Source: a bacterium (GTDB lineage Bacteria; Patescibacteriota; Microgenomatia; Daviesbacterales; UBA10151). From it: DNA of 64,000 nucleotides. The position numbers and the translations under genes are program-made. Below the pieces are notes generated by a model. That model worked only from the letters and a program-made list of their open reading frames with translations, did no database searches and was not told the DNA's origin. Below, piece after piece: positions 1-64,000 of the stretch; the first letter of the stretch is position 1, and every line of letters starts with the position of its first letter. Where the stretch lies: the NCBI GenBank assembly GCA_021786315.1, contig JAJYNN010000002.1:545494-609493 (forward strand), given 5' to 3'.

Positions 1-1
1 T

Positions 2-376
2 GAGCTTCCAATCCTTGGGTTTATCGCTGCCGGCCAGCCAATTATGACTTATACTGATCCGGACGCGACCGTTAATGTTCCGGCTCACATGATCACCGGC
101 AAAAAAAGGTCCTACGTTCTTCAGGTGAAAGGCGACTCGATGATCGAGGAGGGAATCTTAGACGGCGATTTCGTCATTATTGAAGAACAAACCACCGCCA
201 ACAATGGTGAAATAGTGGTCGCACTGTTGGATAATGGATTAGCGACCTTAAAAAGATTTTACCGGGAATCAACCCGGATCCGTCTCGAACCCGCTAATTC
301 CGCTATGCAGCCCATCTATGCAACTGATGTAAAGATTCAAGGTAAGTGCGTCGGGGTAATTAGAAGATTCAGCTAA
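2..376 (+). CDS. lexA: LexA repressor, C-terminal S24 peptidase domain (5'-truncated by window edge)
   Basis: In-frame translation from nt 2 gives ELPILGFIAAGQPI followed by VKGDSMIEEGILDGDFVIIE (LexA autocleavage/S24 motifs). The gene continues upstream of the window. Confidence 0.8.
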   Translation, partial: ELPILGFIAAGQPIMTYTDPDATVNVPAHMITGKKRSYVLQVKGDSMIEEGILDGDFVIIEEQTTANNGEIVVALLDNGLATLKRFYRESTRIRLEPANSAMQPIYATDVKIQGKCVGVIRRFS

Positions 377-633
377 AAGAAGCACTCTTACACGTTTATT
401 TCCGGTTTCTCACCTTTTCCTTAAAAATATTTGGTAAATTTACCACTATCAAGATTGGTTGAGACTGAGCAGAGTCTTATGTCAATTCATACACCCAGCT
501 TTTTGCTACAGACGGATACCAGTAAACAAGAGCTTATCAAAGCCGCACAAATTTCTTATGCCAAACTTCTGAAGAAAAAATGCTCGGTTGAGAAAGCCAG
601 ACAAAAAGTTCTGGAAGAAACTGGAGTGGTTTT

Positions 634-1308
634 CTAACTCTTACAGGGCTTGAGTTTTCGATAGATATAAAATCCTATTACCCCGATCACTACTGCAATA
701 ATTAAAGCATCAAACTTATGGAAGTAGGGGCCAATAGACTTCCAATTTTCTCCCAATTTAAACCCTACCCAAGCTAAAAAGTAAGACCAGACAAAGGATC
801 CGGCAAATGTTAAGACAATGAATCTGCCCAAAGGTAACCTGGCAATGCCGCACGGCAAGGAAATAACAGTCCTTACTCCGGGTAAAACCCGGCTTCCTAA
901 AACTACCGTATCTTTATATTTATGCAGTAAATTCTCCGCTTTATCCAATTCCTCTTCTGTCAAAAGTATCCATTTACCAAACCGTCTGACAAATCTCCTA
1001 ACAACTTTTTCGTGTCCCCAATAACCCAAGCCATAAGCAGCCAATGATCCGATAACATTTCCCAAGGCTCCGGCAATAGCCACTCCCAAAAGAGTAAATT
1101 TGCCTGCAAAAACCAAGTATCCGGAGAAGGGCATAATAATCTCTGAAGGAAGAGGAATCAAGGCTGACTCAATTGCCATAGTTATTGCCACACCCGGATA
1201 TCCTAACGTAGAGATGACATGGATGACCCAACCTGCTACACTTTCTAGCATGCTATATATTGTACCAACACCTATAGGGAATTTAAAAGACATAACTTTA
1301 AGGGTCAT
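634..1308 (-). CDS. DedA/TVP38 family membrane protein (start codon uncertain; alternatives at 1251 or 1179)
   Basis: Multi-TM protein with DedA-like motifs (LPLPSEIIMPFSGYL; GKWILLTEEELDKAE; GVRTVISLPCGIARLPLGRF). Confidence 0.7.
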   Translation of the reverse strand: MTLKVMSFKFPIGVGTIYSMLESVAGWVIHVISTLGYPGVAITMAIESALIPLPSEIIMPFSGYLVFAGKFTLLGVAIAGALGNVIGSLAAYGLGYWGHEKVVRRFVRRFGKWILLTEEELDKAENLLHKYKDTVVLGSRVLPGVRTVISLPCGIARLPLGRFIVLTFAGSFVWSYFLAWVGFKLGENWKSIGPYFHKFDALIIAVVIGVIGFYIYRKLKPCKS

Positions 1309-1924
1309 CGAGGTTTTGCAGGCTGTTGATGGGGTAATCTGTGAAGACAGCCGGAGAACAGGACAACTTTTAAATCATCTGGGGATCAGGAAACCATTTC
1401 TGGTTTTAAATGATTTTAATGAATCCAGAATGGTTTCAGATATCTTGCAAAAGCTACAGGCCGGACAAAATTTGGCCTTGGTTTCCGATGCAGGAACACC
1501 TTTAGTATCTGATCCGGGATATAAGTTAGTAAGATCATGTATTGAACAAAATATTTCCGTAGACTCTTTGCCAGGTCCGTCTGCCGCAATCACCGCCCTC
1601 ACTTTATCTGGTTTACCCCCAGATAAATTTTTCTTTTTAGGATATCTCCCTGAAAAACAAGGAAAGAGACTTGAGCTCCTTAAGTCCCTTAATACTTTAC
1701 ACTCTATACTTAATACTACTTTTATAGCCTACGTCGCTCCGCACAAATTAGTCCGGACACTTGAGGATATGCAAAGTACATTGGGGAATATAGATGTGGT
1801 CTTGGCCCATGAACTTACCAAGGTTCATCAATCTACCGAAAAGAGAACTGTTGAAGACTGGTTGAATCAATTCAAAAAACAACCTCCCAGAGGAGAATAC
1901 GTACTCCTTTTTAACTTAGGTTAA
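1250..1924 (+). CDS. rsmI: 16S rRNA (cytidine1402-2'-O)-methyltransferase RsmI
   Basis: MLYIVPTPIGNLKDITLRVIEVL...GVICEDSRRTGQLLNHLGI and VSDAGTPLVSDPG are tetrapyrrole-methylase/RsmI signatures. The longer ORF from 1100 would overlap dedA, so the ATG at 1250 was chosen. Confidence 0.85.
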   Translation: MLYIVPTPIGNLKDITLRVIEVLQAVDGVICEDSRRTGQLLNHLGIRKPFLVLNDFNESRMVSDILQKLQAGQNLALVSDAGTPLVSDPGYKLVRSCIEQNISVDSLPGPSAAITALTLSGLPPDKFFFLGYLPEKQGKRLELLKSLNTLHSILNTTFIAYVAPHKLVRTLEDMQSTLGNIDVVLAHELTKVHQSTEKRTVEDWLNQFKKQPPRGEYVLLFNLG

Positions 1925-1991
1925 ATCCACGAAAAAGCGCCCTTTAGATCTTTCGATCCTCAAGGCGCTTACTTCACCATTCATTTTTGTG

Positions 1992-2234
1992 TTAACCCCA
2001 ACCCAACCAATGGAAACGGAAAGCTATCCCAACAAAAGCCATAACAGCCCCCGCACCTACGCCTATTAGCAGCCAATTAGCCACTTTTTCCAAAAAATCA
2101 TCATGTTCCTGTCCCGGTAACCACATACCACCAATATAAGTCTTCGGTTTCCCTAATTCGAACATAACAACCAACTCCAGAAACGAGAATACCAGGAAAA
2201 GAACTCCTCCGACGGCAATTAGGGCAATGTCCAC
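1992..2234 (-). CDS. small two-TM membrane protein (paralog of 2249..2449)
   Basis: 80 aa, starts MDIALIAVGGVLFLV. Preceded by an AGGAGG RBS inside a repeated leader, aacaggaggtaaaaggtggacatt. Confidence 0.4.
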   Translation of the reverse strand: MDIALIAVGGVLFLVFSFLELVVMFELGKPKTYIGGMWLPGQEHDDFLEKVANWLLIGVGAGAVMAFVGIAFRFHWLGWG

Positions 2235-2248
2235 CTTTTACCTCCTGT

Positions 2249-2449
2249 TTAATGAAGATGCCAAACAATGCCTGCGGCAACTATTATTAATCCAACACAA
2301 ACACCTCGTCTCGTCACTCTCTCTAGACTTTTCCCAAATCCTGGATTACGCAAGACATCATACATGGGCCTACCCAAGTCGATTAATGCTGGGATAAACA
2401 GAAATCCAAGGATCACTACTACCCCGACAATAATCATAACAATGTCCAC
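2249..2449 (-). CDS. small two-TM membrane protein (paralog of 1992..2234)
   Basis: 66 aa, starts MDIVMIIVGVVVILG. Near-identical RBS/leader to the downstream paralog. Confidence 0.4.
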   Translation of the reverse strand: MDIVMIIVGVVVILGFLFIPALIDLGRPMYDVLRNPGFGKSLERVTRRGVCVGLIIVAAGIVWHLH

Positions 2450-2665
2450 CTTTAACCTCCTGTTTTTTTGTTTTTCCCATTATCTATCTAAAGGCATTAC
2501 TTTGCCATTAATTTCAATCTTAGGTCAAACACAAATTTTGAAGGTGCAAAAGAAAAAATAGCAGGAGAAAGAAATAAGACAAAGCTTAACTTGTCTCTTT
2601 CCCTCTCTTACATGAAGTGTATTCTACTAAATTTCAAGGGGGTAATCAAATATTATGGGCCTTTT

Positions 2666-4126
2666 TTAAATTAATCTTCTGGACACCATTCTTCTTTCCA
2701 CCCAAGCCAAGTGTTCAGGAACTGATTCAGCTTGCAATGGTGTATTAACCGTTACTCCCCAAATGCCTGATTCAACCAAGAAGTCCAAAATTTCATGATG
2801 TAAAGCCAATTCCCCTTTTATTAAGACAGGAATCTTGGATTGATGCAAAATTTTAAAGGCAGGTTTTAAGAATTTTACCAAAGCCTGGACATGGTCCTTA
2901 TAAAATTGCCCTTCTGAAACCTCATATCCCCCAAGATTTTTTTGCAGTTCATCCAGATTCAAAATTATTCCGTCAATTCCTACCGTTAAATAATCCTCCA
3001 GATTTATAAAGTTCTCCGGTACCCCACACTCTAACCAAAAACGCAAAACCCCTTTTCGGCTGATTCCTCTAACTGCCAACTCTCTTTTAAGTTGTAAAAG
3101 TTCCCCGGATGTCCTCGTTAAAGGAATTCCCAGTTCTAAGTTATATAAGCTTTTCTTATTACGAATAAACAAAAAGGTCTTGGCAGTTTCATCCAAAATA
3201 CTTGTCTGATTTATAAGCCTTAACGTTCCCCGGATTTTGGAAGCATCAACAATATCCGGAAGTTTATAAATTACCGGTTTTCCGGGAAAACTCAAAGCTG
3301 ATTCCCCTATTTGAAAAACTAGATTATCAAATCCTTTGATCTTTTCTCCCTCAATTAAAATCCCGTCAATATTATGGGCAACTGCAAAACCCGAAGAAAG
3401 GTTTAAAAAAAGCTTAACCGCTTTTTTACAAAGCTCAACTTCAACCTTTTTTGTAATAACTATGTCCTCTGTCTTTGATACCGGTAGCGTTTGGGTAAAA
3501 GGAGATACGGAAACAATAAATGGTTTTCCCTCGATAATTAAAAATCTATATACTTGAGGAATAAACAGTTTCTTATTGGCATCCAAAACAACCTGGTCAA
3601 TTTTCTTCAACATTGGGGGCGGAAGTTTGGCTGGTGATTTGATTATTACCTCTTTTAAATCCGGGTCAAAATAAGCCGAGACTTCAGAAAACGAATCATG
3701 GACATTAAAAATTACCTGGGATGAAAGGTTAGAAGCTACTCCGTTTCCCAATCCATTATTCCAAATCTTTAGCTTAATTTCTTCAATCCAAATATTAAGC
3801 AATGCTTTCCAAAAATCATTCTTCTTTTTGAAAATTAAACCTTGAATAAAAAATGCTTTAAAATTTTTAGTTTCCTTCTCTAGTTCTTCAGGAATAGAAA
3901 TTTTAGCCAGGTCACTTTTAATTAATTCCAACCTGCTTTCAAACACTTCGCTTTTTATACCCTGGATGTGTTTCAAAATTACATTCAAAACAATTTCCGG
4001 AGGGGAAACAGCAACCCCTAAGACTACAGGAATTCCCGACCTTTGAAGCTTGGCTAAATTAAAGATATCAGCTCCCAAGATTGGTTGGTCTACTTCAGTA
4101 ATATGTTTTATCGGCAGAACAGTCAT
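2666..4126 (-). CDS. PEP-utilizing enzyme family protein (pyruvate,water/phosphate dikinase-like N-terminal and C-terminal domains; no obvious central phospho-His domain)
   Basis: The N-terminus (ILGADIFNLAKLQRSGIPVVLGVAVS) resembles the PEP/pyruvate-binding ATP-grasp domain. The C-terminus (LRFWLECGVPENF...GIDGIILNLDEL) resembles the PEP-utilizer TIM barrel. No catalytic His motif was recognised. Confidence 0.4.
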   Translation of the reverse strand: MTVLPIKHITEVDQPILGADIFNLAKLQRSGIPVVLGVAVSPPEIVLNVILKHIQGIKSEVFESRLELIKSDLAKISIPEELEKETKNFKAFFIQGLIFKKKNDFWKALLNIWIEEIKLKIWNNGLGNGVASNLSSQVIFNVHDSFSEVSAYFDPDLKEVIIKSPAKLPPPMLKKIDQVVLDANKKLFIPQVYRFLIIEGKPFIVSVSPFTQTLPVSKTEDIVITKKVEVELCKKAVKLFLNLSSGFAVAHNIDGILIEGEKIKGFDNLVFQIGESALSFPGKPVIYKLPDIVDASKIRGTLRLINQTSILDETAKTFLFIRNKKSLYNLELGIPLTRTSGELLQLKRELAVRGISRKGVLRFWLECGVPENFINLEDYLTVGIDGIILNLDELQKNLGGYEVSEGQFYKDHVQALVKFLKPAFKILHQSKIPVLIKGELALHHEILDFLVESGIWGVTVNTPLQAESVPEHLAWVERRMVSRRLI

Positions 4127-4128
4127 AA

Positions 4129-4638
4129 CTAATTCCCGGCGGCTTGTTCAACTAAAAATACCTGGTCGCCGACACGGATCCCATTAGTGTCAATAAACCC
4201 GGTGTTGACCTCTAACATCATATCAACTGGGACAACCGGCGCATAGATAGGAAGGGTTGAATCCTTTTGGCCATCCAAAGGCGGTTGGACATTCCTTAAA
4301 AGATCAACAACTTTTCCCTGCCTGATAAAGATAAAGTCCAAAGGAAACTTCATTCCCCTCATCCAAAATTGGTATTTGCTCTCTTTAGGAAAAACAAACA
4401 GCATCCCGGAATCCGCTGGCAAGCTATCCCTTCCCCCCAACCCTTTACTTCTGAGTTCTGGGGTATCAGCTATCTCTATATTTAAGTATATATTGCCTAT
4501 TTTAATTTGATGGGCAGTAGACCGTGCTTGTTGGAATATGGGAGTAACCCCGCCCAATACTTGGGGATTGTATAAAACAAAAATCGAGCCAAGAATAACT
4601 AATCCCAAAAAAACAATTTGAATCCAAAATTTTTTCAA
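4129..4638 (-). CDS. DUF192 (COG1430) domain protein, N-terminal signal/TM
   Basis: LFVFPKESKYQFWMRGMKFPLDFIFIRQGKVVDL matches the DUF192 core. Confidence 0.6.
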   Translation of the reverse strand: MKKFWIQIVFLGLVILGSIFVLYNPQVLGGVTPIFQQARSTAHQIKIGNIYLNIEIADTPELRSKGLGGRDSLPADSGMLFVFPKESKYQFWMRGMKFPLDFIFIRQGKVVDLLRNVQPPLDGQKDSTLPIYAPVVPVDMMLEVNTGFIDTNGIRVGDQVFLVEQAAGN

Positions 4639-4656
4639 GGCAATAACATCATACCA

Positions 4657-5220
4657 TCATTGACACTTTCCCCAAAGGCCGCGGTTATTTTCCCTTGCTT
4701 CCCTCTCTGCTTCCAAAAACTGAGACTGAAACTTTACGTCAGGAGGATAAGTGGAAGCTTTGGCAAATCCCTGGCGCGCTAAATAATCATTAATGAATAA
4801 CCAGTTTCCGTTCTCCTGATTAATATATACATACCGTAACAACCTGCCAAATTTGTCGGCGTCCGATACATCTTTGACTAAAATCGCTTCTTTCCCTAAA
4901 ACCAGCTTTTTATTCTCATCGGATGCTTCTTTCCCAAAACACCCGACAGGCCTCCTCGGGTCAACTGTTTCCGGAGTATCAATACCAATATACCTAACCT
5001 TTACCCCTTCCTTGATTTCTATAGTATCTCCGTCAATCACCCGGGTAATTACCACCTTTTGCCCCTCAGGCCCCAAAGTTCCTGAGTTAGTTGATTCCGG
5101 AATAGAAGATGTGGTAACAGTTGGGGTGGATGACAATGAGCTTGTTTTCAACCCACCAACCACCAAAGAAGTGCCAATTACAAACAATGAGATTGCAATT
5201 ACAAGGAGCCGTTTATTCAT
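4657..5220 (-). CDS. secreted thermonuclease (staphylococcal nuclease homolog, SNase-like)
   Basis: Signal peptide, then ITRVIDGDTIEI...VRYIGIDTPE...RLLRYVYI...GLWG, the canonical SNase motifs. Confidence 0.85.
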   Translation of the reverse strand: MNKRLLVIAISLFVIGTSLVVGGLKTSSLSSTPTVTTSSIPESTNSGTLGPEGQKVVITRVIDGDTIEIKEGVKVRYIGIDTPETVDPRRPVGCFGKEASDENKKLVLGKEAILVKDVSDADKFGRLLRYVYINQENGNWLFINDYLARQGFAKASTYPPDVKFQSQFLEAEREARENNRGLWGKCQ

Positions 5221-6173
5221 TAATTTTTAAACACTTGGGTAAACATAATCCCATATTCATCCCCATTGGCTATTCCAATCCCAATTCTATGATAATCTTC
5301 CGAAAGAATATTGGCCCTGTGTCCGGGACTGTTCATTAACCCCTGCTGGGCTAACTCAAGCGAAGGGGCATAAGCCAAGTTCTCTCCTATCACCCGATAA
5401 TCAATTCCTGCAGCCAAAGCCCTATCAGCCACGTCTTTGCCCTGTAAATCATAATGGGCAAAATATCCATTCCTAAACATATCCGCGCTGTGGTCCCGGG
5501 CAATCTGGCGAAGCGTCGGGTCATAAACCAGCGGCGGAATTCCCCGGCTCACCCTTTCTTTATTCACCATATCAATCATCTGCATTTCCATTTCCTCATC
5601 AAATACAAACTTGTCATTCTTAAACCCTAAACCAACACTCTCATTAGTCTTTGGTTCAATAGTTAAAAATGTTAGAGTGTCGTTAGCAAATCCCCCAAAT
5701 GCAGCTTTCAATGGTGATTCAATCCGGTAGGAATAGGATAAAATCCATGTTGCAATTTTAGAGTTATTTACATCCTTTTTGAGTGTTGGCTGTATGGGAA
5801 AAACCGCAACCAGGATTAAAATGATTGCTACGAATATTGTTCCTTTTAAAAAAGCCGGAATAGTACTTAGAAACTTCTCACCCGGTAATTGGGGAATTTT
5901 TGGCGCTAACTTGTATAAAGTCCTTGCCAAAAAAAACATTACCGCTTCCACCAGATACCACATAATAATAAACCCCAGGACATTGGCAAACGAATGAGGG
6001 AGGGTAAAAAAATTTTCAAGTACCTTTGCAGCTAAACCATAAAACTGTAACGAAACTAAAAATGATAAAACGAACCCCAAAAGATCAAAGGTCTCAAAAA
6101 ATAAAGGTTTTCCAAAACCCTGGACAGCAAAAAGAGCAACAATGGCGATAATACTGAAGTCAACCCAATTCAC
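5220..6173 (-). CDS. CvpA-family membrane domain fused to C-terminal CAP/SCP (YkwD-like) domain
   Basis: N-terminal MNWVDFSIIAIVALFAVQGF with 4 TM segments (CvpA-like). C-terminal YFAHYDLQGKDVADRALAAGIDYRVIGENLAY...GHRANIL is the CAP-domain signature. Confidence 0.65.
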   Translation of the reverse strand: MNWVDFSIIAIVALFAVQGFGKPLFFETFDLLGFVLSFLVSLQFYGLAAKVLENFFTLPHSFANVLGFIIMWYLVEAVMFFLARTLYKLAPKIPQLPGEKFLSTIPAFLKGTIFVAIILILVAVFPIQPTLKKDVNNSKIATWILSYSYRIESPLKAAFGGFANDTLTFLTIEPKTNESVGLGFKNDKFVFDEEMEMQMIDMVNKERVSRGIPPLVYDPTLRQIARDHSADMFRNGYFAHYDLQGKDVADRALAAGIDYRVIGENLAYAPSLELAQQGLMNSPGHRANILSEDYHRIGIGIANGDEYGIMFTQVFKN

Positions 6174-6296
6174 TATTTCCTACATATTTTACTACAATTT
6201 GGACCCCCGAAAATAGAATTAACCATATTATTACGCGATCATTGTTATTTTCTAATCCTCCCGCAGTAGCATGATCCTACTTGAAAGGAGGAGCCA

Positions 6297-6467
6297 ATGA
6301 AAAAAACTCCCAGCCAAAAAAAAGAAAGGAAGGAAGAGGGAAATGACGAAATCGTAGTCCCTACCGATCAAAAAATTCACGAACCCGATCTCCCCTTATT
6401 ACAATACGATGATTTTGGTATGGAGGATCCCCGGGTAAAAATGCTCTTTCCTAAAAGATACCCTTAA
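6297..6467 (+). CDS. small Lys/Glu-rich protein (56 aa), below ORF-track cutoff
   Basis: ATG with AGGAGG 6 nt upstream (gaaaggaggagccaATG). Open frame MKKTPSQKKERKEEGNDEIVVPTDQKIHEPDLPLLQYDDFGMEDPRVKMLFPKRYP ends at TAA. Confidence 0.25.
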   Translation: MKKTPSQKKERKEEGNDEIVVPTDQKIHEPDLPLLQYDDFGMEDPRVKMLFPKRYP

Positions 6468-6472
6468 AACTC

Positions 6473-7240
6473 TCAAATCTGAATTTTTGAAAAAAGGTAA
6501 GTGCCAACCCCCAGAAGAATTAATGTAATAGCACTTAACACAAAAAAATCCAGCGTCAATCCAAATTGAGCTGCTCCTGTCAGGGTTCCCCGAAGCCCGT
6601 CGACTCCATAAGAAAGCGGGTCAATTCTGGCAACAATATTTAAGGCTTGGGGTAAGCCTGTTAAAGGAAAAAGCGCCCCTGATAAGAAGAAAAATGGCAT
6701 GACCATAAAATTCATTATCAGCTGGAACCCCTGCATATCTTCCAAAATAGAAGCAATCGCGGTTCCCAAAGCTGTAAAAAGTAAAGCAATTAAAAACATG
6801 AAGATAATTGCCAAAGGAAACTCTCCTAAACTATGTATTCTAAAACCTACCAATGATGCCAAAATTACCACGATAATCCCCTGAATCATAGCTACCGTTG
6901 CCCCTCCCAAAGTTCTGCCTAACATTATTTCCCATCTGGAAATCGGCGCCACTAAAGTTTCCTTCAGGAAACCAAATTGCTTATCCCAAATAATCTCTAT
7001 TCCTGAAAAAATTGCCGTAAATAAAATGCTCATGGCAATAATTCCGGGAGCTAAAAATTCTAAGTAGTTCCCCTGGCCTGCCTTCTGGAAAATGGGTCCA
7101 AAACCAAATCCTAATGCCAAGAGAAATAGCAAAGGTTGCCCTAAAGCCCCCACGATTCTGGATCTCGCCCGGAAATATCGTTTTAACTGGCGAAGCCACA
7201 AAATATAAACTGCCCCCAAATTCATCTTCTCCCTCCCCAA
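6473..7240 (-). CDS. ABC-2 type transporter permease
   Basis: 6 TM segments with ABC-2 family architecture. Overlaps the upstream ATPase gene by 19 nt. Confidence 0.75.
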   Translation of the reverse strand: MGREKMNLGAVYILWLRQLKRYFRARSRIVGALGQPLLFLLALGFGFGPIFQKAGQGNYLEFLAPGIIAMSILFTAIFSGIEIIWDKQFGFLKETLVAPISRWEIMLGRTLGGATVAMIQGIIVVILASLVGFRIHSLGEFPLAIIFMFLIALLFTALGTAIASILEDMQGFQLIMNFMVMPFFFLSGALFPLTGLPQALNIVARIDPLSYGVDGLRGTLTGAAQFGLTLDFFVLSAITLILLGVGTYLFSKIQI

Positions 7241-8025
7241 ACTCTGCTTGCCATCCTCATCTGTTCTTTAGCACCCGCCTCTTCTTCCCGGATTGCCTTC
7301 CCGGTTAATTTCAGGAAAGCCTGCTCTAAACTGGAAGATTTAGTTCTGGACTTCAATTCCTTTGGAGAACCTAAGGAAATAATTTTACCGTGATCAATAA
7401 CGGCCACCCGCCCGGCAACATCTTCTGCCTCATTCATATAATGGGTAGTAAAAAAGATGGTAATCTCTTCTTTTTTATTAAGGTTTTTAATATATTCCCA
7501 AATATGGTTTCTTGTTTGGGGATCCAGTCCCAGGGTTGGCTCATCAAGGAAAAAGATTTTAGGGTGATGAAGCAGCCCGCGGGCAATTTCCAGTCTTCTT
7601 TTCATCCCTCCGGAAAAAGTTTTTACTAAATTATTTCTTCTATCCCAAAGTTCAACAAACCTCAAAAGTTCCTCTGTTCTTTGTTTTCTGATATCTCCCG
7701 GTACCTTATATAAAACTCCGTGAAATTCCATATTTTCATAAGCCGTGAGTTCGTCATCCAAACTCGGATCCTGGAAAACAATGCCAAAAGTTTTGCGGGC
7801 CCCTTCAGAATCTTTTACCGGGTCAATTCCATTCAGCTCAATTTTTCCTTCTGTCGGATGAAGCAGTGTAGTCAGCATCTTAATGGTGGTTGTTTTGCCT
7901 GCTCCGTTAGGACCCAGGAAAGCAAAAATCTCCCCTTTGGGAACTTCAAAAGAGATACCATCCACTGCCGTTAAATCTCCGTATTTTTTAATTAGATTCT
8001 TTGCTACAACCGTATTTTTTGCCAC
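7222..8025 (-). CDS. ABC transporter ATP-binding protein
   Basis: Walker A GPNGAGKTT, signature LSGGMKRRLEIA, Walker B IFFLDEPT. Confidence 0.9.
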   Translation of the reverse strand: MAKNTVVAKNLIKKYGDLTAVDGISFEVPKGEIFAFLGPNGAGKTTTIKMLTTLLHPTEGKIELNGIDPVKDSEGARKTFGIVFQDPSLDDELTAYENMEFHGVLYKVPGDIRKQRTEELLRFVELWDRRNNLVKTFSGGMKRRLEIARGLLHHPKIFFLDEPTLGLDPQTRNHIWEYIKNLNKKEEITIFFTTHYMNEAEDVAGRVAVIDHGKIISLGSPKELKSRTKSSSLEQAFLKLTGKAIREEEAGAKEQMRMASRVWGGRR

Positions 8026-8075
8026 AGCTTTTAGTATAGCTCAAAAGTGTAAGAATTTGATAGGCAAAATGGAAA

Positions 8076-8107
8076 CTTTGTAAAAGCTATGGGTTTTATG
8101 GTATAAT
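8076..8107 (+). promoter_or_regulatory. candidate sigma70 promoter with extended -10 (TGgTATAAT) upstream of the RRM protein gene
   Basis: tttgtaaaagctatgggttttaTGgTATAAT. Leaves a ~140 nt 5'UTR. Confidence 0.35.
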
Positions 8108-8250
8108 TACCATGTACTCTGTTAGTGTGTAAAGAAACTGCGTGTTAGGTTGGCAGGATCTGAAGCTTAAGAGACTGTCAAACATTCTTCTTTGTGTTTA
8201 AACCCCAGAGAAAGTGAGTTGAAAAGAAAAAAGGTGGTGAATATTTTAAT

Positions 8251-8598
8251 ATGACAAAGTTATTTGTAGGCGGATTGCCTTATGCTGTCAACAGCGATGA
8301 ACTTAAGAATACTTTCAGCCAGTTCGGTTCAGTTTTATCTGCTACCGTTATTACTGATAAGTTTTCCGGCCAAAGCAAAGGTTTTGGATTCGTCGAAATG
8401 GAAAACGATGAAGAAGCCCAAACAGCTATCAAGGAACTTGATGGTTCAGATATGGGTGGTCGTAAGGTTGCTGTTTCAGTAGCTCGTCCCAAGGAAGAAA
8501 GACCTCAAGGAGGATTCAGACGCGACAACAATCGTGGTGGATTCGGTGGAGGTTTTAATCGCGGTGGACGCGATGATCGAAGAGGCGGAAGATATTAA
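8251..8598 (+). CDS. RNA-binding protein, RRM domain with Gly/Arg-rich tail
   Basis: RNP2 LFVGGL and RNP1 KGFGFVEM. C-terminal RGGFGGGFNRGGRDDRRGG. Confidence 0.9.
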   Translation: MTKLFVGGLPYAVNSDELKNTFSQFGSVLSATVITDKFSGQSKGFGFVEMENDEEAQTAIKELDGSDMGGRKVAVSVARPKEERPQGGFRRDNNRGGFGGGFNRGGRDDRRGGRY

Positions 8599-8691
8599 GA
8601 CAATCGTCATTGATTGTTAAATTGTCGAGACGATTATCATGTAATTATCTTCGATAATTATAATCTTTCAGATCTGAAGATCTAAGAAAAA

Positions 8692-8716
8692 GGAGCTCGC
8701 AAGAGCTCCTTTTTTG
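8692..8716 (+). terminator. rho-independent terminator
   Basis: GGAGCTC-GCAA-GAGCTCC hairpin followed by TTTTTTG. Confidence 0.7.
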
Positions 8717-8756
8717 TCCCCCTTGCCAAAATATAAAATTTTTATAGAATATCCAC

Positions 8757-9530
8757 ATGCACGAGTTATTAATCTCCAAAGACCAACCGGACAATCAACT
8801 AACTCAAACCTCCCGGCAAAAAAATCTTCTCAGAAAAGTAAACTTTGATATCGATGGGGTACTCGCAAAAGCCCCTGTGCCCGGAAAAACTGTTTTTGCT
8901 TTGGTTATCAGGCGGTTCCATCCCAAACTGGGAAAAACATACAAGCCATACCATCCCGGAAAAAGCGAAATTATTTCCCGGGTTTTTGAGCCTGTTACTT
9001 CCCGTTTTATCACTCCATATGAATCTCGTCGATTACGCCCGGATGTGGTTCCTGGTTTAAGAGGATTTCAGGCAATCGGCAAGCGTCAGGGAGTTGATCT
9101 GACAATGGGAATCCTTTCCGGACGGGAACTACCTGCACATTCAACAACCAGACTATGGATTATCACCAACCCTCGGCTATCCCATTTTTTTCAACCTGAA
9201 AACGTTTCTTTAAATACCGGCAACAGTTCGTCGTTATCGAAAGAGCTGGGGACAATAGCAGATGCCGAAAGGTTTTACTCTGTCCTCCAGGTAGACGATG
9301 ACCCCAAGGCGGCTGTCCAAACTGCTTTAATTAATGGAATGACATTAGTTGATGCCAATGGGGAACAAAAAGTTGCAAAGACTGCATCTATTTTAATTAA
9401 CAACCTTTCCACTAAACCCGGGCTACTGCGTTGGGCAGGTGTGGAGTTACCGGAAAATGTCATCCCCGTAGACTCACTCTTTTTGGCAGCTCTAGCTTAT
9501 GAAAGAATGATCGCCGACGGAATAATGTAG
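8757..9530 (+). CDS. hypothetical protein (possible HAD-like DxDG motif FDIDGVL)
   Basis: 257-aa ORF. Only a weak N-terminal FDIDGVLAK motif. No other recognisable domain. Confidence 0.35.
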   Translation: MHELLISKDQPDNQLTQTSRQKNLLRKVNFDIDGVLAKAPVPGKTVFALVIRRFHPKLGKTYKPYHPGKSEIISRVFEPVTSRFITPYESRRLRPDVVPGLRGFQAIGKRQGVDLTMGILSGRELPAHSTTRLWIITNPRLSHFFQPENVSLNTGNSSSLSKELGTIADAERFYSVLQVDDDPKAAVQTALINGMTLVDANGEQKVAKTASILINNLSTKPGLLRWAGVELPENVIPVDSLFLAALAYERMIADGIM

Positions 9531-9535
9531 CTTGG

Positions 9536-11317
9536 TTATTTAGCACTGAGATTAATTTTGCGGATGCGGATGTTTTTGGGGGTCACTTCCACCAACTCTG
9601 TATCATCTATATATTCCAAGGCATCTTCCAAAGAAATAACCCGAGGGGCATTAAAGTGTTCCGAAACTCCTTCTCCGGAAGACCGGTGGTTTGTTTGCTG
9701 TTTTTCTTTGCAAACATTAATCCGGATATCATCCAACCGGGAATTTTGCCCAATCACCTGGCCAGCATAAACCGGAACAGACGGACCAATAAAAAGTTCT
9801 CCCCTGTCTTGAGCCCCAATCAAAGCATAGAGCTTACTGATTCCGCTTTCGTGAACCACCAAGGATCCTCTTTCACGGACATAAGAGCTTCCGGTATCTT
9901 TCCTAAATTCCAAGAAGGTTACATTAATAATCCCTAAACCGTGGGTGTCGGTAATAAATTCACTGCGGTAGCCAAAAAGCTCTTTGGTGGAAATAATAAA
10001 TTCCATGGTAACCACTCCGTTTTCAGTGTTCATATCCTGCAAATCCCCATGGCGGGTTCCCATCTTTTGCATAACAACCCCGGAGAAGTTTTCCGGCACT
10101 TCAATCAAAACCCTTTCATAAGGGGTAAAAGTTTGCCCATCAATTACTTTCTCGATTACTTGCGGACGGGAAACTTGGAATTCATAACCCTCCCGGCGCA
10201 TTCTTTCAATAAGAATCGCTAAATGGAGCTCTCCTCTTCCGGAAACAATCCAGGAACCATTGCTCTCCTGAACTTTCAAAGCCACATCAGTTTCCAACTC
10301 TCGGTTCAACCTGTCTTGGATTTGCCTAGCGGTTTTAAATTCCCCCTCTTTTCCGGCAAATGGAGAAGAATTAACGCTAAAGGTCATCTTGACGGTTGGT
10401 TCTTCAATGGATAAAAGTGGTAAAGCTTCAGCATTATTAGGATCAGCAATGGTCTCTCCAATAGTGATTTCCGGAATACCCGAGATGGAGACAATATCCC
10501 CCGCCTGTACTTCGCTTGTTTCTACCCTTTCCAAACCCTGATAAGTCATCAACGAAGTTAAGCGGTATTTTTTCTTTTCCCCGTCACGATTGATATGCAT
10601 CACATCTTGGCCAGCCTTGATTGTTCCGTTGTATATTCTGCCTGTAGCAATCCGGCCTTTAAAGTTGTCTCCGGAAATGGCCGCCACTAACATCTGTAAT
10701 GGTTTGTTAGAATCACCGGACGGAGAGGGAATGTGTTCCAAGATGGCATCAAAAATCGGGGTAATATCTTCCATCTTATCCAGCATTGGCTCCAAACCGG
10801 CTTTACCCAGCTTGCTTGAAGAATAAATAACCGGGAAAAAGGCAGTCTCTTCATCAGCCCCAAGTTCCAAAAACAGGTCAAAGGTTTTATTTAAAACATG
10901 CTCAATCCGGGCATCGGGTTTATCAATCTTGTTGATTACCACAATAATTTTATGGCCTAGCTCCAAGGCTCTCTTTAAAACAAATCTGGTTTGGGGCATA
11001 GGTCCTTCCTTGGCATCCACCAAAAGCAGACAACCATCAGCCATCTTTAATACCCGTTCAACTTCCCCTCCAAAGTCAGCGTGTCCTGGGGTATCAATAA
11101 TATTGATCTTGGTATCTTTCCAAATGATGGAGGCATTCTTGGAAAAAATAGTAATTCCTCTTTCCTTTTCCAAGTCATTGCTATCCATGATGAGGTCAGA
11201 ATCTTCAGTAAATTGTTTACCCAATTTGGTCTGTGATTGACGCAGCAAAGCATCCACCAAAGTAGTTTTACCGTGATCAACGTGAGCAATGATGGCAACA
11301 TTTCTTATATTATTCAT
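9536..11317 (-). CDS. typA: translational GTPase TypA/BipA
   Basis: NIRNVAIIAHVDHGKTTLVD, DTPGHADFGGEVER, NKIDK, with EF-G-like domains. Confidence 0.95.
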   Translation of the reverse strand: MNNIRNVAIIAHVDHGKTTLVDALLRQSQTKLGKQFTEDSDLIMDSNDLEKERGITIFSKNASIIWKDTKINIIDTPGHADFGGEVERVLKMADGCLLLVDAKEGPMPQTRFVLKRALELGHKIIVVINKIDKPDARIEHVLNKTFDLFLELGADEETAFFPVIYSSSKLGKAGLEPMLDKMEDITPIFDAILEHIPSPSGDSNKPLQMLVAAISGDNFKGRIATGRIYNGTIKAGQDVMHINRDGEKKKYRLTSLMTYQGLERVETSEVQAGDIVSISGIPEITIGETIADPNNAEALPLLSIEEPTVKMTFSVNSSPFAGKEGEFKTARQIQDRLNRELETDVALKVQESNGSWIVSGRGELHLAILIERMRREGYEFQVSRPQVIEKVIDGQTFTPYERVLIEVPENFSGVVMQKMGTRHGDLQDMNTENGVVTMEFIISTKELFGYRSEFITDTHGLGIINVTFLEFRKDTGSSYVRERGSLVVHESGISKLYALIGAQDRGELFIGPSVPVYAGQVIGQNSRLDDIRINVCKEKQQTNHRSSGEGVSEHFNAPRVISLEDALEYIDDTELVEVTPKNIRIRKINLSAK

Positions 11318-11517
11318 TTATTAATCCTTTCTGTTGCCATCACAAGATCTTTTTGTGAAACAAAAAGTAGACTTATGATTGCGACATTTCTCCTGTTCTT
11401 CATTTGACATTCCTTTCCCATTAAAAAAACCGCCTGTCCGCGGTGCAATAATTATACCTTTTTAAGCTTCAAATCACAAACATAAAGGTGACGCCTCGTC
11501 CGAAGGCAGGCGCCACC

Positions 11518-11850
11518 TTAAGAAATTACTAGAACATCACCAATTTCAGTTTTAGTTTGTTTTATTGTCCCTTCAGGTAATTCCAAAACCAATCCATATT
11601 TAGGGTTCCAAAAGAAAAACTGATTGGGTTCAATGGATTCTCCGATCTTTACCACCTTATTACTCTTGTCCAAAACCAAGATATCAATATTCTCCTTCAT
11701 CAATAGGGTATGCATCCCCAATCTCGTTTTAAACATCAGAGATCTGGGGTTGGATTTTCTAAGCAGCCCCAAGAATTTATCCAAAACAGAATTACAAAGT
11801 TTTAAATCAGTGGCCAGAATAGTTTTTTTGCTTTGATTGACAACTTCCAT
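11518..11850 (-). CDS. DUF192 (COG1430) domain protein, second copy
   Basis: LRKSNPRSLMFKTRLGMHTLLMKENIDILVLD follows the DUF192 pattern. Confidence 0.5.
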   Translation of the reverse strand: MEVVNQSKKTILATDLKLCNSVLDKFLGLLRKSNPRSLMFKTRLGMHTLLMKENIDILVLDKSNKVVKIGESIEPNQFFFWNPKYGLVLELPEGTIKQTKTEIGDVLVIS

Positions 11851-11862
11851 ACTTATTCTGTA

Positions 11863-12138
11863 TCAAAACCATTTTTTTGCTTTAGGATTGCGATGAGGAC
11901 AACCAGGCCAACAACACGGCCTGCGCATACCTTCTTTAAGTTCCGAAACCACTCGCTTGACGTGTTCCTCTCTCGTCTCGGGTTTTTTAACAATAGTAAC
12001 CCAACAAATCCACTCATTACGGGCAAGTGGTGTAATACTCTCCCAAGCTTCTAGAGCTTTGGGATCAGAAATGAGAGCTTTTCGCAAATCATCCGGCAAG
12101 TCATGCACTACGCCACCGGGAATATTTTTTGGGGTCAT
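11863..12138 (-). CDS. YdeI/OmpD-associated (DUF1905/YdeI-like) family protein
   Basis: DLPDDLRKALISDPKALEAWESITPLARNEWICWVTIVKKPETREEHVKRVV is typical of YdeI. Confidence 0.6.
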   Translation of the reverse strand: MTPKNIPGGVVHDLPDDLRKALISDPKALEAWESITPLARNEWICWVTIVKKPETREEHVKRVVSELKEGMRRPCCWPGCPHRNPKAKKWF

Positions 12139-12434
12139 GAAGTTATTTTATCAAAGTTGTGACCCGGCTAACACTACTTTTTACTTCGTAAAAAGATGTT
12201 GTAATTCTCGCTTCGCTCAAATTATGTGGATTCGAAGGGCCTCTTCCTTAGTCAGACAGAAATAAAAAAGGCGAGGCATAAAACCCCGCTTTTTAATTGT
12301 GACCCGGCTGGGATAGGCACTCCTCGAAGACTCGGAGTTGAACCTCCTTAGCTGTGCCAGATGCGGAGATTCTCGATCCAATAACCGCCTCAAAAATGAA
12401 ATTGCGCTTGGAAAAACCAAACTCAATTTCATTG

Positions 12435-12506
12435 TGACCCGGCTGGGATTCGAACCCAGGACCAAAAGCTTAAAAGGCTTCTGCTCTACCGCTGAGCTAC
12501 CGGGCC
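12435..12506 (-). tRNA. tRNA-Lys (anticodon UUU)
   Basis: Reverse complement GGCCCGGTAGCTCAGCGGTAGAGCAGAAGCCTTTTAAGCTTTTGGTCCTGGGTTCGAATCCCAGCCGGGTCA folds as a cloverleaf. Anticodon loop CTTTTAA, T-loop TTCGAAT. Confidence 0.9.
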
Positions 12507-12618
12507 AGATAGCACTAGATATTTTACCTCAATTTGATCTCAGTTAAAAGCCTTTTGCTTTACTCTTTTATTACTTCTTTAATATTTGAAAGTTAAAGGG
12601 TGTGTCTATACTTTTCCC

Positions 12619-13803
12619 ATGAACCTAGATATTCCGAGTACTTTTCAGTCAATTTGGCAAGCTACAACCCCGGAGACAAATTATCCGGCTTTAGAAAAAG
12701 ATCTGGAAGTTGATGTAGTAGTCATTGGCGGAGGCATCGCCGGGTTAAACGCCGCTTACTTTTTAAAAAACCGGGGATTAAAGATTGCGGTCATCGAGAT
12801 GGGGAAAATTGTTACCGGTACCTCAGGTAACACTACCGCTAAAATAACCTCTCTCCATGGCCTAAGATATGCCTATTTGAGAGAACATTTTGGTCAGGAT
12901 AAAGCTCAAATTTATGGGAATTCCAATGAATGGGCTATCTCTGAACTTCAGAGGATTATTCAAAAAGAGAATATTGAGTGTGATTTTTATCAGGCTCCCA
13001 GTTTTACCTATACCAACTCCCCTGATGATTTAGACAGTATTAAACAAGAGGTGGAGACAGCCCAAAAATTAGGGCTTCCGGCATCTTTTGTAAATTCCAT
13101 TCCCGGAATTAATTTGGATATTTTAGGAGCGGTGCGGTTTGACCATCAGGGATATTTTCACCCCAGAAAATTCCTTTTAAGAATTGCTGAACTAATTAAT
13201 AGAGATGGCAGTTATATTTTTGAAAATACTCCTGCCCAGGATATTAAAGAGAGTGAACGTTGCAATGTTCAAACTCCTAAAGCAACCCTTCTGGCCAAAT
13301 CCGTTGTTATTGCCACTAATCTCCCTTTCTATGACCCGGAAAAAATCTTTTCCCAGCTGGAAAGAAGCGGTTCCTTTGTTATTGCTGCCAAGCCCGCCTC
13401 CATCTTTCCCGAAGCAATGTTTATCGGCACCCGGGGCAAAGACATGTCATTCCGCCCCCACAAGAATCATCAGGAAAGGTGGTTAATTATCGGAGAAAGG
13501 CATAATGAGATGGGGATGGGTAAAAATATGAATGAAAATATCGAAACCCTGGCAAAGCTTACTAAAGAACACTTTCAGACAGATCAAATTGAGTTTAAAT
13601 GGGGGGCAGCCGACACCATGTCTTTGGATAAAGTGCCGTATATCGGTAGGATGCCCGGGTCGAAAAATGTCTATGTGGCCACCGGTTTTAATACCTGGGG
13701 AATGACTACTAGTTTTGTTTCTGCTAAGTTGCTTACGGACTTAATTTTAGGGGAGAAAAACGACTGGGAGAGCCTGTATACCCCTAAAAGGCTAAGGAGG
13801 TGA
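12619..13803 (+). CDS. FAD-dependent oxidoreductase (DAO family)
   Basis: Rossmann motif VVVIGGGIAGLNAAYFL. The ORF track begins at TTG 12586. The ATG at 12619 (MNLDIPS) is preferred. Confidence 0.8.
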   Translation: MNLDIPSTFQSIWQATTPETNYPALEKDLEVDVVVIGGGIAGLNAAYFLKNRGLKIAVIEMGKIVTGTSGNTTAKITSLHGLRYAYLREHFGQDKAQIYGNSNEWAISELQRIIQKENIECDFYQAPSFTYTNSPDDLDSIKQEVETAQKLGLPASFVNSIPGINLDILGAVRFDHQGYFHPRKFLLRIAELINRDGSYIFENTPAQDIKESERCNVQTPKATLLAKSVVIATNLPFYDPEKIFSQLERSGSFVIAAKPASIFPEAMFIGTRGKDMSFRPHKNHQERWLIIGERHNEMGMGKNMNENIETLAKLTKEHFQTDQIEFKWGAADTMSLDKVPYIGRMPGSKNVYVATGFNTWGMTTSFVSAKLLTDLILGEKNDWESLYTPKRLRR

Positions 13804-13808
13804 TCGAG

Positions 13809-14060
13809 TTGGATTTAAAACCCGGTGAGGGAAAGGTTATTGATTACCAGGGGCAAAAAGTTGCTGTCTATAAGGATGAAAAAGACAGGATCTTTGCCAT
13901 TTCAGGAAACTGTACCTATGAGGGCTGTATTATTAATTGGGACCCGGTGCAAAAAATTTGGGTCTGTCCTTGTTGCGGGTCAAGATATAGCTTGGAAGGA
14001 AAAGTTTTAAAAGGACCGGCAACAGTGGACTTACAAAAGGTTAAGATAAAAGAAGACTAG
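13809..14060 (+). CDS. Rieske [2Fe-2S] domain protein
   Basis: CTYEGC...17 aa...CPCCGS Rieske-like Cys/His boxes. AAGGAGG RBS at 13794-13800, likely TTG start. Immediately follows the FAD oxidoreductase. Confidence 0.7.
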   Translation: MDLKPGEGKVIDYQGQKVAVYKDEKDRIFAISGNCTYEGCIINWDPVQKIWVCPCCGSRYSLEGKVLKGPATVDLQKVKIKED

Positions 14061-14689
14061 TCTTTTTCAGCAGAGTTGGTGGCAGGATGGGCTGATTTGC
14101 TGCCTTCTTTCTGCCAATTCTTCCCCTCAGAAGTAGCAGAGTTAAAACTCTTAAGTGTCCTGATAATTTTAGATGCATCCTCACGGATAGCATGAATATC
14201 TTGTCTTATCGCCTTAAATTGAGTTTCAATAGCCTGGAATCCAGCTTTGTCTACTGCGGTTCCTTTTTGGGCATCAACATTTGCCAATCTTGTCTTGGCA
14301 TCAGCCAATTTACTTCTGGCATCAGTCATAGCTGCACTCATAGAAGTCACATCTTTTCCGGCATTTTTCGCGGCATCAATTCGAATTTGTAACTTATCTA
14401 AAATCTTGCCTGCAAGATCCAAAGACCTACTTAAGGCAGTTTCCCTGGCATCAACTGCTTTTCTCACTCTGGTAACTATTGCCTCCTTTTTGGCGTCTCT
14501 TTTTTCGGATACTTTTTCCTTTATATTGGTAACTCTTTCCTTGACAGTCTCCTCCAGTCTCCTAATTCCGGAGGTGGAAGCATTAGTTGGCCTCACTTCA
14601 TTACTGCCTTCCGCAAAAACAACTCCCGTCGCAGAAAGCGCTACAACAACAGACAAAGCTATAGCGATAGTGGCTTTTTGTATCTTCAT
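14057..14689 (-). CDS. secreted coiled-coil protein, hypothetical
   Basis: Signal peptide, then Ala/Lys/Glu-rich heptad-like sequence. Confidence 0.4.
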   Translation of the reverse strand: MKIQKATIAIALSVVVALSATGVVFAEGSNEVRPTNASTSGIRRLEETVKERVTNIKEKVSEKRDAKKEAIVTRVRKAVDARETALSRSLDLAGKILDKLQIRIDAAKNAGKDVTSMSAAMTDARSKLADAKTRLANVDAQKGTAVDKAGFQAIETQFKAIRQDIHAIREDASKIIRTLKSFNSATSEGKNWQKEGSKSAHPATNSAEKD

Positions 14690-14982
14690 AATCCCTTTAA
14701 TTCATTGGATAAATCAGAACCAGTGGTATCAATGTTGGCAAGATCCTTATCCAAAGCTGTTAAATCCTGGTCCAAAGCCTGGTCAGAAACATCTGGGGTA
14801 GGAGTTACCCGCACGTTTTGGGAAACTGTACCCTCCTGGGCGGGTTTTATTTCATTAATAGTCTTGGTGATTCCAATTTTTGAACCAAACTTATCTAAAA
14901 CACCAATTTTTACCGGGGAAAACATGTAGTACCCTGCAAGGATAAGAATTAAAGCTAAAAAAGCAACGAATAACTTAATCAT
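14686..14982 (-). CDS. small membrane-anchored hypothetical protein
   Basis: N-terminal TM MIKLFVAFLALILILAGYYMF. Start overlaps the downstream gene's stop. Confidence 0.3.
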   Translation of the reverse strand: MIKLFVAFLALILILAGYYMFSPVKIGVLDKFGSKIGITKTINEIKPAQEGTVSQNVRVTPTPDVSDQALDQDLTALDKDLANIDTTGSDLSNELKGL

Positions 14983-15091
14983 AGAGCAGTAAATTTATAC
15001 TACAACCAGCCCTAAAAACTGTCAAGAATATCAAACTAAATCAAGTCTAGATAATGTTGTAACTTCTATATCTTGTAGATATACTAAATTT

Positions 15092-16069
15092 ATGGAAGAT
15101 AACCTGCCCAAATCTGATAATCAATTTTGGTATGAAAATCAGCCCAACCATAATGAACCTCTTCAACCACAACCAGAACCTGCTCCTGCTGGTCCTCCAA
15201 TTCAAATAACAGAGAATAAGAAATACTCAGAGAAAAATGACCCGCCGATGGTAGATGTTAAAGTGACCAATCCTGTCTCCTACTTTAAAAAGTGGGTTAA
15301 ACATCTTTTAGGTAATGAGGGTATTGATATCGGTTTCAAATTTAAAGTTAAACCCTTAACCGCCATAGCTTTAATGGTTGCCTTGGCTGTTTCTTTTGGC
15401 ACTGGTTATGGAACTGGATTAAACGCCGCTGCCGGAGTTTTATTCCCCAACTCCTCCCCGCTTTTACACAGAACCGTGATGTACCAAGGAAATTTGCAAA
15501 AGGCAGGTGACAAATATCTTCTAATCCTTCCCAATTCAGATACTTATACTTTAAAACCCAAATCCAATACTAATATTAACTTTCAAAATTTAACTGATGG
15601 CCCGGTTTTAGTTAAAGGAAACTTAACCAGGGAAGCGTTTGTGATTGAACCCTCAGAAGTTATATCTTTAGGTGGTTCAGCCCCTGAGCCGCAAGCTACC
15701 CTTACCCCAACTAACTCTTCCATCTCTAATCCCACCGATTTCCCTAGTCTTTACCCCAGCCTGACTTGGGAAGTAACTCAAGAAAAAGTTTTAATATTTA
15801 CTTCGGGAAAAAGAAAGATCGAACAAAATGGTGTCTACCTGGAATCTGCTCAGGTACCTACTCTTCCTCAAGATTTCTTGAATTACTATACCAATGAGCT
15901 ACAAACCAAAGGTTTTGAGGAAACCTTAAATTCCAAAGATCCGGAAGGAACCACAATCACCTTTGCCAAAAATGACCTCTACTTAACCTTCGGCATCAAA
16001 AACATCTTTAAAGGCTCAGGCGACACCCGCCAACTCTCCGGCTACAAAGCCTTCATAGAACATAACTGA
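15092..16069 (+). CDS. Pro-rich membrane-anchored hypothetical protein (paralog A of 26482..27273)
   Basis: The core DPPMVDVKVTNPVSYFKKWVKHLLGNEGIDIGFKFKVKPLTAIALMVALAVSFGTGY is shared with the island-borne paralog. Confidence 0.5.
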   Translation: MEDNLPKSDNQFWYENQPNHNEPLQPQPEPAPAGPPIQITENKKYSEKNDPPMVDVKVTNPVSYFKKWVKHLLGNEGIDIGFKFKVKPLTAIALMVALAVSFGTGYGTGLNAAAGVLFPNSSPLLHRTVMYQGNLQKAGDKYLLILPNSDTYTLKPKSNTNINFQNLTDGPVLVKGNLTREAFVIEPSEVISLGGSAPEPQATLTPTNSSISNPTDFPSLYPSLTWEVTQEKVLIFTSGKRKIEQNGVYLESAQVPTLPQDFLNYYTNELQTKGFEETLNSKDPEGTTITFAKNDLYLTFGIKNIFKGSGDTRQLSGYKAFIEHN

Positions 16070-16084
16070 TCTCCACGCAGGGCG

Positions 16085-16702
16085 TTGCCTTGCGTAGGCT
16101 CAGTTAACAACATATGGTATTATTCCCCCATGGCTGAAAGATCAATATTAGGAATAACAGAAGAAAGAGTTAATAGAGCTGAAGACATTGTAGAAGAAAC
16201 TACCGATATCGAAAGAACCGACGATATGTTTAGGTTTATTAGAGGTGTAAACAAAAGGATATCCCGGGAACAAAGAGAACTTTATCTTAATTTAAAAACC
16301 GCCAAGGAAAGATTTCAAGTTGGTTCAGCACTCGCTTATGGATATGCAGCTGCAGTAACTTATGAAATGCTTCCTGATGAAGTAAGAAAAATTGAACTCA
16401 CTCAGGATCAAGTGGAGACTTCAACCAAGAGCCTACTTGATTCAAACCAAGATGAAAATGGATGCTTTGATTGGTATTTGGACAAATTAATAGCCGACTC
16501 TCCTTATTATATTAACTGGTTAATAGATACACTTGAAGATATTGAAGACCCAGAAGAAAAGCGTGATTTTACCTATGGTAGCGTTCTAGTCACACTTCCT
16601 TTTTATCAAAGAGGCGAGGCGTTTATCTTAGCCAATCAAATATGGTATAGACAAGACAGACCTCTCCTTACCTTACTCGAAGTTGAACTTGTACCACAAT
16701 AA
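16085..16702 (+). CDS. hypothetical protein (acidic)
   Basis: 205-aa ORF. No recognisable domain. Confidence 0.35.
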   Translation: MPCVGSVNNIWYYSPMAERSILGITEERVNRAEDIVEETTDIERTDDMFRFIRGVNKRISREQRELYLNLKTAKERFQVGSALAYGYAAAVTYEMLPDEVRKIELTQDQVETSTKSLLDSNQDENGCFDWYLDKLIADSPYYINWLIDTLEDIEDPEEKRDFTYGSVLVTLPFYQRGEAFILANQIWYRQDRPLLTLLEVELVPQ

Positions 16703-16810
16703 CAACACTATTTTCTCAACCCTACTGGCCTTCAGGATTATTTTTTGTTAAAATTACCACTACGGCGCGTTCGTCATAGTGCGCAAGCGCCAGACGAACT
16801 ACCTTGAAAA

Positions 16811-18406
16811 CTAAATATAGATGGCGCGTTCGTCTAGAGGCCTAGGACACTGGGTTTTCATCCCAGGAATCGCGGGTTCGAATCCCGCACGCGCTACTGA
16901 GAGGGATTGTAAGAAGGTTGTGTTTGATTTCCTCTGCGCGGGTGGGGGCGCGCAGAGCTCTCTAAAGCCCTGATTGTAGTCTACGGAAAGTTGCCGATTC
17001 AATAAAAAGAAGTTCGAGCCGACAGTTTTTGCTCCTATGCTTAAATCGGAGCATGTATTTTTTGCGCGCGCGATTTTTGCGCACGAAAGTGCGCTTCCGA
17101 CCCACTCTCTCATAGGTTCGAGCCAACTCGAACCGTTTTGTCTTATTCTCTCCAAATCTTCCTGAATTTTAAGTTTTTGTTCAAAAACTTCGTTCTTTTT
17201 ACTTTTATAAGTTTCACCATCTATTACCTGATCCAAGAAACTATCAAGTAACAAATTGAGCTTTTTATCTAAAGTTTCCAGCTCGTTTTTTAGGGAGATT
17301 ATATTTTCCTCAATGAACTTTTGCTCCTCAACTTCATCCCGATCCATCCATTTATACCAATCATGAGCCCAACTTTCGGGAATAGACACATCAGAAACAA
17401 TCTTTCTTACTTGTAGTTCTAAATCTTCTTGAGAAATATATTTTTGAGAACAAGGTTTAATTTTCTTAGTGCATCTATAGTAAATAAAGGTTTGTTTATT
17501 ACCATTTTTATATTTTTTAGTATGAGTTTCGGTAGTAATAGCCGCACCGCACTCTCCGCACCTCATCAAACCTCTAAAAGCAAAATCATGGCCATTTTTC
17601 CTTGGTCTTTCAATTCTTTTTATTTCTTGTTGAGCAGAATCAAATAGTTTTTTAGAGATAAATGTTTTATGAGAGCCCTGATAATACTCACCGTTATACT
17701 TTAAAATCCCAATATAAAATCTGTTGGATAGCATTTTCTTTATTTGGTTTATATGTAAAGGTTTTTTGTTTATGGTTGTACTTACCCAACCTCGAGTTAA
17801 CCCTAATTTGTGAAGATAGAGGGATATTTCCTTGTAAGATTTACCTCCCTCGGCAAAAAGTTCAAAGGCCTTTTTAATTGCTAAAGAAGTTTCCGGATCT
17901 ACTTGAACAGTTTTTGTATTCGAGTCGTTTTTATACCCGAAAGGTGCTTTCATTGGCCAAACTCCATTGCGAAGTTTTTGCCTTAGCCCACGTTTTACAT
18001 TTTCTGATAAGTTGTCGACATAATATTTGGATTGGCCAAAGGCAATATTTAGCATAAATTTTCCCTGTGGAGTATTTTCAAACCAGAAGGTAGGGAATTT
18101 AAGGTTTAGAAGATTACCGGTATCCAAGAGGTAAATTATTTGGCCGCCGTCAATTGAGTTACGAGCTAATCTATCGGGATGCCAGGCAATAATACCTTGT
18201 GCCTGTCCTTTCTCGATCTTTTTTATTACCTCTGCGAATTTTTCTCTTCCGGGGAGTTTAGCGGTTTTTGACTCTGTTATAAATTCTTTGATTTCTAAGT
18301 TCTCTCTTTTGGCAAATTCTTGAAGCTCAGCAATTTGAGCCTCAATAGAAAGGACTTGTCTATCCTTCTCATCTGTTGATTTTCGGCAGTATGCTATATA
18401 TTTCAT
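16811..18406 (-). CDS. large serine recombinase (resolvase/invertase catalytic domain + recombinase domain + Zn-ribbon + coiled coil)
   Basis: N-terminal YCRKSTDEKDRQVLSIEAQ (Y-x-R-x-S motif), GIIAWHPDRLARN, a Cys4 ribbon CGECG...YYRC, and a coiled-coil tail. The frame has no stop until 16811, so it reads through IR1-left into the tRNA-Glu antisense. The true 3' end is uncertain. Confidence 0.8.
   Translation of the reverse strand: MKYIAYCRKSTDEKDRQVLSIEAQIAELQEFAKRENLEIKEFITESKTAKLPGREKFAEVIKKIEKGQAQGIIAWHPDRLARNSIDGGQIIYLLDTGNLLNLKFPTFWFENTPQGKFMLNIAFGQSKYYVDNLSENVKRGLRQKLRNGVWPMKAPFGYKNDSNTKTVQVDPETSLAIKKAFELFAEGGKSYKEISLYLHKLGLTRGWVSTTINKKPLHINQIKKMLSNRFYIGILKYNGEYYQGSHKTFISKKLFDSAQQEIKRIERPRKNGHDFAFRGLMRCGECGAAITTETHTKKYKNGNKQTFIYYRCTKKIKPCSQKYISQEDLELQVRKIVSDVSIPESWAHDWYKWMDRDEVEEQKFIEENIISLKNELETLDKKLNLLLDSFLDQVIDGETYKSKKNEVFEQKLKIQEDLERIRQNGSSWLEPMREWVGSALSCAKIARAKNTCSDLSIGAKTVGSNFFLLNRQLSVDYNQGFRELCAPPPAQRKSNTTFLQSLSVARAGFEPAIPGMKTQCPRPLDERAIYI
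16823..16896 (+). tRNA. tRNA-Glu (anticodon UUC)
   Basis: GGCGCGTTCGTCTAGAGGCCTAGGACACTGGGTTTTCATCCCAGGAATCGCGGGTTCGAATCCCGCACGCGCTA. D-arm TTCGTCTAGAGGCC is typical of tRNA-Glu. Anticodon loop TTTTCAT. Confidence 0.9.
16894..16996. repeat. IR1-left: 103-bp perfect inverted repeat (partner 18490..18592)
   Basis: Exact reverse-complement match to 18490-18592, verified base by base. Overlaps the last 3 nt of tRNA-Glu. Confidence 0.9.
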
Positions 18407-18489
18407 GGCAGTTTATCTTTAGGGGAAAAGTTCTTTTAGCGACAGCGTTTCCCAGAAATTTTTGCGTGTCTTCTTACTATCTTTCTTTA

Positions 18490-18592
18490 CGGCAACTTTC
18501 CGTAGACTACAATCAGGGCTTTAGAGAGCTCTGCGCGCCCCCACCCGCGCAGAGGAAATCAAACACAACCTTCTTACAATCCCTCTCAGTAG
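18490..18592. repeat. IR1-right: 103-bp perfect inverted repeat (partner 16894..16996)
   Basis: Exact reverse complement of 16894-16996. Lies between the recombinase start (18406) and IR2. Confidence 0.9.
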
Positions 18593-18703
18593 TACGGTAT
18601 CAACAAATTCGAACCTATTTCAAATCGACGTATGCATCGGTCGGTCGGTAGAAGCCCCTCCGCTTCGCGTCGGGGCCTTCTGATCTTTAAGCTCGGCCTT
18701 CGG
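18589..18703. repeat. IR2-left: 115-bp perfect inverted repeat (partner 28385..28499)
   Basis: Exact reverse complement of 28385-28499. Abuts IR1-right, sharing 4 nt. Confidence 0.9.
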
Positions 18704-18764
18704 TCGAAGCTCTGAAACTGTCGGTTCCGAAAACGCAAAAATTTCAAAGAACTTTTCCAAAAAA

Positions 18765-21700
18765 TTATGCACTAAGTTGTATGTATGGATAATCCTTGTA
18801 AAGATTCTCTGCCTGTTCATATACCTTATCAACCATCAAGTCCACCTCTGCAAATGAAATATTATTCCTTAATAAGACTAACCTCACATCTGCTCTTACT
18901 CGAGCTTTAATAATTTCATGGTTAGTCCAGTCAATTGCTATATCTGCCCTTATAGCATGTATAATTTCTTTCACAATCCTCTTTAGATTACTATCTTTTA
19001 AAGACTTCTTACCCAGTGATAAGGCATCATAAAAAGCTAATTCCTCTACTGTTAATCCAATCTCCTTGCCAACTTCACTTGCTTGTCTAATTTCTCTAGC
19101 CAGTTCTAATAATTTATCTATCACTTTAGATGAATTGATAATATTGTTTTCATATTCCTCAATGATTTCTTCTAATTTATTAAGGAGAGTGTCATACCTT
19201 AAAATATTTGTTCTTCTGCGCATTTTTAATTCATCTTTTAACAGTTTGTTTATTGCCTCAATTGTTAGATTCTTAAATCTAGATTTCTTAATATCTTCCA
19301 GGAATCTTTCATCCAATATAGAAATATCAGGTTCCTCTCTCCCATTTTGAGAAAATATATCTATTACACCCTCAGCGACTATATTTTTTGAGATTAGATC
19401 TTTAATCGCGGTTTCTGTTTCATTACTTATATAGATTGGGTCTACAGTAGTGTTTTTAATGATAATTTTTCTAACTCCTTCGAAAAATTCTAGTTCTTCC
19501 CGAATATTATTTGCCGCTTTATGTGGCATTACTAAAGAGAAAAATTTATATAGTCTGCTGGAAAGGCTTAAGTATTGGTCTTTTTGTGCTGTATTTATAC
19601 CACCAGATACCGGATCCGTTAAAATTCCATTAACCGCTCTTGCAAAAAGTGACGCCAGTTCGCTACTAGGTAACTTATGCCAGTTGGTATATTCAATCCC
19701 TTCAAAAAATTTCTTTACTTTTTTATAGTGTTCTAACATTTTCGCGACCATCTCCTCTATTGGAACCATGGCTTGTTTTTGAACATCCGAAGTGTAGATT
19801 GCTAAAGCTTTCTTTAAGTTATCAGCAACACCAATATAATCAACAATTAACCCACCCTCTTTATCTTTATAGCGTCTGTTAACCCTAGCAATTGCCTGCA
19901 TCAAAGTATGACCTTCAAGAGGTTTATCTAAATAGAGTGTATTTAAATGAGGAACATCAAAGCCTGTAAGCCACATATCACAAACGATAACAATTTTTAA
20001 AGGATCTTCAGGATTTTTGAATCTTTTCTCAATTTCCCTATTATCTAACTCTTCTTGAATTTGTCCCTGAAAATCCTTACTGCCAGAAACAACAACAGCA
20101 ATTTCCGGTGCACCCTTCATTGTTTTGATAATTTCGTACATTCTTGCAGCAATTCTTCTACTCATAGTCACAAGTAATGCCTTTCCTTTATATCTTCTAT
20201 TTATAAAATGAAAAACGACATCATAAGCCACTTTTTGTAATCGATCCTCCGCTCCAATAGCGCTCTCCAAAGTAGCCCATTTATTCCTTAAGACGTCTTT
20301 TGTATCTATTGGATGCTCAGCTAATAATTGATCAAAGTCCAAATCAATGTATTTGTTGAAAACATGTAGAGGGGTTAATCGTCCTTCATAGTAGATTGGC
20401 ACCGTTGTTCCGTCCTCAACTGCTTTATCAATTGGATATTCACTAAATTCCTCACCAAAGACCATTTGTGTATTTCTGTTTTGCAAAGAGATTGGAGTAC
20501 CAGTAATACCCATAAAAGAGGCATTTGGTAAAACATCTCTAACATTGCCTGCAAATGTGGCATATTGCGATCTGTGCGCTTCGTCTGCAATCACGATAAT
20601 ATTTTCTCTTTCCGATAAAGGTTCTCTCGTATCAAACTTCTGAATAGTAGTAAATAGAACCTCGGATCCAGCTCCTTTTAGCTGATTAATTAATCCAGCG
20701 ATACTGCCTGCTTGTTTTACAGTGGGGTAACCTGTTCGCAAGAAAGTTTTATACAGCTGCTGATCCAAATCATTACGGTCTGTTAAAAACAGTATTGTCG
20801 GGCTTTTTAGTTGCTCCGCTCTTTTAGCTTTATTAACATAGAAAACCATAGATAAAGATTTTCCGCTTCCTTGTGTATGCCAAAAAACTCCAATCTTTTT
20901 ATTACTAACGATAGCTTGTAAAGTTCTTCCAATCGCTTTGTTCACGCCAAAATATTGATGATACATCGCCATCTTCTTGGTAAATTTAGAAGCATCTTTC
21001 TCAGCGTCTGCCTCAAAGACAATAAAGTTCTCAATTAGATCAAGTAAATGATTTTTATTAAACATTCCCTTTATCAAAAGTTCTAATTCTGACTTCTCTA
21101 GATTTTTTTCGTTCTCACTCTCTATTCCTTTCCAAACATTAAAAAAGTCGAAGGAAGACGAAATAGTTCCATGCTTCGCCTTCATTAGATCGCTGATAAC
21201 AAGTACCTGGTTATACAAAAATATCTTTGGAATTTCTTTTTTATACAAGTCGTGAATTTGTGAGTATGCGTCGGCAATTGTCACCTTTCCATCAACGGGA
21301 TTTTTTACTTCAAATAATCCCACGGGAATTCCGTTAATAAAAACGACCACGTCTGGAATTCTTATAGAAGATCCTTGAACAGAAAATTGGTTAACTACTA
21401 AAAACTCGTTGTTATCCGGATTTCTATAATCAATAATATTTACGATCTCACCTTTAAGATCATTATTTTTGTCTTTGACTTCTACTCTTATCCCTTCCGT
21501 CAACCACTTAAAAACTTCTTTGTTTCCTAACTCTAAATCCTGATGATCATATTTAGTGATCTTATCTACAACCTCGTTAACTTTTTCATCTGGAATATCT
21601 GGATTTATTCTTTTTAAAGATCTTTTTAGTCGCGTCTCTAGAACAACCTCTCTATAATCACTACGTTCTTGAAAAGTTCCGCCAGGGGAGATATCAGGAC

Positions 21701-21782
21701 CATATGCATGTTCATAACCCAATTCATTGAGCCATTCTAATACTGGTTTTTCTGCTAAATTATTTTCATTAAGTTTTGACAT
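18765..21782 (-). CDS. hsdR: type I restriction enzyme R subunit HsdR
   Basis: HTQGSGKSLSMVFYV (Walker A), IVIADEAHRSQY (DEAH box), helicase C motifs. 1005 aa. Confidence 0.95.
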   Translation of the reverse strand: MSKLNENNLAEKPVLEWLNELGYEHAYGPDISPGGTFQERSDYREVVLETRLKRSLKRINPDIPDEKVNEVVDKITKYDHQDLELGNKEVFKWLTEGIRVEVKDKNNDLKGEIVNIIDYRNPDNNEFLVVNQFSVQGSSIRIPDVVVFINGIPVGLFEVKNPVDGKVTIADAYSQIHDLYKKEIPKIFLYNQVLVISDLMKAKHGTISSSFDFFNVWKGIESENEKNLEKSELELLIKGMFNKNHLLDLIENFIVFEADAEKDASKFTKKMAMYHQYFGVNKAIGRTLQAIVSNKKIGVFWHTQGSGKSLSMVFYVNKAKRAEQLKSPTILFLTDRNDLDQQLYKTFLRTGYPTVKQAGSIAGLINQLKGAGSEVLFTTIQKFDTREPLSERENIIVIADEAHRSQYATFAGNVRDVLPNASFMGITGTPISLQNRNTQMVFGEEFSEYPIDKAVEDGTTVPIYYEGRLTPLHVFNKYIDLDFDQLLAEHPIDTKDVLRNKWATLESAIGAEDRLQKVAYDVVFHFINRRYKGKALLVTMSRRIAARMYEIIKTMKGAPEIAVVVSGSKDFQGQIQEELDNREIEKRFKNPEDPLKIVIVCDMWLTGFDVPHLNTLYLDKPLEGHTLMQAIARVNRRYKDKEGGLIVDYIGVADNLKKALAIYTSDVQKQAMVPIEEMVAKMLEHYKKVKKFFEGIEYTNWHKLPSSELASLFARAVNGILTDPVSGGINTAQKDQYLSLSSRLYKFFSLVMPHKAANNIREELEFFEGVRKIIIKNTTVDPIYISNETETAIKDLISKNIVAEGVIDIFSQNGREEPDISILDERFLEDIKKSRFKNLTIEAINKLLKDELKMRRRTNILRYDTLLNKLEEIIEEYENNIINSSKVIDKLLELAREIRQASEVGKEIGLTVEELAFYDALSLGKKSLKDSNLKRIVKEIIHAIRADIAIDWTNHEIIKARVRADVRLVLLRNNISFAEVDLMVDKVYEQAENLYKDYPYIQLSA

Positions 21783-21783
21783 A

Positions 21784-22602
21784 TTAGTGATCTTCCAATT
21801 GTAATTTTTGTTGAGGTTCTTTATATGACTCTATATCAACTACTTTAATTTTGGGAACCTCATAATCACTATTTCTTATTACTATCCCTCTCAACTGAAC
21901 TTTTTCCATTTCAAGATATTCGTGAAATTTCGTCGTACTCTTTTCTTTATCCAAAGGAGAAACATTTAAGGTGTACCCTTTATAAATAAATCCTAAATCA
22001 TTTAATTTTTTATTTATCCGTGTAATTTCTCCATCTATAACAACTTCCTCTCCGTTTCTAAGTTCCGGTAATATGGGATCTTCTTGTTTATCTACATAAA
22101 ATTGATACTTATTATCGCAAGTAATCTTGAATGACTTATCTCCTATAACGATTTCCGCATGTTCGTTGTATTCGCTAACTGGCCTCGCCATTTTTTCTGC
22201 ACCTTTTCTGAAATCATAACTTCTACATAATTCAAAGACCTTCTTGTCGGAAATGGCGTCTAACAATTCTTTTGTGGGATTCTTCAAGCTATTCGATCCA
22301 AATCTATCGATTATTACAAAGGCTGATACTATTATTGTGGCTACATAACTTATTCGCTCTACGGTTTGCCAGGGGTGCTTCTGAACATATATAAGCTTTG
22401 TTCTAACCGAACCATTTTCAATTGGAAGAACGTATATATTATCGTAAGCCAGCATTCCTATTTTTGCTGCTTCTTTTAAACATGTCTCCAAGCCAATAAT
22501 TGCTTCTCCTAACTCTTTAGCTGGCATTGCACTTTTTTCCGCAGAATACACTAAGAATATTTCCGATGAAGAGGGATCGACTTGGAATAGTTGTTGATTC
22601 AT
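21784..22602 (-). CDS. hypothetical protein embedded between hsdS and hsdR (no recognisable domain)
   Basis: 272-aa ORF, translationally coupled on both sides (1-nt gaps) inside the hsdM-hsdS-X-hsdR operon. Confidence 0.5.
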   Translation of the reverse strand: MNQQLFQVDPSSSEIFLVYSAEKSAMPAKELGEAIIGLETCLKEAAKIGMLAYDNIYVLPIENGSVRTKLIYVQKHPWQTVERISYVATIIVSAFVIIDRFGSNSLKNPTKELLDAISDKKVFELCRSYDFRKGAEKMARPVSEYNEHAEIVIGDKSFKITCDNKYQFYVDKQEDPILPELRNGEEVVIDGEITRINKKLNDLGFIYKGYTLNVSPLDKEKSTTKFHEYLEMEKVQLRGIVIRNSDYEVPKIKVVDIESYKEPQQKLQLEDH

Positions 22603-23745
22603 CTAAATTGTTATTTCTCCTTTCATTAATTTTGGTAAAAGCAAATCACGCAAAGCAGTTAATTTTTGATTTTCCAGCTTTAAACTGATCATAGTTCTGT
22701 AAGTAACATCAAAAATATTTATATTTTTATTGTCAGATATAAAAATATTTTGTTCTTTTAAATGCTCTTTTTTAATATGTCCCATGGTCGTAGCTTTGGC
22801 ACCCGCCTGTTGTTGAAAAAATTTTAGCTTCGACTTAAGAAGAAAATATATAAACCCTTTGGAAAAATCACTTGTTGGAACTACATTAAATATATGCTGG
22901 TTTAATATCGCCTTATCTTTATCCCAGATATACAAATCTACTGTACCAGACCAAGAGAATAGCAAGTCACCGTTTTGGATGTAATATTTATCGTCCACCT
23001 TTTTGTCTATCCATTCAGTATTATCTGAAACTCCTCTGTTTAAGTCAGCAATTTTTATTAGCGGAAGTCCTTTCTTCATTCTGTTTGTAATTTTTCCAAA
23101 AGCCCCGCCATTAATATAATTCGCTATATCCAACAATGAATATTTAGTACCTTCATTAGAGGAGAACCATTTTTTAAAAAATGTCTGGGCCATTTCTTCT
23201 AAAGTTTTTGAAATTTTATTGTTCACTTCAATCTTTTCATCTAATGCAGCTAAAATTCTGGAAATTTTTTTTTGTATAGACAATGGAGGGGTTGGAACTA
23301 AAACATTCTCGAAAGTACCAAGATTAATATTGTCTTGTGCGCTACCGATGGCATAACTTTGAATATTTCTCTTAAGATATTGCAGAGAATATAGAATAAA
23401 ATCTGGATCGCTTTTTTCTTCGTCTGCTAAAAAACCGATTACACTATCAGGGAAACACGCCGGAAAAGTTAGTTTTCCTAAATCTGCAATATTTGCTGCG
23501 ATCGTTATACAAATTGTATTAACGGGCCACATCCTACTTTGTTTTAAACCATTTTCACTGTATGTTTGTGAATATGAAGTTATTCGACCACCTGAGGCTT
23601 TCACATCACCTGTTTGTATAAATGGGTACGGACCACCATACAATATCCTTGCGTCTCTTGGCCGATGTCGAGATCTTCCTCTATTAAGTTCACCTAACTG
23701 AGTTAATTTTTTTAATTGCCAATTATCTGGAATCTGATTTTGCAT
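22603..23745 (-). CDS. hsdS: type I restriction-modification specificity subunit HsdS (two target-recognition domains)
   Basis: 380 aa. Duplicated TRD/conserved-helix architecture. Positioned between hsdM and hsdR. Confidence 0.85.
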   Translation of the reverse strand: MQNQIPDNWQLKKLTQLGELNRGRSRHRPRDARILYGGPYPFIQTGDVKASGGRITSYSQTYSENGLKQSRMWPVNTICITIAANIADLGKLTFPACFPDSVIGFLADEEKSDPDFILYSLQYLKRNIQSYAIGSAQDNINLGTFENVLVPTPPLSIQKKISRILAALDEKIEVNNKISKTLEEMAQTFFKKWFSSNEGTKYSLLDIANYINGGAFGKITNRMKKGLPLIKIADLNRGVSDNTEWIDKKVDDKYYIQNGDLLFSWSGTVDLYIWDKDKAILNQHIFNVVPTSDFSKGFIYFLLKSKLKFFQQQAGAKATTMGHIKKEHLKEQNIFISDNKNINIFDVTYRTMISLKLENQKLTALRDLLLPKLMKGEITI

Positions 23746-23746
23746 A

Positions 23747-25537
23747 TTAATAATTAATCTTTTTTAGATTTTCTAAAATTTCCTTTTCTAATTTTTCAGA
23801 TTTTGTGAAATATTGTTTTAGTTCTGATTCTAATTCTTTCATCTTTTCTTCGAACGGAACTCCATCCTCCTCTTCATCCTCCACTCCAACAAAACGACCC
23901 GGTGTTAAAACATAACCACTTTTTACAATTTCCTCTTTTGTTGTTGCCTTACAAAATCCGGAAACATCTTTATATTCTCCATTTTCGCTCCTCCAAGCCC
24001 TCACAGTATTAGCAATTAGCTGAACTTGTTCTTCATTAAAAGTCACTTGTTTTCGAGAGATTTGAGTAAAATATTTTGAGTCTCGAGCATCAATGAAAAG
24101 AGTTTCTCCTTTTCTGTTTCTGAATCTGCCGGATTCTTTATTTTTTGTGACAAACCATAACGACACTGGAAGGGAAACATTAAAAAATAGTTTTGGAGGA
24201 CAAGCAATTATTACATCAATCAGATCATCCTCAATCATTCTTTTTCTGATTTCACCTTCCTTGCCGGAAACAGCCAACGCTCCATTAGCCATTACAAATC
24301 CAGCTATTCCATTTGGGGTTAAGTGGTTTATAAAATGTTGAATCCACATAAAGTTAGCATTTCCTTTCGGAGGAGTGCCATAAACTAATCTCGGATCTTT
24401 TTCAGAAAGACGATCTGAATCCCATTCTGCATTAAATGGAGGATTAGCCAGGATAAAATCGACTTTAAGTTCTCTGAACTTGTCATCATAGTAAGAATTA
24501 CCAAATTGGATATTTCCAAAAACTCCACGGATAGCAAGATTCATCTTGCAGAGCTTTAAAGTTGTTTGATTACTTTCTTGGCCGAATATGGATATTTTTG
24601 TCGGATCTTTATGGTGCTCTTGCAAGAATTTGCTGGACTGGACAAACATTCCACCAGACCCACAACATGGGTCTAAAACCCTACTGTTTTCATAAGGTTC
24701 AAGAATTTCAACTAAAAGTTTTACTAGCGAACGAGGTGTATAAAATTCTCCTCCTCTTTTACCCTCAGCATCAGCAAACTGTCCCAAGAAATATTCATAG
24801 ACTCTACCAAGTAAATCTTTCTCTCTATCCTCATCATCGTTGAAATCTATCCGGGAAAAAATATTAATGAGTTCTCCTAAGATTTGACTTTCAAGTGGAA
24901 CGCGAACATAACTCTTTGGCAGAACTCCTGTCAGCTGTTCAGGGTTTTCATTTTCTATAGCTTCCATAGCATCGTCGATATACTTCGCTAAATCTGATAA
25001 GGCAGCTTTGCTTCTCAAATATTCCCATCTGGCGATTTCTGGAATATAAAAGATCCCCTCCTTCTTATACATGTCTTTATCTTCCAAAATCATTTCTCGA
25101 GCAGCGGGGTTAGGGATATAGTATTGCTTGTTTTTGGAATCACTCATCCATTTTTGAAGTTTTTCTCTTCTTTGGTAAAAAGAATCAGAAATATACTTAA
25201 GGAAAATAAGACCTAAAACGACATTCTTGTAATCAGAAGAATCAATATTACCCCTAAGTCTATCTGCAGCTGCCCATAGCTCTTTTTCAAAATGAATATC
25301 TGTTTTAGGTTTACTAGCTAAATCCCGAGCTTCCTTTGCTGTAGCTTTTTGAGTTTGGATAATTCTATCTTTAAAATCCTGAGGAAGAGTATTGTACTTT
25401 AGAAGATATTTTTTACCCTCTGTTCGTGTTTCGATTTCTCCAGCATTAATTTTACCTTGGAGTTGCTTTAAAACAGCCTGACGAGATATACCTAATATCC
25501 TGGCGATATCACTAATTGAGATAAAATTTTCATCCAT
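23747..25537 (-). CDS. hsdM: type I restriction-modification N6-adenine methyltransferase HsdM with extra N-terminal HTH-like domain
   Basis: HsdM_N motif ELWAAADRLRGNIDSSDYKNVVLGLIFLKYISD, SAM motif LDPCCGSGGM, catalytic NPPF (FILANPPFN). The first ~85 aa (ISISDIARILGISRQAVLKQL) are an additional HTH. Confidence 0.95.
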   Translation of the reverse strand: MDENFISISDIARILGISRQAVLKQLQGKINAGEIETRTEGKKYLLKYNTLPQDFKDRIIQTQKATAKEARDLASKPKTDIHFEKELWAAADRLRGNIDSSDYKNVVLGLIFLKYISDSFYQRREKLQKWMSDSKNKQYYIPNPAAREMILEDKDMYKKEGIFYIPEIARWEYLRSKAALSDLAKYIDDAMEAIENENPEQLTGVLPKSYVRVPLESQILGELINIFSRIDFNDDEDREKDLLGRVYEYFLGQFADAEGKRGGEFYTPRSLVKLLVEILEPYENSRVLDPCCGSGGMFVQSSKFLQEHHKDPTKISIFGQESNQTTLKLCKMNLAIRGVFGNIQFGNSYYDDKFRELKVDFILANPPFNAEWDSDRLSEKDPRLVYGTPPKGNANFMWIQHFINHLTPNGIAGFVMANGALAVSGKEGEIRKRMIEDDLIDVIIACPPKLFFNVSLPVSLWFVTKNKESGRFRNRKGETLFIDARDSKYFTQISRKQVTFNEEQVQLIANTVRAWRSENGEYKDVSGFCKATTKEEIVKSGYVLTPGRFVGVEDEEEDGVPFEEKMKELESELKQYFTKSEKLEKEILENLKKINY

Positions 25538-25627
25538 GCCGGAAGCAGTATAGTACTAAAAAATAATTCTGTCAAGTTGTCATCGTGACAACCTTAAATT
25601 AGAAATAATTGCGATACAAGAGTTTCT

Positions 25628-26485
25628 TCAGTAACACTTTTTAGTGCTACTACCCTCTAAATAATAAGACTCTTTTTTAGGATCAAACCGATATGTATTC
25701 TTTTCTTCGGTATCACTTCCATGATCTCCACAAGACCAACCTTGCTCAACCTTCCCTTCAGAATTTGGCAGAAAGTTATCGACCCAGTAGAAAGTTTGAT
25801 CTTTGTTGATTATTGGATAGACAACAGCTTTATTATTGGCCTTACTATATCCCAAGACTAAATGTTCAGTATGTCCACAAGCCAAAGTAAAACCATTTAG
25901 GAGAAACTCATAATAATACCCATCGCCGTTTAAATCCTGAAAATTCATCAAGTCCACATCTGTATACTCGAGTTGTTCTACAGAAGGTTCGCTACCTTCC
26001 AATTTCAAATAAGCCGGATCAGCGTTCATTCTGATATTTTGATAAGCTAAACGGATATTATTGCTTGGAGGTAATGGTTTCCCTGTACTTAAATCTACAT
26101 TAGAGCCCGAACCCGGAATCGAAACATCATTAATAAGTTTGTTGTTTTGTATCAGGGCTAAATGATAGTTACCTTCAATCGCTCTTCCCTCTATGCCGGA
26201 AGCACAAGAAGTATAAGCAGACCATCTGCGGGATGGTTCTAATAATTCGTCTGTTTTAGAGTTTAATACATAGAGCACCAAGTACGATTCAGGAGAAAGA
26301 TTGGGAATTTTCTTATATTCTCGGAGTAATGCTTCTTTGGGAATTAAGTTCTTGATAGAACTGTCGCTAATATTTGTTTTATCGGGTTTATTTATGTTTT
26401 TTGTATCAATTTTTAAAGAGGGAAAATAGAAGAAACCAACAATCAACACAAATGGAATGATAAATAATAACTTTTTTCTGCTCAT
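25628..26485 (-). CDS. secreted/membrane-anchored Cys-containing hypothetical protein
   Basis: N-terminal TM LLFIIPFVLIVGFFYF. No recognisable domain. Confidence 0.4.
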   Translation of the reverse strand: MSRKKLLFIIPFVLIVGFFYFPSLKIDTKNINKPDKTNISDSSIKNLIPKEALLREYKKIPNLSPESYLVLYVLNSKTDELLEPSRRWSAYTSCASGIEGRAIEGNYHLALIQNNKLINDVSIPGSGSNVDLSTGKPLPPSNNIRLAYQNIRMNADPAYLKLEGSEPSVEQLEYTDVDLMNFQDLNGDGYYYEFLLNGFTLACGHTEHLVLGYSKANNKAVVYPIINKDQTFYWVDNFLPNSEGKVEQGWSCGDHGSDTEEKNTYRFDPKKESYYLEGSSTKKCY

Positions 26486-27273
26486 TTATTACTATCAAAA
26501 ATATTTATTTCAGATACATTAATAACATTGGCTTCTCTAGTTAGGTTTCCTTTAACCATTACTTGTTTGTTTATAGAATTGTTGATGGTATTGAGGGCTG
26601 TTTGGGATTTTGGGAGTAGCTTCCATAAAGTTGTATCGGGTAAAGATAAATAGTATTGTCCGTCTTGAGTTTTCTGAATAGTTCCTTGATAGACAATAGC
26701 TCGATGAAGGATAGGGCTTGAGTTAGGGAAAAGAATTCCGGCAGCCGAATTTAGACCAGAGGTATAACCAGTTCCGAAAGAAGCTGCGAGGGCAATCATA
26801 ATAGCTACTGCAGTCATAGGCTTAATTCTAAACTTAAATCCAATATCTATGCCCTCGTTTCCCAAAAGGTGTTTAATCCATTTTTTAAAGTAAGTTACGG
26901 GATTAGTAACTTTCACATCCACCATTGGAGGATCATTATTTTCTGAGTATTTATCATTTTGGGTTACTTGGATTGGAGCAGGGTAAGAGGAATCAGGGTG
27001 ATCAGGGATATTAGGGGAAATTGGAGGATTGGGATTATCAGGGACAGTATAATCACTTTTAATAAAGTGTCCTTGGGCATCTCGCTTTTGGTGTTTTGCT
27101 AATTCACTTTGAACAGGGTCTATTAAGTCAGGAGAAGGATTTGAAGGAATAGGAGGAATGGGGGTATCAGGGAAATTGGGGGGATTCGGGGAAGGAGTTT
27201 GAGCTAATGGTTCGGGTTGAGTTGGTTGTTGAGGGGTAAAGGAATTATTAGGATCAGGCAGTTTGTCATCCAT
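26482..27273 (-). CDS. Pro-rich membrane-anchored hypothetical protein (paralog B of 15092..16069)
   Basis: Shares the DPPMVDVKVTNPVTYFKKWIKHLLGNEGIDIGFKFRIKPMTAVAIMIALAASFGTGY core with the chromosomal paralog. Confidence 0.5.
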   Translation of the reverse strand: MDDKLPDPNNSFTPQQPTQPEPLAQTPSPNPPNFPDTPIPPIPSNPSPDLIDPVQSELAKHQKRDAQGHFIKSDYTVPDNPNPPISPNIPDHPDSSYPAPIQVTQNDKYSENNDPPMVDVKVTNPVTYFKKWIKHLLGNEGIDIGFKFRIKPMTAVAIMIALAASFGTGYTSGLNSAAGILFPNSSPILHRAIVYQGTIQKTQDGQYYLSLPDTTLWKLLPKSQTALNTINNSINKQVMVKGNLTREANVINVSEINIFDSNK

Positions 27274-27339
27274 AAATCCAGTATATCTACTAGATTAGAA
27301 AGGTGCAACTGCAGCGGAAATATACAAAAAGTTATCCAA

Positions 27340-28330
27340 TATATTGTGTATTGACTCGGCTTTCCATACAAGGTGTAAAATTTAATTACTCTCTGCAGTA
27401 GCGGAGGTAGAAGGGAGGGCCATGAATTTGACCCAACTTTTGTACTCCGTGAGTATCTTTGGTAATTGAAACTAGCAAACGGACAAGCAAGGAGGATCCA
27501 AATAACCTTGCTTACTTAATTGTTCAGGGAAGATTACTGACAACACTCTAGCGGAGGCTCACCTTTGTCTTACCTAAAGGTTAAGTGTTGTCTACCGGAA
27601 AATTGGGAGAGAATAACCAATCAAAGCAAACTGAGACGTCGGTTTGGGGAGATATAGGTATTAGGTACTTTTGTAGGTGAGAGGGCCACTCAGTATTCTC
27701 ACTGGGTGGCCTTTTCTTTATTCTCCTTGCAAACTCTTTTCTCTTCTGTGGCGGTTCCGCCGCCCCCGCCCCTTTGGGATAATAACCGTTCAGGAGGGCA
27801 GCACCTTAGAAGAAATCTTTTTGGAATTAGTAGTAAGTAAAATGGGTGCTGCCCGACAATAGCGAGGGCCGAGAAAGCCAAGTCATATTTTAGAAGAACC
27901 GGCCCGAGCCCTCGGAATTAGTGCGAGAAAGTTTCTCGAGAAACTTTCGAGCGGCATGGATGCAAGTAGGGCTAAAAATTGCGGCGGGGGCGATTGCGGA
28001 CAAACCCCCGCAACGGCAGGAGGTATTAGAAAGAAGAAAAGGGTAGGCGAAAAGTACCGAAGGTAACCTTACCCAACGAACTTTTCGCCGAGTTAGATAC
28101 TACCAATACTAGTTCGTAAGGCAACAATATAGGCGAGGCGCCCCCTAGGGCGACCTCTCGCCCAAAAGCGGGGGTGCCGCTACTACTAATTTGGGTGGGT
28201 GGGTTAGTTCAGGATACAAGATTTACTCTTCTTACCCGTTACCGTAGCGGTAACGGTATCCGTAACGGTCCGTTACGGTGATTAGCTTGTCAAAAACCGC
28301 TAAACTCCCCATTCTTAAATATCTTAATAA
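27340..28330 (+). other. ~1 kb GC-rich non-coding region with dense predicted secondary structure (candidate structured ncRNA and/or iteron/ori-like region)
   Basis: No ORF of 62 aa or longer on either strand. GC-rich helices in an AT-rich genome. Several helices only work with G-U pairs on the + strand. Contains a 22-bp perfect palindrome and four ~11-nt CCGTTACGG-type repeats. Confidence 0.3.
27684..27720 (+). terminator. rho-independent terminator-like hairpin inside the non-coding region
   Basis: GGCCACTCAGT-attctc-ACTGGGTGGCC followed by TTTTCTTTA. Confidence 0.5.
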
Positions 28331-28384
28331 TTCTTTAAAAATCGCGCGCTTTTCTGTCTCTTAGCAAAAAATACCAGAGCGAGG

Positions 28385-28499
28385 CCGAAGGCCGAGCTTA
28401 AAGATCAGAAGGCCCCGACGCGAAGCGGAGGGGCTTCTACCGACCGACCGATGCATACGTCGATTTGAAATAGGTTCGAATTTGTTGATACCGTACTAC
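28385..28499. repeat. IR2-right: 115-bp perfect inverted repeat (partner 18589..18703)
   Basis: Exact reverse complement of 18589-18703. Confidence 0.9.
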
Positions 28500-28510
28500 A
28501 AAAGAAAAAG

Positions 28511-28540
28511 TCCTCCCTTCGGGGAGGCTTTTTGTTTTTT
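28511..28540. terminator. bidirectional rho-independent terminator
   Basis: CCTCCC-TTCG-GGGAGG hairpin with a T-run on the + strand (CTTTTTGTTTTTT) and an A-run before it. Insulates the island from the sigma/anti-sigma operon. Confidence 0.65.
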
Positions 28541-28639
28541 AACTGTGATTAGGCAAGAATCTGCGCATCTCGCAGAGCTAAGCAGGTTCGATCAGGCAAA
28601 GCCTGACAACATCTTCGAGCAAAGCGAGAAGTAGTGTTA

Positions 28640-28657
28640 ATCCCCGCACGCGCTACT
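28640..28657 (+). repeat. direct repeat of tRNA-Glu 3' end (putative attR core)
   Basis: atccccgcacgcgctact versus tRNA 16882-16898 atcccgcacgcgctact (one extra C). Preceded by the motif acaacatcttcgagcaaagcgagaagtagtgtta. Confidence 0.7.
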
Positions 28658-29219
28658 TGTTACGATTAAAATGGTGAGTTTTTAGACCCTTAACCTCACC
28701 GTTTCCTTTTTGAGTTTCAGAAGCAGCCCGCCGCAATTTTTCCGAAGAAGCAGGATTCTTCCGGGCTTCATCTTCAAACTTTCTTCCCTGAATATTGATC
28801 TCCTTTTTAACTTCCTCTTTCCGGGCAGAACTGCTTGCCATATTTTCACTATCCTTTACCGCTTCCTGATAATGCTCAATCGCATCATCCAATTTCTTTG
28901 GGTCATTACTTACTTTCAAAACATCATCGCCCCTTCTTTCTATAATTAAGGAGGGGTTATTGGTGGCTTTGGCCACTATATTATCAGCCAATACTTTAAT
29001 CGGATAGAACGTGTCCCCGGGTTCAGCTGCCTGAACTACCCCTCCAAACCCGCCTAGAATTATTAATGCCCCAATCAAACTCAAGACTATCTTTGAATAA
29101 GGAACAGGCGAATTATAAGCATTCTGATCACCCAATTTGGACTCCAACTTTTTCCACTCTTTATCAGGATTATTATCTGAAATATTAATATAGCTTTTTC
29201 TTAATTCCTCTAATTTCAT
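28653..29219 (-). CDS. putative anti-sigma factor / membrane protein downstream of ECF sigma
   Basis: Single TM IVLSLIGALIILGGFGGVV. Start overlaps the sigma gene stop by 4 nt. Confidence 0.4.
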   Translation of the reverse strand: MKLEELRKSYINISDNNPDKEWKKLESKLGDQNAYNSPVPYSKIVLSLIGALIILGGFGGVVQAAEPGDTFYPIKVLADNIVAKATNNPSLIIERRGDDVLKVSNDPKKLDDAIEHYQEAVKDSENMASSSARKEEVKKEINIQGRKFEDEARKNPASSEKLRRAASETQKGNGEVKGLKTHHFNRNK

Positions 29220-29749
29220 TCTGTCTCCTCTAAAACCTCTTTCATTTTTTTTAAAACCCTGTGGATTTTCACCCTTAAAGCGCCCTCCCGAATTCCCAAT
29301 ACTTTGGAGATTTCAGTAAATGACAATTCCTCAAAATACCGCAGAATGACAATTTGTTTTTCTTCTTCCTTAAGCAAAGAAAGCGCTTCCCATACTTTTT
29401 TGGATGTCTCTTCACGGACCAGGTTTTCATCCGGTTTTTCATTTGCTTCAATTTCCATTGCCCCCTCCAAAGAGGTTTCTTTCTTCTTGCGGGAGAAATC
29501 AATAATGGAATTCTTAGCAATTTTAAAAAGGTACGCCTGAAAAGAGCCACCGGCAAAATGGCTAAACGAAGGGAGATTTTTCCAGGCTTTAATAAAAGTT
29601 TCCTGGGAAATGTCCTGCGCCAGGTCATGGTCATGCAGGTTGAGGAAACAGTAACGGAAAATCCGCCGCGAAAACATCCGGTAAATTTTACTGAAGGCAT
29701 CCTTGTCTCCTTTTTGAGCTTGCGAAAGCCACTGTTCGAGGTCGTCCAT
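29216..29749 (-). CDS. ECF-type RNA polymerase sigma-70 family factor
   Basis: Region 2 FSKIYRMFSRRIFRYCF...DLAQDISQETFIKAWKNL. Region 4 IVILRYFEELSFTEISKVLGIREGALRVKIHRVLKKM. Confidence 0.85.
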   Translation of the reverse strand: MDDLEQWLSQAQKGDKDAFSKIYRMFSRRIFRYCFLNLHDHDLAQDISQETFIKAWKNLPSFSHFAGGSFQAYLFKIAKNSIIDFSRKKKETSLEGAMEIEANEKPDENLVREETSKKVWEALSLLKEEEKQIVILRYFEELSFTEISKVLGIREGALRVKIHRVLKKMKEVLEETE

Positions 29750-29829
29750 GAAGGTTCATACTATAATGTAGAACGTTCAGAAATTCAATTTGTAACATTT
29801 TTTAACGAACTGCGTTCTATTCTTTAGAG

Positions 29830-30312
29830 ATGAAAAAAGTTTTACTTTTAAGCGCCGGCATTTTAATTGTTACCGCAACACCGGCTTTAGCCAAAGAAAA
29901 CGGTAATAAAACTCCGGAAAACGGTAAATTAAATGAACAGGCAGAAATCAAAGATACCGGTAAAGAGTGTAACCCAGATGACCAATGGAAAAACCACGGC
30001 GAGTATGTTTCCTGTGTGGCTAGGTTACACCTAGGGAGCGCAACAACCTCCGCAGCCGCCAAGTCTGATATCGGCAAGAAAGAAGCTAAAGAAAAGGAGA
30101 CTGAAGATAATGGGAATGAAATTTCGCCCACTGCCGCCCCAAGTGGAACCTTAACTCCAACCCCAACATCTACCATTTCCGCTACCCCTACCCCAGTAAG
30201 TACCGAATCCGCCCAATTATTAACCGAAAAAGCCCAGGCTTTAACCAATGAATTGAACGGAGTAATAACATTCCTCAATAACGTCCTGGCATCCTTGAAA
30301 AGTTTACTTTAA
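29830..30312 (+). CDS. secreted hypothetical protein with Thr/Pro-rich linker
   Basis: Signal peptide MKKVLLLSAGILIVTATPALA. TPTPTSTISATPTPVST low-complexity segment. Confidence 0.4.
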   Translation: MKKVLLLSAGILIVTATPALAKENGNKTPENGKLNEQAEIKDTGKECNPDDQWKNHGEYVSCVARLHLGSATTSAAAKSDIGKKEAKEKETEDNGNEISPTAAPSGTLTPTPTSTISATPTPVSTESAQLLTEKAQALTNELNGVITFLNNVLASLKSLL

Positions 30313-30668
30313 CCGGTAATATTTTTAATCAATTCAACTTTAGGATTATTTTTATCTTCAGCAAAATCCACCCCGACAAAATCTAGCCGATAAGGTTTAT
30401 CTTCCCAATTAATTTCCTGTAAATAAAATTTTGCTGTTTTTAAAAGATATTGGATTTTCCAGGGAGTCATGGATTCAACAGGCAGACCAAATTCATGGGA
30501 ATACCTTGTCTTAACCTCCACAAAAACCAAATATTCCTTATCCTGGGCCACAATATCAATTTCTCCCCCTCTAATCCGGTAGTTTTTCTTAAGAATTTTA
30601 TATCCATGGCTTTGGAGATATTTACAAGCGAGTTCTTCCCCCAAGTCACCAACATTTTTTGTAGTCAT
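30309..30668 (-). CDS. YraN family endonuclease (UPF0102)
   Basis: GEELACKYLQSHGYKILKKNYRIRGGEIDIVAQDKEYLVFVEVKTR is the YraN signature. Confidence 0.8.
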   Translation of the reverse strand: MTTKNVGDLGEELACKYLQSHGYKILKKNYRIRGGEIDIVAQDKEYLVFVEVKTRYSHEFGLPVESMTPWKIQYLLKTAKFYLQEINWEDKPYRLDFVGVDFAEDKNNPKVELIKNITG

Positions 30669-30775
30669 CGATTTAGGATTTAGGAATTAGGAATAAATTC
30701 TTAAATCTTACCTCTTAAATCTTAAGAACTTGCTCACAAGTTCGCAAGACCTTGCGACAGCAAGCTGTCTTAAAT

Positions 30776-31408
30776 CTATATTAAGAACTTTTCCAGATTA
30801 AAAGATTTCCTATGAATTCGGGATAAACCATGTTTTTTGATGGCATCCCGATGAGCCTTTGTCCCGTAACCCTTATGTTTATTAAAACCATATTGGGGAT
30901 ATTTTCCGTGCAATTCATCCATTAATTTATCCCGGTGAACCTTGGCAATAATAGAAGCTGCCGCTATCGAGATAGACAATTGATCTCCTTTAATAATCGG
31001 TTCCTGTTTCTTCCGATTAAGATGCTTAATGTAAAAAGCGTCTATTAGAATAAAGTCAGGATTCTTATCCAGGGATTTAACTGCTTTCCTGAAAGCCATC
31101 TGGGTAGCTTTACCAATTCCCAGCTTATTAATGTGACAGACAGGAATTTCGGCAATTGACCAGGCAAGGGCAGTTTTCTTAATCTCTTCTGCCAGTTTCT
31201 CCCGCTTTTTCGGAGTTAAAAGTTTAGAATCAGCAATTCCCTCCGGTATCTCACGCAAGGCGTCACCTTGCACAGGCTCAGCAAAGATTACAGCACCGAC
31301 CACCACCGGCCCGGCAAAACACCCCCGGCCAACCTCATCCAAGCCACAAACATACCGATAACCTAATTTCCAGTATTTTTCTTCAAATTCGAGTGTGGGA
31401 TAGATCAT
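30776..31408 (-). CDS. rnhB: ribonuclease HII
   Basis: VCGLDEVGRGCFAGPVVVGAV, DSKLLTPKKRE, and a C-terminal KGYGT. Start chosen at MIYPTLEFEEKYWK. Confidence 0.9.
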   Translation of the reverse strand: MIYPTLEFEEKYWKLGYRYVCGLDEVGRGCFAGPVVVGAVIFAEPVQGDALREIPEGIADSKLLTPKKREKLAEEIKKTALAWSIAEIPVCHINKLGIGKATQMAFRKAVKSLDKNPDFILIDAFYIKHLNRKKQEPIIKGDQLSISIAAASIIAKVHRDKLMDELHGKYPQYGFNKHKGYGTKAHRDAIKKHGLSRIHRKSFNLEKFLI

Positions 31409-31547
31409 AAACCTTTGATAAAAACAATTTATAAATACCAAGTACCAATTTACAATGAATTTTCAAAAACTCAATGATCAAAAGTTTAGAACTTCGAACA
31501 TTGAAATTTATTTGAAAATTGTAAACTGAAAATTGAAAATTCTGAAG

Positions 31548-31862
31548 TTAAACCCTTGTAGCTTGTCTACCAGTTAAATTGCGGAGGTAATAAAGCTTGC
31601 TTCTTCGAACATTAGTAGCATTCTTCTTCACTTCAACTTTAACAATGGATTTTGCGTCCAAAGGCCACTTTCTTTCAACACCAATTCCGCCAGCACCAAT
31701 ATGGCGGACAGTCATCATCTGGTTTTCACCGCGTCCGGATAAAGCAATAATAATGCCCTCAAAAACCTGGACACGGGTTTTATTGCCTTCAACCACGGTT
31801 GAATGGACACGAACCGTGTCGCCAATGTGAATTTCTGTTGTGCTTATTTTTCCTGAAATCAT
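31548..31862 (-). CDS. rplS: 50S ribosomal protein L19
   Basis: GDTVRVHSTVVEGNKTRVQVFEGIIIALSGRG...RHIGAGGIGVERKWPL. Confidence 0.95.
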   Translation of the reverse strand: MISGKISTTEIHIGDTVRVHSTVVEGNKTRVQVFEGIIIALSGRGENQMMTVRHIGAGGIGVERKWPLDAKSIVKVEVKKNATNVRRSKLYYLRNLTGRQATRV

Positions 31863-31889
31863 GGACTAAATTTTAACCTAAGATCAGCT

Positions 31890-34800
31890 TCAAGTCAATC
31901 TAACAACACCTTTTCCTAAAATTCCTTCAATGTTTTCAATCATCGCCGGATCAGCTTTCACCCCAAAAGGCAAATCCATCCTTTGTAAGTTTGGCCCTCC
32001 ATTGGGCAAAAGCAAAGCTACTTTAGACTTTCCTGGATACTCACGCAAAGTCCGGTTAATCTTTTGTAGAGTTTCCGCCCCCGCCCCTTTAGGCACCATA
32101 ATTTCCAATTCTTTCTCTTTAACTCTCTGGCTCCCTGATTCACCGGTTCTCTGGCTCTCTGATCTTCCGGTTTTCCGGTCTTCCGATACTTTGGTATCCA
32201 AATTAAAGGTATCCGGATCATAAGAAACTATCCTATCAATCACCAATGAAAGTTGTTCCTCCCTTTTATCCAGTTTGGCCCAGATTACTACTACATTATC
32301 CTTTTCCATACATTGTTTTGAGGTTTCAAAAGTTTTCGGAAAGACCACCGCTTCCATTTCAGAGGTTCCATCCGACACCTGCAGAAAAGCCATCTCAGCC
32401 TGAGTTTTCTTGGTCATCACCTTCTTCACATTGGTAATCACTCCTGCTACCACCACTTTCATTCCCGCCAGTTCCTCGCCTAAGTCCGAAATTTTCTGCT
32501 CGCAAATCCTATTGGCCTGGCGAAGCTTGGAAATATAAGGAGGTTCGTGCAGATAAAATCCTAAAAGGTCTTTTTCAAAACCCAACATCTGATCCAAAGC
32601 CAATTCTTCCACGTCCGGCAAAGGCACAACTATTTCATCAACATTTTCCTCTTCCCCAAATAAAGAAACCTGGTTGGAAGCCACCCTTTTGGCTTGCTGA
32701 TGCACTTTTTCAATGACAGTATCCAAAACCAGAAGCTGGGCTGCCCGGGAACCAAATTGGTCTAAAGCTCCAGCCTTAATCAAGCTTTCCAAAGTCTTTT
32801 TATTCACCAAGCGGTTATCCACCCGAGTGCAAAGATCAACCAAAGAGTTAAATGGTGTTTTCTTTCGGGCCTCAATAATCGATTCAATAGCTGAAATTCC
32901 AACGTTTTTAATTGCCGACATCCCAAAACGTATACCCTGAGCCTGAATTTCCCCTGTTGTTCCGCCAACCTGCCTCTCCAAATCACCTTCACTAAGCTTT
33001 TCCAAAGTAAACCCAACTCCTGATTTATTGACATCAGGTGGCAAAACCACAATACCCATTCTTTTACATTCATCCATGGCATTGGCAATCTTCTCTGCAT
33101 CCCCATACTCGGCCGACATCACCGCCGCCATATATTCAACCGGGAAGTTAGCTTTCATATAACCCGTTTGGTAAGAAACCATGGCATAGGAAGCGCTGTG
33201 GGATTTATTGAAGCCATAAGCCGCAAATTTTTCGATCAGATCAAACAGTTCTTCTGCTTTTTCATGGCTCATCCCTCCCGCCACAGAACCTTCAACGAAA
33301 TGCGCCCGCTGCTTGGCCATCTCCTCCGGAATTTTTTTGCCCATAGCTTTACGGAATTTATCCGCCTCCTCCCAGGTGTAACCGGCAATATTAATAGCCG
33401 TCATAATAACGTCTTCCTGATAAACCAAGAGTCCCAAAGATCTATCCATATAACTTTCCATCCTGGGATCAAGATAAGTAATTCTGGAGGGGTCACGTTT
33501 ACGGGCAATATATTCCGGAATAATTGAAAGTGGACCCGGGCGATATAGGGCAATCATCGCCATGATATCGAAGATATTGGTGGGACGCAGCTCCATCAAG
33601 TACCGAGTCATGCCTGAACCCTCAAGCTGAAACAAACCCATGGTTTCCCCCCGAGCCATCATGTCGTACGTCTTTTTGTCATCAAGCGGTAAATTGCCCA
33701 AATCAACATTAATATCCCGATTATCTTTCACGAATTTAACCGCTTGTCCTAAAATAGACAAATTACGAATTCCCAACATGTCCATCTTAACTAACCCCAC
33801 ACCATCTTCACCAACAGCGAACATATCGTATTGGGTTACAATCTTATCCCCATTTGACTCCCTTTGGAGCGGAGTAAAATCTGTCAGCGGTGTGGGAGCA
33901 ATAACCAACCCGGCGGCATGGACTGAGGCATGACGGACCGTTCCTTCAACCCGCTTAGCAAGCTCTATTAGTTTTTTAACCTGGGGGTCATCCCGATAGA
34001 GCTGGTTGAGCTCGGGAACCTCTTTTAAAGCATCATCTAAAGTCTGGTGAAATCCCTGCTTGGGCGGCGGCACCAGTTTAGCAATTCTGTCTACCTCCCC
34101 ATAGGTCATCCCCAAAACCCGGCCGATATCCCGGATGGCCGCCCGGCCCATCATAGTTCCAAAGGTCACAATATGGGCCACTTTATCCTGACCGTATTTG
34201 TCCATCACGTAGCGGATTACCTCATCCCTTCTGTCGTCAGCGAAATCACTATCAATATCAGGAAGAGACGGCCTCCAGGGGTTTAAAAACCTTTCAAAGG
34301 GAAGTAAGTAATCTACCGGATTAATATTCGTGACCCCCAATACATAAAGGGTAAGCGCCCCAGCAGCTGAACCTCTGGTATTAGTGATAATACCATGCTC
34401 GTGTGACCAGTTAATAAAATCGTGGACAATTAAAAAATACGTTCCGTACCCCTTTTGTTCAATAACAGAAAGTTCATAATCCAATCTTTCCCGAAGCCTT
34501 CCATCATCATTGGGGAACTTTTCTTTAAATTTTTCATCACACATCTCTTTCAAATAATCCATTGGTTTTTTACCACCTGGAACATCAAAAATAGGAAAGT
34601 ACGGCTTTCCAAGGGTTATCTCAAAATCAATTTTATCTGCCACTTTTAGGGTATTACTAATAGCGTCAGGGATTTCACTAAACATAGCGGACATTTCTTC
34701 TGTAGAGCGAATATAAAGGTTGGGGGTATCAATCATCCGCAGGCGGTTAATATCCCGAATATACTTTCCGGTTTGGACACAAAGGACTGCATCCTGAGCC

Positions 34801-35513
34801 TCAGCATCATCGGCCTTAACGTAATGGTAATCGTTGGTAGCAACAATTGGGATGCCAACTTTGGGGCTCAACTCCTGAACGGCTTTCCACCAAATCTTTT
34901 GGAACTTTTCCATCCTTTGGAGGTCTTGGATAACCTTGGGGTCAAGATTTTTGTTCTCAGCTAAAATTTTGGCATATTCGTGATCCTGTAACTCTAGGAA
35001 ATAATTTCCTTCCCCAAAAATAGATAAGTAATTTTTAACGATCTCCTCCCCTTTCTTAAAATCATCTTCCTTTAAACTCTCTGCAAATTCCCCTCCGGGA
35101 CATCCGGAAAGTGCAATAATTCCTTCATGAAACTCTTTTAAAAGCTCTTTATCCACCCGAGGTTTGTAGTAGTAACCATCAAGGTAAGCAATAGAAACCA
35201 GCTTCATCAGGTTTTTATAACCCTCAAAGTTTTTGGCCAGGAGTGTTAAATGGTAAGGTTCAGTATCAATTTTCCCTTCTTTGTCCTTGTGTGACCTTTT
35301 GGCCACATAAACCTCACACCCCACAATTGGTTTAATCTCATTATCCAAACAAGCCTTATAAAACTCGATTGCTCCATACATCGAGCCGTGGTCGGTCACG
35401 GCCACTGCCGGCATTTCCATCTCTTTGACAGCCTTAACCAGCTTTTTAATCTTAGATAAACCATCAAGAAGGGAATATTCTGTATGACCGTGGAGATGAA
35501 CGAAGTTAGCCAT
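31890..35513 (-). CDS. dnaE: DNA polymerase III alpha subunit
   Basis: PHP domain FVHLHGHTEYSLLDG, polymerase core, HhH, and OB fold. The C-terminal region carries a short tandem-repeat insertion. Confidence 0.95.
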   Translation of the reverse strand: MANFVHLHGHTEYSLLDGLSKIKKLVKAVKEMEMPAVAVTDHGSMYGAIEFYKACLDNEIKPIVGCEVYVAKRSHKDKEGKIDTEPYHLTLLAKNFEGYKNLMKLVSIAYLDGYYYKPRVDKELLKEFHEGIIALSGCPGGEFAESLKEDDFKKGEEIVKNYLSIFGEGNYFLELQDHEYAKILAENKNLDPKVIQDLQRMEKFQKIWWKAVQELSPKVGIPIVATNDYHYVKADDAEAQDAVLCVQTGKYIRDINRLRMIDTPNLYIRSTEEMSAMFSEIPDAISNTLKVADKIDFEITLGKPYFPIFDVPGGKKPMDYLKEMCDEKFKEKFPNDDGRLRERLDYELSVIEQKGYGTYFLIVHDFINWSHEHGIITNTRGSAAGALTLYVLGVTNINPVDYLLPFERFLNPWRPSLPDIDSDFADDRRDEVIRYVMDKYGQDKVAHIVTFGTMMGRAAIRDIGRVLGMTYGEVDRIAKLVPPPKQGFHQTLDDALKEVPELNQLYRDDPQVKKLIELAKRVEGTVRHASVHAAGLVIAPTPLTDFTPLQRESNGDKIVTQYDMFAVGEDGVGLVKMDMLGIRNLSILGQAVKFVKDNRDINVDLGNLPLDDKKTYDMMARGETMGLFQLEGSGMTRYLMELRPTNIFDIMAMIALYRPGPLSIIPEYIARKRDPSRITYLDPRMESYMDRSLGLLVYQEDVIMTAINIAGYTWEEADKFRKAMGKKIPEEMAKQRAHFVEGSVAGGMSHEKAEELFDLIEKFAAYGFNKSHSASYAMVSYQTGYMKANFPVEYMAAVMSAEYGDAEKIANAMDECKRMGIVVLPPDVNKSGVGFTLEKLSEGDLERQVGGTTGEIQAQGIRFGMSAIKNVGISAIESIIEARKKTPFNSLVDLCTRVDNRLVNKKTLESLIKAGALDQFGSRAAQLLVLDTVIEKVHQQAKRVASNQVSLFGEEENVDEIVVPLPDVEELALDQMLGFEKDLLGFYLHEPPYISKLRQANRICEQKISDLGEELAGMKVVVAGVITNVKKVMTKKTQAEMAFLQVSDGTSEMEAVVFPKTFETSKQCMEKDNVVVIWAKLDKREEQLSLVIDRIVSYDPDTFNLDTKVSEDRKTGRSESQRTGESGSQRVKEKELEIMVPKGAGAETLQKINRTLREYPGKSKVALLLPNGGPNLQRMDLPFGVKADPAMIENIEGILGKGVVRLT

Positions 35514-35593
35514 TTTTCTGTCCCATTTTAACAGCCTAATGGATCCCCATTTCAAGTGGGTAGATTACATTTAAAATTTCCAATTCTCAATTT

Positions 35594-36478
35594 TCAATTT
35601 CTAAGTAATTCAGAAACAGTGACAAATTGAAAACCTCTCTTTTTAAGGTCAGGAATTATCTTCTCCAAAGCATCATTAGTCTTGGGGGCATTCGGCCCTC
35701 CATGAATATGGAAAACAATGATCGAGCCGTTTTGTACTTGAGATTCGACCTTGTTAATAATCGACTGGGTATTGGGGTTAAAGCCGTCACCCGAGATAAC
35801 GTCCCAATGGACAACCTTTAACCCTAATTTAGCTACGGTTTCCAAATTTACCTTATCGTAACATCCTCCGGGGAAACGGAAATATTTAGGGGTAACCCCC
35901 GTAACCGCAACGATCTCCTTTTGGGCTTGTTCTACCTCATCTACGGCTGATTCTGAAAGAAAAGGCAGCTTAAAGCAGCTCTTAGTAAAAGCCGGGTGGG
36001 CATAGGAATGATTGCCAATCTCTATCAATTTATCCTGGGCCAATTCCTTAGCTTCCTGAGGATATGCCTTAACCCAAAGTCCGGTTAAAAAGATAGTGGC
36101 CGGTACATTTTCCCGATCCAAAGTATCTTTAATCGGCTTGTTGTACCAAGACTTCACTACCCCTTTTTGCAGCAGCGCCAACATCCCCGGAGTCATGTCC
36201 GCATCAAAAGTTAAAGCCACTACCTTTTTATTCCGAGGCCCGTGTTCAATAACCTCCGGCTTCAGAGCTTGCTGGGGAGAACTTTGGAACTTCCGGATAA
36301 TAAAATTTTTTGGTGACGGCTGCTCAGCTTGTTCAGGGGGATAAACAAATGACTGGTAATCTACGGCAATAAAAATTAAAACAGAAAATACTAATCCAAC
36401 CAAAACAATGGTGATATTTTTAAGATTTCTTTTAAAAAGATCGACCGGGTATCTTTTAACCTTTTTTCTTTGCCTCAC
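35594..36478 (-). CDS. polysaccharide deacetylase (NodB homology domain) with N-terminal TM
   Basis: VALTFDADMTPGM (TFDD motif), HSYAHP, FRFPGG. Confidence 0.7.
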   Translation of the reverse strand: MRQRKKVKRYPVDLFKRNLKNITIVLVGLVFSVLIFIAVDYQSFVYPPEQAEQPSPKNFIIRKFQSSPQQALKPEVIEHGPRNKKVVALTFDADMTPGMLALLQKGVVKSWYNKPIKDTLDRENVPATIFLTGLWVKAYPQEAKELAQDKLIEIGNHSYAHPAFTKSCFKLPFLSESAVDEVEQAQKEIVAVTGVTPKYFRFPGGCYDKVNLETVAKLGLKVVHWDVISGDGFNPNTQSIINKVESQVQNGSIIVFHIHGGPNAPKTNDALEKIIPDLKKRGFQFVTVSELLRN

Positions 36479-36490
36479 AGGAATTATTGT

Positions 36491-37816
36491 CTAGGATTCC
36501 AATTTTTCCTGCAAGACACGTCTTACAGTTTCTATATTCACTTTACCGCCGGTTTTTCTCATTACCCCACCAATTAAAGACTGGATAGCGTTTGTTTTGC
36601 CATTCTTGTAATCATCTACGGACTTCTCGTTTTCCATTAAGACTTCATCCACCACTTTTTCAATTTCCCCTTCATCTTCAACAACCCCTACTTTCCTATT
36701 GGCAATTTCTTCCACAACCTGTTTAGGCTTGACCTCATCAATATTTACCTTCCTGTTGATGATGTAATTAGCTATATCCGTTGGACTCACTCCTATATCC
36801 TTACCATCTTCAACTGTTTTTTCAAAATAGTTAGCCAACTCCTTGGAATCCACTAAAATCTGGGCATTGGCCTTAGAAATTCCATAATCCGAGATAAATC
36901 TTTTTACTTTCGCTTCCGGTAGTTCCGGCATACCAGACTCCAGACTCTTGACTCTAGACTCTTCCATTCTGATTTCCGGTAAATCCGGATCCGGAAAATA
37001 CCTGTAATCGTGCGCTTCCTCCTTGCTTCTTTGCAAAAATGTTTCTTTTTTGTTTTCATTCCAACCCCTGGTTTCCTGGGTTAATTTTTCACCTTTTTCC
37101 AAAGCCTCAATCTGCCTTTTAATTTCATATTCAATAGCTGCCACCATAAACCTAAATGAATTAATATTCTTCAATTCAATTCGATAGTTGGGCAATTCCG
37201 TTTCTCCAATCTTCCGAACCGACACATTTGCCTCCAACCGCATATCTCCCCGTTCCATATCAGCATTGGAAACCCCCAGGTACCTGAAAATCTGCTGAAG
37301 CTTCTTGGCATAATCTCGAACCTGGGAAGAATCATGAAAATCCGGTTCGCTGACTATTTCCACCAAGGGAACTGATGAACGGTTGAAATCAATTAGGGTT
37401 TGTCCATCGGTATGTGTCAGCTTTCCTGTATCCTCTTCCTGGTGGACCCGATTGATTCTGATTTTGGTGACATTGCCATCTTTATCCTCCACCTCTAACC
37501 AACCGTTTTTACAAAGCGGCCATCGGTATTGGGAAATCTGGTAACCTTTTGGTAAATCCGGATAGAAATAATTCTTCCTCTCAAACCGGGAGACATCAGC
37601 AATTTGGCAATTTAGGGCTAGACCAATTTTCATACAATCTTCAATAGCTTGTTCGTTGATATAGGGGAGCGATCCGGGAAGCCCCAAATTTGTCGGATCC
37701 GTACAGCTGTTTGGTTCTTTGCTAAAATAATCCGCCGAAGACCCCGAAAACATCTTCGACTTGGTGTTGAGTTCTACGTGTACCTCTAACCCAATAACTG
37801 GTTCGTATTGATTCAT
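36491..37816 (-). CDS. gatB: Asp-tRNA(Asn)/Glu-tRNA(Gln) amidotransferase subunit B
   Basis: YEPVIGLEVHVELNTKSKMF is the GatB N-terminal signature, with a C-terminal YqeY-like tail. Confidence 0.95.
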   Translation of the reverse strand: MNQYEPVIGLEVHVELNTKSKMFSGSSADYFSKEPNSCTDPTNLGLPGSLPYINEQAIEDCMKIGLALNCQIADVSRFERKNYFYPDLPKGYQISQYRWPLCKNGWLEVEDKDGNVTKIRINRVHQEEDTGKLTHTDGQTLIDFNRSSVPLVEIVSEPDFHDSSQVRDYAKKLQQIFRYLGVSNADMERGDMRLEANVSVRKIGETELPNYRIELKNINSFRFMVAAIEYEIKRQIEALEKGEKLTQETRGWNENKKETFLQRSKEEAHDYRYFPDPDLPEIRMEESRVKSLESGMPELPEAKVKRFISDYGISKANAQILVDSKELANYFEKTVEDGKDIGVSPTDIANYIINRKVNIDEVKPKQVVEEIANRKVGVVEDEGEIEKVVDEVLMENEKSVDDYKNGKTNAIQSLIGGVMRKTGGKVNIETVRRVLQEKLES

Positions 37817-37939
37817 TCCGCCTAGTCTAAATAATTTTCAATTTTAAATTCAAAATTTTCAATTAATTTTCAATGCCTTAATTTTTAAAAATTTAAACAT
37901 TGGATCATTTATTAAAAATTAAAAATTAGAAATTAGAAA

Positions 37940-39313
37940 TTAAGCCTCCTTTCCTAAATCTGGTTTTTTATTATGCCAATCAGTTGATTGTTCATAAATT
38001 TCCCCTATATTTAAAATTGTCTCTTCATCCAAATATTTACCTAAAATCTGCAAACCTACCGGCAGACCATCGGAAAATCCGCAGGGAACTGACAACCCAG
38101 GGATTCCAGCGAGCGATGCCGGGATTGTATAGACATCAGATAGATACATAGTTAAAGGATCTTCAATCTTTTCTCCCAAATTCCAGGCTACTGTCGGAGA
38201 AACCGGACCCACAATCACCTCACATTTTTCAAATGCTTTTTCAAAATCCTGTTTAATCAAGGTTCGAACTTCGGCAGCTTTGGCAAAATAATCATCGTAG
38301 TATCCGGTAGAGAGAGCAAAAGTTCCGAGCATTATTCTTCTTTTAACCTCCGGGCCAAAGTCTTCCCGCCCTGATCCAAACCTAATACCGTCAAATTTGG
38401 CCATATTGGAAGAAACCTCAGAAGACATAATAATGTAATAGGCAGCCACGGCATATTCAGTGTGAGGCAAGCTCACTTCGACAATTTCCGCTCCCAATTC
38501 TTCTAACTTTTTAATAGCTTCACGGATAACCTTCTCTACCCCTTTATCCAATCCCTTACCAAAATATTCTCTCGGCACCCCAACCCTTACTCCCGCAAGG
38601 CATCCCCTTGCGGCGCAAGGCGTCACCTTGCACGAAGCTGGATCAACACAATTTGAGTCCTTTCCATCTGGCCCGGAAATCCATTCTAAAACTAACCTGG
38701 CATCTGCCACTGATTTTGTTATCGGGCCAATTTGGTCCAAAGATGAGGCCATAGCAATTGCCCCATACCTGGGCACCCTTCCATAACTCGGTTTAAGCCC
38801 GACCACTCCACAAAGTGAGGCTGGTTGGCGGATTGAGCCACCGGTATCGGTTCCCAAAGCAAAAGTACAAAGGTCTGCCGCTACCGCTGCCGCTGATCCG
38901 CTGGAAGATCCGCCGGGTACTTTTGTCTCATTCCAAGGGTTTTTCGTTGGACCATAGGCTGAATTCTCGCCCGATGAACCCATGGCAAACTCGTCCAAAT
39001 TTGTTTTTCCGATTATCCCAATCCCCTTTTCTTTGAGGCGGTCAATTACTGTTGCACTATAAGGAGGAACGAAATTACTCAATATTTTTGATCCCGCAGT
39101 AGTCCTAATATTTTGAGTACAAATTATATCCTTTATTGCTGCAGGCATATTTTGGGGATTTTTTTTAATTTCCAGAAAAATATTTAGCCTCGGATTTATT
39201 TTTTCAATTCTTTCGAGGTAAGCCTTATTTAATTCCTCCGATGAGAATTTCTTTTCCTCTAAAGCTTTTAAGGTTTCTATCAGTGTTAATCCGGTAATAT
39301 CATTCATTCTCAA
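37940..39313 (-). CDS. gatA: Glu-tRNA(Gln) amidotransferase subunit A (amidase signature)
   Basis: [15 protein letters not shown] amidase signature. Located in a gatCAB operon. Confidence 0.95.
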
Positions 39314-39593
39314 AAACTCCCTTCGTTACAAAAAAGTGGTTATTTTTAGAAGAGGCATTCTGCAATGCAGCATCCTGGGTCAAGTTTTTAGTTACTTCAT
39401 CCTTCTTCATAACGTTGAATGATCCGGTAACATTAAATGTCGGTTCAACTCCCTCAGTTCCAACCTTATTTAGCTGGTCAATATAATCCAAAATTCGGGA
39501 AATTTGTTCTGCGTAAACTTCAATTTGCTCTTCAGTTAAGGGTAATTTTGCTAATTTAGCCGTGTGTTTGACCTGATCGGATGTAAGCTTCAT
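39300..39593 (-). CDS. gatC: Glu-tRNA(Gln) amidotransferase subunit C
   Basis: 97 aa, [37 protein letters not shown]. Confidence 0.9.
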
Positions 39594-39637
39594 AAAAGGA
39601 TTATACTTGATACTCGGGTTCGTGTTAATATCAATTC

Positions 39638-40093
39638 ATGAGGAGAGTCACTCTCTGCCTTTTAGTTAAAGAAAACCATGTACTTCTAGCCATGAAAAAA
39701 CGCGGATTTGGACAGGGGCTTTGGAATGGAGTCGGAGGAAAACTAAACGAAGGCGAGACCATAAAACAAGCAGCGATCCGCGAAACCCGAGAAGAAATTA
39801 ACATCATCCCCAGGGAACTAGAGAAAGTTGCAACTGTCGATTTTCTCTTTTCAGACAAACCCGAATGGAACCAACAGATGGTGGTTTTTAAGTGTACAAA
39901 ATGGGAGGGTAAGCCCCAGGAATCAGAAGAGATGAAACCACGATGGTTTAAAGTTGATAGGATCCCGCTCAAAAAAATGTGGGAAGCCGATACCCACTGG
40001 CTGCCCAAAGTTTTATCAGGAATTTCGATAAGAGCTAAATTTATTTATACAGCTGACCAAAAGCTACAAAAATCAAAGCTTGTAGAAATCTAG
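39638..40093 (+). CDS. NUDIX hydrolase (MutT-like)
   Basis: Nudix box GGKLNEGETIKQAAIRETREEINI. Confidence 0.8.
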   Translation: MRRVTLCLLVKENHVLLAMKKRGFGQGLWNGVGGKLNEGETIKQAAIRETREEINIIPRELEKVATVDFLFSDKPEWNQQMVVFKCTKWEGKPQESEEMKPRWFKVDRIPLKKMWEADTHWLPKVLSGISIRAKFIYTADQKLQKSKLVEI

Positions 40094-40355
40094 AGTTAAT
40101 TACTAGATTCATATCTCTCTCTTACAGTTTCCTTACTTTAGAAATTTAAACTATTACCTTGTAGTGAGAGAAACCCAAGATAATAATCTAGCTAAAACTA
40201 AAGAGGAAGGGAAAACAGAAAAAACCTTAACTCCATACACATTATTCTTTTGCGTGGAAGAAAGATATCTCCAGGAAAGTTGGATCGGCAACCCTGATGT
40301 AACTGCAGCTTGCTTATTATCGCCGGAAAAACCCCAAAAACCTAAGAGGAAAAAA

Positions 40356-41300
40356 TTAACTTCTTAAGTAACTTTTTAATTTCTCCAAAGAATCCCAATC
40401 ATGAATAGAAACAGTCAAAACTTGTTTTTTGAGTGTCTTAAGCTTCTTGACCTTTTCTTCAACTTGCTTTTTATCCATCAAATCCGTCTTGGTTAAGAGA
40501 ATTATTTCTTTTTTCTTTAAAAGTTCCGGGTTAAACTTTTTCATCTCCCCTTGTACGGTTTTGTAGTCACCTAAAACATCTTCAGATTCCGAAGGAATAC
40601 AATGGATCAATAAGTTAACCTTTTCAATATGTTTCAAAAACTTAATCCCCAAGCCCTTCCCTTCAGCTGCTCCTTCAATTAAACCCGGGATATCAGCAAT
40701 AACCTTGCCATCGAATACACCTAAATTAGGTTCTAAGGTGGTAAAAGGGTAAGCTGCAGTTTTAACACTGGCGGCAGTAAGCTCGTTCAATAAACTGCTT
40801 TTGCCGGCATTAGGCAAACCAATCAGACCAAAATCAGCAATCAACCGCAAAATTACTTTGAAATGTTTTTCTTCGCCCGGTAAGCCTTTTTGGGCAAACT
40901 TAGGTGTGGTTCTTCGGGAAGATTTAAATTCAGCATTTCCTTTCCCCCCTAATCCGCCTTTACAAACCAGTAAGACCTGATCCGACTCAGCAAGCTCAAA
41001 TTGCTCACCAGTATTTACTTCTGTGAATAACGAGCCAACAGGAAAGGTATAGGTTGCATCTTTGCCGTCTTTGCCAAACTTTAAAAAACTACCGCCCATT
41101 TCCCCATTCTCCGCCTCTATCATTTTTTTATTGGCGTATTGATTTAGAGCAGTGATATCCGAAGTGGCCTTAACGTACAAATCTCCACCACGACCACCAT
41201 TGCCTCCATCTGGGCCAGCCTTTTCTTTGGGATAAAAGGAAACTTTTCCAACTCCCCCATGTCCAGCTCTTAAAGTAATGTTTACTTCATCAATTAGCAT
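40356..41300 (-). CDS. obg: GTPase Obg/CgtA
   Basis: Gly-rich Obg fold GHGGVGKVSF...GGNGGRGGDLY. GTPase motifs GLIGLPNAGKSSL, DIPGLIEGA, TKTD. Confidence 0.9.
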   Translation of the reverse strand: MLIDEVNITLRAGHGGVGKVSFYPKEKAGPDGGNGGRGGDLYVKATSDITALNQYANKKMIEAENGEMGGSFLKFGKDGKDATYTFPVGSLFTEVNTGEQFELAESDQVLLVCKGGLGGKGNAEFKSSRRTTPKFAQKGLPGEEKHFKVILRLIADFGLIGLPNAGKSSLLNELTAASVKTAAYPFTTLEPNLGVFDGKVIADIPGLIEGAAEGKGLGIKFLKHIEKVNLLIHCIPSESEDVLGDYKTVQGEMKKFNPELLKKKEIILLTKTDLMDKKQVEEKVKKLKTLKKQVLTVSIHDWDSLEKLKSYLRS

Positions 41301-41392
41301 ATTTCTCCTACAATTTACTAAGCTAGTATAGCATAAAAATCATTCAAAGACCTATAGTTTACTTTTCCAAAAAATTTTACTATAATTCGAAG

Positions 41393-41974
41393 ATGTGTCT
41401 AGAGAAAGCAATACAACTTTATCCTCTCCCCAGAGAGTTATACAAACCCTACATTCGCGTAGGAATCCAACCACCACTTGATATTAATAGGGTCACTTCA
41501 GAATTTATTTTCGGTGACAGAAGACAAGTTGTCCTTAAAACTCCAGTTACTGGAGACGGAAGCTTAATTCTCTCATATTCTAAAAACGGTAAAACAAAGG
41601 AGGGTGGCGTAGTCAGCCTAAAAGAAAATAATTCCGACTTGCTAGTTCTGCAAGTCCAGGGAGCAACTTCAGGGATATCTTATCGTTTGCTTACAGGACT
41701 GCGTTGGGAATCATTTGCAGCCGATCAAATCAGGCGAATCGGCTGTTTTTTAGCAAAACATGGATCCATAGATAGAATTGCCGTTCCTTTCTTTATTGAA
41801 GGTATTGACAGTGCGAAATCAGAGAATGCTTATCACAAATACCAGATAGTTGCAGCCAGACTCGGATTAAAACCTTCGACAGAAGAGAAAATGTTTGTCG
41901 GGGAAATAGATGAGGTAATAAAACAGTGCCCTAACTGTTGCTTAAATTGCCTTCCATCTGGTGAAGGGCTTTGA
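41393..41974 (+). CDS. hypothetical protein
   Basis: 193-aa ORF. No recognisable domain. C-terminal CPNCCLNC. Confidence 0.3.
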   Translation: MCLEKAIQLYPLPRELYKPYIRVGIQPPLDINRVTSEFIFGDRRQVVLKTPVTGDGSLILSYSKNGKTKEGGVVSLKENNSDLLVLQVQGATSGISYRLLTGLRWESFAADQIRRIGCFLAKHGSIDRIAVPFFIEGIDSAKSENAYHKYQIVAARLGLKPSTEEKMFVGEIDEVIKQCPNCCLNCLPSGEGL

Positions 41975-42866
41975 TCCTATCCTGAATTGAGGGATGGGTA
42001 TTGAAAAGTCCGGTTAGCCAACTGCCGGCTTCTTTGCCTTTTAAGGGATTCACTATGTACATATGGGCTGTGCCTGAAGTGGCTGATCGTACAGGTTGAG
42101 GATCTGAAGAAATTTTAAGTAATGCATTTTCCAAACCCTGAGGATATCTTGTTAAAATCACCCCAGAAGCATCTGCCAAAAACTCTCTCCTTCGGGAAAT
42201 GGCCAGTTGGATCAAAGTAGCCACAATCGGCGCCAAAATGGCCGCCACAAGGGCCAAGATGGCAAAAATGGAGTTATTCCCCTCCCGGTCACGGTCTCTT
42301 CCCCCAAACCACATTGACCTTAGGAAAATATCTGCAAGTATTGCAATCGTTCCCACCAAAACTGCAACCACTGCCATAAGTAATGTATCCCTATTCCCCA
42401 CATGAGACAGTTCATGGGCAGTTACCCCTTCCAACTCTTGTTTGTTTAACCTTTCCAATAGGCCTGATGTATAGGCAATAGCTGCATGTTTCGGATCACG
42501 TCCGGTGGCAAATGCATTGGGAGCACTATCATCAATCACATAAATTTTAGGAGTTGGCAATCCCGCCGCAATACAAAGATTTTCCACTAAATGATACAGC
42601 TCCTTGTTTTGGTCGTGTTTTAATTCTTTGGCTCCGGAAATCCCCAATACAATCCTGTCGGAGTAGTAATAAGAGACAACATTCATTATTCCGGCAATGA
42701 TTAAAGCAAGGCCGACAATCCCCAACCCCCCAATGTTTCCATACCCTAAACCTCGGGCAAGCACATAAACCACTGCCGTCACAAAAATTGTAAAGAAAAT
42801 AAAAATTAACCAGGTTTTGAGGATATTGCCGGAAACCTGATCCCACGCAGTATTAACTTTAGCCAT
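41931..42866 (-). CDS. htpX: zinc metalloprotease HtpX (M48)
   Basis: HELSHVGNRD (HEXXH), TM helices, and a C-terminal NTHPSIQDRI. Confidence 0.9.
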   Translation of the reverse strand: MAKVNTAWDQVSGNILKTWLIFIFFTIFVTAVVYVLARGLGYGNIGGLGIVGLALIIAGIMNVVSYYYSDRIVLGISGAKELKHDQNKELYHLVENLCIAAGLPTPKIYVIDDSAPNAFATGRDPKHAAIAYTSGLLERLNKQELEGVTAHELSHVGNRDTLLMAVVAVLVGTIAILADIFLRSMWFGGRDRDREGNNSIFAILALVAAILAPIVATLIQLAISRRREFLADASGVILTRYPQGLENALLKISSDPQPVRSATSGTAHMYIVNPLKGKEAGSWLTGLFNTHPSIQDRIKALHQMEGNLSNS

Positions 42867-42871
42867 AGGAG

Positions 42872-43420
42872 TTAGAACTTTACTTTAATGTCAGCCTTTT
42901 CTTCGTCGGTTGCCTGAAAGAAATCAGCCTTCTGAAAATTAAATAAATTAGCGATCAAAGCAGAAGGAAAAGTTTCAATTGAATTGTTTAAATCCAAAAC
43001 GTTGGTGTTATAAAACTGTCTGGCAGCAGCCACTTTAGTTTCAGTATCAGAAATTTCCTCTTGTAATTCCTTAAAGTTTTCCGAAGCTCTAAGTTGAGGA
43101 TAATTCTCAGCTACCGCAAACAAGCTCTTTAAAGCCCCGGAAAGCTGGTTATTTGCCGCTGCAGCCTCCTGTGGCCCCTTAGCACCCAACAAAGCACTTC
43201 TAGCCTTGGTAACGTTTTCAAAAACTTCTTTTTCGTGCTTAGCATACCCCTTTACAGTTTCTACTAAGTTGGGAATCAATGAGGATCTTCTTTTAAGCTG
43301 GACATCAATTTGTGACCAGGCTTCCCGAACACGATTCCTTAATGTTACCAGGCTGTTATAGGTGGCAAGCAGCCAAAGAAGGATAACAAAAATGATTCCA
43401 GCCAGAATATACAGAGCCAT
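42872..43420 (-). CDS. lemA: LemA family protein
   Basis: N-terminal TM, then [25 protein letters not shown]. Conserved lemA-htpX pairing. Confidence 0.85.
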
Positions 43421-43426
43421 AACTTC

Positions 43427-45169
43427 TTATATCTTAATCCATTCTAACACTTTTGTTAAGCTCCAGCTGTTAATAATATCATTCTTTGTCAGCCATCCCC
43501 TTTTAGCAACTGCTACCCCAAATTTCATCTGGTTCATATCTGAGGCTTTATGGGAGTCAGTGTCAATGACAAATTTTACCCCAATTGCCTTTGCCATCCG
43601 CACCAACATATCCGGTAAATCTAATCTGTCAGGATAAGCATTAATTTCTAAAGCTTTCTGGTTTTCAGCAGCAAACTTAAAAATCCTCTCCCAATCCGCC
43701 TCGGACGATTCGCGCCTGTTGATCAACCTATTTGTGGGATGCCCCAAAACTTTAACATAAGGATTTTCTAAAGCTTTAAGTATTCTCTTGGTCATCTCTT
43801 CCCGGGGTAGAGAGTGTTGACTATGAACAGAAGCAATGGCAAAATCTAAAAGTTTTAAACCCTCGTCAGGCACTGATAAGCTGCCATCTGGCTGAATATC
43901 TACTTCGAGTAAATTTAGTACTCGAACACTTTTATTGTTCGAGGAATTATATTTATCAATTACTTCTTTATGCTTCTGGATAAGATGGATGATCTGTTCC
44001 GAGGAATGGTTAGAAATACTGGGAGAGTGGTCAGAAATCCCGATATATTCATACCCTAGCTTCTTCCCCTCTTCAGCGATTTCTGTGATCGAACTTGATC
44101 CCAAGTCATGCGACGGCTCAATAGGGAAATTATCATGCAGATGAAAATCACCTTTAATATCTTCTATCCCCACTAAATCAGGTAAGGTATCTTTTACGGC
44201 TGCTTCTATTTCGCCAGTATCCTCCCGAATCTCCGGCGGTGGCATTTTCATCCCTAATAGTCTATAGAACTCTTCTTCAGTTGGGGTTTTTACCACCTTC
44301 CCGGTTTTAACATCCTTCACTCCATATTCCGAAAGCGATAATCCTTTGTGTTCGGCCAAAGTCCGAAGATGGATATTGTGGGATTTAGAACCTGTGAAGT
44401 GCTGAAGCAAGGCACCGTAAGAATCAGGGTCAGCAATTAAAAAATCCAATTCCAAACCAGAGGATAAGCGCACATCAACTTTGCTTTCACCCTTACCTAA
44501 GACTTCATTTACCCCAGGCATCCGGATAATGTATTCCACAACTTCCTTGGGTTTTTTGGAAGCTACAGCAAAATCCAAATCCCCTACAGTCGCCACCATC
44601 CTTCTTAAACTCCCTAAAACATCTGCATGAATAATATCCGGGTTGGGCTTTAAGTAGTCCAAAACCTTTTCCGCCTGGGTGTAGGCATAAGGAAGCAACA
44701 TCCTCCCGCTCTGTGTCTTCTTAATGCCTTCCAACCCCCCAAGAACTTTATCGGCAATCTTTTCCGAAAGGCCTTTTTTAACCAAAAGTCCTGATTGAAG
44801 CTTATCTTGTAAATCTCCAACATCCTTTGCTCCCAGTTCGGCAAGTTTTAAGGCAGTTTTGGGACCCACTCCGGGAACATCTAAAAATTCAAAGGTTGCC
44901 TCAGGAATACCTCTTTTCAGATCTTCCCAATGTTTAACTTTTCCGATTTTAAAAAGCTCCTCCAAATGGGCTTGGATACTCTCCCCAACACCCGGAACCT
45001 GACCCAACTTCCCTTCTTCCCGAAGATCCTTTATCTCCGAAGTCGAATGTTCAATAGACGTAGCCGCATTTTCATAAGCCCGTATCTGGAAAACGCTGGC
45101 TTTTTTGAGGATTAATGCCGCTGCAACTTCGCGAAGGCTTTTGGCAACCGCCGCATTGGTCCATGTCAT
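43427..45169 (-). CDS. DNA polymerase X family protein with C-terminal PHP phosphoesterase domain
   Basis: HhH motifs PGVGPKTALKL, Pol-beta nucleotidyltransferase core, PHP domain HLHDNF...SDHSP. Confidence 0.85.
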   Translation of the reverse strand: MTWTNAAVAKSLREVAAALILKKASVFQIRAYENAATSIEHSTSEIKDLREEGKLGQVPGVGESIQAHLEELFKIGKVKHWEDLKRGIPEATFEFLDVPGVGPKTALKLAELGAKDVGDLQDKLQSGLLVKKGLSEKIADKVLGGLEGIKKTQSGRMLLPYAYTQAEKVLDYLKPNPDIIHADVLGSLRRMVATVGDLDFAVASKKPKEVVEYIIRMPGVNEVLGKGESKVDVRLSSGLELDFLIADPDSYGALLQHFTGSKSHNIHLRTLAEHKGLSLSEYGVKDVKTGKVVKTPTEEEFYRLLGMKMPPPEIREDTGEIEAAVKDTLPDLVGIEDIKGDFHLHDNFPIEPSHDLGSSSITEIAEEGKKLGYEYIGISDHSPSISNHSSEQIIHLIQKHKEVIDKYNSSNNKSVRVLNLLEVDIQPDGSLSVPDEGLKLLDFAIASVHSQHSLPREEMTKRILKALENPYVKVLGHPTNRLINRRESSEADWERIFKFAAENQKALEINAYPDRLDLPDMLVRMAKAIGVKFVIDTDSHKASDMNQMKFGVAVAKRGWLTKNDIINSWSLTKVLEWIKI

Positions 45170-45188
45170 GAAATTAATATAACATAAA

Positions 45189-46127
45189 TTAAAACACTGC
45201 CATGGGAGCCAGGTGGTCTGAAATATATATTTTCTCTCCTTTTACCATTTTCGGACGGGTTCCCATCAGCATAACTCTTTTAGGGATCAAATCCGCGCAA
45301 CCCCAAATATAATCCATCCATCTTTGCAGTACACTGTAACTGGGAACGTTCTGCAGTTCTCTGGCATGGATATCATAAAACCACCTTAAATCAGGTGGCC
45401 ATGTGTGGCTGAGCCTCCTTTTAATCGGAGAACGGAAGAAGGGGAATTGCCGCCCAATCGGCGGTTCAAAAACATAACGGTATTTGCGGTTTAAGGACCT
45501 CGTCCAATCGATCAACCCCGCCTGTTCAAATTCCCGGTAGAGATTGGTAAAAATATCCGCATTTAAATCCCCAACAAGAAGCATATTGGTGAAGGATCGG
45601 AGCTGGTAAATTGAGCTGCCCAACAACTCTTCTCTAATTCCCCCGGATAACTGCAGTCCTTCCACAATAAAATCCCTAAAAATCCTTAAACACTCAAGAC
45701 CCTCCTGGATTTGGGTCCTTTCATGAAAATCCAGATGGGTATTGGCAAAAACCAAAGGCTGATTCTCATGGCGAAGCTCCATTAATGCCACCCCCCTTTG
45801 GTAATCAGAACGCCTAGTTGAGGAGAAAATTTTGACTCCCGACCTGATTACATCCAAATTGGTAACTATGGCCAAACCGTATTTTCCGGGCACAGATATA
45901 GGAAAAAAGAAGACTTCTTCGGGATTAAAGTGTAGCTCTGTCTCCAAATCCTTTAAAAAGTTGGTCTTACGGATATTTACTTCCTGCAAGGCCAAAATTA
46001 TCCCCCTTTGATTCCCACCATGAAAACCATGATGTCTTAAAACCTCATATATATAATCCCTTCTTTTCTCCCAAATGAAGTCTTCCCATAAATTTAAGGT
46101 GCCAACCAGAAGTTCCTTCTCTGCCAT
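45189..46127 (-). CDS. endonuclease/exonuclease/phosphatase (EEP) family protein
   Basis: LALQEVN, FANTHLDFHE, LLVGDLNAD, SDHLAP are conserved EEP motifs. Confidence 0.6.
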   Translation of the reverse strand: MAEKELLVGTLNLWEDFIWEKRRDYIYEVLRHHGFHGGNQRGIILALQEVNIRKTNFLKDLETELHFNPEEVFFFPISVPGKYGLAIVTNLDVIRSGVKIFSSTRRSDYQRGVALMELRHENQPLVFANTHLDFHERTQIQEGLECLRIFRDFIVEGLQLSGGIREELLGSSIYQLRSFTNMLLVGDLNADIFTNLYREFEQAGLIDWTRSLNRKYRYVFEPPIGRQFPFFRSPIKRRLSHTWPPDLRWFYDIHARELQNVPSYSVLQRWMDYIWGCADLIPKRVMLMGTRPKMVKGEKIYISDHLAPMAVF

Positions 46128-46138
46128 AACAGTACATT

Positions 46139-47041
46139 ATGGTTTTTTTACTTAAGAAAGAGGTGAAGATTATGCAAGAATACTATTTACTAAAGGCTGT
46201 CAATAAAATTACTCCTTTCTTAACGGCGTTTGCGATACTAGACATTATGTTGGTGGCTGACGGCTGTGAGGTTATAAAGGGTAATATTGATCCAATTGTG
46301 ATTGCCGAAGAATTTGTAATCCAAGAATTAATCAAGATGTTTCCCAAAGAGACAGAACAGTTTTACGACATCATCCGATTTTATGTCCGTGATTTTAAGA
46401 ACGTTTATTCTGAACACCGGCTTTGGAAATTTTTGGCAGGGTTATCCAATGAATATATGTTCAAAAGCGTTTATCAAATCTTAAGGGGTGATCAATATTA
46501 TTGGAATCTGGAATCTATTCCTCTAAAAGATTTAAGGGTAAAAATGCTTTCTGGGAAAATCGACAAAATTTTAAGAAGTGTCGATTTCCGGGCAGATAAA
46601 GCCGGGGAAATCTTACAAAAGTTGGACCCCAAAGAGAGGAATGAGCTTATTGAGCCATTTAAGCTGAGTGAGGATAACTATCCAATCTTGGTAGTGCAAG
46701 AAGGCAATGAGCTAGTTGTTCATGACGGGAATAGGAGGACAATGGATGCGGCTATTTATGGCATGCCGGCTATCAAGGGATATGTGGGAAGACTAAAGAA
46801 TCCTCCTGGAAAACCAGCTATTTCAGAGGGATTTATTATCTTACTGTTTCATTTATTTAAGGATGTTGATGATTTGGATGATACCTTGGTTGAAGCTTTA
46901 TGTAGGATATTAATTGATGTCAAAAAAACTTATAAAGATGCTCCTGAATTAATTGATATGTATATCCCCCGGACTTTTGAGGTATTAAAAAATAGCAAAC
47001 AAAGAGAAATGCTGGAAAAAGTTTTAAAGGAAAAAGGTTAG
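46139..47041 (+). CDS. hypothetical protein
   Basis: 300-aa ORF. No recognisable domain. Confidence 0.35.
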   Translation: MVFLLKKEVKIMQEYYLLKAVNKITPFLTAFAILDIMLVADGCEVIKGNIDPIVIAEEFVIQELIKMFPKETEQFYDIIRFYVRDFKNVYSEHRLWKFLAGLSNEYMFKSVYQILRGDQYYWNLESIPLKDLRVKMLSGKIDKILRSVDFRADKAGEILQKLDPKERNELIEPFKLSEDNYPILVVQEGNELVVHDGNRRTMDAAIYGMPAIKGYVGRLKNPPGKPAISEGFIILLFHLFKDVDDLDDTLVEALCRILIDVKKTYKDAPELIDMYIPRTFEVLKNSKQREMLEKVLKEKG

Positions 47042-47183
47042 CTTGCGGGACCGACGGGACTAAGACCACCTTTTTGTTCTTCGAACAAAAACGATCTTGT
47101 CTTCTCGCTTCGCTCGAAGATCGAACCAACTTAGAACTTCGTTCTGCGTATATTTCTCTCCCAAGCAATCAGCCAATAAAAAA

Positions 47184-47209
47184 GTCCCCATAAAGGGGAC
47201 TACTTTTTT
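47184..47209. terminator. bidirectional terminator hairpin
   Basis: AAAAAA-GTCCCC-ATAAA-GGGGAC-TACTTTTTT. Confidence 0.55.
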
Positions 47210-47211
47210 GT

Positions 47212-47288
47212 TGGCGGGACCGACGGGACTCGAACCCGCGACCTCTTCCGTGACAGGGAAGCGCTCTAACCAACTGAGCTACGATCCC
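47212..47288 (-). tRNA. tRNA-Asp (anticodon GUC)
   Basis: Reverse complement GGGATCGTAGCTCAGTTGGTTAGAGCGCTTCCCTGTCACGGAAGAGGTCGCGGGTTCGAGTCCCGTCGGTCCCGCCA. Anticodon loop CTGTCAC. Confidence 0.9.
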
Positions 47289-47323
47289 AAGCCAAGATAT
47301 TTTATCAAAGCTAGAGCCTAGGG

Positions 47324-48232
47324 TCAACGAAAGACTATTCTTTTTTTCCATGATTGGTTTTGTTCTGGTAAGAGCTCCATTCGCTCTCTTAAAGCAATTC
47401 CCTCCAAAATTTCCGGGGTAATTGGAATGCCCAATATATCTTCATACTCAGTAATCACTCCATCCATTACTTCCCGGAACTTTTTTAGGCCGTTGGTTCG
47501 AGATACGGGAGATCCTAGATACTGAATTTTATGTAATACTTGTCCCGCTTGAGAACAGTATCCTCTATAGTAATACCATAAGCTACTTTCATAAATCGAA
47601 TAAGAAGAGAGTCCTCGATTCTGTTGTAGATAATAGACATACGCATCCACAGGAGCAGGGTAAGTTAGAAGCCCGCCTTCCTGCTTAAAAAAAGCCTCCA
47701 CAATAGTTTGTTGGTATAAGTTAAAAGCAGAAAAATTTTTCCCAGTTTCATAAGGAATAACTCCCCTTCTTATTACTGGCCGATGGCACTCTCTCCTAAT
47801 CCACTCAGGGAGGCACTTATTGAAATGGTCAACCAGCTGACCCAATCTATCAAGCATAATTTTAGTACTTTCTACCTCTCTTGTTGGTAAAGTAGTCAAT
47901 GCACTAGGTTCCGGCGAGACTTGATCCACACGAGTAGAACCATCATCAGTAAAATCTGTACCTCCGAAAGCTCTAAGAAGAACAGAAACACGGGCTCCTT
48001 CATCAGTAAACGACTTATCGGCAATATCTAATAGAACCTGTATTTCTTCCAGAGAACCAAGAGCTCTCGAGAACCTCTTCGAACCTGCCTCCAAGGAAGC
48101 TGCATCTTCAGTCTTTCCGGAAATCCGTAAAAGACCCTCTAATCCGGATAATTTTTCTGAAGTCTGCTCCAACTTAGCCCTGGCTTCCCCGAGAGTTACG
48201 TCCCCTGCTAACGAAAAATCTCTCTCTGACAT
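47324..48232 (-). CDS. hypothetical protein
   Basis: 302-aa ORF. No recognisable domain. Confidence 0.35.
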   Translation of the reverse strand: MSERDFSLAGDVTLGEARAKLEQTSEKLSGLEGLLRISGKTEDAASLEAGSKRFSRALGSLEEIQVLLDIADKSFTDEGARVSVLLRAFGGTDFTDDGSTRVDQVSPEPSALTTLPTREVESTKIMLDRLGQLVDHFNKCLPEWIRRECHRPVIRRGVIPYETGKNFSAFNLYQQTIVEAFFKQEGGLLTYPAPVDAYVYYLQQNRGLSSYSIYESSLWYYYRGYCSQAGQVLHKIQYLGSPVSRTNGLKKFREVMDGVITEYEDILGIPITPEILEGIALRERMELLPEQNQSWKKRIVFR

Positions 48233-48284
48233 GCAGCAAGACTACAATACATAGATTAAAAAAGTCAAAAAAACACTCGCTCCC

Positions 48285-48313
48285 TTGACAAAAGTTTTTA
48301 AATCCTTTAAATA
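48285..48313 (+). promoter_or_regulatory. sigma70-type promoter upstream of LysM gene
   Basis: TTGACA, a 17-nt spacer, TAAATA. AGGAGG RBS at the gene start. Confidence 0.45.
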
Positions 48314-48393
48314 CAAACTATACTTCAAAAGAATCTTTTTTACTGCCACAAGAGATTTTCTGCTCAAGCTAATTACAGTTAGGAGGTGAGAAA

Positions 48394-49062
48394 ATGCCAA
48401 GAAAAAAACAAACACTTGCTATCGCTACAGCCAGGCGAACCGCAAAAATTGGTCGGGTTTCAAGGTCTTCCTCGAATCTTTCTCTAATCCAAAAATTACA
48501 AAAGGAGTTAAACATCAACCAATCGTACCTTTCAGTACTATTGGGAATTTTGATTGTTTTAGTAGTTGGAGTTTTGGTCTTTAACTACGTCAAGAGAAAT
48601 GAAGGAAATCTGGGGCCAGCCCAACAAACAGTTTCGGAAAACAAAAATGCAGATGTTAAGCCGGAAAACTTGCCGGGTAAATACACTGTTAAGGACGGTG
48701 ACACTCTATTCAAGATTGCCCAAGCTTATTACAACGATGGTTACAAATATCCTGAGTTAGTAAAAGCCAATAAAATTGCTGACGAGAACGTTATCGCCGT
48801 CGGCCAGGTAATAGACATTCCAAAACTGGAAGTAGCTTCCGACACTCAAACTGCCTTGGGTACAGGCGGATCTACTAACGAAACTATCTGGGGAGATAAA
48901 ATCACCGGCGATACATATACGGTAGTAGAAGGTGACTGGCTTTCCAAGATTGCGGGACGGGCTTATGGGGATATTTATGCTTTTGACAAAATTGCCAAAG
49001 CAAACAACATTACTGACGTCGATAATATCGAACCAGGAACAGTCCTAAAAATTCCGCGTTAA
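48394..49062 (+). CDS. LysM-domain protein (two LysM repeats) with N-terminal TM
   Basis: YTVKDGDTLFKIAQAYY...VIDIP and YTVVEGDWLSKIAGRAY...VLKIP. Confidence 0.85.
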   Translation: MPRKKQTLAIATARRTAKIGRVSRSSSNLSLIQKLQKELNINQSYLSVLLGILIVLVVGVLVFNYVKRNEGNLGPAQQTVSENKNADVKPENLPGKYTVKDGDTLFKIAQAYYNDGYKYPELVKANKIADENVIAVGQVIDIPKLEVASDTQTALGTGGSTNETIWGDKITGDTYTVVEGDWLSKIAGRAYGDIYAFDKIAKANNITDVDNIEPGTVLKIPR

Positions 49063-49400
49063 GCAATCCCGGCGAATAAAATTAGGAGCAATCCTAAAAT
49101 TATTACCAAAACCAGAAGGCTTGGTAGTCCTGTGAAGGCAAAAAAGCCGGAGAAAATTCCTAAAACGGAAAGTGCCCAAAGCAGTAAAAGCAAGCCGGCA
49201 ACAATTTGAAGTGGAGCCGGAAGCAAAGTTATCACCCACAGAACCACAGCTAAAATCAGCAGGTTTAAAAGAGTGATGGGAATGCCGTTAAATGTAAAAA
49301 GTATAATATTGGGTATTAATAACCCGGGGATTGTGACGTACCCTAAAAACCACAGGATTATTAAGAGAATAAGCAGCGCCCCCAACATATCTTGTATCAT
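49059..49400 (-). CDS. small hydrophobic membrane protein (3' part of a 264-aa ORF; upstream part is antisense to the GlsB gene and probably not coding)
   Basis: MIQDMLGALLILLIILWFLGY... with 3-4 TM segments. Confidence 0.3.
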   Translation of the reverse strand: MIQDMLGALLILLIILWFLGYVTIPGLLIPNIILFTFNGIPITLLNLLILAVVLWVITLLPAPLQIVAGLLLLLWALSVLGIFSGFFAFTGLPSLLVLVIILGLLLILFAGIA

Positions 49401-49515
49401 AATTCCCTCTCCTAAGAAGCCAGTTAAAATCGGGTAAGAAAGCAGACATATATCTCTTGATAAATTCTTACCCACATCTGATTGAATATTTAACCCAAAA
49501 CAATAACATGTCATC

Positions 49516-49872
49516 ATGACAAATATCACTGGCATCTCCGACCTGTTCAAGATTAATGCCGGCATCATTTTGGCAGCAATTACGGCAAGTTTGATCACCT
49601 GGATCGTCTTCGGGATTGTAGTTGGAATTATTGCCCACTTCATAGACCGGGGCGAGGTCCGGGGAGGAATTCTTGGCACGATTTTAACGGCAATTATTGG
49701 GTCAATATTGGGAGGACTAATAGGAAATTTGGTTTTTGGCATTAGCGCCGTAGGCATTAATGGCCAAAGCTTCCTGGTTGCAGCCATCGGAGCCATAATT
49801 CTTGTCATACTTGAACGGATAATCTTCCGGAACCGGGAACATATTAAAACCAAAGTGACAAGATTGGATTAA
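49516..49872 (+). CDS. GlsB/YeaQ/YmgE family transglycosylase-associated membrane protein
   Basis: Gly-zipper TM repeats GIVVGIIAHFI...GGILGTILTAIIGSILGGLIGNLVFG. Confidence 0.65.
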   Translation: MTNITGISDLFKINAGIILAAITASLITWIVFGIVVGIIAHFIDRGEVRGGILGTILTAIIGSILGGLIGNLVFGISAVGINGQSFLVAAIGAIILVILERIIFRNREHIKTKVTRLD

Positions 49873-49874
49873 CA

Positions 49875-50768
49875 ATGCTAGTTAAAGGAACAGAAGTTAT
49901 TGGTGCCAAGGTTTTTACAATTGACGAAGGCGAACAGGTTGAGGATGTGGATGATGTTATCTACAATCCTCAAACGAACCGGGTAGAAGCCCTTCTTGTC
50001 TCCCCTAGCGGCATTTTTTCCGAAGCTAAGCTAATATTGCTTAAAGATGCCCGGGGTGTAGGTAAAGATGCGGTTTTAATTCAAAACAAAGATATTATGA
50101 AAAATTCCTCCGATATTCCCTCCAATTTAGCGTCCATTGCCACCAAAGGTGCCTATTTAACGGAAAACAGGATTATTTCCGAATCAGGAGTAGACCTGGG
50201 GAAAGTAGTTGATATTTTATTTGACAGCCAAAGCGGTAAAGTTGAGGAATTTGAAGTCTCCCAAGGCCTAAGAGATGTTGCAACAGGCAGAAAACGAGTT
50301 AAAGTTTCGGACATTATTACTGTCGGGAAAGATGCTGTAATTGTGAAAGGCTACACGGAAGAAAAAGTCAGTGAGCAGGCAAAAAGCGGCGGAGTTGTTG
50401 GGGCAGTCAATAAAGGTGCAGAAACTATCCGTCGGGAAGGGCCAAAATACTACGAACAGGCCAAAACCAAGGCTCAGGAATATGCCGATAGAGCCAGGAG
50501 TAAAGCCGAGGAATACCGGCAAAAACCGGAGACCCAAAAAACCATTAACGAAGCCAAAATAGAGGCAAAAAAACTAAAGGGGCAAGCTTCAGAAACATAC
50601 CAAAGGGTCAAGGGTAAAGCAAAAGAAGCAAAAAGGACACAGAGCCCAAAAGTTCGGTCAATGGCCCAAAGAGCCCGGGAAGAAGCAGCCCAATACCGTG
50701 CCCAAGCTCAACAAACTACTAGACCAAAATCCCGAAAAACAACTAAGAAATCCTCTAAAAGAAGGTGA
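49875..50768 (+). CDS. tandem PRC-barrel domain protein with Lys/Gln-rich C-terminal tail
   Basis: Two PRC-barrel-like segments (GAKVFTIDEGEQVEDVDDVIYNP...; GKVVDILFDSQSGKVEEFEVSQG), then a KAEEYRQKPETQK low-complexity tail. Confidence 0.5.
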   Translation: MLVKGTEVIGAKVFTIDEGEQVEDVDDVIYNPQTNRVEALLVSPSGIFSEAKLILLKDARGVGKDAVLIQNKDIMKNSSDIPSNLASIATKGAYLTENRIISESGVDLGKVVDILFDSQSGKVEEFEVSQGLRDVATGRKRVKVSDIITVGKDAVIVKGYTEEKVSEQAKSGGVVGAVNKGAETIRREGPKYYEQAKTKAQEYADRARSKAEEYRQKPETQKTINEAKIEAKKLKGQASETYQRVKGKAKEAKRTQSPKVRSMAQRAREEAAQYRAQAQQTTRPKSRKTTKKSSKRR

Positions 50769-50865
50769 CTTCCTCGCCAAAGCCAGGCGTTACCTTAGCA
50801 CTTTTCCCCTCCATAAAGGTGACCTCCTTGGCGTATAGCAAGGGGTCACCTTGCGCATTGAAAAG

Positions 50866-51291
50866 TTAAGGTAACTGGTTATCAGAAACTGGCGAGGCAG
50901 GAGTTGTGGGAGTTTCAACTTGTGTCTCTGCCGGCTTATTACTTTGTTCTACTTCTAATCCAGGAACTTGAGTAAATCGAGAAAGACCACCAGTCGCTTC
51001 TCCTAATGTATTCGATGCAGGTTGTGTTTTAAGGGGGATTGAAGGAATTGGTAACTTCACTTCAGGTTCCTCTTTTCTAGGAGGAGGAGTCACTCCTGAT
51101 TGCTCTAACGCAAAGTCTTTTACCTGACTGGCAGCTTCCTTGGTTGCAGCACCTAAAGCATCAGGCATCGACTTTGCAAGTAAACCAGCTGCTTCCCCAG
51201 CAGTCATATGTGGAGTTTCAGAAGAAGAATCAAGGGAACCCAAAGGTAGCTCTTTTTCTTCAAAGCTTCCACCAATCACATCATCTTTCAT
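50866..51291 (-). CDS. acidic low-complexity hypothetical protein
   Basis: 141-aa ORF. Pro/Thr/Glu-rich. Confidence 0.25.
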   Translation of the reverse strand: MKDDVIGGSFEEKELPLGSLDSSSETPHMTAGEAAGLLAKSMPDALGAATKEAASQVKDFALEQSGVTPPPRKEEPEVKLPIPSIPLKTQPASNTLGEATGGLSRFTQVPGLEVEQSNKPAETQVETPTTPASPVSDNQLP

Positions 51292-51431
51292 CTAGTTCAG
51301 TAGACCATAACCACATTAAAATATCAATCACCTTCCTTGGTTTCCTCCGCCAACTTGAGTTATAATTTGAGCGAAGCGATAATTTCAAGCTCCGCTTATA
51401 ATTTGAGCGAAGCGAGAATTACAGGATCGTT

Positions 51432-51460
51432 TTGACGCAGTCAAAAGGTAGCCCTATAAT
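51432..51460 (+). promoter_or_regulatory. sigma70 promoter of tRNA-Gly
   Basis: TTGACG, a 17-nt spacer, TATAAT. The tRNA starts 9 nt downstream. Confidence 0.55.
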
Positions 51461-51469
51461 ACTCACACT

Positions 51470-51540
51470 GCGGGATTCGTATAGTGGTAATATGCTTCCT
51501 TCCCAAGGAAGAGTCGAGGGTCCGATTCCCTTATCCCGCT
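51470..51540 (+). tRNA. tRNA-Gly (anticodon CCC)
   Basis: GCGGGATTCGTATAGTGGTAATATGCTTCCTTCCCAAGGAAGAGTCGAGGGTCCGATTCCCTTATCCCGCT. Anticodon loop TTCCCAA. Atypical T-loop TCCGATT. Confidence 0.8.
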
Positions 51541-51544
51541 CATA

Positions 51545-51946
51545 ATGAGCGAAAATGAACCTGATAATAATTTGGAAGCCTTTAGGTCTTATATCGAAGA
51601 AGAAATAGATAATCTTTTCGGAACACCTGAAATGCTTGATACAGTTCGCCCAATCGATCCTTGGTGTATGAGACTGGAAAAACCAATGGAGGAGCTTAAT
51701 TTAGGCGAAAAGAAAATCATAGAACAGGCCATCTTTAAAACAGCCGGATTAGAACCTCAAACACTGGAAGAATCAAAGATTAGACAATACGAAGCTCATG
51801 GTAAAGAAGGTACCAAAGGTGCGGGAAAAATCTATATCGAAGTTTTTCGAACCAACCAGGAAGAAGTCTTTTTACAAAAGTTAACGTATCCGGATGGAGA
51901 AATAAGGTGGGCCGTCGGCCCGGATGAAAATCTAAAAGAACTTTAA
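51545..51946 (+). CDS. hypothetical protein
   Basis: 133-aa ORF directly after tRNA-Gly. Confidence 0.3.
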   Translation: MSENEPDNNLEAFRSYIEEEIDNLFGTPEMLDTVRPIDPWCMRLEKPMEELNLGEKKIIEQAIFKTAGLEPQTLEESKIRQYEAHGKEGTKGAGKIYIEVFRTNQEEVFLQKLTYPDGEIRWAVGPDENLKEL

Positions 51947-51949
51947 ACC

Positions 51950-53236
51950 TTATCTTCCACCCTGAGCCAAAGTAAAAATCAGGGCAATGGCTGCAGTGGA
52001 CATTCCAATAAATGTTGTCCAGAGAATAAGGTTTGAAAGCCAACCATTCCTGTATTCCCCCATGATATTTTTATTTCTGCCGATTAAAGCAATTAAGAAT
52101 AGCAAAGGAACAGCCACAATACCGTTGATCACTGCCGTATAGACTAAAGCCTTGACCGGGTCAATGCCGACAAAATTAATCATCAGCCCAATCAAGGTAG
52201 CCAGGGTAATCACCCCGTAGAAACCATGTGCCTGTTTCAATTTCCTATATAAACCTTCTTTCCAGCCAAAAGCCTCGGATAAGGCATAAGCAGCGGAACC
52301 TGCAAGAACAGGAACTGCCAACAACCCTAGACCAACAAGCCCGGTTGCAAAGATAGTCTTAGCCATAAATCCGGCGTTGGGGAAAGTTTGTACCAGCGGT
52401 TCTAAAGCTTTCGCGGCATCAGCTGCTGTGCGAATATCAGTAATGCCATTTTTGTTTAACACCGTAGCCCCGACAACGATAATACTCCAAGTGGCTATCT
52501 CTGAGGCAACCATCCCTAAAGCATTATCAATCCGCAACTGTTTAATCTGTGCCCAGCCAATACTGGGCCGGCTACTACCATTTAACTCATGTTTCTCCCG
52601 CTCTTCCTCCACCTCCTCTGAAGCCTGCCAGAAAAACATATACGGAGAAATCGTTGTCCCCAAAACTCCAGTAATGATAAACAGAAAGGCAAAATTGAGT
52701 TCAAAGTGCGGCACAAAGGTAGCCCGGAGTAACTCCCTCCATGGTTGGGAAACCAAAAGCACAGTTAAAGGATAGGCCAAAAGGGTAAGAGCCAGCCATT
52801 TAAGCAACCTTGAGTAAAACTTATAGGAAGTAAAGATCTCCAAAACCAAAACAGTAAAGGTAAAAAACAGGGTCAGCAGGGCAAAGTTGACGGGGATAAT
52901 CAACTGAGTGGCTGCAGCCATAGCCCCAATATCCGCCCCAATATTAATCGTATTGGCCACCACAACCAGGAAAACTACCCCATAAAGAATCCTCTTACTA
53001 TAGTGGGTCCGGACTACCGCCGCGATTCCCTTTCCGGTAACCATTCCAATCCTTGCGCAACATTCCTGCACCCCCATCATAAAGGGGAGCATAAACAGGG
53101 CTGTCCAAAGTTGGCCTAGTCCAAACTGAGCTCCGGTTTGAATATATGTCCCTATCCCTGAATCATCATCATCTGCCGCGCCGGTTATGACTCCGGGTCC
53201 TAAAATTCTTAATAATCTATTAAATTTATGCTTCAT
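51950..53236 (-). CDS. mntH: NRAMP-family divalent metal (Mn2+/Fe2+) transporter
   Basis: GPGVITGAADDDDSGIGTY...FMMGVQECCARIGMVTGKG. About 11 TM segments. Confidence 0.9.
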   Translation of the reverse strand: MKHKFNRLLRILGPGVITGAADDDDSGIGTYIQTGAQFGLGQLWTALFMLPFMMGVQECCARIGMVTGKGIAAVVRTHYSKRILYGVVFLVVVANTINIGADIGAMAAATQLIIPVNFALLTLFFTFTVLVLEIFTSYKFYSRLLKWLALTLLAYPLTVLLVSQPWRELLRATFVPHFELNFAFLFIITGVLGTTISPYMFFWQASEEVEEEREKHELNGSSRPSIGWAQIKQLRIDNALGMVASEIATWSIIVVGATVLNKNGITDIRTAADAAKALEPLVQTFPNAGFMAKTIFATGLVGLGLLAVPVLAGSAAYALSEAFGWKEGLYRKLKQAHGFYGVITLATLIGLMINFVGIDPVKALVYTAVINGIVAVPLLFLIALIGRNKNIMGEYRNGWLSNLILWTTFIGMSTAAIALIFTLAQGGR

Positions 53237-53312
53237 CTATTTATGTATAACATATCTAAAACTCTCACAACACCCCGATTTTCCCGTTTTCTGGTAGAAT
53301 ATACACATTACT

Positions 53313-53385
53313 GCCGATGTAGCTCAGTGGCAGAGCAATGCTTTCGTAAAGCAAAGGTCGTGAGTCCGATTCTCACCATCGGCTC
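53313..53385 (+). tRNA. tRNA-Thr (anticodon CGU)
   Basis: GCCGATGTAGCTCAGTGGCAGAGCAATGCTTTCGTAAAGCAAAGGTCGTGAGTCCGATTCTCACCATCGGCTC. Anticodon loop TTCGTAA. Confidence 0.85.
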
Positions 53386-53473
53386 CGAGCAAAGCGAGAA
53401 GACAAAGTGAGAACAACATCTTCGAGCAGAGCGAGAAGTAGTGTTATTCTCACCATCGGCTCTCACAATTTTT

Positions 53474-54235
53474 ATGAACAGGCAAAAACTTAGATCAAGA
53501 GCAAGAGCATCATCCAATAGTTCCTTTACAGCCAGACGCTGGGAGAAAAAAAGCAAGAAAAAAATTTATCTGACTCTTACCGTTATCGCCATACTTCTCT
53601 ACTCATTTTTCACCTGGTTTCTGCCCACGCTCATAGGAAGCCTGTCTTTTGTAAACCAATTCAAACCAGCGCCAACACCTGTTCCTCAAGTCGCTGACAG
53701 TGTCACTTTAGCCCCACCCGTTTTAAATATTCCTTTTGAAGCAACAGGAAGTTCCACTATTAAGGTTAAAGGTTACGCTTCTCCTAATACATCAGTAAAA
53801 ATTTATCTGGATGATGATTTAAAAAGTACCGTTAAAACATCCGGTGACGGTAGCTTCACCTCAGATGATATCACCCTCAGCTTAGGTTCAAATAATATTT
53901 ACGGAAAAACTGTTGATGAAAGTAACCACGAAAGTTTACCCTCCACGACTCTCCGGATCAGTTACATTAACGAAAAACCGGATTTATCAGTGGATAGTCC
54001 GGCTGACAATCAGGTCATAAACGGCGGGGACAAAAAAGTTACAGTTTCCGGCAAAGTCAACCCAAAGGAGAATATGTCTTTGACTATCAATGGCCAAGTT
54101 ATCATCCTGAAAGATGACGGCAGCTTCTCTCAATCAATAGATATCAATGAAGGAGATAATAATATTGTAATTAAGGCAATTGACCAAGTTGGTAATAGTG
54201 CCCAAGTTACCCGTAAAGTTACTTATAATCCCTAA
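53474..54235 (+). CDS. membrane-anchored extracellular protein with two Ig-like (Big-type) domains
   Basis: TM IYLTLTVIAILLYSFFTWFLP, then two beta-rich repeats (TIKVKGYASPNTSVKIYLDDD...; KVTVSGKVNPKENMSLTINGQ...). The ORF-track start at 53441 lies within the tRNA-Thr scar. Confidence 0.5.
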   Translation: MNRQKLRSRARASSNSSFTARRWEKKSKKKIYLTLTVIAILLYSFFTWFLPTLIGSLSFVNQFKPAPTPVPQVADSVTLAPPVLNIPFEATGSSTIKVKGYASPNTSVKIYLDDDLKSTVKTSGDGSFTSDDITLSLGSNNIYGKTVDESNHESLPSTTLRISYINEKPDLSVDSPADNQVINGGDKKVTVSGKVNPKENMSLTINGQVIILKDDGSFSQSIDINEGDNNIVIKAIDQVGNSAQVTRKVTYNP

Positions 54236-54337
54236 GCGGAGCGAGAGAATTACAGGATCGTTCCGGCAAATGCCGGGAGGTAGCCTACAATAATACCTAG
54301 ATTGCATAAATAAACCCCAGCAGTTAATATACTTCCG

Positions 54338-55060
54338 ATGAAGACACTCTCCATAGTTATCCCTATTTTTAATGAAGAAAAATTTATCGCCACGACCTTA
54401 GAAAAGGTTATAAAAAGTGACACTCTTAGCTTTAAAAAGGAAATCATTTTGGTTGATGACGGATCTAAAGATCAAACACCAAAAATTTTAAAAAAATTAG
54501 AAAAACAATACCAAAAGAAAGTCAAAATAAAACTCATCCTGAAAAAGAAAAATCAAGGCAAAGGAGCGGCCCTAAAAGACGGATTTCTAGAGACTACCGG
54601 AGATATTGTCCTAGTCCAAGACGCGGATCTTGAATATAACCCCAATGATTACCCTACTCTCCTTGAACCCTTTATAAACCACGATGCCGATGTGGTTTAT
54701 GGCTCCAGACTTTTGTCCAACCGCCCCCACCGTGTCCTTTATTTTTGGCACTATGTTTCCAATATGGTTTTGACAACTTTATCCAATATGTTTACCAACT
54801 TAAATCTTTCGGATATGGAAACAGGATATAAGGTTTTTAAGGGAGATCTAATCCGTAAATTGGCCAAAAAATTAAAGAGCAAGAGGTTTGGATTTGAGCC
54901 GGAAATTACTGCTAGAATCTCTAAGGTCAAAGGCATTAAAGTATATGAAGTGGGAATTTCCTATTCCGGGAGAACTTACGAAGAAGGTAAAAAAATTGGC
55001 TGGAAAGACGGAGCTAAAGCGGTTTGGGAAATTTTTAAATACAATGTTTTAGAATCATGA
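54338..55060 (+). CDS. family 2 glycosyltransferase (Dpm1/polyprenyl-phosphate sugar transferase-like)
   Basis: LSIVIPIFNEE, LVDDGSKD, LVQDADLEY (DxD). Confidence 0.85.
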   Translation: MKTLSIVIPIFNEEKFIATTLEKVIKSDTLSFKKEIILVDDGSKDQTPKILKKLEKQYQKKVKIKLILKKKNQGKGAALKDGFLETTGDIVLVQDADLEYNPNDYPTLLEPFINHDADVVYGSRLLSNRPHRVLYFWHYVSNMVLTTLSNMFTNLNLSDMETGYKVFKGDLIRKLAKKLKSKRFGFEPEITARISKVKGIKVYEVGISYSGRTYEEGKKIGWKDGAKAVWEIFKYNVLES

Positions 55061-56238
55061 AATATATAACAAGTCTTATTTTATTAATTGGCCTTTTAGC
55101 CGGGCAGCTTTTTAAATTTCCCCAAGGGAACCAGGGAGGGGCCACGCTTTTGGATCTCGCAGTAATTATATTAATCCTTTTCTCAATTCCTAAAATTAAA
55201 CTCCAAAACTTAAAATTAAACCATTGGACCAAAGCCGCTTTTATCTTCTCCGGGGTAGCAATAATATCTTTAATTCTGACACCGCTCAGACTAAGCACCA
55301 GCCAATATCTTTTAAGCCTTGCCTATCCTTTCCGCTTTACACTTTATTTCTTGTTAGGCTTTCTAATTTCCAACGGTGCACTGCCAACCCTGAAGAAAAC
55401 CTTACCAAAAACTATTTTGTTCTCCGGAATAGGGCTTGCCGTCCTTGGGCTATTACAGCTAATCTTTATTCCGGATTTAGGGTTCATGTCAGAAGCCGGA
55501 TGGGATCCCCATTATTTCAGGACTGTTTCGACTCTTCTTGACCCAAACTTTCTCGGGGCATATCTAGTCTTAACTCTTCTTTCAATCACTCTGGATCAGT
55601 CAATTTCCCCAACAATAAAAAAGAGGCTTCCAGGTTTTATTATTACCTACCTGGCAATCATCACAACATTTTCCCGCAGTGCGGCAATCATGCTTTTTGT
55701 AAGTTTTACAGCACTTGCACTCTTAAAAAGATCCCCCAAATTATTATTGCTTTCCATATTCTTAACGGGTGGAGTTGGTTTAGGATTTTTAGGATACAAA
55801 CAGCTAGTTGCCCAACCCCGGGGAATCGACCGGCAACAATCGGCCTACTATCGCCTAAATTCCTGGCAGGAAGGATGGACAATGCTTCAATACTCCCCTG
55901 TTTTTGGAGTAGGGTTTAACGCCTACCGTTTTGCCCTTTCTCAATATCATCTGGGGACAGAAAATTTCAGCCAGACGCGTGGAGCGTCTGCCAATGATTC
56001 CAGCCTTTTATTCGTGGCAGCAACCACCGGAGTTGTGGGATTGGCTGTATTCTTTGCCTTTTTAACAACACTTATTCAGGGATCTCTCTTTAAAGTTACC
56101 CAAAACAAATGGAATCTAGTAATTGTCTCAGGCTTACTTGGCTTAATTGCCCAAAGTTTTTTTATTAATGTTCTTTTTTATCCCTGGATTTTAATTTGGG
56201 TTATCCTTGTTACAGTTTACGCTCAATCTAAGCAGTAA
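55057..56238 (+). CDS. O-antigen ligase/polymerase-like membrane protein (Wzy_C family)
   Basis: About 10 TM segments. Wzy_C-like IITTFSRSAAIMLFVSFTAL. Start overlaps the GT2 stop. Confidence 0.6.
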   Translation: MKYITSLILLIGLLAGQLFKFPQGNQGGATLLDLAVIILILFSIPKIKLQNLKLNHWTKAAFIFSGVAIISLILTPLRLSTSQYLLSLAYPFRFTLYFLLGFLISNGALPTLKKTLPKTILFSGIGLAVLGLLQLIFIPDLGFMSEAGWDPHYFRTVSTLLDPNFLGAYLVLTLLSITLDQSISPTIKKRLPGFIITYLAIITTFSRSAAIMLFVSFTALALLKRSPKLLLLSIFLTGGVGLGFLGYKQLVAQPRGIDRQQSAYYRLNSWQEGWTMLQYSPVFGVGFNAYRFALSQYHLGTENFSQTRGASANDSSLLFVAATTGVVGLAVFFAFLTTLIQGSLFKVTQNKWNLVIVSGLLGLIAQSFFINVLFYPWILIWVILVTVYAQSKQ

Positions 56239-57370
56239 TCTCTTGGTAGAGTTTGTTCAATTCTTGTGCTGACTTCTCCCAAGAAAATTTCTCTGCTTGT
56301 TTCATTCCCATCTGGCCCATTCGTCTCCTGATTCTTATATCTCCAATTATTTTTTTTATCTCATTTCCTATCTCTTTTGTATTACTAGGATCAATATACC
56401 TTGCTGCCTTTCCCCCCACTTCTGGAAGTGAGGAAATATTCGAGGTGATCACAGGGAGTCCTGCTTTCATCGCTTCTAATACCGGAATACCAAAACCCTC
56501 ATAAAAAGATGGGTAAACAAAAATCAAGGCATGTTTATACAAGTTAGCCAATTCCTCATCAGGCACAAATCCTAATTGTTTTATCCGATCTTGATGTTTA
56601 TTAATTAAATCCATCAATCCCTCGTTTTTCCAACCTGATTTTCCTACCAAAATTAAGGGCTCGGAAATTTTGCTTTCTAAATAAGCTTTAACTAAGTTTT
56701 CTAAATTCTTCCTTGGCTCCAAAGTTCCCACGGCTAATAAATATCCCGGCTTTAATCCATATTTTTCTAATGTTTCTTTTTCCTTACCCCTTTTCCCTAA
56801 ACCATCTCTCACGGCCGGGTAAATCACCTCCACCCTACCTTTTGGTTTAAACTCCATAAAATCTTTCTTGGTACTCTCTGAAATGGCAATCACCAAATCC
56901 GCATTTTTAGCGATTCTATTAAAGCGGGCTTTGTCCAATTGGGTTGTTTTGGGGTCATGCCATTGGGGAAACAGTACTGATGTCAGGTCGAACACTGTAG
57001 CCACTCTTTTTCCATGTCTTTGGGGAGGCATAAACCAATTAAATGAATGGAAAATATCAACAGGGCCAATAAATGTTTCTATTGGCGGCCAATTTAATTT
57101 TTGCCAAGTTAAAAAAGCCGTCCGGAAAAATTTCGCCGGCATCTTATAAACTTTCATTTCTACATTAGGATAATCTTTAAATTCTAAGTTTTTCAGATAT
57201 TCATAAGTAGAAAGGGTTGCGATCCCAAAAAGAATAAACTTATCTTTTTTACTCGAAGAGGAGCTTTGCTCATTAGTCTTGAGGAGATTTTTAATTAACT
57301 CAAAAGTGTAGACTCCAATTCCCGTCCGATTCTTATCATTTAAAACCGAAATATCAATCCCAATTCTCAT
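56228..57370 (-). CDS. family 4 (GT-B) glycosyltransferase
   Basis: MRIGIDIS start. C-terminal EGFGIPVLEAMKAGLPVITS. The longer ORF-track start (57412) would overlap tRNA-Val. Confidence 0.85.
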   Translation of the reverse strand: MRIGIDISVLNDKNRTGIGVYTFELIKNLLKTNEQSSSSSKKDKFILFGIATLSTYEYLKNLEFKDYPNVEMKVYKMPAKFFRTAFLTWQKLNWPPIETFIGPVDIFHSFNWFMPPQRHGKRVATVFDLTSVLFPQWHDPKTTQLDKARFNRIAKNADLVIAISESTKKDFMEFKPKGRVEVIYPAVRDGLGKRGKEKETLEKYGLKPGYLLAVGTLEPRKNLENLVKAYLESKISEPLILVGKSGWKNEGLMDLINKHQDRIKQLGFVPDEELANLYKHALIFVYPSFYEGFGIPVLEAMKAGLPVITSNISSLPEVGGKAARYIDPSNTKEIGNEIKKIIGDIRIRRRMGQMGMKQAEKFSWEKSAQELNKLYQEITA

Positions 57371-57440
57371 ATTAAGTGGAGTTAACTGGACTCGAACCAG
57401 TGACCTCTTCAATGTGAATGAAGCGCTCTAACCAACTGAG
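57367..57440 (-). tRNA. tRNA-Val (anticodon CAC)
   Basis: Reverse complement GGAGTTATAGCTCAGTTGGTTAGAGCGCTTCATTCACATTGAAGAGGTCACTGGTTCGAGTCCAGTTAACTCCA. Anticodon loop TTCACAT. Confidence 0.9.
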
Positions 57441-57523
57441 CTATAACTCCTTAACCTAGAAACACCTAATTTTACCATCCTCCCACTTGTCTTACAAACC
57501 CAAAATGTAGGATAATTACCGGT

Positions 57524-58144
57524 ATGGATCCCCAATACCCTAAAGAAGTTAACCCTGATTTAGCCAAAGCGACTGAAGAACATCCTTCATCATCAAAATT
57601 TAGGGATAGCTTAGTTGAACTGATTGAGTTTGTTGCCATCGTTGCAGCAGTATTAATCGTCTTGCGTTTTTTTATTGCCGAGCCTCACCGTGTCTCCGGA
57701 AGTTCAATGGTCCCCAATTTTCATGATGGAGATTATATTATTACCAACAAACTTGCCAAAAGCATTGCCCATCTTGAAAGGGGGGAAGTTATTATCCTGC
57801 ACAACCCCAGAAACACCGACCAGGTATTTATTAAAAGGATAGTTGGACTGCCGGGAGAAAAAATCCAAATTCTAGACGGGCAAGTGTATATTAACGGCAA
57901 ACAAATTCAGGAACCATACCTACCTCAGGGGCTCAAAACCTCCGGAGGGGCATTTCTTCCCGAAGGAGAAGAGATTACTATCCCCGATAACCAATATTTC
58001 GTCATGGGAGATAACAGGAACGGCAGCTCGGATTCAAGGGAATGGGGCACAGTCGAATACAACCTGGTCATCGGCCAAGCATGGGCAAGATATTGGCCAG
58101 CACAAAAGTTTGGAATTATTCCGGTCGATAAACCTTCGAATTAA
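57524..58144 (+). CDS. lepB: signal peptidase I (S26)
   Basis: Catalytic SGSSMVPNF (Ser), KRIVGLPGE (Lys), and GDNRNGSSDSREWG. Confidence 0.9.
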   Translation: MDPQYPKEVNPDLAKATEEHPSSSKFRDSLVELIEFVAIVAAVLIVLRFFIAEPHRVSGSSMVPNFHDGDYIITNKLAKSIAHLERGEVIILHNPRNTDQVFIKRIVGLPGEKIQILDGQVYINGKQIQEPYLPQGLKTSGGAFLPEGEEITIPDNQYFVMGDNRNGSSDSREWGTVEYNLVIGQAWARYWPAQKFGIIPVDKPSN

Positions 58145-58980
58145 AAGAGAGAAGTAATAGCTTCGTAGATTTTTCTCACTATTTCGGCATTAGCTTCCGG
58201 GTTTCCCGGAATCTTAAACTCTAATTTTGCCTGATTCCCGGTTAAGACGTACTTTACGTGAGCCTTTCTGTCACCTTTAGACAAAGCAGAAGCCAAACCT
58301 GCTTGGATCTTATCTATTTCATCGTTTAGGATATGCATATCAATTCTTTCACCCTTCTTGGCAGCAATTCCAAGCTTGGAACGCATTTTTCGGACAAGCT
58401 CTTCCGTTCCCCGGACTGACAAGTTTTTCTTAAGGACTTCTTTATATGCCTCAATAATCAAGTGAGGATCCTCTAAAGCAGCTAAAGCCCTAACGTGACC
58501 CTCTGTTGTTTGTTCAGACATCACCGCATCTTTTAAAGCGTCAGGCAAAGTCAAAAGGCGGATTGTGTTGGAAATGTAGGCGGGGCTCTTCCCTACCCTT
58601 TGGGCAATCTCGGCATTGGCCAAACCGAACTCATCCATCAGTCTTCTGTAAGCTTGGGCCCTCTCTAAAGCATTAAGGTCTTGCCTTTGGACATTTTCCA
58701 CAATTGCCATCTCCAGCATCCCTCTTGGAGAAGTTTCTTTCATAATTACAGGGACTTTTTTGAGGCCGGCGAGTTTAGAAGCTCTCCAGCGTCTTTCGCC
58801 GGCGATTATTTGAAATCCGGCAGGGGTCTTGGCAACAACCAAGGGTTCCAAAATTCCGTGTTCTCTGATTGATTCTGCAAGCTCGGCCAAAGACTCAGGG
58901 GTAATTAAACCTCTTGGTTGGAGTGGATTGGGCTCCAAGAGGTTGATATCTAACTCAAATACTTGGTCAATATTATCCAT
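58141..58980 (-). CDS. parB: ParB/Spo0J-like partition protein
   Basis: ParB box GILEPLVVA...[16 protein letters not shown], and an HTH. Confidence 0.85.
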
Positions 58981-59224
58981 TAATAATTTGAACTATGCTC
59001 TTACCTTTTTTCTTTGCAAATTCAACTTTTCCTGGAGTGGCTGCATAAATAGTAAAATCATTCCCTATCCTTGTTCCAATACCGGAATGAAACTTATTCC
59101 CCTTTTGTCTGACAATAATATTACCTACTTCAACAATTTCCCCACCATAACGTTTTACACCCAATCTCTTGGAAACTGAGTCTCTGCCATTTTTTGTTTT
59201 TCCACCTGCTTTTGTATGTGCCAT
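58973..59224 (-). CDS. rpmA: 50S ribosomal protein L27
   Basis: [29 protein letters not shown]. Confidence 0.95.
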
Positions 59225-59258
59225 ATATCTTTAAGGATACAATCCGTGAAAACAAAAA

Positions 59259-59582
59259 TCAAGCTTTTTTCACAGACTTTTTATCGTCTGCCAACTTAAT
59301 TCTTGTCATTTCCCTTTTTTGTCCTATTACTCTTCTATAATTAGCCTTTGCTTTGTAAGTTGCCACCCTTACTTTGGGTTTTCTGACATTGCCAACCACC
59401 TCAAAATTTAAAGTGGTCTTTAAGTATGGTTTTCCAATCTCGATTTTCTTACCATTGGAAACTAAAAGAACCTTGTCAATATTTAAGGTCTTTACATCCT
59501 CAGAAATTCGGTCAACTTCGATTGTTTGGCCAGGTTTAATTAAATATTGCCGGCCTGATATTTCAAAAATTGCATAATCCAT
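59259..59582 (-). CDS. rplU: 50S ribosomal protein L21
   Basis: MDYAIFEISGRQYLIKPGQTI... is an L21-family sequence. Start set at Met 13 of the track ORF. Confidence 0.9.
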   Translation of the reverse strand: MDYAIFEISGRQYLIKPGQTIEVDRISEDVKTLNIDKVLLVSNGKKIEIGKPYLKTTLNFEVVGNVRKPKVRVATYKAKANYRRVIGQKREMTRIKLADDKKSVKKA

Positions 59583-59614
59583 AAAGGGAATTATACCCTG
59601 ATCTTGCTGTAGCG

Positions 59615-60700
59615 TCAATCCAAATCACGATTAAACGATTTTTGCCTACTGAATCTGGAAACTGAAGCAATGAAGCTTAAGGACAAGAGTACCGAAAGAA
59701 GCGAACTGCCTCCATAAGAAAGCAGCGGTAAGGTAATACCGGTAATAGGAAATAGTCCGACATTCATCCCAATATTAATTGAGGTTTGGAAAAAGATCAT
59801 TCCTAAAACTCCTAAGATTAATAAATTCCCAAATCGGCTCGATGAGTTAGTGCAAATCTTCAAGGCTCTGGCAATTAAAACACCATATAGAGATAAAACA
59901 ATAAGTGACCCTAGGAGCCCAAGTTCCTCGGCGATAGACGCAAAGATAAAATCTGTCCGGAACTCGGGTAGAAATTGCAGTCTGGACTGAGTCCCTCTCC
60001 CTAAGCCCCTTCCGAGTACTTGTCCTGACCCAACAGCGATCATTGATTGAATAACGTTATAGCCTATCCCTAAAGGATCCTGAGTAGGCGAGAGAAAGCT
60101 GAAAATCCTTTGTCTTTGGTAATCTTTCAAGAAGAGCCAGATGATAGGCGCAGATACAGCCGAAGCCACACCCATGATCATAAACTTAAACCAGGAGATA
60201 TTTGCTCCCACAAGCATTATTACCCAGATAGAGAGTAAAGTAAGCGCTGTCCCTAAATCCGGCTGTTTAAAGATCAACCCTATTAAGGGTGCCGCAATAA
60301 GGAAACTTTTTAATAAATTCATCCAATTGGGAAGCCGGTTAGACCAAAATTTTGCCAGAAATAAAATCAAAGCCGGCTTCGCCAACTCCGATGGTTGAAG
60401 CTGAATCCCCCCTAATGGTATCCACCTAACGGATCCTCTGGTCTCAAAACCTAAAAGGAAAACTACAACAAGTAAAATTATTACTGACAGGTAAAAATAA
60501 AGTGTGTAATTTTTATATATTTCAAAATCTAAAGAAGAAAGACCCCAATAAATTAGAAGCCCGACTAAGGCAAACAAACCCTGCTGGAAAGCAAGCTTGG
60601 TATCCGAAGAATAAATCACTAAAATGCCTAATGAAAGCAGCAGAATAGCAGGAATAGTTATCAATAAGTCAGGCAGAAAACCGCTTTTAGGATTCATCAA
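59615..60700 (-). CDS. SEDS family peptidoglycan glycosyltransferase (RodA/FtsW)
   Basis: 10 TM segments. SEDS signature DFIFASIAEELGLLGSLIVL. Confidence 0.85.
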   Translation of the reverse strand: MMNPKSGFLPDLLITIPAILLLSLGILVIYSSDTKLAFQQGLFALVGLLIYWGLSSLDFEIYKNYTLYFYLSVIILLVVVFLLGFETRGSVRWIPLGGIQLQPSELAKPALILFLAKFWSNRLPNWMNLLKSFLIAAPLIGLIFKQPDLGTALTLLSIWVIMLVGANISWFKFMIMGVASAVSAPIIWLFLKDYQRQRIFSFLSPTQDPLGIGYNVIQSMIAVGSGQVLGRGLGRGTQSRLQFLPEFRTDFIFASIAEELGLLGSLIVLSLYGVLIARALKICTNSSSRFGNLLILGVLGMIFFQTSINIGMNVGLFPITGITLPLLSYGGSSLLSVLLSLSFIASVSRFSRQKSFNRDLD

Positions 60701-63523
60701 TTAAACAACTTCGATCTTTAAACTCTCGCCTTGTATAAGCTCCAAAGCATTGGTCTGTTTTAATATTAGCTCAACTAGATTTTTATCTTTTGGCACTTCC
60801 GGTACAAAAGCCTTTATCTTATCTTGTAAAGTCAGCCCGGATTCTTTCCTTGCCTGTTGGATTTGCCTGATTATCTCCCTAGCTTCTCCTTCTGCTTGAA
60901 GTTCCGGAGTAATTTTTGTATCCAATTCCCCTTTAGCCTCATTTGAGGATTTTTTATACTCAATCTCTTTAACATTTAACTCATCCGCCATAATCTTTTC
61001 TAATTCGTCATCTAATTTCCCCTCTGAGAAGTAAGTAAACTTCTGCAATGGTTGACGAAGTTTAATATTTGCTTCTTTTCTTAGGGCATGTCCCCTCTCC
61101 ACCATTTGTCTCACAAGGCTCATCTGCCTCACCAGCTCTTCATCAATTAGCCCCTTGTCTGTTTCCGGATAATCAGTTAAATGAACCGATTCTTCTCCGG
61201 TAAGGTTTCGATAAATTGCTTCAGAAACAAAAGGCATAAACGGAGCTAGTAACTTGCTCAAAGTCACTAAGACTTCGTAAAAAGTCGACAAAAACACTTT
61301 CTCATCTTCCTTATCAGCTACAGGCCCTACACGATCTCTGGATCTTCGGATATACCAAGTCGATAAGTCATTTACGACAAAATCTTCAATATTTCTGGAG
61401 GAATTATAAAAATCATATTTATCTAAATTATTATTCACAAGCTCCGTCAGCTGGTTCAGTCTGGATATGATCCATTTATCAAGCGCTGTCCTATTTCTCA
61501 CATCTTGAACTTCAACCTCGGATAAATTAGCATAGTCGACGAAAAACTTATAACTGTTCCATAAAATTAAGGAAAAACGGCGTAATTTTTCTGAAACTAA
61601 GTCAGAGGAGAAGGGTACGCTCCCCCCTGGAGGGCAATTAGTGTAGAAAAACCAGCGAATTGTATCCGCTCCGGTTTTTGAGATTACATCCCAAGGATTA
61701 ACTACATTTCCCTTGGATTTACTCATCTTTTGGCCTTTTTCATCCAAAATATGTCCTGTTGTAAAGATATTTTTAACAGGAGCAGGGGTGCTATTTCCCA
61801 AAAGCATCGCTTCGGCCATTAAAGTAAAGAACCACCCTCTTGTTTGGTCAATTGCCTCAACAATATAATCTGCCGGATACCATTCCTTATAAATCTCCTG
61901 GTTTTCAAAGGGATAGTGCCACTGGGCAAAAGGCATTGCTCCTGAATCCATCCAGACATCAACCACATCAGAAACCCTTCTCATTTCCTGGGAACATTCA
62001 GGACATTTGAACGTCACTTCATCAATAAAAGGCTTGTGTAAATCATCGGGAACTTTACCCCCTAACTCTTCAATCTCATTCCGTCCGCCAACAACCTTTA
62101 TATGTTTATCAGGGCACATCCAAACCGGCAGCGGTGTTCCCCAAAACCTGTTACGGGAAATATTCCAATCAATTAATGTTTCCAACCAGTTTTTCATTCT
62201 CCCGGTCTTTATAGTTTTGGGAACCCAATTAATCTTTTGATTATCCTCTAAAAGCGCCTCTTTAACCGCAGTGGTTTTAATGAACCAGGAATCAAGGGCA
62301 TAATAAAGAATCGGGGTGGAACATCTCCAACAAAACGGATAAGTGTGTTTTATGGTTCCTGATTTATAAAGGATGTTTCTATTTTTTAAGTTTTCGATAA
62401 CATCTTTGTCGGCATCTTTGACAAATTTTCCGGCAAATTCAGTGATTTCCGGCATAAACTCCCCCTTTAAGCTGACCGTGTGCTGTAAAGGCAAGTTCGC
62501 CTTTTTCCCCATTTCAAAGTCTTCGATTCCGTACATTACCGCAGTATGAACGATGCCAGTTCCCTCATCTTCCGTAGCAAAATCCCCTTCTAAAACATAG
62601 AATGCTTTGGGCTCCGGTTTGATGTAATTAAATAGTGGTTTGTAGTTTTTCCCTAAAATATCTTCAAATTTAACATCACCTAAAACTTTGTACTCTCCGT
62701 CTAAAACGCTTAATCTTTTCTTGGCCAAAATATATCTTTCATCATTTTGCTCCACTTTCACATATTGGATATTTTTTCCAATCGTCAGGCCAACATTTCC
62801 CGGAAGTGTCCAGGGAGTTGTTGTCCAGACCAAAAAATAGGTGCCTGGTTCATCTTCCAACTCAAATTTAATAAAAACGGATGGGTCTTCCACATCATCT
62901 TTATATCCTTGGGCCAACTCATGGGAAGAAAGCGAAGTTCCGCAACGAGGACAGTAAGGGACAACTTTGTAGTCCCGGTACAAAAGACCCTTTTCGGAAA
63001 CCTGTTTTAAAAACCACCAAACGCTTTCAATATATTCATTTTTATAAGTGATATACGCGTCATCGAAGTTAATCCAAAAAGCAATCCTCCTGGTTAAGTT
63101 CACCCACTCATCAACATAACGAAAAACAGATTGTTTACATTTTTCATTAAAGAATTTAACTGACTCAAATTGGCTATCTTTTAAATCTAAAATATCCTGT
63201 TTGCCCCGCAATCCCAACTCTTTCTCAACTTCAATCTCTACCGGTAACCCATGGGTATCCCAACCGGCTTTTCTCTCCACCAAAAAGCCTTTCATTGTTC
63301 TATAGCGCAAAACTAAATCTTTGAAAGACCTTACTAATACATGATGAATGCCTGGTTTACCATTTGCCGTTGGAGGGCCTTCATAAAAAACAAATCTCTC
63401 CCGACCTTCCCGGTTTTCTACGGATTTTGCAAAAGTTTTGTTATCTTCCCAATAAGCCAAAACCTCTTCTTCGAGAGTCGGCAAATCAACTTGCGACGAA
63501 ATAGGCTTAAATCTTGTTACCAT
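60701..63523 (-). CDS. ileS: isoleucyl-tRNA synthetase
   Basis: HIGH-type motif PTANGKPGIHHV, KMSKSKGN, editing domain. 940 aa. Confidence 0.95.
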   Translation of the reverse strand: MVTRFKPISSQVDLPTLEEEVLAYWEDNKTFAKSVENREGRERFVFYEGPPTANGKPGIHHVLVRSFKDLVLRYRTMKGFLVERKAGWDTHGLPVEIEVEKELGLRGKQDILDLKDSQFESVKFFNEKCKQSVFRYVDEWVNLTRRIAFWINFDDAYITYKNEYIESVWWFLKQVSEKGLLYRDYKVVPYCPRCGTSLSSHELAQGYKDDVEDPSVFIKFELEDEPGTYFLVWTTTPWTLPGNVGLTIGKNIQYVKVEQNDERYILAKKRLSVLDGEYKVLGDVKFEDILGKNYKPLFNYIKPEPKAFYVLEGDFATEDEGTGIVHTAVMYGIEDFEMGKKANLPLQHTVSLKGEFMPEITEFAGKFVKDADKDVIENLKNRNILYKSGTIKHTYPFCWRCSTPILYYALDSWFIKTTAVKEALLEDNQKINWVPKTIKTGRMKNWLETLIDWNISRNRFWGTPLPVWMCPDKHIKVVGGRNEIEELGGKVPDDLHKPFIDEVTFKCPECSQEMRRVSDVVDVWMDSGAMPFAQWHYPFENQEIYKEWYPADYIVEAIDQTRGWFFTLMAEAMLLGNSTPAPVKNIFTTGHILDEKGQKMSKSKGNVVNPWDVISKTGADTIRWFFYTNCPPGGSVPFSSDLVSEKLRRFSLILWNSYKFFVDYANLSEVEVQDVRNRTALDKWIISRLNQLTELVNNNLDKYDFYNSSRNIEDFVVNDLSTWYIRRSRDRVGPVADKEDEKVFLSTFYEVLVTLSKLLAPFMPFVSEAIYRNLTGEESVHLTDYPETDKGLIDEELVRQMSLVRQMVERGHALRKEANIKLRQPLQKFTYFSEGKLDDELEKIMADELNVKEIEYKKSSNEAKGELDTKITPELQAEGEAREIIRQIQQARKESGLTLQDKIKAFVPEVPKDKNLVELILKQTNALELIQGESLKIEVV

Positions 63524-63556
63524 ATGGGTAATTCTAACAAAAATGGTGCTCTGAAA

Positions 63557-64000
63557 CTAGTTGTTTCGGCGGAGGAAGGTGGGAATTTCAAATCTGTCAT
63601 CTGAATCTTCTGCCGCTACTTCTTCTACAACTTCCTCTTCTTCCGGCTCCTCTTCAGTAACCTCTTCCTGAGCCGTTGGCCTTTGGGGTTGTATATAACT
63701 TTGTGATAAAGGATTCATCCCTGCCCCGGCATATTCACGAAGCCTTGCCCTACTCTGGTCAAACCCAGTTGCAATAACCGAAACTATTAATTGGTCCACT
63801 TGGTCCTCTTTAATGGTGGCACCAAAGATAATGTTGGCATCCGGGTCGGCAGCGGCCGAAACAATCTTGGCTGCTTTGTCGACTTCTTCCATGGTTAAAT
63901 CCGGACCGCCAACAATATTGAACAAAACTCCCTTGGCGCCTTCAATGGAAACTTCCAAAAGCGGCGAAGCAATAGCCATGCGCGCTGCCGCTTCCGCCCT
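63557..64000 (-). CDS. ftsZ: cell division protein FtsZ, C-terminal portion (continues beyond window)
   Basis: [27 protein letters not shown]...[10 protein letters not shown]...[10 protein letters not shown] plus an acidic C-terminal tail. Confidence 0.85.

Follow-up and report, generated by a model that had tools for sequence, protein, structure and literature searches.

A dispersed hairpin repeat, probably of REP type, in a Daviesbacterales genome and its association with Y1 transposase genes in related bacteria

Short GC-rich hairpins occur both between genes and within the coding sequences of gatA and rnhB in the window, i.e. the whole 64-kb stretch of DNA analysed here. They are best explained as a small REP-type element belonging to a RAYT-like system of CPR bacteria, a reading to which we assign a probability of about 0.68. 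In related genomes, a Y1_Tnp gene and the hairpin are physically associated; the source genome of the window probably has, or had, such a Y1 enzyme, which would be responsible for the mobilisation of the hairpin. REP/RAYT systems have been studied mainly in Proteobacteria, and our search of the literature found nothing specific about REP/RAYT or palindromic repeats in CPR/Patescibacteria. Together with the related loci, the window points to the retention of such a system even in ultra-small CPR genomes, and its hairpins can be placed in essential single-copy coding sequences (GatA, RNase HII) without destroying the genes.

The hairpin family in the window

Perfect matches to GCAAGGNNNNNCCTTGC (GCAAGG-N5-CCTTGC) are found at 31255-31271, 38595-38611, 38615-38631 and 50838-50854 of the 64-kb window, all four on the + strand, whereas 100 dinucleotide-preserving shuffles of the window gave 0 matches. 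Of the five hairpin loci of the window, two are intragenic and three intergenic, the latter being located at 3' ends or in the spacers of convergent genes; there is about 1 per 13-16 kb. The copies and their possible relatives are as follows.

11483-11520: possible relative, a 38-nt imperfect palindrome with arms AAGGTGACGCCT and AGGCGCCACCTT
16066-16103, + strand: degenerate intergenic copy, consisting of CTGATCTCCAC, GCAGGGCGTTGCCTTGC (16077-16093) and GTAGGCTCAG
31248-31281, + strand: rnhB copy, with 5' flank ATCTCAC, hairpin at 31255-31271 and tail ACAGGCTCAG
38595-38611, + strand: sister hairpin GCAAGG-CATCC-CCTTGC, inside gatA, encoding A-R-G-C-L-A
38615-38631, + strand: perfect hairpin GCAAGG-CGTCA-CCTTGC, inside gatA and antisense to it, encoding C-K-V-T-P-C
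50782-50832: two degenerate spacer copies aligned by eye, GCCAGGCGTTACCTTAGC on the + strand at 50782-50799 and the reverse complement of GCCAAGGAGGTCACCTTT at 50815-50832
50838-50854, + strand: perfect intergenic copy GCAAGG-GGTCA-CCTTGC, between the convergent genes 49875-50768 (+) and 50866-51291 (-)

The core hairpin is made up of a 6-bp GC-rich stem and a 5-nt loop. Fuller copies carry about 10 additional nt on each side, the 5' flank ending with (C)NCAC and the 3' tail being RYAGGCTCAG. The rnhB copy, the copy at 16077 and a copy from another genome (locus L117) have in common the succession TGAGCCTRY, hairpin, GTRGRGAT. As the flanks of the 16077 and rnhB copies match over about 10 nt per side, the unit probably spans about 35-40 nt. 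The L117 copy is located directly past the stop codon of lon, this stop lying in the flank; similarly, the 16066 copy begins on the stop codon of the ORF 15092-16069. The latter copy folds at -19.9 kcal/mol (z -3.7) and its flanks agree with those of the rnhB and L117 copies. The degenerate hairpin at 16077-16093 was absent from the earlier note on this DNA, as was the palindrome at 11483-11520, a candidate family member at the 3' end of the ORF 11518-11850 (-).

Single copies have fold energies of -8.7 to -19.9 kcal/mol and the gatA dimer reaches -28.5 kcal/mol, with z-scores ranging from -1.4 (rnhB copy, + strand) to -3.9. The copies at 50782, 50815 and 50838 form a +/-/+ cluster in one spacer of 111 nt, which folds at -41.2 kcal/mol (z -4.1). 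Relatives had been reported in this spacer at 50783-50856: they are indeed present and the 50838 copy is perfect, but those at 50782-50799 (+) and 50815-50832 (-) are only degenerate, with mismatches and indels according to sequence reading and folding. Another proposed relative, the hairpin at 30741-30757 (TCGCAAG-ACC-TTGCGA), has only GCAAG/CTTGC in common with the family and is a doubtful member.

The same 17-mer, GCAAGGCGTCACCTTGC, is found at 31255 in rnhB and at 38615 in gatA and is antisense to both genes, as stated in the earlier note. Translation of the three genic copies uses a different frame for each (C-K-V-T-P-C, A-R-G-C-L-A and Q-G-D-A-L-R); therefore, the repeat exists at the nucleotide level. 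The nearest syntenic relatives, L125 and L148, carry no copy. The uniform + orientation concerns a single replichore and, with four independent loci only, is not significant. Rfam families in the window are restricted to tRNAs, without any match at the hairpins. A tRNA-like or anticodon-arm structure was also considered and was ruled out by the positions of the loops in the sequence. No terminator was called at any hairpin copy and none is followed on its 3' side by a U-tract or T-run.

Copies located within rnhB and gatA

Both host genes lie on the - strand and were identified from their orthologs and Pfam.

30776-31441, - strand: rnhB, encoding RNase HII; the Met at 31408 is the likely true start
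37940-39313, - strand: gatA, encoding Asp/Glu-tRNA amidotransferase subunit A, host of the double hairpin

Comparison with orthologous sequences indicates that the rnhB copy is a clean, lineage-specific and probably recent insertion of 6 aa (18 nt). The RnhB segment EPVQGDALREIPEG counts 27 residues versus 21 in 110 of 115 orthologs, i.e. an excess of 6 aa instead of the approximately 7 aa previously proposed. The net gain of 18 nt (about 31253-31270) encodes QGDALR, and these six residues, which correspond to 18 nt of the palindrome, are found in none of the 114 other orthologs compared, in agreement with the lineage-specific insertion that had been suspected. In a structure model, the insert is located in a loop with pLDDT <50. 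The gain is shorter than the stretch of about 34 nt that resembles the other copies.

The two gatA hairpins, 3 nt apart, constitute a head-to-tail dimer with a period of 20 that spans 37 nt. The sister copy at 38595-38611, already proposed in the earlier note, matches the motif perfectly, and the peptides given there for the Cys-rich stretch of GatA and for the RnhB segment match the translation. This double hairpin, a lineage-specific segment, overwrites a hypervariable loop without net lengthening of the protein. Indeed, the loop varies greatly across all 120 GatA orthologs; the segment measures 23 aa for a modal loop length of 22 aa and aligns to the Pseudomonas GatA (PDB 4wj3) with a single-residue gap, so that the segment is a replacement without net insertion. 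Therefore, the lineage-specific character of the segment stands but its description as an insertion does not, the loop exceeding the modal length by only 1 aa. The GatA structure model (mean pLDDT 63.7) is too poor for a reading of the loop.

Related hairpins are present at the same place of gatA in the distant orthologs L145, L122 and L146. L145 keeps a longer form of the segment (30 aa); it has in common with the window only the element of about 30 nt, the flanking coding DNA being 63-73% identical, and no recombination tract is visible around the element. At this site, L146 carries GCAACC-TGAAA-GGTTGC and the hairpins of L149 and L122 fold at -37.6 and -36.1 kcal/mol, respectively, while the loops of L125 (-4.9 kcal/mol), L147 (-8.8 kcal/mol) and L148 (-3.3 kcal/mol) display little or no structure. 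The various loop types are interspersed over the GatA tree; vertical inheritance of the element was considered and is unsupported by the clustering of GatA sequences. Furthermore, the hairpin variant of the Y1 locus of L151 is also found in the gatA gene of L151.

Y1 transposase genes and hairpins in related genomes

A contig scan with GCAAGGNGTCACCTTGC retrieved at least 117 loci. Among the matches listed, which do not include the source genome, most are single chance matches in high-GC genomes and four loci carry a Y1 gene. These loci (L077, L091, L073 and L100) were retrieved by the 17-mer pattern alone, and they are matched by the Y1_Tnp protein of L149 in a search of all fetched DNA by tblastn and HMM; L149, L150 and L151 are Daviesbacteria contigs. 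The gene encodes a protein of about 230 aa in related Microgenomates (Daviesbacteria and Shapirobacteria), that of L100 being more divergent and 179 aa long. In L077, L091, L073 and L100, hairpins lie at most about 110 nt from the ends of the Y1 gene. The hairpin is found on both sides of the gene in L149, L150, L151, L077, L091 and L073 and only downstream in the truncated L100.

Six loci harbour a further copy, degenerate in three of them, within the Y1 ORF itself. There are about three hairpins per locus where a Y1 gene is present. The internal copy sits just past the catalytic Tyr motif and encodes LQGDAL, which resembles QGDALR, the insert of RnhB. In L150, L077, L091 and L151, four of the six full-length Y1 loci, the flanking and internal copies agree in their stem and loop variant; in L073 and L149, the loop of the internal copy is inverted.

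The sole NCBIfam match of the Y1 protein is the REP-associated tyrosine transposase (NF047646, E 6e-9), with scores of 36.0, 28.5 and 34.4 bits that are below the curated cut-off of 80. Pfam assigns the protein to PF01797 (Y1_Tnp), and it contains the motifs HxH (HUH-type) and YIH (Tyr). Most Y1 protein clusters occur on one contig each and the gene is apparently single-copy. In L149, L150 and L151, whose DnaE shares only about 60% identity with that of the window, it occupies a syntenic dnaE-[Y1]-rplS site with the repeat on its flanks. The corresponding site of the window is empty.

31863-31889: dnaE-rplS spacer of 27 nt, site of the Y1 gene in L149-L151

Neither a Y1_Tnp gene nor a pseudogene was detected in the 64-kb window by Pfam on the neighbouring ORFs, tblastn (E <=20) or a six-frame search with the clade HMM; the best match is an 18-aa fragment (E 0.07) inside another gene. 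The 20-mer CGCAAGGCGTCACCTTGCAC gave four matches in metagenomes, of which three were attributed to chance, the contigs concerned having 63-65% GC, and viral contigs gave 19 single matches to the repeat pattern, without enrichment.

Origin of the repeat and comparison with known systems

If the hairpins are a REP-type element, the hairpin, folded as a single strand, would be bound by the Y1 enzyme, which would cut alongside it and paste copies elsewhere, a course of events demonstrated in vitro for TnpA-REP of Escherichia coli. Copies that arrive in frame in those surface loops of essential proteins that are free of constraint would persist, being harmless to function, whereas selection would purge other hits in essential coding sequences. 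The intergenic copies of the window lie at gene 3' ends, as usual for REPs. Simple pasting would predict larger gains than those seen, rnhB having gained 18 nt for an implied unit of about 34 nt and the gatA loop having kept its length; in gatA, the tandem dimer probably took the place of the ancestral loop and then lost, by deletion, about 24 nt compared with the L145 form. A more specific and rather unlikely version of this scenario involves a distinct RAYT-like CPR clade that carries its own recognition hairpin in the ORF, where it encodes the conserved ALALQG-x-A(L/W) segment past the catalytic tyrosine, and that prefers its cis neighbourhood, the window being a footprint left after the gene was lost or moved. 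Action in cis from the dnaE-rplS site would account for the repeated overwriting of the gatA and rnhB loops across Daviesbacteria. If true, a domesticated transposase would continually re-edit surface loops of adjacent essential proteins.

The repeat could also have spread without any dedicated transposase, by short-patch gene conversion or template switching at dispersed copies or microhomology, with loop DNA being overwritten. We regard this as improbable, although it suits the steady length of the GatA loop despite two hairpins (23 versus modal 22 aa, 1-residue gap to 4wj3), the gain of 18 nt in rnhB for a similar stretch of about 34 nt, the related hairpins at the same codon position of distant GatA orthologs whose flanks are not unusually similar, and the absence of a Y1 gene from the window. 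However, insertion followed by deletion fits the lengths equally well, L145 having retained the 30-aa form, and a spread of this kind leaves unexplained both the hairpin bracketing of the Y1 gene in seven independent loci and the co-variation of the two. It is still less probable that the hairpin is kept for a role in RNA or DNA. It might stabilise or terminate mRNA 3' ends, cause pausing or processing within the gatCAB-dnaE transcript or be bound by a protein, and the presence of a hairpin at this point of gatA would itself be conserved. The differing hairpin sequences at the same gatA position (L146, L149 and L122), two stem pairs swapped in a compensatory manner, the intergenic copies immediately 3' of stop codons and the perfect stems of four copies would be in keeping with such a role. 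On the other hand, the gatA loops of L125, L147 and L148 are almost devoid of structure, the rnhB copy is unique to the window genome, and neither U-tract, terminator-like call nor Rfam family corresponds to any copy; moreover, the conserved sequence of the stem leaves only weak covariation, which fits sequence-specific recognition better than a role of structure alone.

Membership of the Y1 gene in the IS200 family of Pfam Y1_Tnp, the resemblance of the bracketing hairpins to IS ends and scores that do not reach the RAYT equivalog cut-off might suggest autonomous IS200/IS605-type ISs, the window hairpins being IS ends or palindrome-associated derivatives. These ISs use hairpins as recognition elements and a transposase of the same superfamily (PF01797), and their single-strand chemistry would fit the uniform orientation, which with four independent loci is not significant. 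Nevertheless, this origin is very unlikely: both flanking hairpins have the same sequence instead of distinct left and right ends, the dnaE-[Y1]-rplS position is shared by three genomes whose DnaE is so distant from that of the window, nearly all protein clusters are on one contig, and lone hairpins are dispersed without the gene. Finally, hardly any weight can be given to chance, coding convergence or a DNA-uptake or restriction signal instead of a mobile repeat. All perfect copies have one orientation and CPR bacteria have competence genes, but the shuffles, the three reading frames, the lack of any copy in the nearest relatives and a density far under that of known uptake sequences stand against it.

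As the hairpins can lie in essential coding sequences without destroying the genes, odd Cys-rich or QGDAL-type segments of CPR proteins can be repeat-derived rather than functional motifs, and the repeat is a steady source of protein loop variation. The system also provides a hairpin-and-enzyme pair for testing REP mobilisation outside Proteobacteria, and the repeat copy internal to the Y1 ORF invites tests of self-recognition or autoregulation.

The earlier note compared the hairpins with the RPEs of Rickettsia. The likeness holds for palindromic repeats located in frame within genes and for lineage-specific segments, and RPE-1 is likewise present in frame in essential genes unrelated to one another, at sites that fold and function can accommodate; to our knowledge, RPE-1 has no transposase partner. 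It does not hold for size, as RPEs are elements of about 100-150 bp with a conserved peptide module of 30-50 aa (PMC10969869), while the inserts here measure 17-37 nt (6-12 aa). The small REP class (hairpins of 20-40 nt, with a Y1 transposase) is a better analogue than an RPE of about 150 bp; in related genomes, a Y1_Tnp gene is indeed found between copies of the hairpin.

Intragenic REPs have already been described, including the small RPE-4 and RPE-6 of Rickettsia; they are on record in replication, repair and tRNA-related genes, as dimers and singles, and a given gene can carry different REPs at roughly the same position in related species, as for recB (PMC3733652). The gatA and rnhB sites parallel the recB case. 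As in the intragenic REPs of Di Nocera et al. (2013), the palindromes lie wholly within ORFs as singles or dimers and are translated in frame, and REP ends sometimes supply stop codons, as does the flank that contains the lon stop in L117. They differ from them by a 6-bp stem without A/T first pairs, by a terminal tag that does not correspond to GTAG or CGTC at the canonical position, and by the gatA element, which replaces a loop without lengthening it.

Likeness to REP/RAYT systems more generally extends to the GC-rich hairpin with its 17-nt core (about 35-40 nt with flanks), to its occurrence as singles, dimers and small clusters, mostly by gene 3' ends, to the bracketing of an apparently single-copy Y1/HUH gene at a conserved chromosomal site, and to a repeat variant that co-evolves with the genome. 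The differences are the CPR/Patescibacteria host, the lack of a transposase gene in the window, a protein of about 230 aa with a C-terminal extension that scores 36 of 80 bits, and the repeat copy inside the Y1 ORF. Classical REP families comprise hundreds of copies, whereas copy number is low here (about five loci per 64 kb). Published REPs are likewise distributed near gene 3' ends (PMC3733652). The stem size is comparable to that of the REPs of Stenotrophomonas maltophilia (8 bp with a 3-nt loop) and Marinomonas (5 bp), whose enzymes are, with that of E. coli, the only ones for which repeat binding and cleavage were shown (PMC8266576). GTAG and CGTC do not precede the palindrome: GTAG is found only 3' of it (at 16094 and in L117) and CGTC only in the loop. 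The 5' flanks instead read CTCAC, CCAC, CCTAC and CTCCC on one strand and CCTGT and CCTAC on the other.

Hairpin copies in the window and their flanks

The palindrome GCAAGG-N5-CCTTGC is found by pattern search at positions 31255, 38595, 38615 and 50838 of the window, always on the + strand, and has no match in 100 dinucleotide-preserving shuffles. Its copy number in the window is low. As the earlier note had stated, gatA and rnhB share one identical 17-mer (38615 and 31255), and the GatA and RnhB peptides quoted there are indeed those obtained on translation. The window is part of a Candidatus Daviesbacteria genome (CPR, Microgenomates), and the best named relatives of both proteins are from Daviesbacteria. 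The features concerned, including a degenerate copy that had been missed, are:

30776-31441, - strand, rnhB
37940-39313, - strand, gatA
16077-16093, degenerate copy beginning on the stop codon of the ORF 15092-16069

Each genic copy is read in a phase of its own (TGC-AAG-GTG-ACG-CCT-TGC, GCA-AGG-GGA-TGC-CTT-GCG and CAA-GGT-GAC-GCC-TTG-CGT), so that what defines the repeat is its nucleotide sequence and not protein selection. The spacer near 50.8 kb, located between convergent genes, carries one perfect and two degenerate copies in the order +/-/+ and folds at -41.2 kcal/mol (z -4.1). For the gatA dimer, the fold energy is -28.5 (z -3.0), and the 16077 copy forms a 39-nt hairpin (-19.9 kcal/mol, z -3.7).

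About 10 nt on each side of the hairpin are common to the rnhB copy, the 16077-16093 copy and a copy in another genome (L117) lying immediately 3' of the lon stop codon: TGAGCCTRY, hairpin, GTRGRGAT on the - strand, or (C)NCAC, hairpin, RYAGGCTCAG on the + strand. Judging from these shared flanks, the repeat unit exceeds 17 nt. The canonical 5' REP tag, GTAG or CGTC, is absent from the hairpin family of the window.

Overwriting of a GatA loop and insertion in RnhB

In all 120 orthologs, the stretch of GatA that separates W.SG.D..DSN from G(V/I)P.EY is hypervariable, with a length of mostly 19-23 aa (mode 22). The earlier note had proposed in-frame insertions. The gatA copies, which lie in this hypervariable loop, are no net insertion, as the window loop has 23 aa and its alignment with Pseudomonas GatA (PDB 4wj3) requires one gap. 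By this usual length and the one-gap alignment, the double hairpin overwrote the loop without lengthening it, the net gain being about 0. In the ortholog P0036 (locus L145), the core GCAAGGTGACGCCTTGC-GCC-GCAAGG is found as in the window and in the identical frame, inside a 30-aa loop; the window version equals this form minus ~24 nt, and beyond the ~30-nt element the two gatA genes are only 63-73% identical. P0022 (L122) carries a related inverted dimer, CAAGG-CCTCC-CCTTGC-AGTACT-GCAAGG-GGAGG-CCTT, in the same codon phase as in the window, with a second copy at the start of gatC, and at the equivalent place L146 shows GCAACC-TGAAA-GGTTGC and then AGGCT. These orthologs are not each other's nearest relatives, and the hairpin is missing altogether from L125 (21 kb) and L148, the closest of the syntenic relatives.

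Other loops among the orthologs P0002-P0120, which range from 15 to 44 aa, contain peptides typical of translated repeats (IASPLRGLAMT, SLRGA.ATRQS, VIARSEATKQS..EIASS, HLRGE..SHLGG, FTMQPSRLQA and KDLRFK). The loop DNA of L149 forms a 63-nt hairpin (-37.6 kcal/mol) containing AAGGTGACACCT. KDLRFK, found in a GatA loop, is a C-terminal peptide of several orthologs as well; AT-rich repeats downstream of rnhB (30690-30735, cttaaatctta...cttaaatcttaag) have a complement, TTAAGATTTAAG, similar to DNA that would encode it.

RnhB was aligned with orthologs in a set of 32 sequences and then of 115. Counted from the beta-strand VVGAVIF to DSK, 110 of the 115 proteins have 21 residues and the window protein alone has 27, which bears out an in-frame, lineage-specific insertion, of 6 aa instead of the ~7 first estimated. 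The extra residues, QGDALR, correspond to CAAGGTGACGCCTTGCGT, i.e. the palindrome plus one base (net gain 18 nt). In the AlphaFold model (mean pLDDT 82.5), the insert (residues 47-52) is within an unstructured stretch (42-60), with pLDDT <50 at residues 48-51. A few codons from this site, 3 of the 115 orthologs (P0135, at L124 1766-2410, P0170 and P0220) carry in frame another 21-nt GC palindrome, CCCCGCC-ATC-GGCGGGG, read as SPRHRRG (SPRHRRGKN in fuller form).

A Y1 transposase gene associated with the hairpin in related genomes

In other genomes, the hairpin is associated and co-varies with a gene encoding a Y1_Tnp (HUH-type tyrosine transposase). On L149, the contig of the GatA ortholog P0051, a 230-aa PF01797 gene directly follows dnaE and has on both sides ~40-nt repeats sharing GACGCCTTGCGTG with the window element. 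Among all DNA gathered, its protein matches L091, L077 and L073 (57-63% identity) and L100 (32%), four loci retrieved solely by presence of the 17-mer pattern. The hairpin lies within ~110 nt of both gene ends in the first three and straddles the Y1 stop codon in L100, whose 5' end is truncated. At the corresponding syntenic place, dnaE-[Y1, antisense]-rplS-rnhB, two further Daviesbacteria loci, L150 and L151, have the gene bracketed by each genome's own hairpin version:

L149 10411-11103, antisense, RAYT-like Y1_Tnp gene between dnaE and rplS
L150 10001-10693, antisense, the same
L151 6398-7087, antisense, the same

All six full-length ORFs also carry an internal copy, degenerate in L077, L149 and L151, directly following the catalytic-tyrosine motif RYIHKQ and encoding ALALQG-x-A(L/W). 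Of the forms present in 111 homologs, LQGDAL is the most frequent; QGDAL is also what the RnhB insert reads. In four of the six loci, the internal copy and the flanking ones vary together from genome to genome: L150 has CAGGGC-CTC-GCCCTG in all three copies, L077 the loop AGTCA, L091 the loop CGACG in its upstream and internal copies, and L151 the stem CAAGGC/GCCTTG, also found at another site (residue ~65) of its gatA. The other two, L073 and L149, have an inverted internal loop compared with that of their flanking copies.

The protein has HxH and Tyr motifs, and its only NCBIfam match is the REP-associated tyrosine transposase (E 6e-9), at 36 bits, well below the curated cut-off of 80. With 7,174 proteins at E <1e-10, the family is a large one; those of its members that have names are annotated as transposases of Daviesbacteria and Levybacteria, and nearly all protein clusters are seen on one contig each. 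The 64-kb window contains no Y1 gene or remnant, and its dnaE-rplS spacer is 27 nt.

REP-type reading, alternatives and neighbouring palindromes

RAYTs have been described as vertically inherited single-copy genes that occur together with REPs (PMC5581495), and the E. coli TnpA-REP binds and cleaves single-stranded REPs beside the hairpin (PMC8266576). REPs that lie inside genes and are translated have been documented, single or dimeric, frequently in genes of replication, of repair or related to tRNA, and include the small Rickettsia RPE-4 and RPE-6 (PMC3733652). Like such 'REPtrons', the family studied here combines a short hairpin, dispersed singly or in small groups near gene ends, with a cognate Y1 gene bracketed by it in related genomes; it differs by its low copy number, the lack of the 5' tag and a window without Y1 gene. 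This anatomy and the published cases lead us to read the window hairpins as putative REP-type elements, which would persist in frame only at sites where the protein can accept them. Beyond the established repeat, frames, ortholog gaps and, in other genomes, association and co-variation with the Y1 gene, this reading supposes that the Y1 enzyme moves the hairpin and that the genome of the window has or had one. That a domesticated transposase rewrites adjacent essential genes in cis, with a neighbourhood bias, is doubtful.

In neither gene does the net gain reach the size of unit that the shared flanks imply. The main rival, a rather improbable one, is that copies spread by short-patch conversion or template switching, which would account for this; insertion followed by trimming would do so too, and L145 keeps a longer form. 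A purely functional hairpin is weakened, since several gatA orthologs have no structure at that place, the rnhB copy is unique, the copies have no T-tract behind them and, with a stem conserved in its very sequence, there is little covariation.

Both intragenic small palindromic repeats and REP-RAYT systems have been described before. Apparently new is such a system, in the form seen here, in CPR bacteria: a divergent Y1 clade of 230 aa whose ORF itself contains a repeat copy, a fixed position in the chromosome adjoining gatA and rnhB, whose loops bear the repeat, and one GatA loop repeatedly overwritten by palindromes across >100 orthologs.

Other features were observed nearby. The region 16811-18554, ~700 bp from the degenerate REP copy at 16077, has a large serine recombinase gene (Resolvase, Recombinase and Zn-ribbon domains) that abuts tRNA-Glu (16823-16897) and is flanked on either side by a perfect copy, in inverted orientation to the other, of the 26-nt hairpin CTCTGCGCG-N8-CGCGCAGAG; the region may be an integrated or invertible element.

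16932-16957, 26-nt hairpin
18529-18554, 26-nt hairpin, inverted

The 1.4 kb at 27274-28652, without credible ORF or significant Rfam family, are dense in GC-rich hairpins (e.g. CCGTTACCG-TAG-CGGTAACGG adjoining CCGTAACG-GTC-CGTTACGG) and have two terminator-like hairpins. A polysaccharide deacetylase gene (35594-36478, - strand) separates gatB from dnaE in the window; dnaE directly follows gatB in the syntenic L125, L146, L147, L149 and L150. In L146 (11451-12806), gatB is called as two ORFs (320 and 104 aa), pointing to a frameshift, a mistake in the assembly or an element lying in between. Finally, the apex (G)CAAGGTGWCACCTTG(C) reappears in Paceibacterota, Saccharibacteria and other CPR loci (L001, L011, L019, L021, L042, L056, L076, L078, L100 and L109), in some of them two or three times, inside longer palindromes with differing outer stems and often A- and T-runs at the flanks, which may belong to the same REP superfamily or be bidirectional terminators.

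Follow-up and report, generated by a model that had tools for sequence, protein, structure and literature searches.

Hairpin inserts at tRNA genes

The window, by which we mean the whole 64-kb stretch analysed, comes from a 942,606-nt genome of Candidatus Daviesbacteria and carries at 53313-53386 (plus strand) a tRNA-Thr(CGT) gene predicted by ARAGORN and recognised by Rfam with 65.4 bits. The last 17 nt of this gene (53369-53385), ATTCTCACCATCGGCTC, occur a second time at 53446-53462 as an exact match, at the coordinates given in a preliminary description of this DNA. This second copy (plus strand), which runs from T-loop A58 to 1 nt beyond the discriminator, terminates a 76-nt insert (53387-53462), and the ATG of the downstream gene follows 11 nt after it. 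Between the repeat copies a hairpin motif is present twice, as CTCCGAGCAAAGCGAGAAG (53383-53401) and CTTCGAGCAGAGCGAGAAG (53420-53438). The first forms an A-type hairpin, CTCC-GA-GC-AAA-GC-GA-GAAG (plus strand; 1 mismatch to the motif), the 5' arm of which is the 3' terminus of tRNA-Thr itself. The second belongs to a unit B, ACAACAT-[CTTC GA GC AGA GC GA GAAG]-TAGTGTTA (53413-53446, plus strand), in which an outer stem (AACA/TGTT) encloses an inner hairpin that contains tandem G.A pairs and has a loop of three nucleotides. The T-arm of tRNA-Thr is GTGAG-TCCGATT-CTCAC, and GTGAG, the 5' strand of its T-stem, is duplicated at 53407-53411 (plus strand; read from the sequence), where a partial second copy begins; module B therefore lies within the T-loop of this partial second copy. 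At a syntenic locus in a relative (L160; Nramp 83% identical, same flanking genes), tRNA-Thr is followed 21 nt on by the same downstream gene, without the 76-nt insert, so the Thr insert is a lineage-specific insertion.

Behind tRNA-Asp(GTC) (47212-47288, minus strand; ARAGORN and Rfam), an intrinsic terminator (47183-47201) separates the gene from a series of modules on the same strand. These comprise a module C-like stem-loop with the 3' end CTAAGTTGGTTCGA (47121-47158), a hairpin A, TCTTC-GA-GC-GAA-GC-GA-GAAGA (47101-47120), a unit B variant, ACAAGAT-[CGTTTTTGTTC GAA GAACAAAAAGG]-TGGTCTTA (47061-47100), and a 17-nt copy of the tRNA-Asp 3' end, AGTCCCGTCGGTCCCGC (47045-47061), which starts at T-loop A58. 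The motif and the copy reported earlier at this gene both hold, the 19-nt motif standing at 47101-47119. The outer stem of the Asp unit B, AAGA/TCTT, is compensatory with respect to AACA/TGTT, and with this variant end module (ACAAGAT...GTGGTCTTA) Asp has the tip motif in a neighbouring hairpin.

At tRNA-Glu(TTC) (16823-16897, plus strand; ARAGORN), the last 4 nt of the gene (CTAC) are the crossover core of a serine-recombinase island, which parts the gene from its terminator (28512-28527, plus strand), a homologue of the post-tRNA-Glu terminators in three relatives (L163, L164 and L166). Beyond the terminator follow, on the plus strand, module C with the stem GAATCTGC...GCAGGTTC plus GA (28557-28591), a stretch (28592-28639) made up of the hairpin TCAGGC AAA GCCTGA and unit B, ACAACATCTTCGAGCAAAGCGAGAAGTAGTGTTA (28606-28639), and, directly after unit B, the tRNA-Glu 3'-end copy ATCCCCGCACGCGCTACT with one extra C (28640-28657; 17-18 nt). 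Two inserts stand in tandem behind tRNA-Lys(TTT) (12434-12506, minus strand; ARAGORN and Rfam), the 3' end of which is copied twice, over 19 nt (12314-12296) and over 12 nt (12168-12157). The right part of Lys insert 1 (12296-12372, minus strand) consists of module C (12372-12338), the hairpin CTCC-GA-G-TCTT-C-GA-GGAG (12337-12320) and the 19-nt copy, and Lys insert 2 (12157-12289, minus strand) of a terminator (12289-12271), a degenerate T-arm piece, CCTTCGAATCCAC, a hairpin A (12225-12201), a unit B (12202-12169) and the 12-nt copy, GCCGGGTCACAA.

A fifth locus, absent from the preliminary description, lies directly 5' of tRNA-Gly, where two A-type hairpins (51360-51392 and 51396-51420) and a unit B (51421-51456) form a group of two to three units without a tRNA copy (51360-51456, plus strand). 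The -35 box of a tRNA-Gly promoter (TTGACG, 51432-51437; promoter match 11/12) lies within this unit B, and the -10 box (TATAAT, 51455-51460) overlaps the 3' end of the unit. Downstream of tRNA-Val and tRNA-Gly, no unit was found. The earlier claim of one end motif at the tRNA-Lys, -Glu, -Asp and -Thr genes stands insofar as the motif is present at all four loci together with tRNA copies. However, its full 34 nt are common only to Glu and Thr (33/34 identical, 25 kb apart), while the Lys end motif has the same flanks but a different, fully complementary inner hairpin, and the Asp end is the variant described above.

Structure and distribution of the modules

In the 64-kb window, the 19-mer motif has 6 matches with at most 3 mismatches against 0.01 expected, and GAGCRRAGCGA has 7 against 0.05 expected. 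Six of these seven are no more than 250 nt away from a tRNA gene, in DNA that makes up 5.4% of the window, and the seventh adjoins the tRNA-Glu 3' copy. In a complete insert, the intact tRNA is followed immediately by a terminator, then by a short spacer, by module C (3' strand GGTTC, then GA), by one or two further hairpins (A, B) and by a 12-19-nt copy of the local tRNA. Stem-loop modules C, A and B end each insert, with GGTTCGA as the 3' end of module C. The copies run from T-loop position 58/59 to 0-4 nt past the tRNA 3' end, which places the hairpins in the T-loop of a partial second tRNA copy. This T-loop-like GGTTCGA is found 23-60 nt to the left of the copy with the hairpins in between, and the sequence that borders the copy on its left (..GTGTTA) does not mimic a T-stem. 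All 11 inserts, five in the window and six in relatives, measure 59-200 nt and have the same organisation, and no ORF or gene remnant was detected in any of them.

The inner stems are paired at 62 of 74 positions, with tandem G.A in addition, and none of 20000 shuffles was as good. Outer stems vary as AACA/TGTT, AAGA/TCTT and AGG/CCT, the tip GC..GC becomes GT..AC in L154, and the module C stem covaries (GAATCTGC/GCAGGTTC versus GAATCTCC/GGAGGTTC). These compensatory base changes back the stems; what is conserved is structure and not sequence alone. Every module has a GNA or AAA triloop closed by C-G, and all nine units (9/9) carry GTAG or GTGG at the 3' foot of the palindrome. The 4 nt just ahead of the 3' boundary of the unit form pairs with 4 nt at the 5' side of the hairpin foot, and these pairs covary as well. 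Units are always oriented like their tRNA, and the module C stem has a conserved T.G wobble that corresponds to G.U on the tRNA-sense strand only. The hairpins at Glu, Asp and Lys insert 1 follow after ..TTCGA or ..TTCAA without apparent target duplication; elsewhere the left flanks are TTGAG, GGTGA, CATTT and ATCCAC. Searches for a discrete RNA family in Rfam 15 passed the gathering score with tRNAs only, matches at E<=5 being weak and terminator-driven, and no promoter-like site was found upstream of the modules at the loci checked.

Among relatives, occupancy of the orthologous Glu, Lys and Asp genes differs from one Daviesbacteria species to another, some having an insert there and others an empty site. 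In L163, a 94-nt module stands behind both tRNA-Lys and tRNA-Glu with 1 mismatch, each time joined to the local tRNA end; the block has a sharp left edge, and identity stops where the tRNA-specific part of the copy starts. Within one genome, modules are 97-99% identical. The copies are near-perfect (0-1 mismatch) and follow each species' own tRNA next to spacers that have diverged. They always match the local tRNA, including lineage-specific T-stems (CTCAC in Thr; in Glu, CCCGC in the window versus CCCCT in L163 and L166), and are therefore target-derived. At tRNA-Glu, the mini-insert is present in L163 and L166, both of which are island-free, and L164 has the homologous terminator without modules or copy. 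The hairpin content between GGTTCGA and the copy differs between the window and L164 at Asp, and between the window and L166 at Glu. In L153, one unit follows tRNA-Cys without a tRNA copy and is flanked on both sides by ATTTT, and a longer partial tRNA-Ile copy is split by a unit precisely at its T-loop.

A survey of ~194 kb of Daviesbacteria DNA, made up of the window and the relatives' loci, found every palindrome-flanked motif copy within 216 nt of a tRNA or adjoining its copy. A motif scattered independently of tRNA genes, which the preliminary description had named as the observation that would speak against a tRNA-targeting family, was therefore not what this DNA contained. The family itself, as then proposed, is borne out by the empty site in L160, by the insertion polymorphism at Glu, Lys and Asp, and by near-identical modules at different tRNAs. 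These observations support a single family of hairpin modules that is specifically tied to tRNA genes in Candidatus Daviesbacteria.

The serine-recombinase island at tRNA-Glu

The 11.6-kb island at tRNA-Glu (16898-28499) stands outside the hairpin family. It contains a large serine recombinase (16997-18406), the type I restriction-modification genes hsdR/S/M and ORFs of unknown function, along with ~1.1 kb of hairpin-rich DNA that has no ORF. The ends, tRNA-Glu...GCGCTAC|TGAGAGG (16897/16898) and ...ACCGTACTAC|AAAAG (28499/28500), follow from an internal attP-like junction that is intact and from two perfect inverted repeats (103 nt and 115 nt), the 103-nt pair enclosing the recombinase gene segment. 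The right end, GGTTCGAATTTGTTGATACCGTACTAC, mimics tRNA-Glu from the T-loop to the 3' end, and the attP half reads GGTTCGAAT-ttgttgat-ACCGTACTAC, with the GGTTCGAAT block 4 nt farther from the core than in attB. The large serine recombinase integrated the island precisely at the 3' terminus of tRNA-Glu, ahead of the terminator. Breaks of Logan contigs at 16923 and 28470 were considered as strain variation at the island ends and rejected as such, since a k=31 assembly breaks exactly where the 103-nt and 115-nt inverted repeats meet their flanks. A database look-up gave no record for the island serine recombinase or a 205-aa left-flank protein, and no homologues of a 188-aa right-flank protein were found.

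The preliminary description had taken the Glu motif, followed by the tRNA-Glu 3' copy, for the right end of this island. That sequence is as described, but the motif (28606-28639) lies 106 nt beyond the island, whose attR core is at 28496-28499, and past the tRNA terminator. The hairpin inserts are independent of the serine-recombinase island, and the motif is on the host side. The related view that tRNA-Glu alone holds full-length cargo fails on the island ends (16897/16898 and 28499/28500) and on the Glu mini-insert of the island-free L163 and L166.

Origin of the inserts and look-alikes in other phyla

Perhaps the inserts at tRNA-Thr, -Asp, -Glu and -Lys are non-autonomous, gene-less miniature integrative elements that recombine in the T-loop, and we tentatively favour this reading. 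The textbook sign of tRNA-targeted integration is a tRNA accompanied, in the same orientation, by a fragment that begins in the T-loop and stops shortly after the 3' end (PMC4383910), and this signature is found at five places in the window and six in relatives. Such elements would enter by site-specific recombination with a crossover in or beside the T-loop, as with classical tRNA-integrating elements; the incoming DNA would provide a new tRNA 3' end and terminator, and the original tRNA 3' end would be pushed to the far side, beside the structured arm of the element. Since they have no recombinase, they would be mobilised in trans, as attP-only mini-elements and not as stumps of the neighbouring island. 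For the Thr insert, the expected empty site is ..CATCGGCTC|TCACAATTTTT and the expected circle junction ..TAGTGTT|ATTCTCACC..CGAGCAAAGC. The tandem array at tRNA-Lys is what repeated integration at one site would be expected to leave, and the uniform size of 59-200 nt, the shared layout and the lack of gene fragments argue against random decay of large elements. The mode of recombination, the site of the crossover, movement in trans and a possible present activity are all inferred.

Several observations weigh against the mini-element reading. For one arm to serve four different tRNAs, there would have to be several elements whose cores had been exchanged, or else a recombinase that recognises mostly the universal T-loop. 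The separation of GGTTCGA from the copy, together with the missing T-stem mimic, is unlike a tyrosine-recombinase core site and counts against the model, as do A/B units without a tRNA copy, 5' of tRNA-Gly and after tRNA-Cys in L153. The terminator without modules in L164 is more readily explained by insertion beyond a native terminator than by a terminator that the element brings. No integrase or transposase was found near the inserts among the window ORFs scanned, where the island serine recombinase is the sole recombinase, nor any recombinase in the 10-kb flanks of L160, L163, L164, L166 and L168. No autonomous or full-length relative appeared in viral, metagenome and genome scans; the viral scans gave chance or coding matches only, and two of the eight metagenome matches are real relatives.

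The inserts have parallels in known systems. CIMEs of Streptococcus ICEs are att-flanked, lack recombination genes, could be moved in trans and accumulate in tandem at their target; they measure kilobases and derive by deletion from a known ICE whose integrase is also known. The likeness lies in att-flanked DNA without recombination genes and in potential mobilisation in trans; however, the daviesbacterial inserts consist only of structured arms, and neither a parent element nor an enzyme was identified. Islands and prophages that use a tyrosine integrase and the T-loop sublocation of tRNA genes are alike in the intact tRNA with a displaced fragment in the same orientation, in tandem accretion at one tRNA, and in occupied and empty sites among relatives. 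They differ from the inserts described here, which have no integrase or genes, measure 59-200 nt, show the same arm at several tRNAs and have hairpins parting GGTTCGA from the fragment. Islander drops candidates that are shorter than 2 kb or lack an integrase, its length range being 2-200 kb (PMC4383910). An intact tRNA with a 3' fragment, as Islander seeks, is found here with fragments of 17 nt (Thr), 17 nt (Asp), 17-18 nt (Glu), and 19 and 12 nt (Lys), but no PF00589 protein was present among the window ORFs scanned, and the inserts, at 59-200 nt, fall below the Islander length range.

It is unlikely, though worth weighing first among the alternatives, that modules A and B are independent REP- or MITE-like units, possibly miniature IS200/IS605-type derivatives, that land next to tRNAs, especially in TTCGA|A of 3' fragments displaced by older, unrelated integrations, so that copy and hairpins would have separate origins. 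In its favour are the copy-less units 5' of tRNA-Gly and after tRNA-Cys in L153, there between two ATTTT, the L153 unit that breaks the partial tRNA-Ile copy in its T-loop, and insertion after ..TTCGA/..TTCAA at Glu, Asp and Lys insert 1 without apparent target duplication. Hairpin content also varies among orthologous Asp and Glu loci as if units turned over. IS608 uses guide/cleavage-site pairing, which the covarying pairing between 5' foot and 3' boundary resembles. REP/REPIN elements and PATEs, the latter IS200/IS605-derived, are short repeated hairpins with conserved feet and GT[AG]G by the palindrome; like them, the daviesbacterial units are repeated hairpins with a GT[AG]G tetranucleotide, pairing of 5' and 3' boundaries and apparently no target duplication at T-loop insertions, and hairpins A and B provide the subterminal imperfect hairpins at both ends that mark PATEs. 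However, GTRG stands 3' of the hairpin here, a mirror image of REP with its 5' foot, and the inserts are strictly tied to tRNA genes and to a tRNA-end copy, with no RAYT/TnpA gene seen. Module C and the tRNA copy always accompany the hairpins, and no copy with an uninterrupted T-loop was found beside C. A 4-5-nt target would be expected all over the genome, yet every copy in the 194 kb is beside a tRNA; the left flanks are not uniform (TTCGA, TTCAA, TTGAG, GGTGA, CATTT), and a Y1/HUH transposase was not found in the 64-kb window of the 942,606-nt genome. Within the hairpin tip GA-GC-GAA-GC-GA lies d(GCGAAGC), which as single-stranded DNA forms a mini-hairpin of exceptional stability (PMC13037366), in keeping with independent hairpin units. 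The Thr and Glu tips differ from it in having AGA and AAA loops, and its literature concerns phage replication origins and oligonucleotide chemistry and not tRNA-flanking repeats (PMC13037366).

Less likely again is that the inserts are dead scars, that is, end-arms joined after internal deletion of full-length elements like the island at tRNA-Glu, much as the preliminary description, with its right-end arm persisting as solo scars, had proposed. The tRNA-plus-fragment signature (PMC4383910), the tandem array at tRNA-Lys and the 11.6-kb island, which shows tRNA genes here to be real integration hot spots, would all suit such a history. However, that proposal finds no support in the inserts, all 11 of which measure 59-200 nt in one shared organisation, with a gene remnant in none (0/11), no full-length relative, and units that also occur without an att-like duplication. 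The island, moreover, ends elsewhere and has nothing in common with the modules, and the Glu mini-insert is present in island-free relatives. Copies with 0-1 mismatch despite diverged spacers, and modules 97-99% identical, are unlike decaying scars.

We consider it improbable that the tRNA-like piece is an element-borne mimic of an attB half-site and no displaced host fragment, with a crossover at the tRNA 3' terminus, like that of the island at tRNA-Glu, and the inserts as joined attP halves of small serine-recombinase elements. Large serine recombinases follow an attP/attB spacing rule, with which the 4-nt offset of GGTTCGAAT agrees in the island's attP half, itself a mimic of tRNA-Glu from the T-loop to the 3' end, and the mini-inserts have the same order of GGTTCGA, spacer, acceptor strand and junction. 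However, copies that are perfect and always local are explained by target origin, with no need for one recombinase per tRNA. The hairpins would make a spacer of 23-60 nt, well beyond the known offset, and the insert-free L164 has the terminator that this model takes as the second attP half. There is likewise only a slim chance that the three-hairpin module and the adjoining 16-19-nt tRNA piece are a working recombination site or guide and not a by-product, in which a folded single strand (DNA or RNA) would join GGTTCGA and the tRNA 3' segment into a T-arm-like site, so that one recombinase could use any tRNA. If true, this would amount to structure-gated or nucleic-acid-programmed retargeting of a mobile element, and it would account for identical scaffolds that adjoin tRNA ends which differ but are always local ones, both in bacteria and in at least one archaeon (L121). 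A non-mobile cis element, whether structured DNA or RNA that serves tRNA loci as terminator, insulator or promoter cassette, or a three-hairpin small RNA with a tRNA-identical 3' tail, is very doubtful: conserved structure with compensatory changes, the module C wobble that reads G.U only on the tRNA-sense strand, the -35 box that unit B gives to the 11/12-match tRNA-Gly promoter and the uniform tRNA orientation of the units speak for it, but intrinsic terminators separate tRNA from modules, no promoter-like site precedes the modules, no Rfam match was obtained even at E<=5, presence varies among close species, and tRNA-Val and tRNA-Gly have no downstream unit.

Other known structures were compared and rejected. 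In integron attC terms, AAC...GTT is present in the main subtype only (AAG...CTT in Asp, AGG...CCT in Gly), and the full R''/R' 7-mers (RYYYAAC/GTTRRRY) misfit. A hammerhead core, a K-turn, a bulge-helix-bulge intron and a complete tRNA-like fold were rejected by eye, with no 5' acceptor strand seen, and casposon-like or other fixed-length target duplication was rejected as well, the left parts of the inserts being locus-specific terminators and not conserved ends. A literature search for the motif or such inserts returned nothing relevant.

The hairpin elements occur in very small CPR genomes, and the same scaffold on different local tRNA ends raises the question of target choice. If the mini-elements are moved by site-specific recombination in the T-loop, they would represent a miniature class that island finders miss by design, an integrase and at least 2 kb being required. 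They would shape tRNA loci by contributing terminators and one promoter and by marking where larger islands later land.

Beyond Daviesbacteria, a motif scan of genome contigs returned at least 119 loci, the source genome not being among the matches listed. These cross-phylum matches were rejected as tips of longer palindromes: beyond the pattern their flanks are no more complementary than random sequence, and of the 123 matches listed, 79 fall within long frames without a stop. Only their tRNA-adjacent subset is informative. In other phyla, among the matches listed, 7 of 18 motif-followed tRNAs have 12 nt or more of their 3' end repeated within 400 nt, versus 0 of 17 tRNAs without the motif (Fisher p = 0.008). 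Look-alikes apparently exist in Saccharibacteria, Acidimicrobiia, Acidobacteriota and a Thermoplasmata archaeon, and the GGTTCG-hairpin-ATCC layout is also found at several cross-phylum loci (L045, L118 and L120).

Hairpin units and tRNA 3'-end copies

Six tRNA genes (Lys, Glu, Asp, Gly, Thr, and Val) were confirmed in the window by Rfam. At tRNA-Thr (53313–53386), the preliminary description proved exact: ATTCTCACCATCGGCTC occurs within the gene (53369–53385) and again 3' of it (53446–53462), and a 19-nt hairpin motif is present twice in the 60 nt that separate both occurrences. This locus was identical in contigs of two other sequencing runs. The motif or 3'-end copies reported at three further tRNAs were also present, with the motif at 47101–47119 and the copy at 47061–47045 for Asp, a 34-nt motif at 28606–28639 followed by ATCCCCGCACGCGCTACT for Glu, and two copies of the tRNA 3' end for Lys (12314–12296 and 12168–12157). 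The proposed set of four loci thus stood, but a fifth had been overlooked directly upstream of tRNA-Gly, where two to three units occur without a tRNA copy. No hairpin units were found at tRNA-Val in the window. The 19-nt motif had six matches in the window against 0.01 expected, and the core GAGCRRAGCGA had seven against 0.05. Six of these seven were within 250 nt of a tRNA gene, DNA that represents 5.4% of the window, and the seventh adjoined the tRNA-Glu copy.

The gene-less inserts are built from stem-loop modules C, A, and B. Units B (12169–12202, 28606–28639, 47061–47100, 51421–51456, and 53413–53446) share the layout ACAAsAT, inner hairpin, (T/G)RGnnnTTA. Inner hairpin sequences vary while their self-complementarity is constant: 62 of 74 positions are Watson-Crick or G·T pairs and the remainder mostly tandem G·A pairs, a degree of pairing matched by none of 20,000 shuffles. 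Compensatory changes were present in the 4-nt outer stem (AACA/TGTT, AAGA/TCTT, AGG/CCT), and in a relative's copy GC..GC of the tip was replaced by GT..AC. Within this tip, GA-GC-GAA-GC-GA, lies d(GCGAAGC), a DNA mini-hairpin of exceptional stability (PMC13037366). The nested hairpins were recovered by nearest-neighbour folding, at modest energies. Module A, located 5' of B, is another hairpin resembling it, and module C (GAATCTsCGCATCTsGCAsAGCTAAGsAGGTTCGA) is common to Glu and Lys1, the first of two serial inserts after tRNA-Lys, with a diverged form at Asp; its ends pair as GAATCTGC/GCAGGTTC at Glu and GAATCTCC/GGAGGTTC at Lys1. Intrinsic terminators lie between tRNA and modules at Asp, Glu, and Lys2, and no Rfam family matched the modules, even at permissive thresholds.

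The tRNA copy starts at T-loop position 58/59, the DNA left of the hairpins terminates in GGTTCGA, resembling the left half of a T-loop, and at Thr the unusual T-stem strand GTGAG of the tRNA is duplicated too (53407–53411). Taken together, these features indicate that the hairpins do more than precede a tRNA-end copy: they are embedded within the T-loop of a partial second tRNA copy.

The unit B located 5' of tRNA-Gly forms the promoter of this gene (51421–51460; 11/12 promoter matches), with TTGACG inside the hairpin, a 17-nt spacer, and TATAAT overlapping the 3' end of the unit.

The serine-recombinase island at tRNA-Glu

The ORF adjoining tRNA-Glu encodes a large serine recombinase and is followed by type I R-M genes. 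Perfect inverted repeats of 103 nt (16894–16996 with 18490–18592) and 115 nt (18589–18703 with 28385–28499) flank the recombinase gene in the first case and the cargo in the second. These repeats are real, given that independent Logan assemblies break exactly at their edges; contig breaks at 16923 and 28470 were considered as island ends and rejected, being the k=31 signature of the repeats. On the minus strand of 18490–18703, the repeats join into one continuous junction, ..GGTTCGAATTTGTTGATACCGTACTAC|TGAGAGGGATTG.., which we read as an intact, inverted attP-like site. This junction defines attL (tRNA-Glu..GCGCTAC|TGAGAGG, 16897/16898, core 16894–16897) and attR (..ACCGTACTAC|AAAAGAAAAAGTCC, 28499/28500, core 28496–28499), and hence an 11.6-kb island (16898–28499) that the recombinase integrated exactly between the tRNA-Glu 3' terminus and its terminator. 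According to the Islander paper (PMC4383910), targeting of tRNA genes is not known for serine integrases. The right end of the island mimics tRNA-Glu from T-loop to 3' end in degenerate form, and in the attP half GGTTCGAAT-ttgttgat-ACCGTACTAC the distance between the GGTTCGAAT block and the core exceeds that in tRNA-Glu by 4 nt. Possibly the recombinase segment can invert; alternatively, two attP sites may be present in the element.

The hairpin motif had been taken as the right end of the island. Instead, it belongs to host-side DNA (28500–28657) that comprises the terminator, all three modules, and the tRNA-Glu copy. This DNA aligns with island-free Glu mini-inserts in two relatives, L163 and L166; in a third, L164, the alignment is limited to the terminator. 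The window encodes no integrase or transposase other than the island recombinase. The right side of the island (27273–28384) is a ~1.1 kb ORF-free, G+C-richer, hairpin-packed stretch without Rfam matches, in which several hairpins follow the scheme stem-GA-(C)GC-GAA-GC(G)-GA-stem.

Occupancy among relatives and origin of the inserts

Protein searches assigned the window to Candidatus Daviesbacteria (Microgenomates, CPR). In the relative L160, which has the same genes on both sides (Nramp 83% identical), tRNA-Thr is followed 21 nt later by the ATG of the downstream gene, with neither hairpins nor copy, indicating that the Thr segment is a lineage-specific 76-nt insertion. In L163 (DnaE 76% identical), tRNA-Lys lies next to tRNA-Glu, and downstream of both genes come a terminator, a spacer, and a 94-nt block, with a single mismatch between the Lys and Glu versions. 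This block has an abrupt left edge at AGAAC, and its identity stops where the copy becomes tRNA-specific (ATCCCACCCGaCTCACA at Lys, ATCCCCTACGCGCTAC at Glu). Relatives L164, L166, and L154 share this layout at Asp, Lys, and Glu, where different hairpins stand between GGTTCG(A) and the copy. Occupied Daviesbacteria tRNAs were Lys (twice), Glu, Asp, and Thr in the window, Lys and Glu in L163, Asp and Lys in L164, Glu in L166, and Lys in L154; empty ones were Gly and Val in the window, Thr in L160, Asp in L163, Glu in L164, Asp and Lys in L166, and Asp, Glu, and Lys in L168. Across ~194 kb of Daviesbacteria DNA (the 64-kb window and ~130 kb of sequence from relatives), every palindrome-flanked tip motif was at most 216 nt from a tRNA or beside a tRNA copy. 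Copies match each species' own tRNA throughout, lineage-specific T-stems included, so they either derive from the target or stay matched to it.

A tRNA accompanied by a fragment is the classical mark of target-restoring site-specific integration (PMC4383910). We tentatively infer that the inserts are small gene-less elements that would recombine at or near the tRNA T-loop and be moved by an enzyme supplied in trans. Arguments for this origin are the empty L160 site, a distribution that is patchy across species, the tandem inserts at tRNA-Lys, the uniformly small insert size, modules that are near-identical within a genome, and a copy that is consistently local. Arguments against it are the failure to find a moving enzyme, the hairpins oddly separating the T-loop-like block from the copy, the homologous L164 terminator without insert, and the units without tRNA copy. 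Such inserts would work like tRNA-targeted integrative elements, which differ in having an integrase and a size of at least 2 kb, whereas the inserts have no integrase and are below 2 kb; cis-mobilisable derivatives and REP/IS200-type mini-elements are similar in part only. It is rather unlikely that hairpins A and B represent independent REP/MITE-like units which colonised the T-loops of displaced fragments. Every unit B keeps a GT[AG]G tetranucleotide immediately 3' of its inner hairpin, the same consensus as in REP/RAYT systems but on the opposite side of the palindrome. The inserts had been viewed as dead scars, which seems doubtful given that they hold no gene remnant and that copies and modules are well preserved. 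A serine-recombinase-style mimic is improbable, as is a functional RNA or DNA element. No description of inserts like these gene-less ones was found in the searchable literature.

Other observations concern individual relatives. In orthologous Glu mini-inserts, the displaced copy tracks the T-stem of the respective species, CCCGC in the window (28640–28657) versus CCCCT in L163 (16535–16560) and L166, pointing to gene conversion, repeated recombination, or independent re-insertion. tRNA-Lys and tRNA-Glu are co-oriented neighbours in L163 (16500–17130) versus 4.3 kb apart in opposite orientation in the window (12434–16897); ~21 kb of the window (8.6–30.3 kb) are absent between the RRM and UPF0102 genes of L163, with the breakpoints of the rearrangement falling at these tRNA loci. 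In L164 (16779–17125, minus strand), the 5' end of tRNA-Glu carries an inserted GIY-YIG nuclease ORF (~85 aa) together with hairpins; an 11-nt repeat of that end, GGCGCCTTCGT, flanks this insert, which looks like a second, different tRNA-targeting mini-element.

Related hairpins in other lineages

Scanning species-representative genomes by pattern yielded at least 119 loci, and most of the matches listed look like chance or coding sequence. Informative were the listed matches linked to tRNAs: 7 of 18 motif-followed tRNAs had a copy of their own 3' end (at least 12 nt, within 400 nt of the tRNA), compared to 0 of 17 tRNAs without the motif (p = 0.008). The seven copy-bearing cases among them were from Nanosyncoccus, another Patescibacteria bin, Acidimicrobiia, Acidobacteriota, two unclassified bins, and a Thermoplasmata archaeon. 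The GGTTCG-hairpin-ATCC layout recurs in three scanned loci (L045, L118, and L120).

At least eight CPR-type genomes (L075, L080, L095, L103, L104, L106, L133, and L142) carry another tip-based repeat, ..TTATTC-TTCGAGCRAAGCGAGAAG-..TTCTC..-TTCGAACAATAA.. No tRNA was near this repeat in these eight loci, the sole one being ~2.7 kb off in L142, which suggests that the tip motif is reused by other repeat families. In several unrelated genomes (L093, 4570–4700; L055; L081; L121; L128), a haloarchaeon among them, the same hairpin tip lies directly 3' of a tRNA, its stem formed partly by the last bases of the tRNA and an inverted copy of them.
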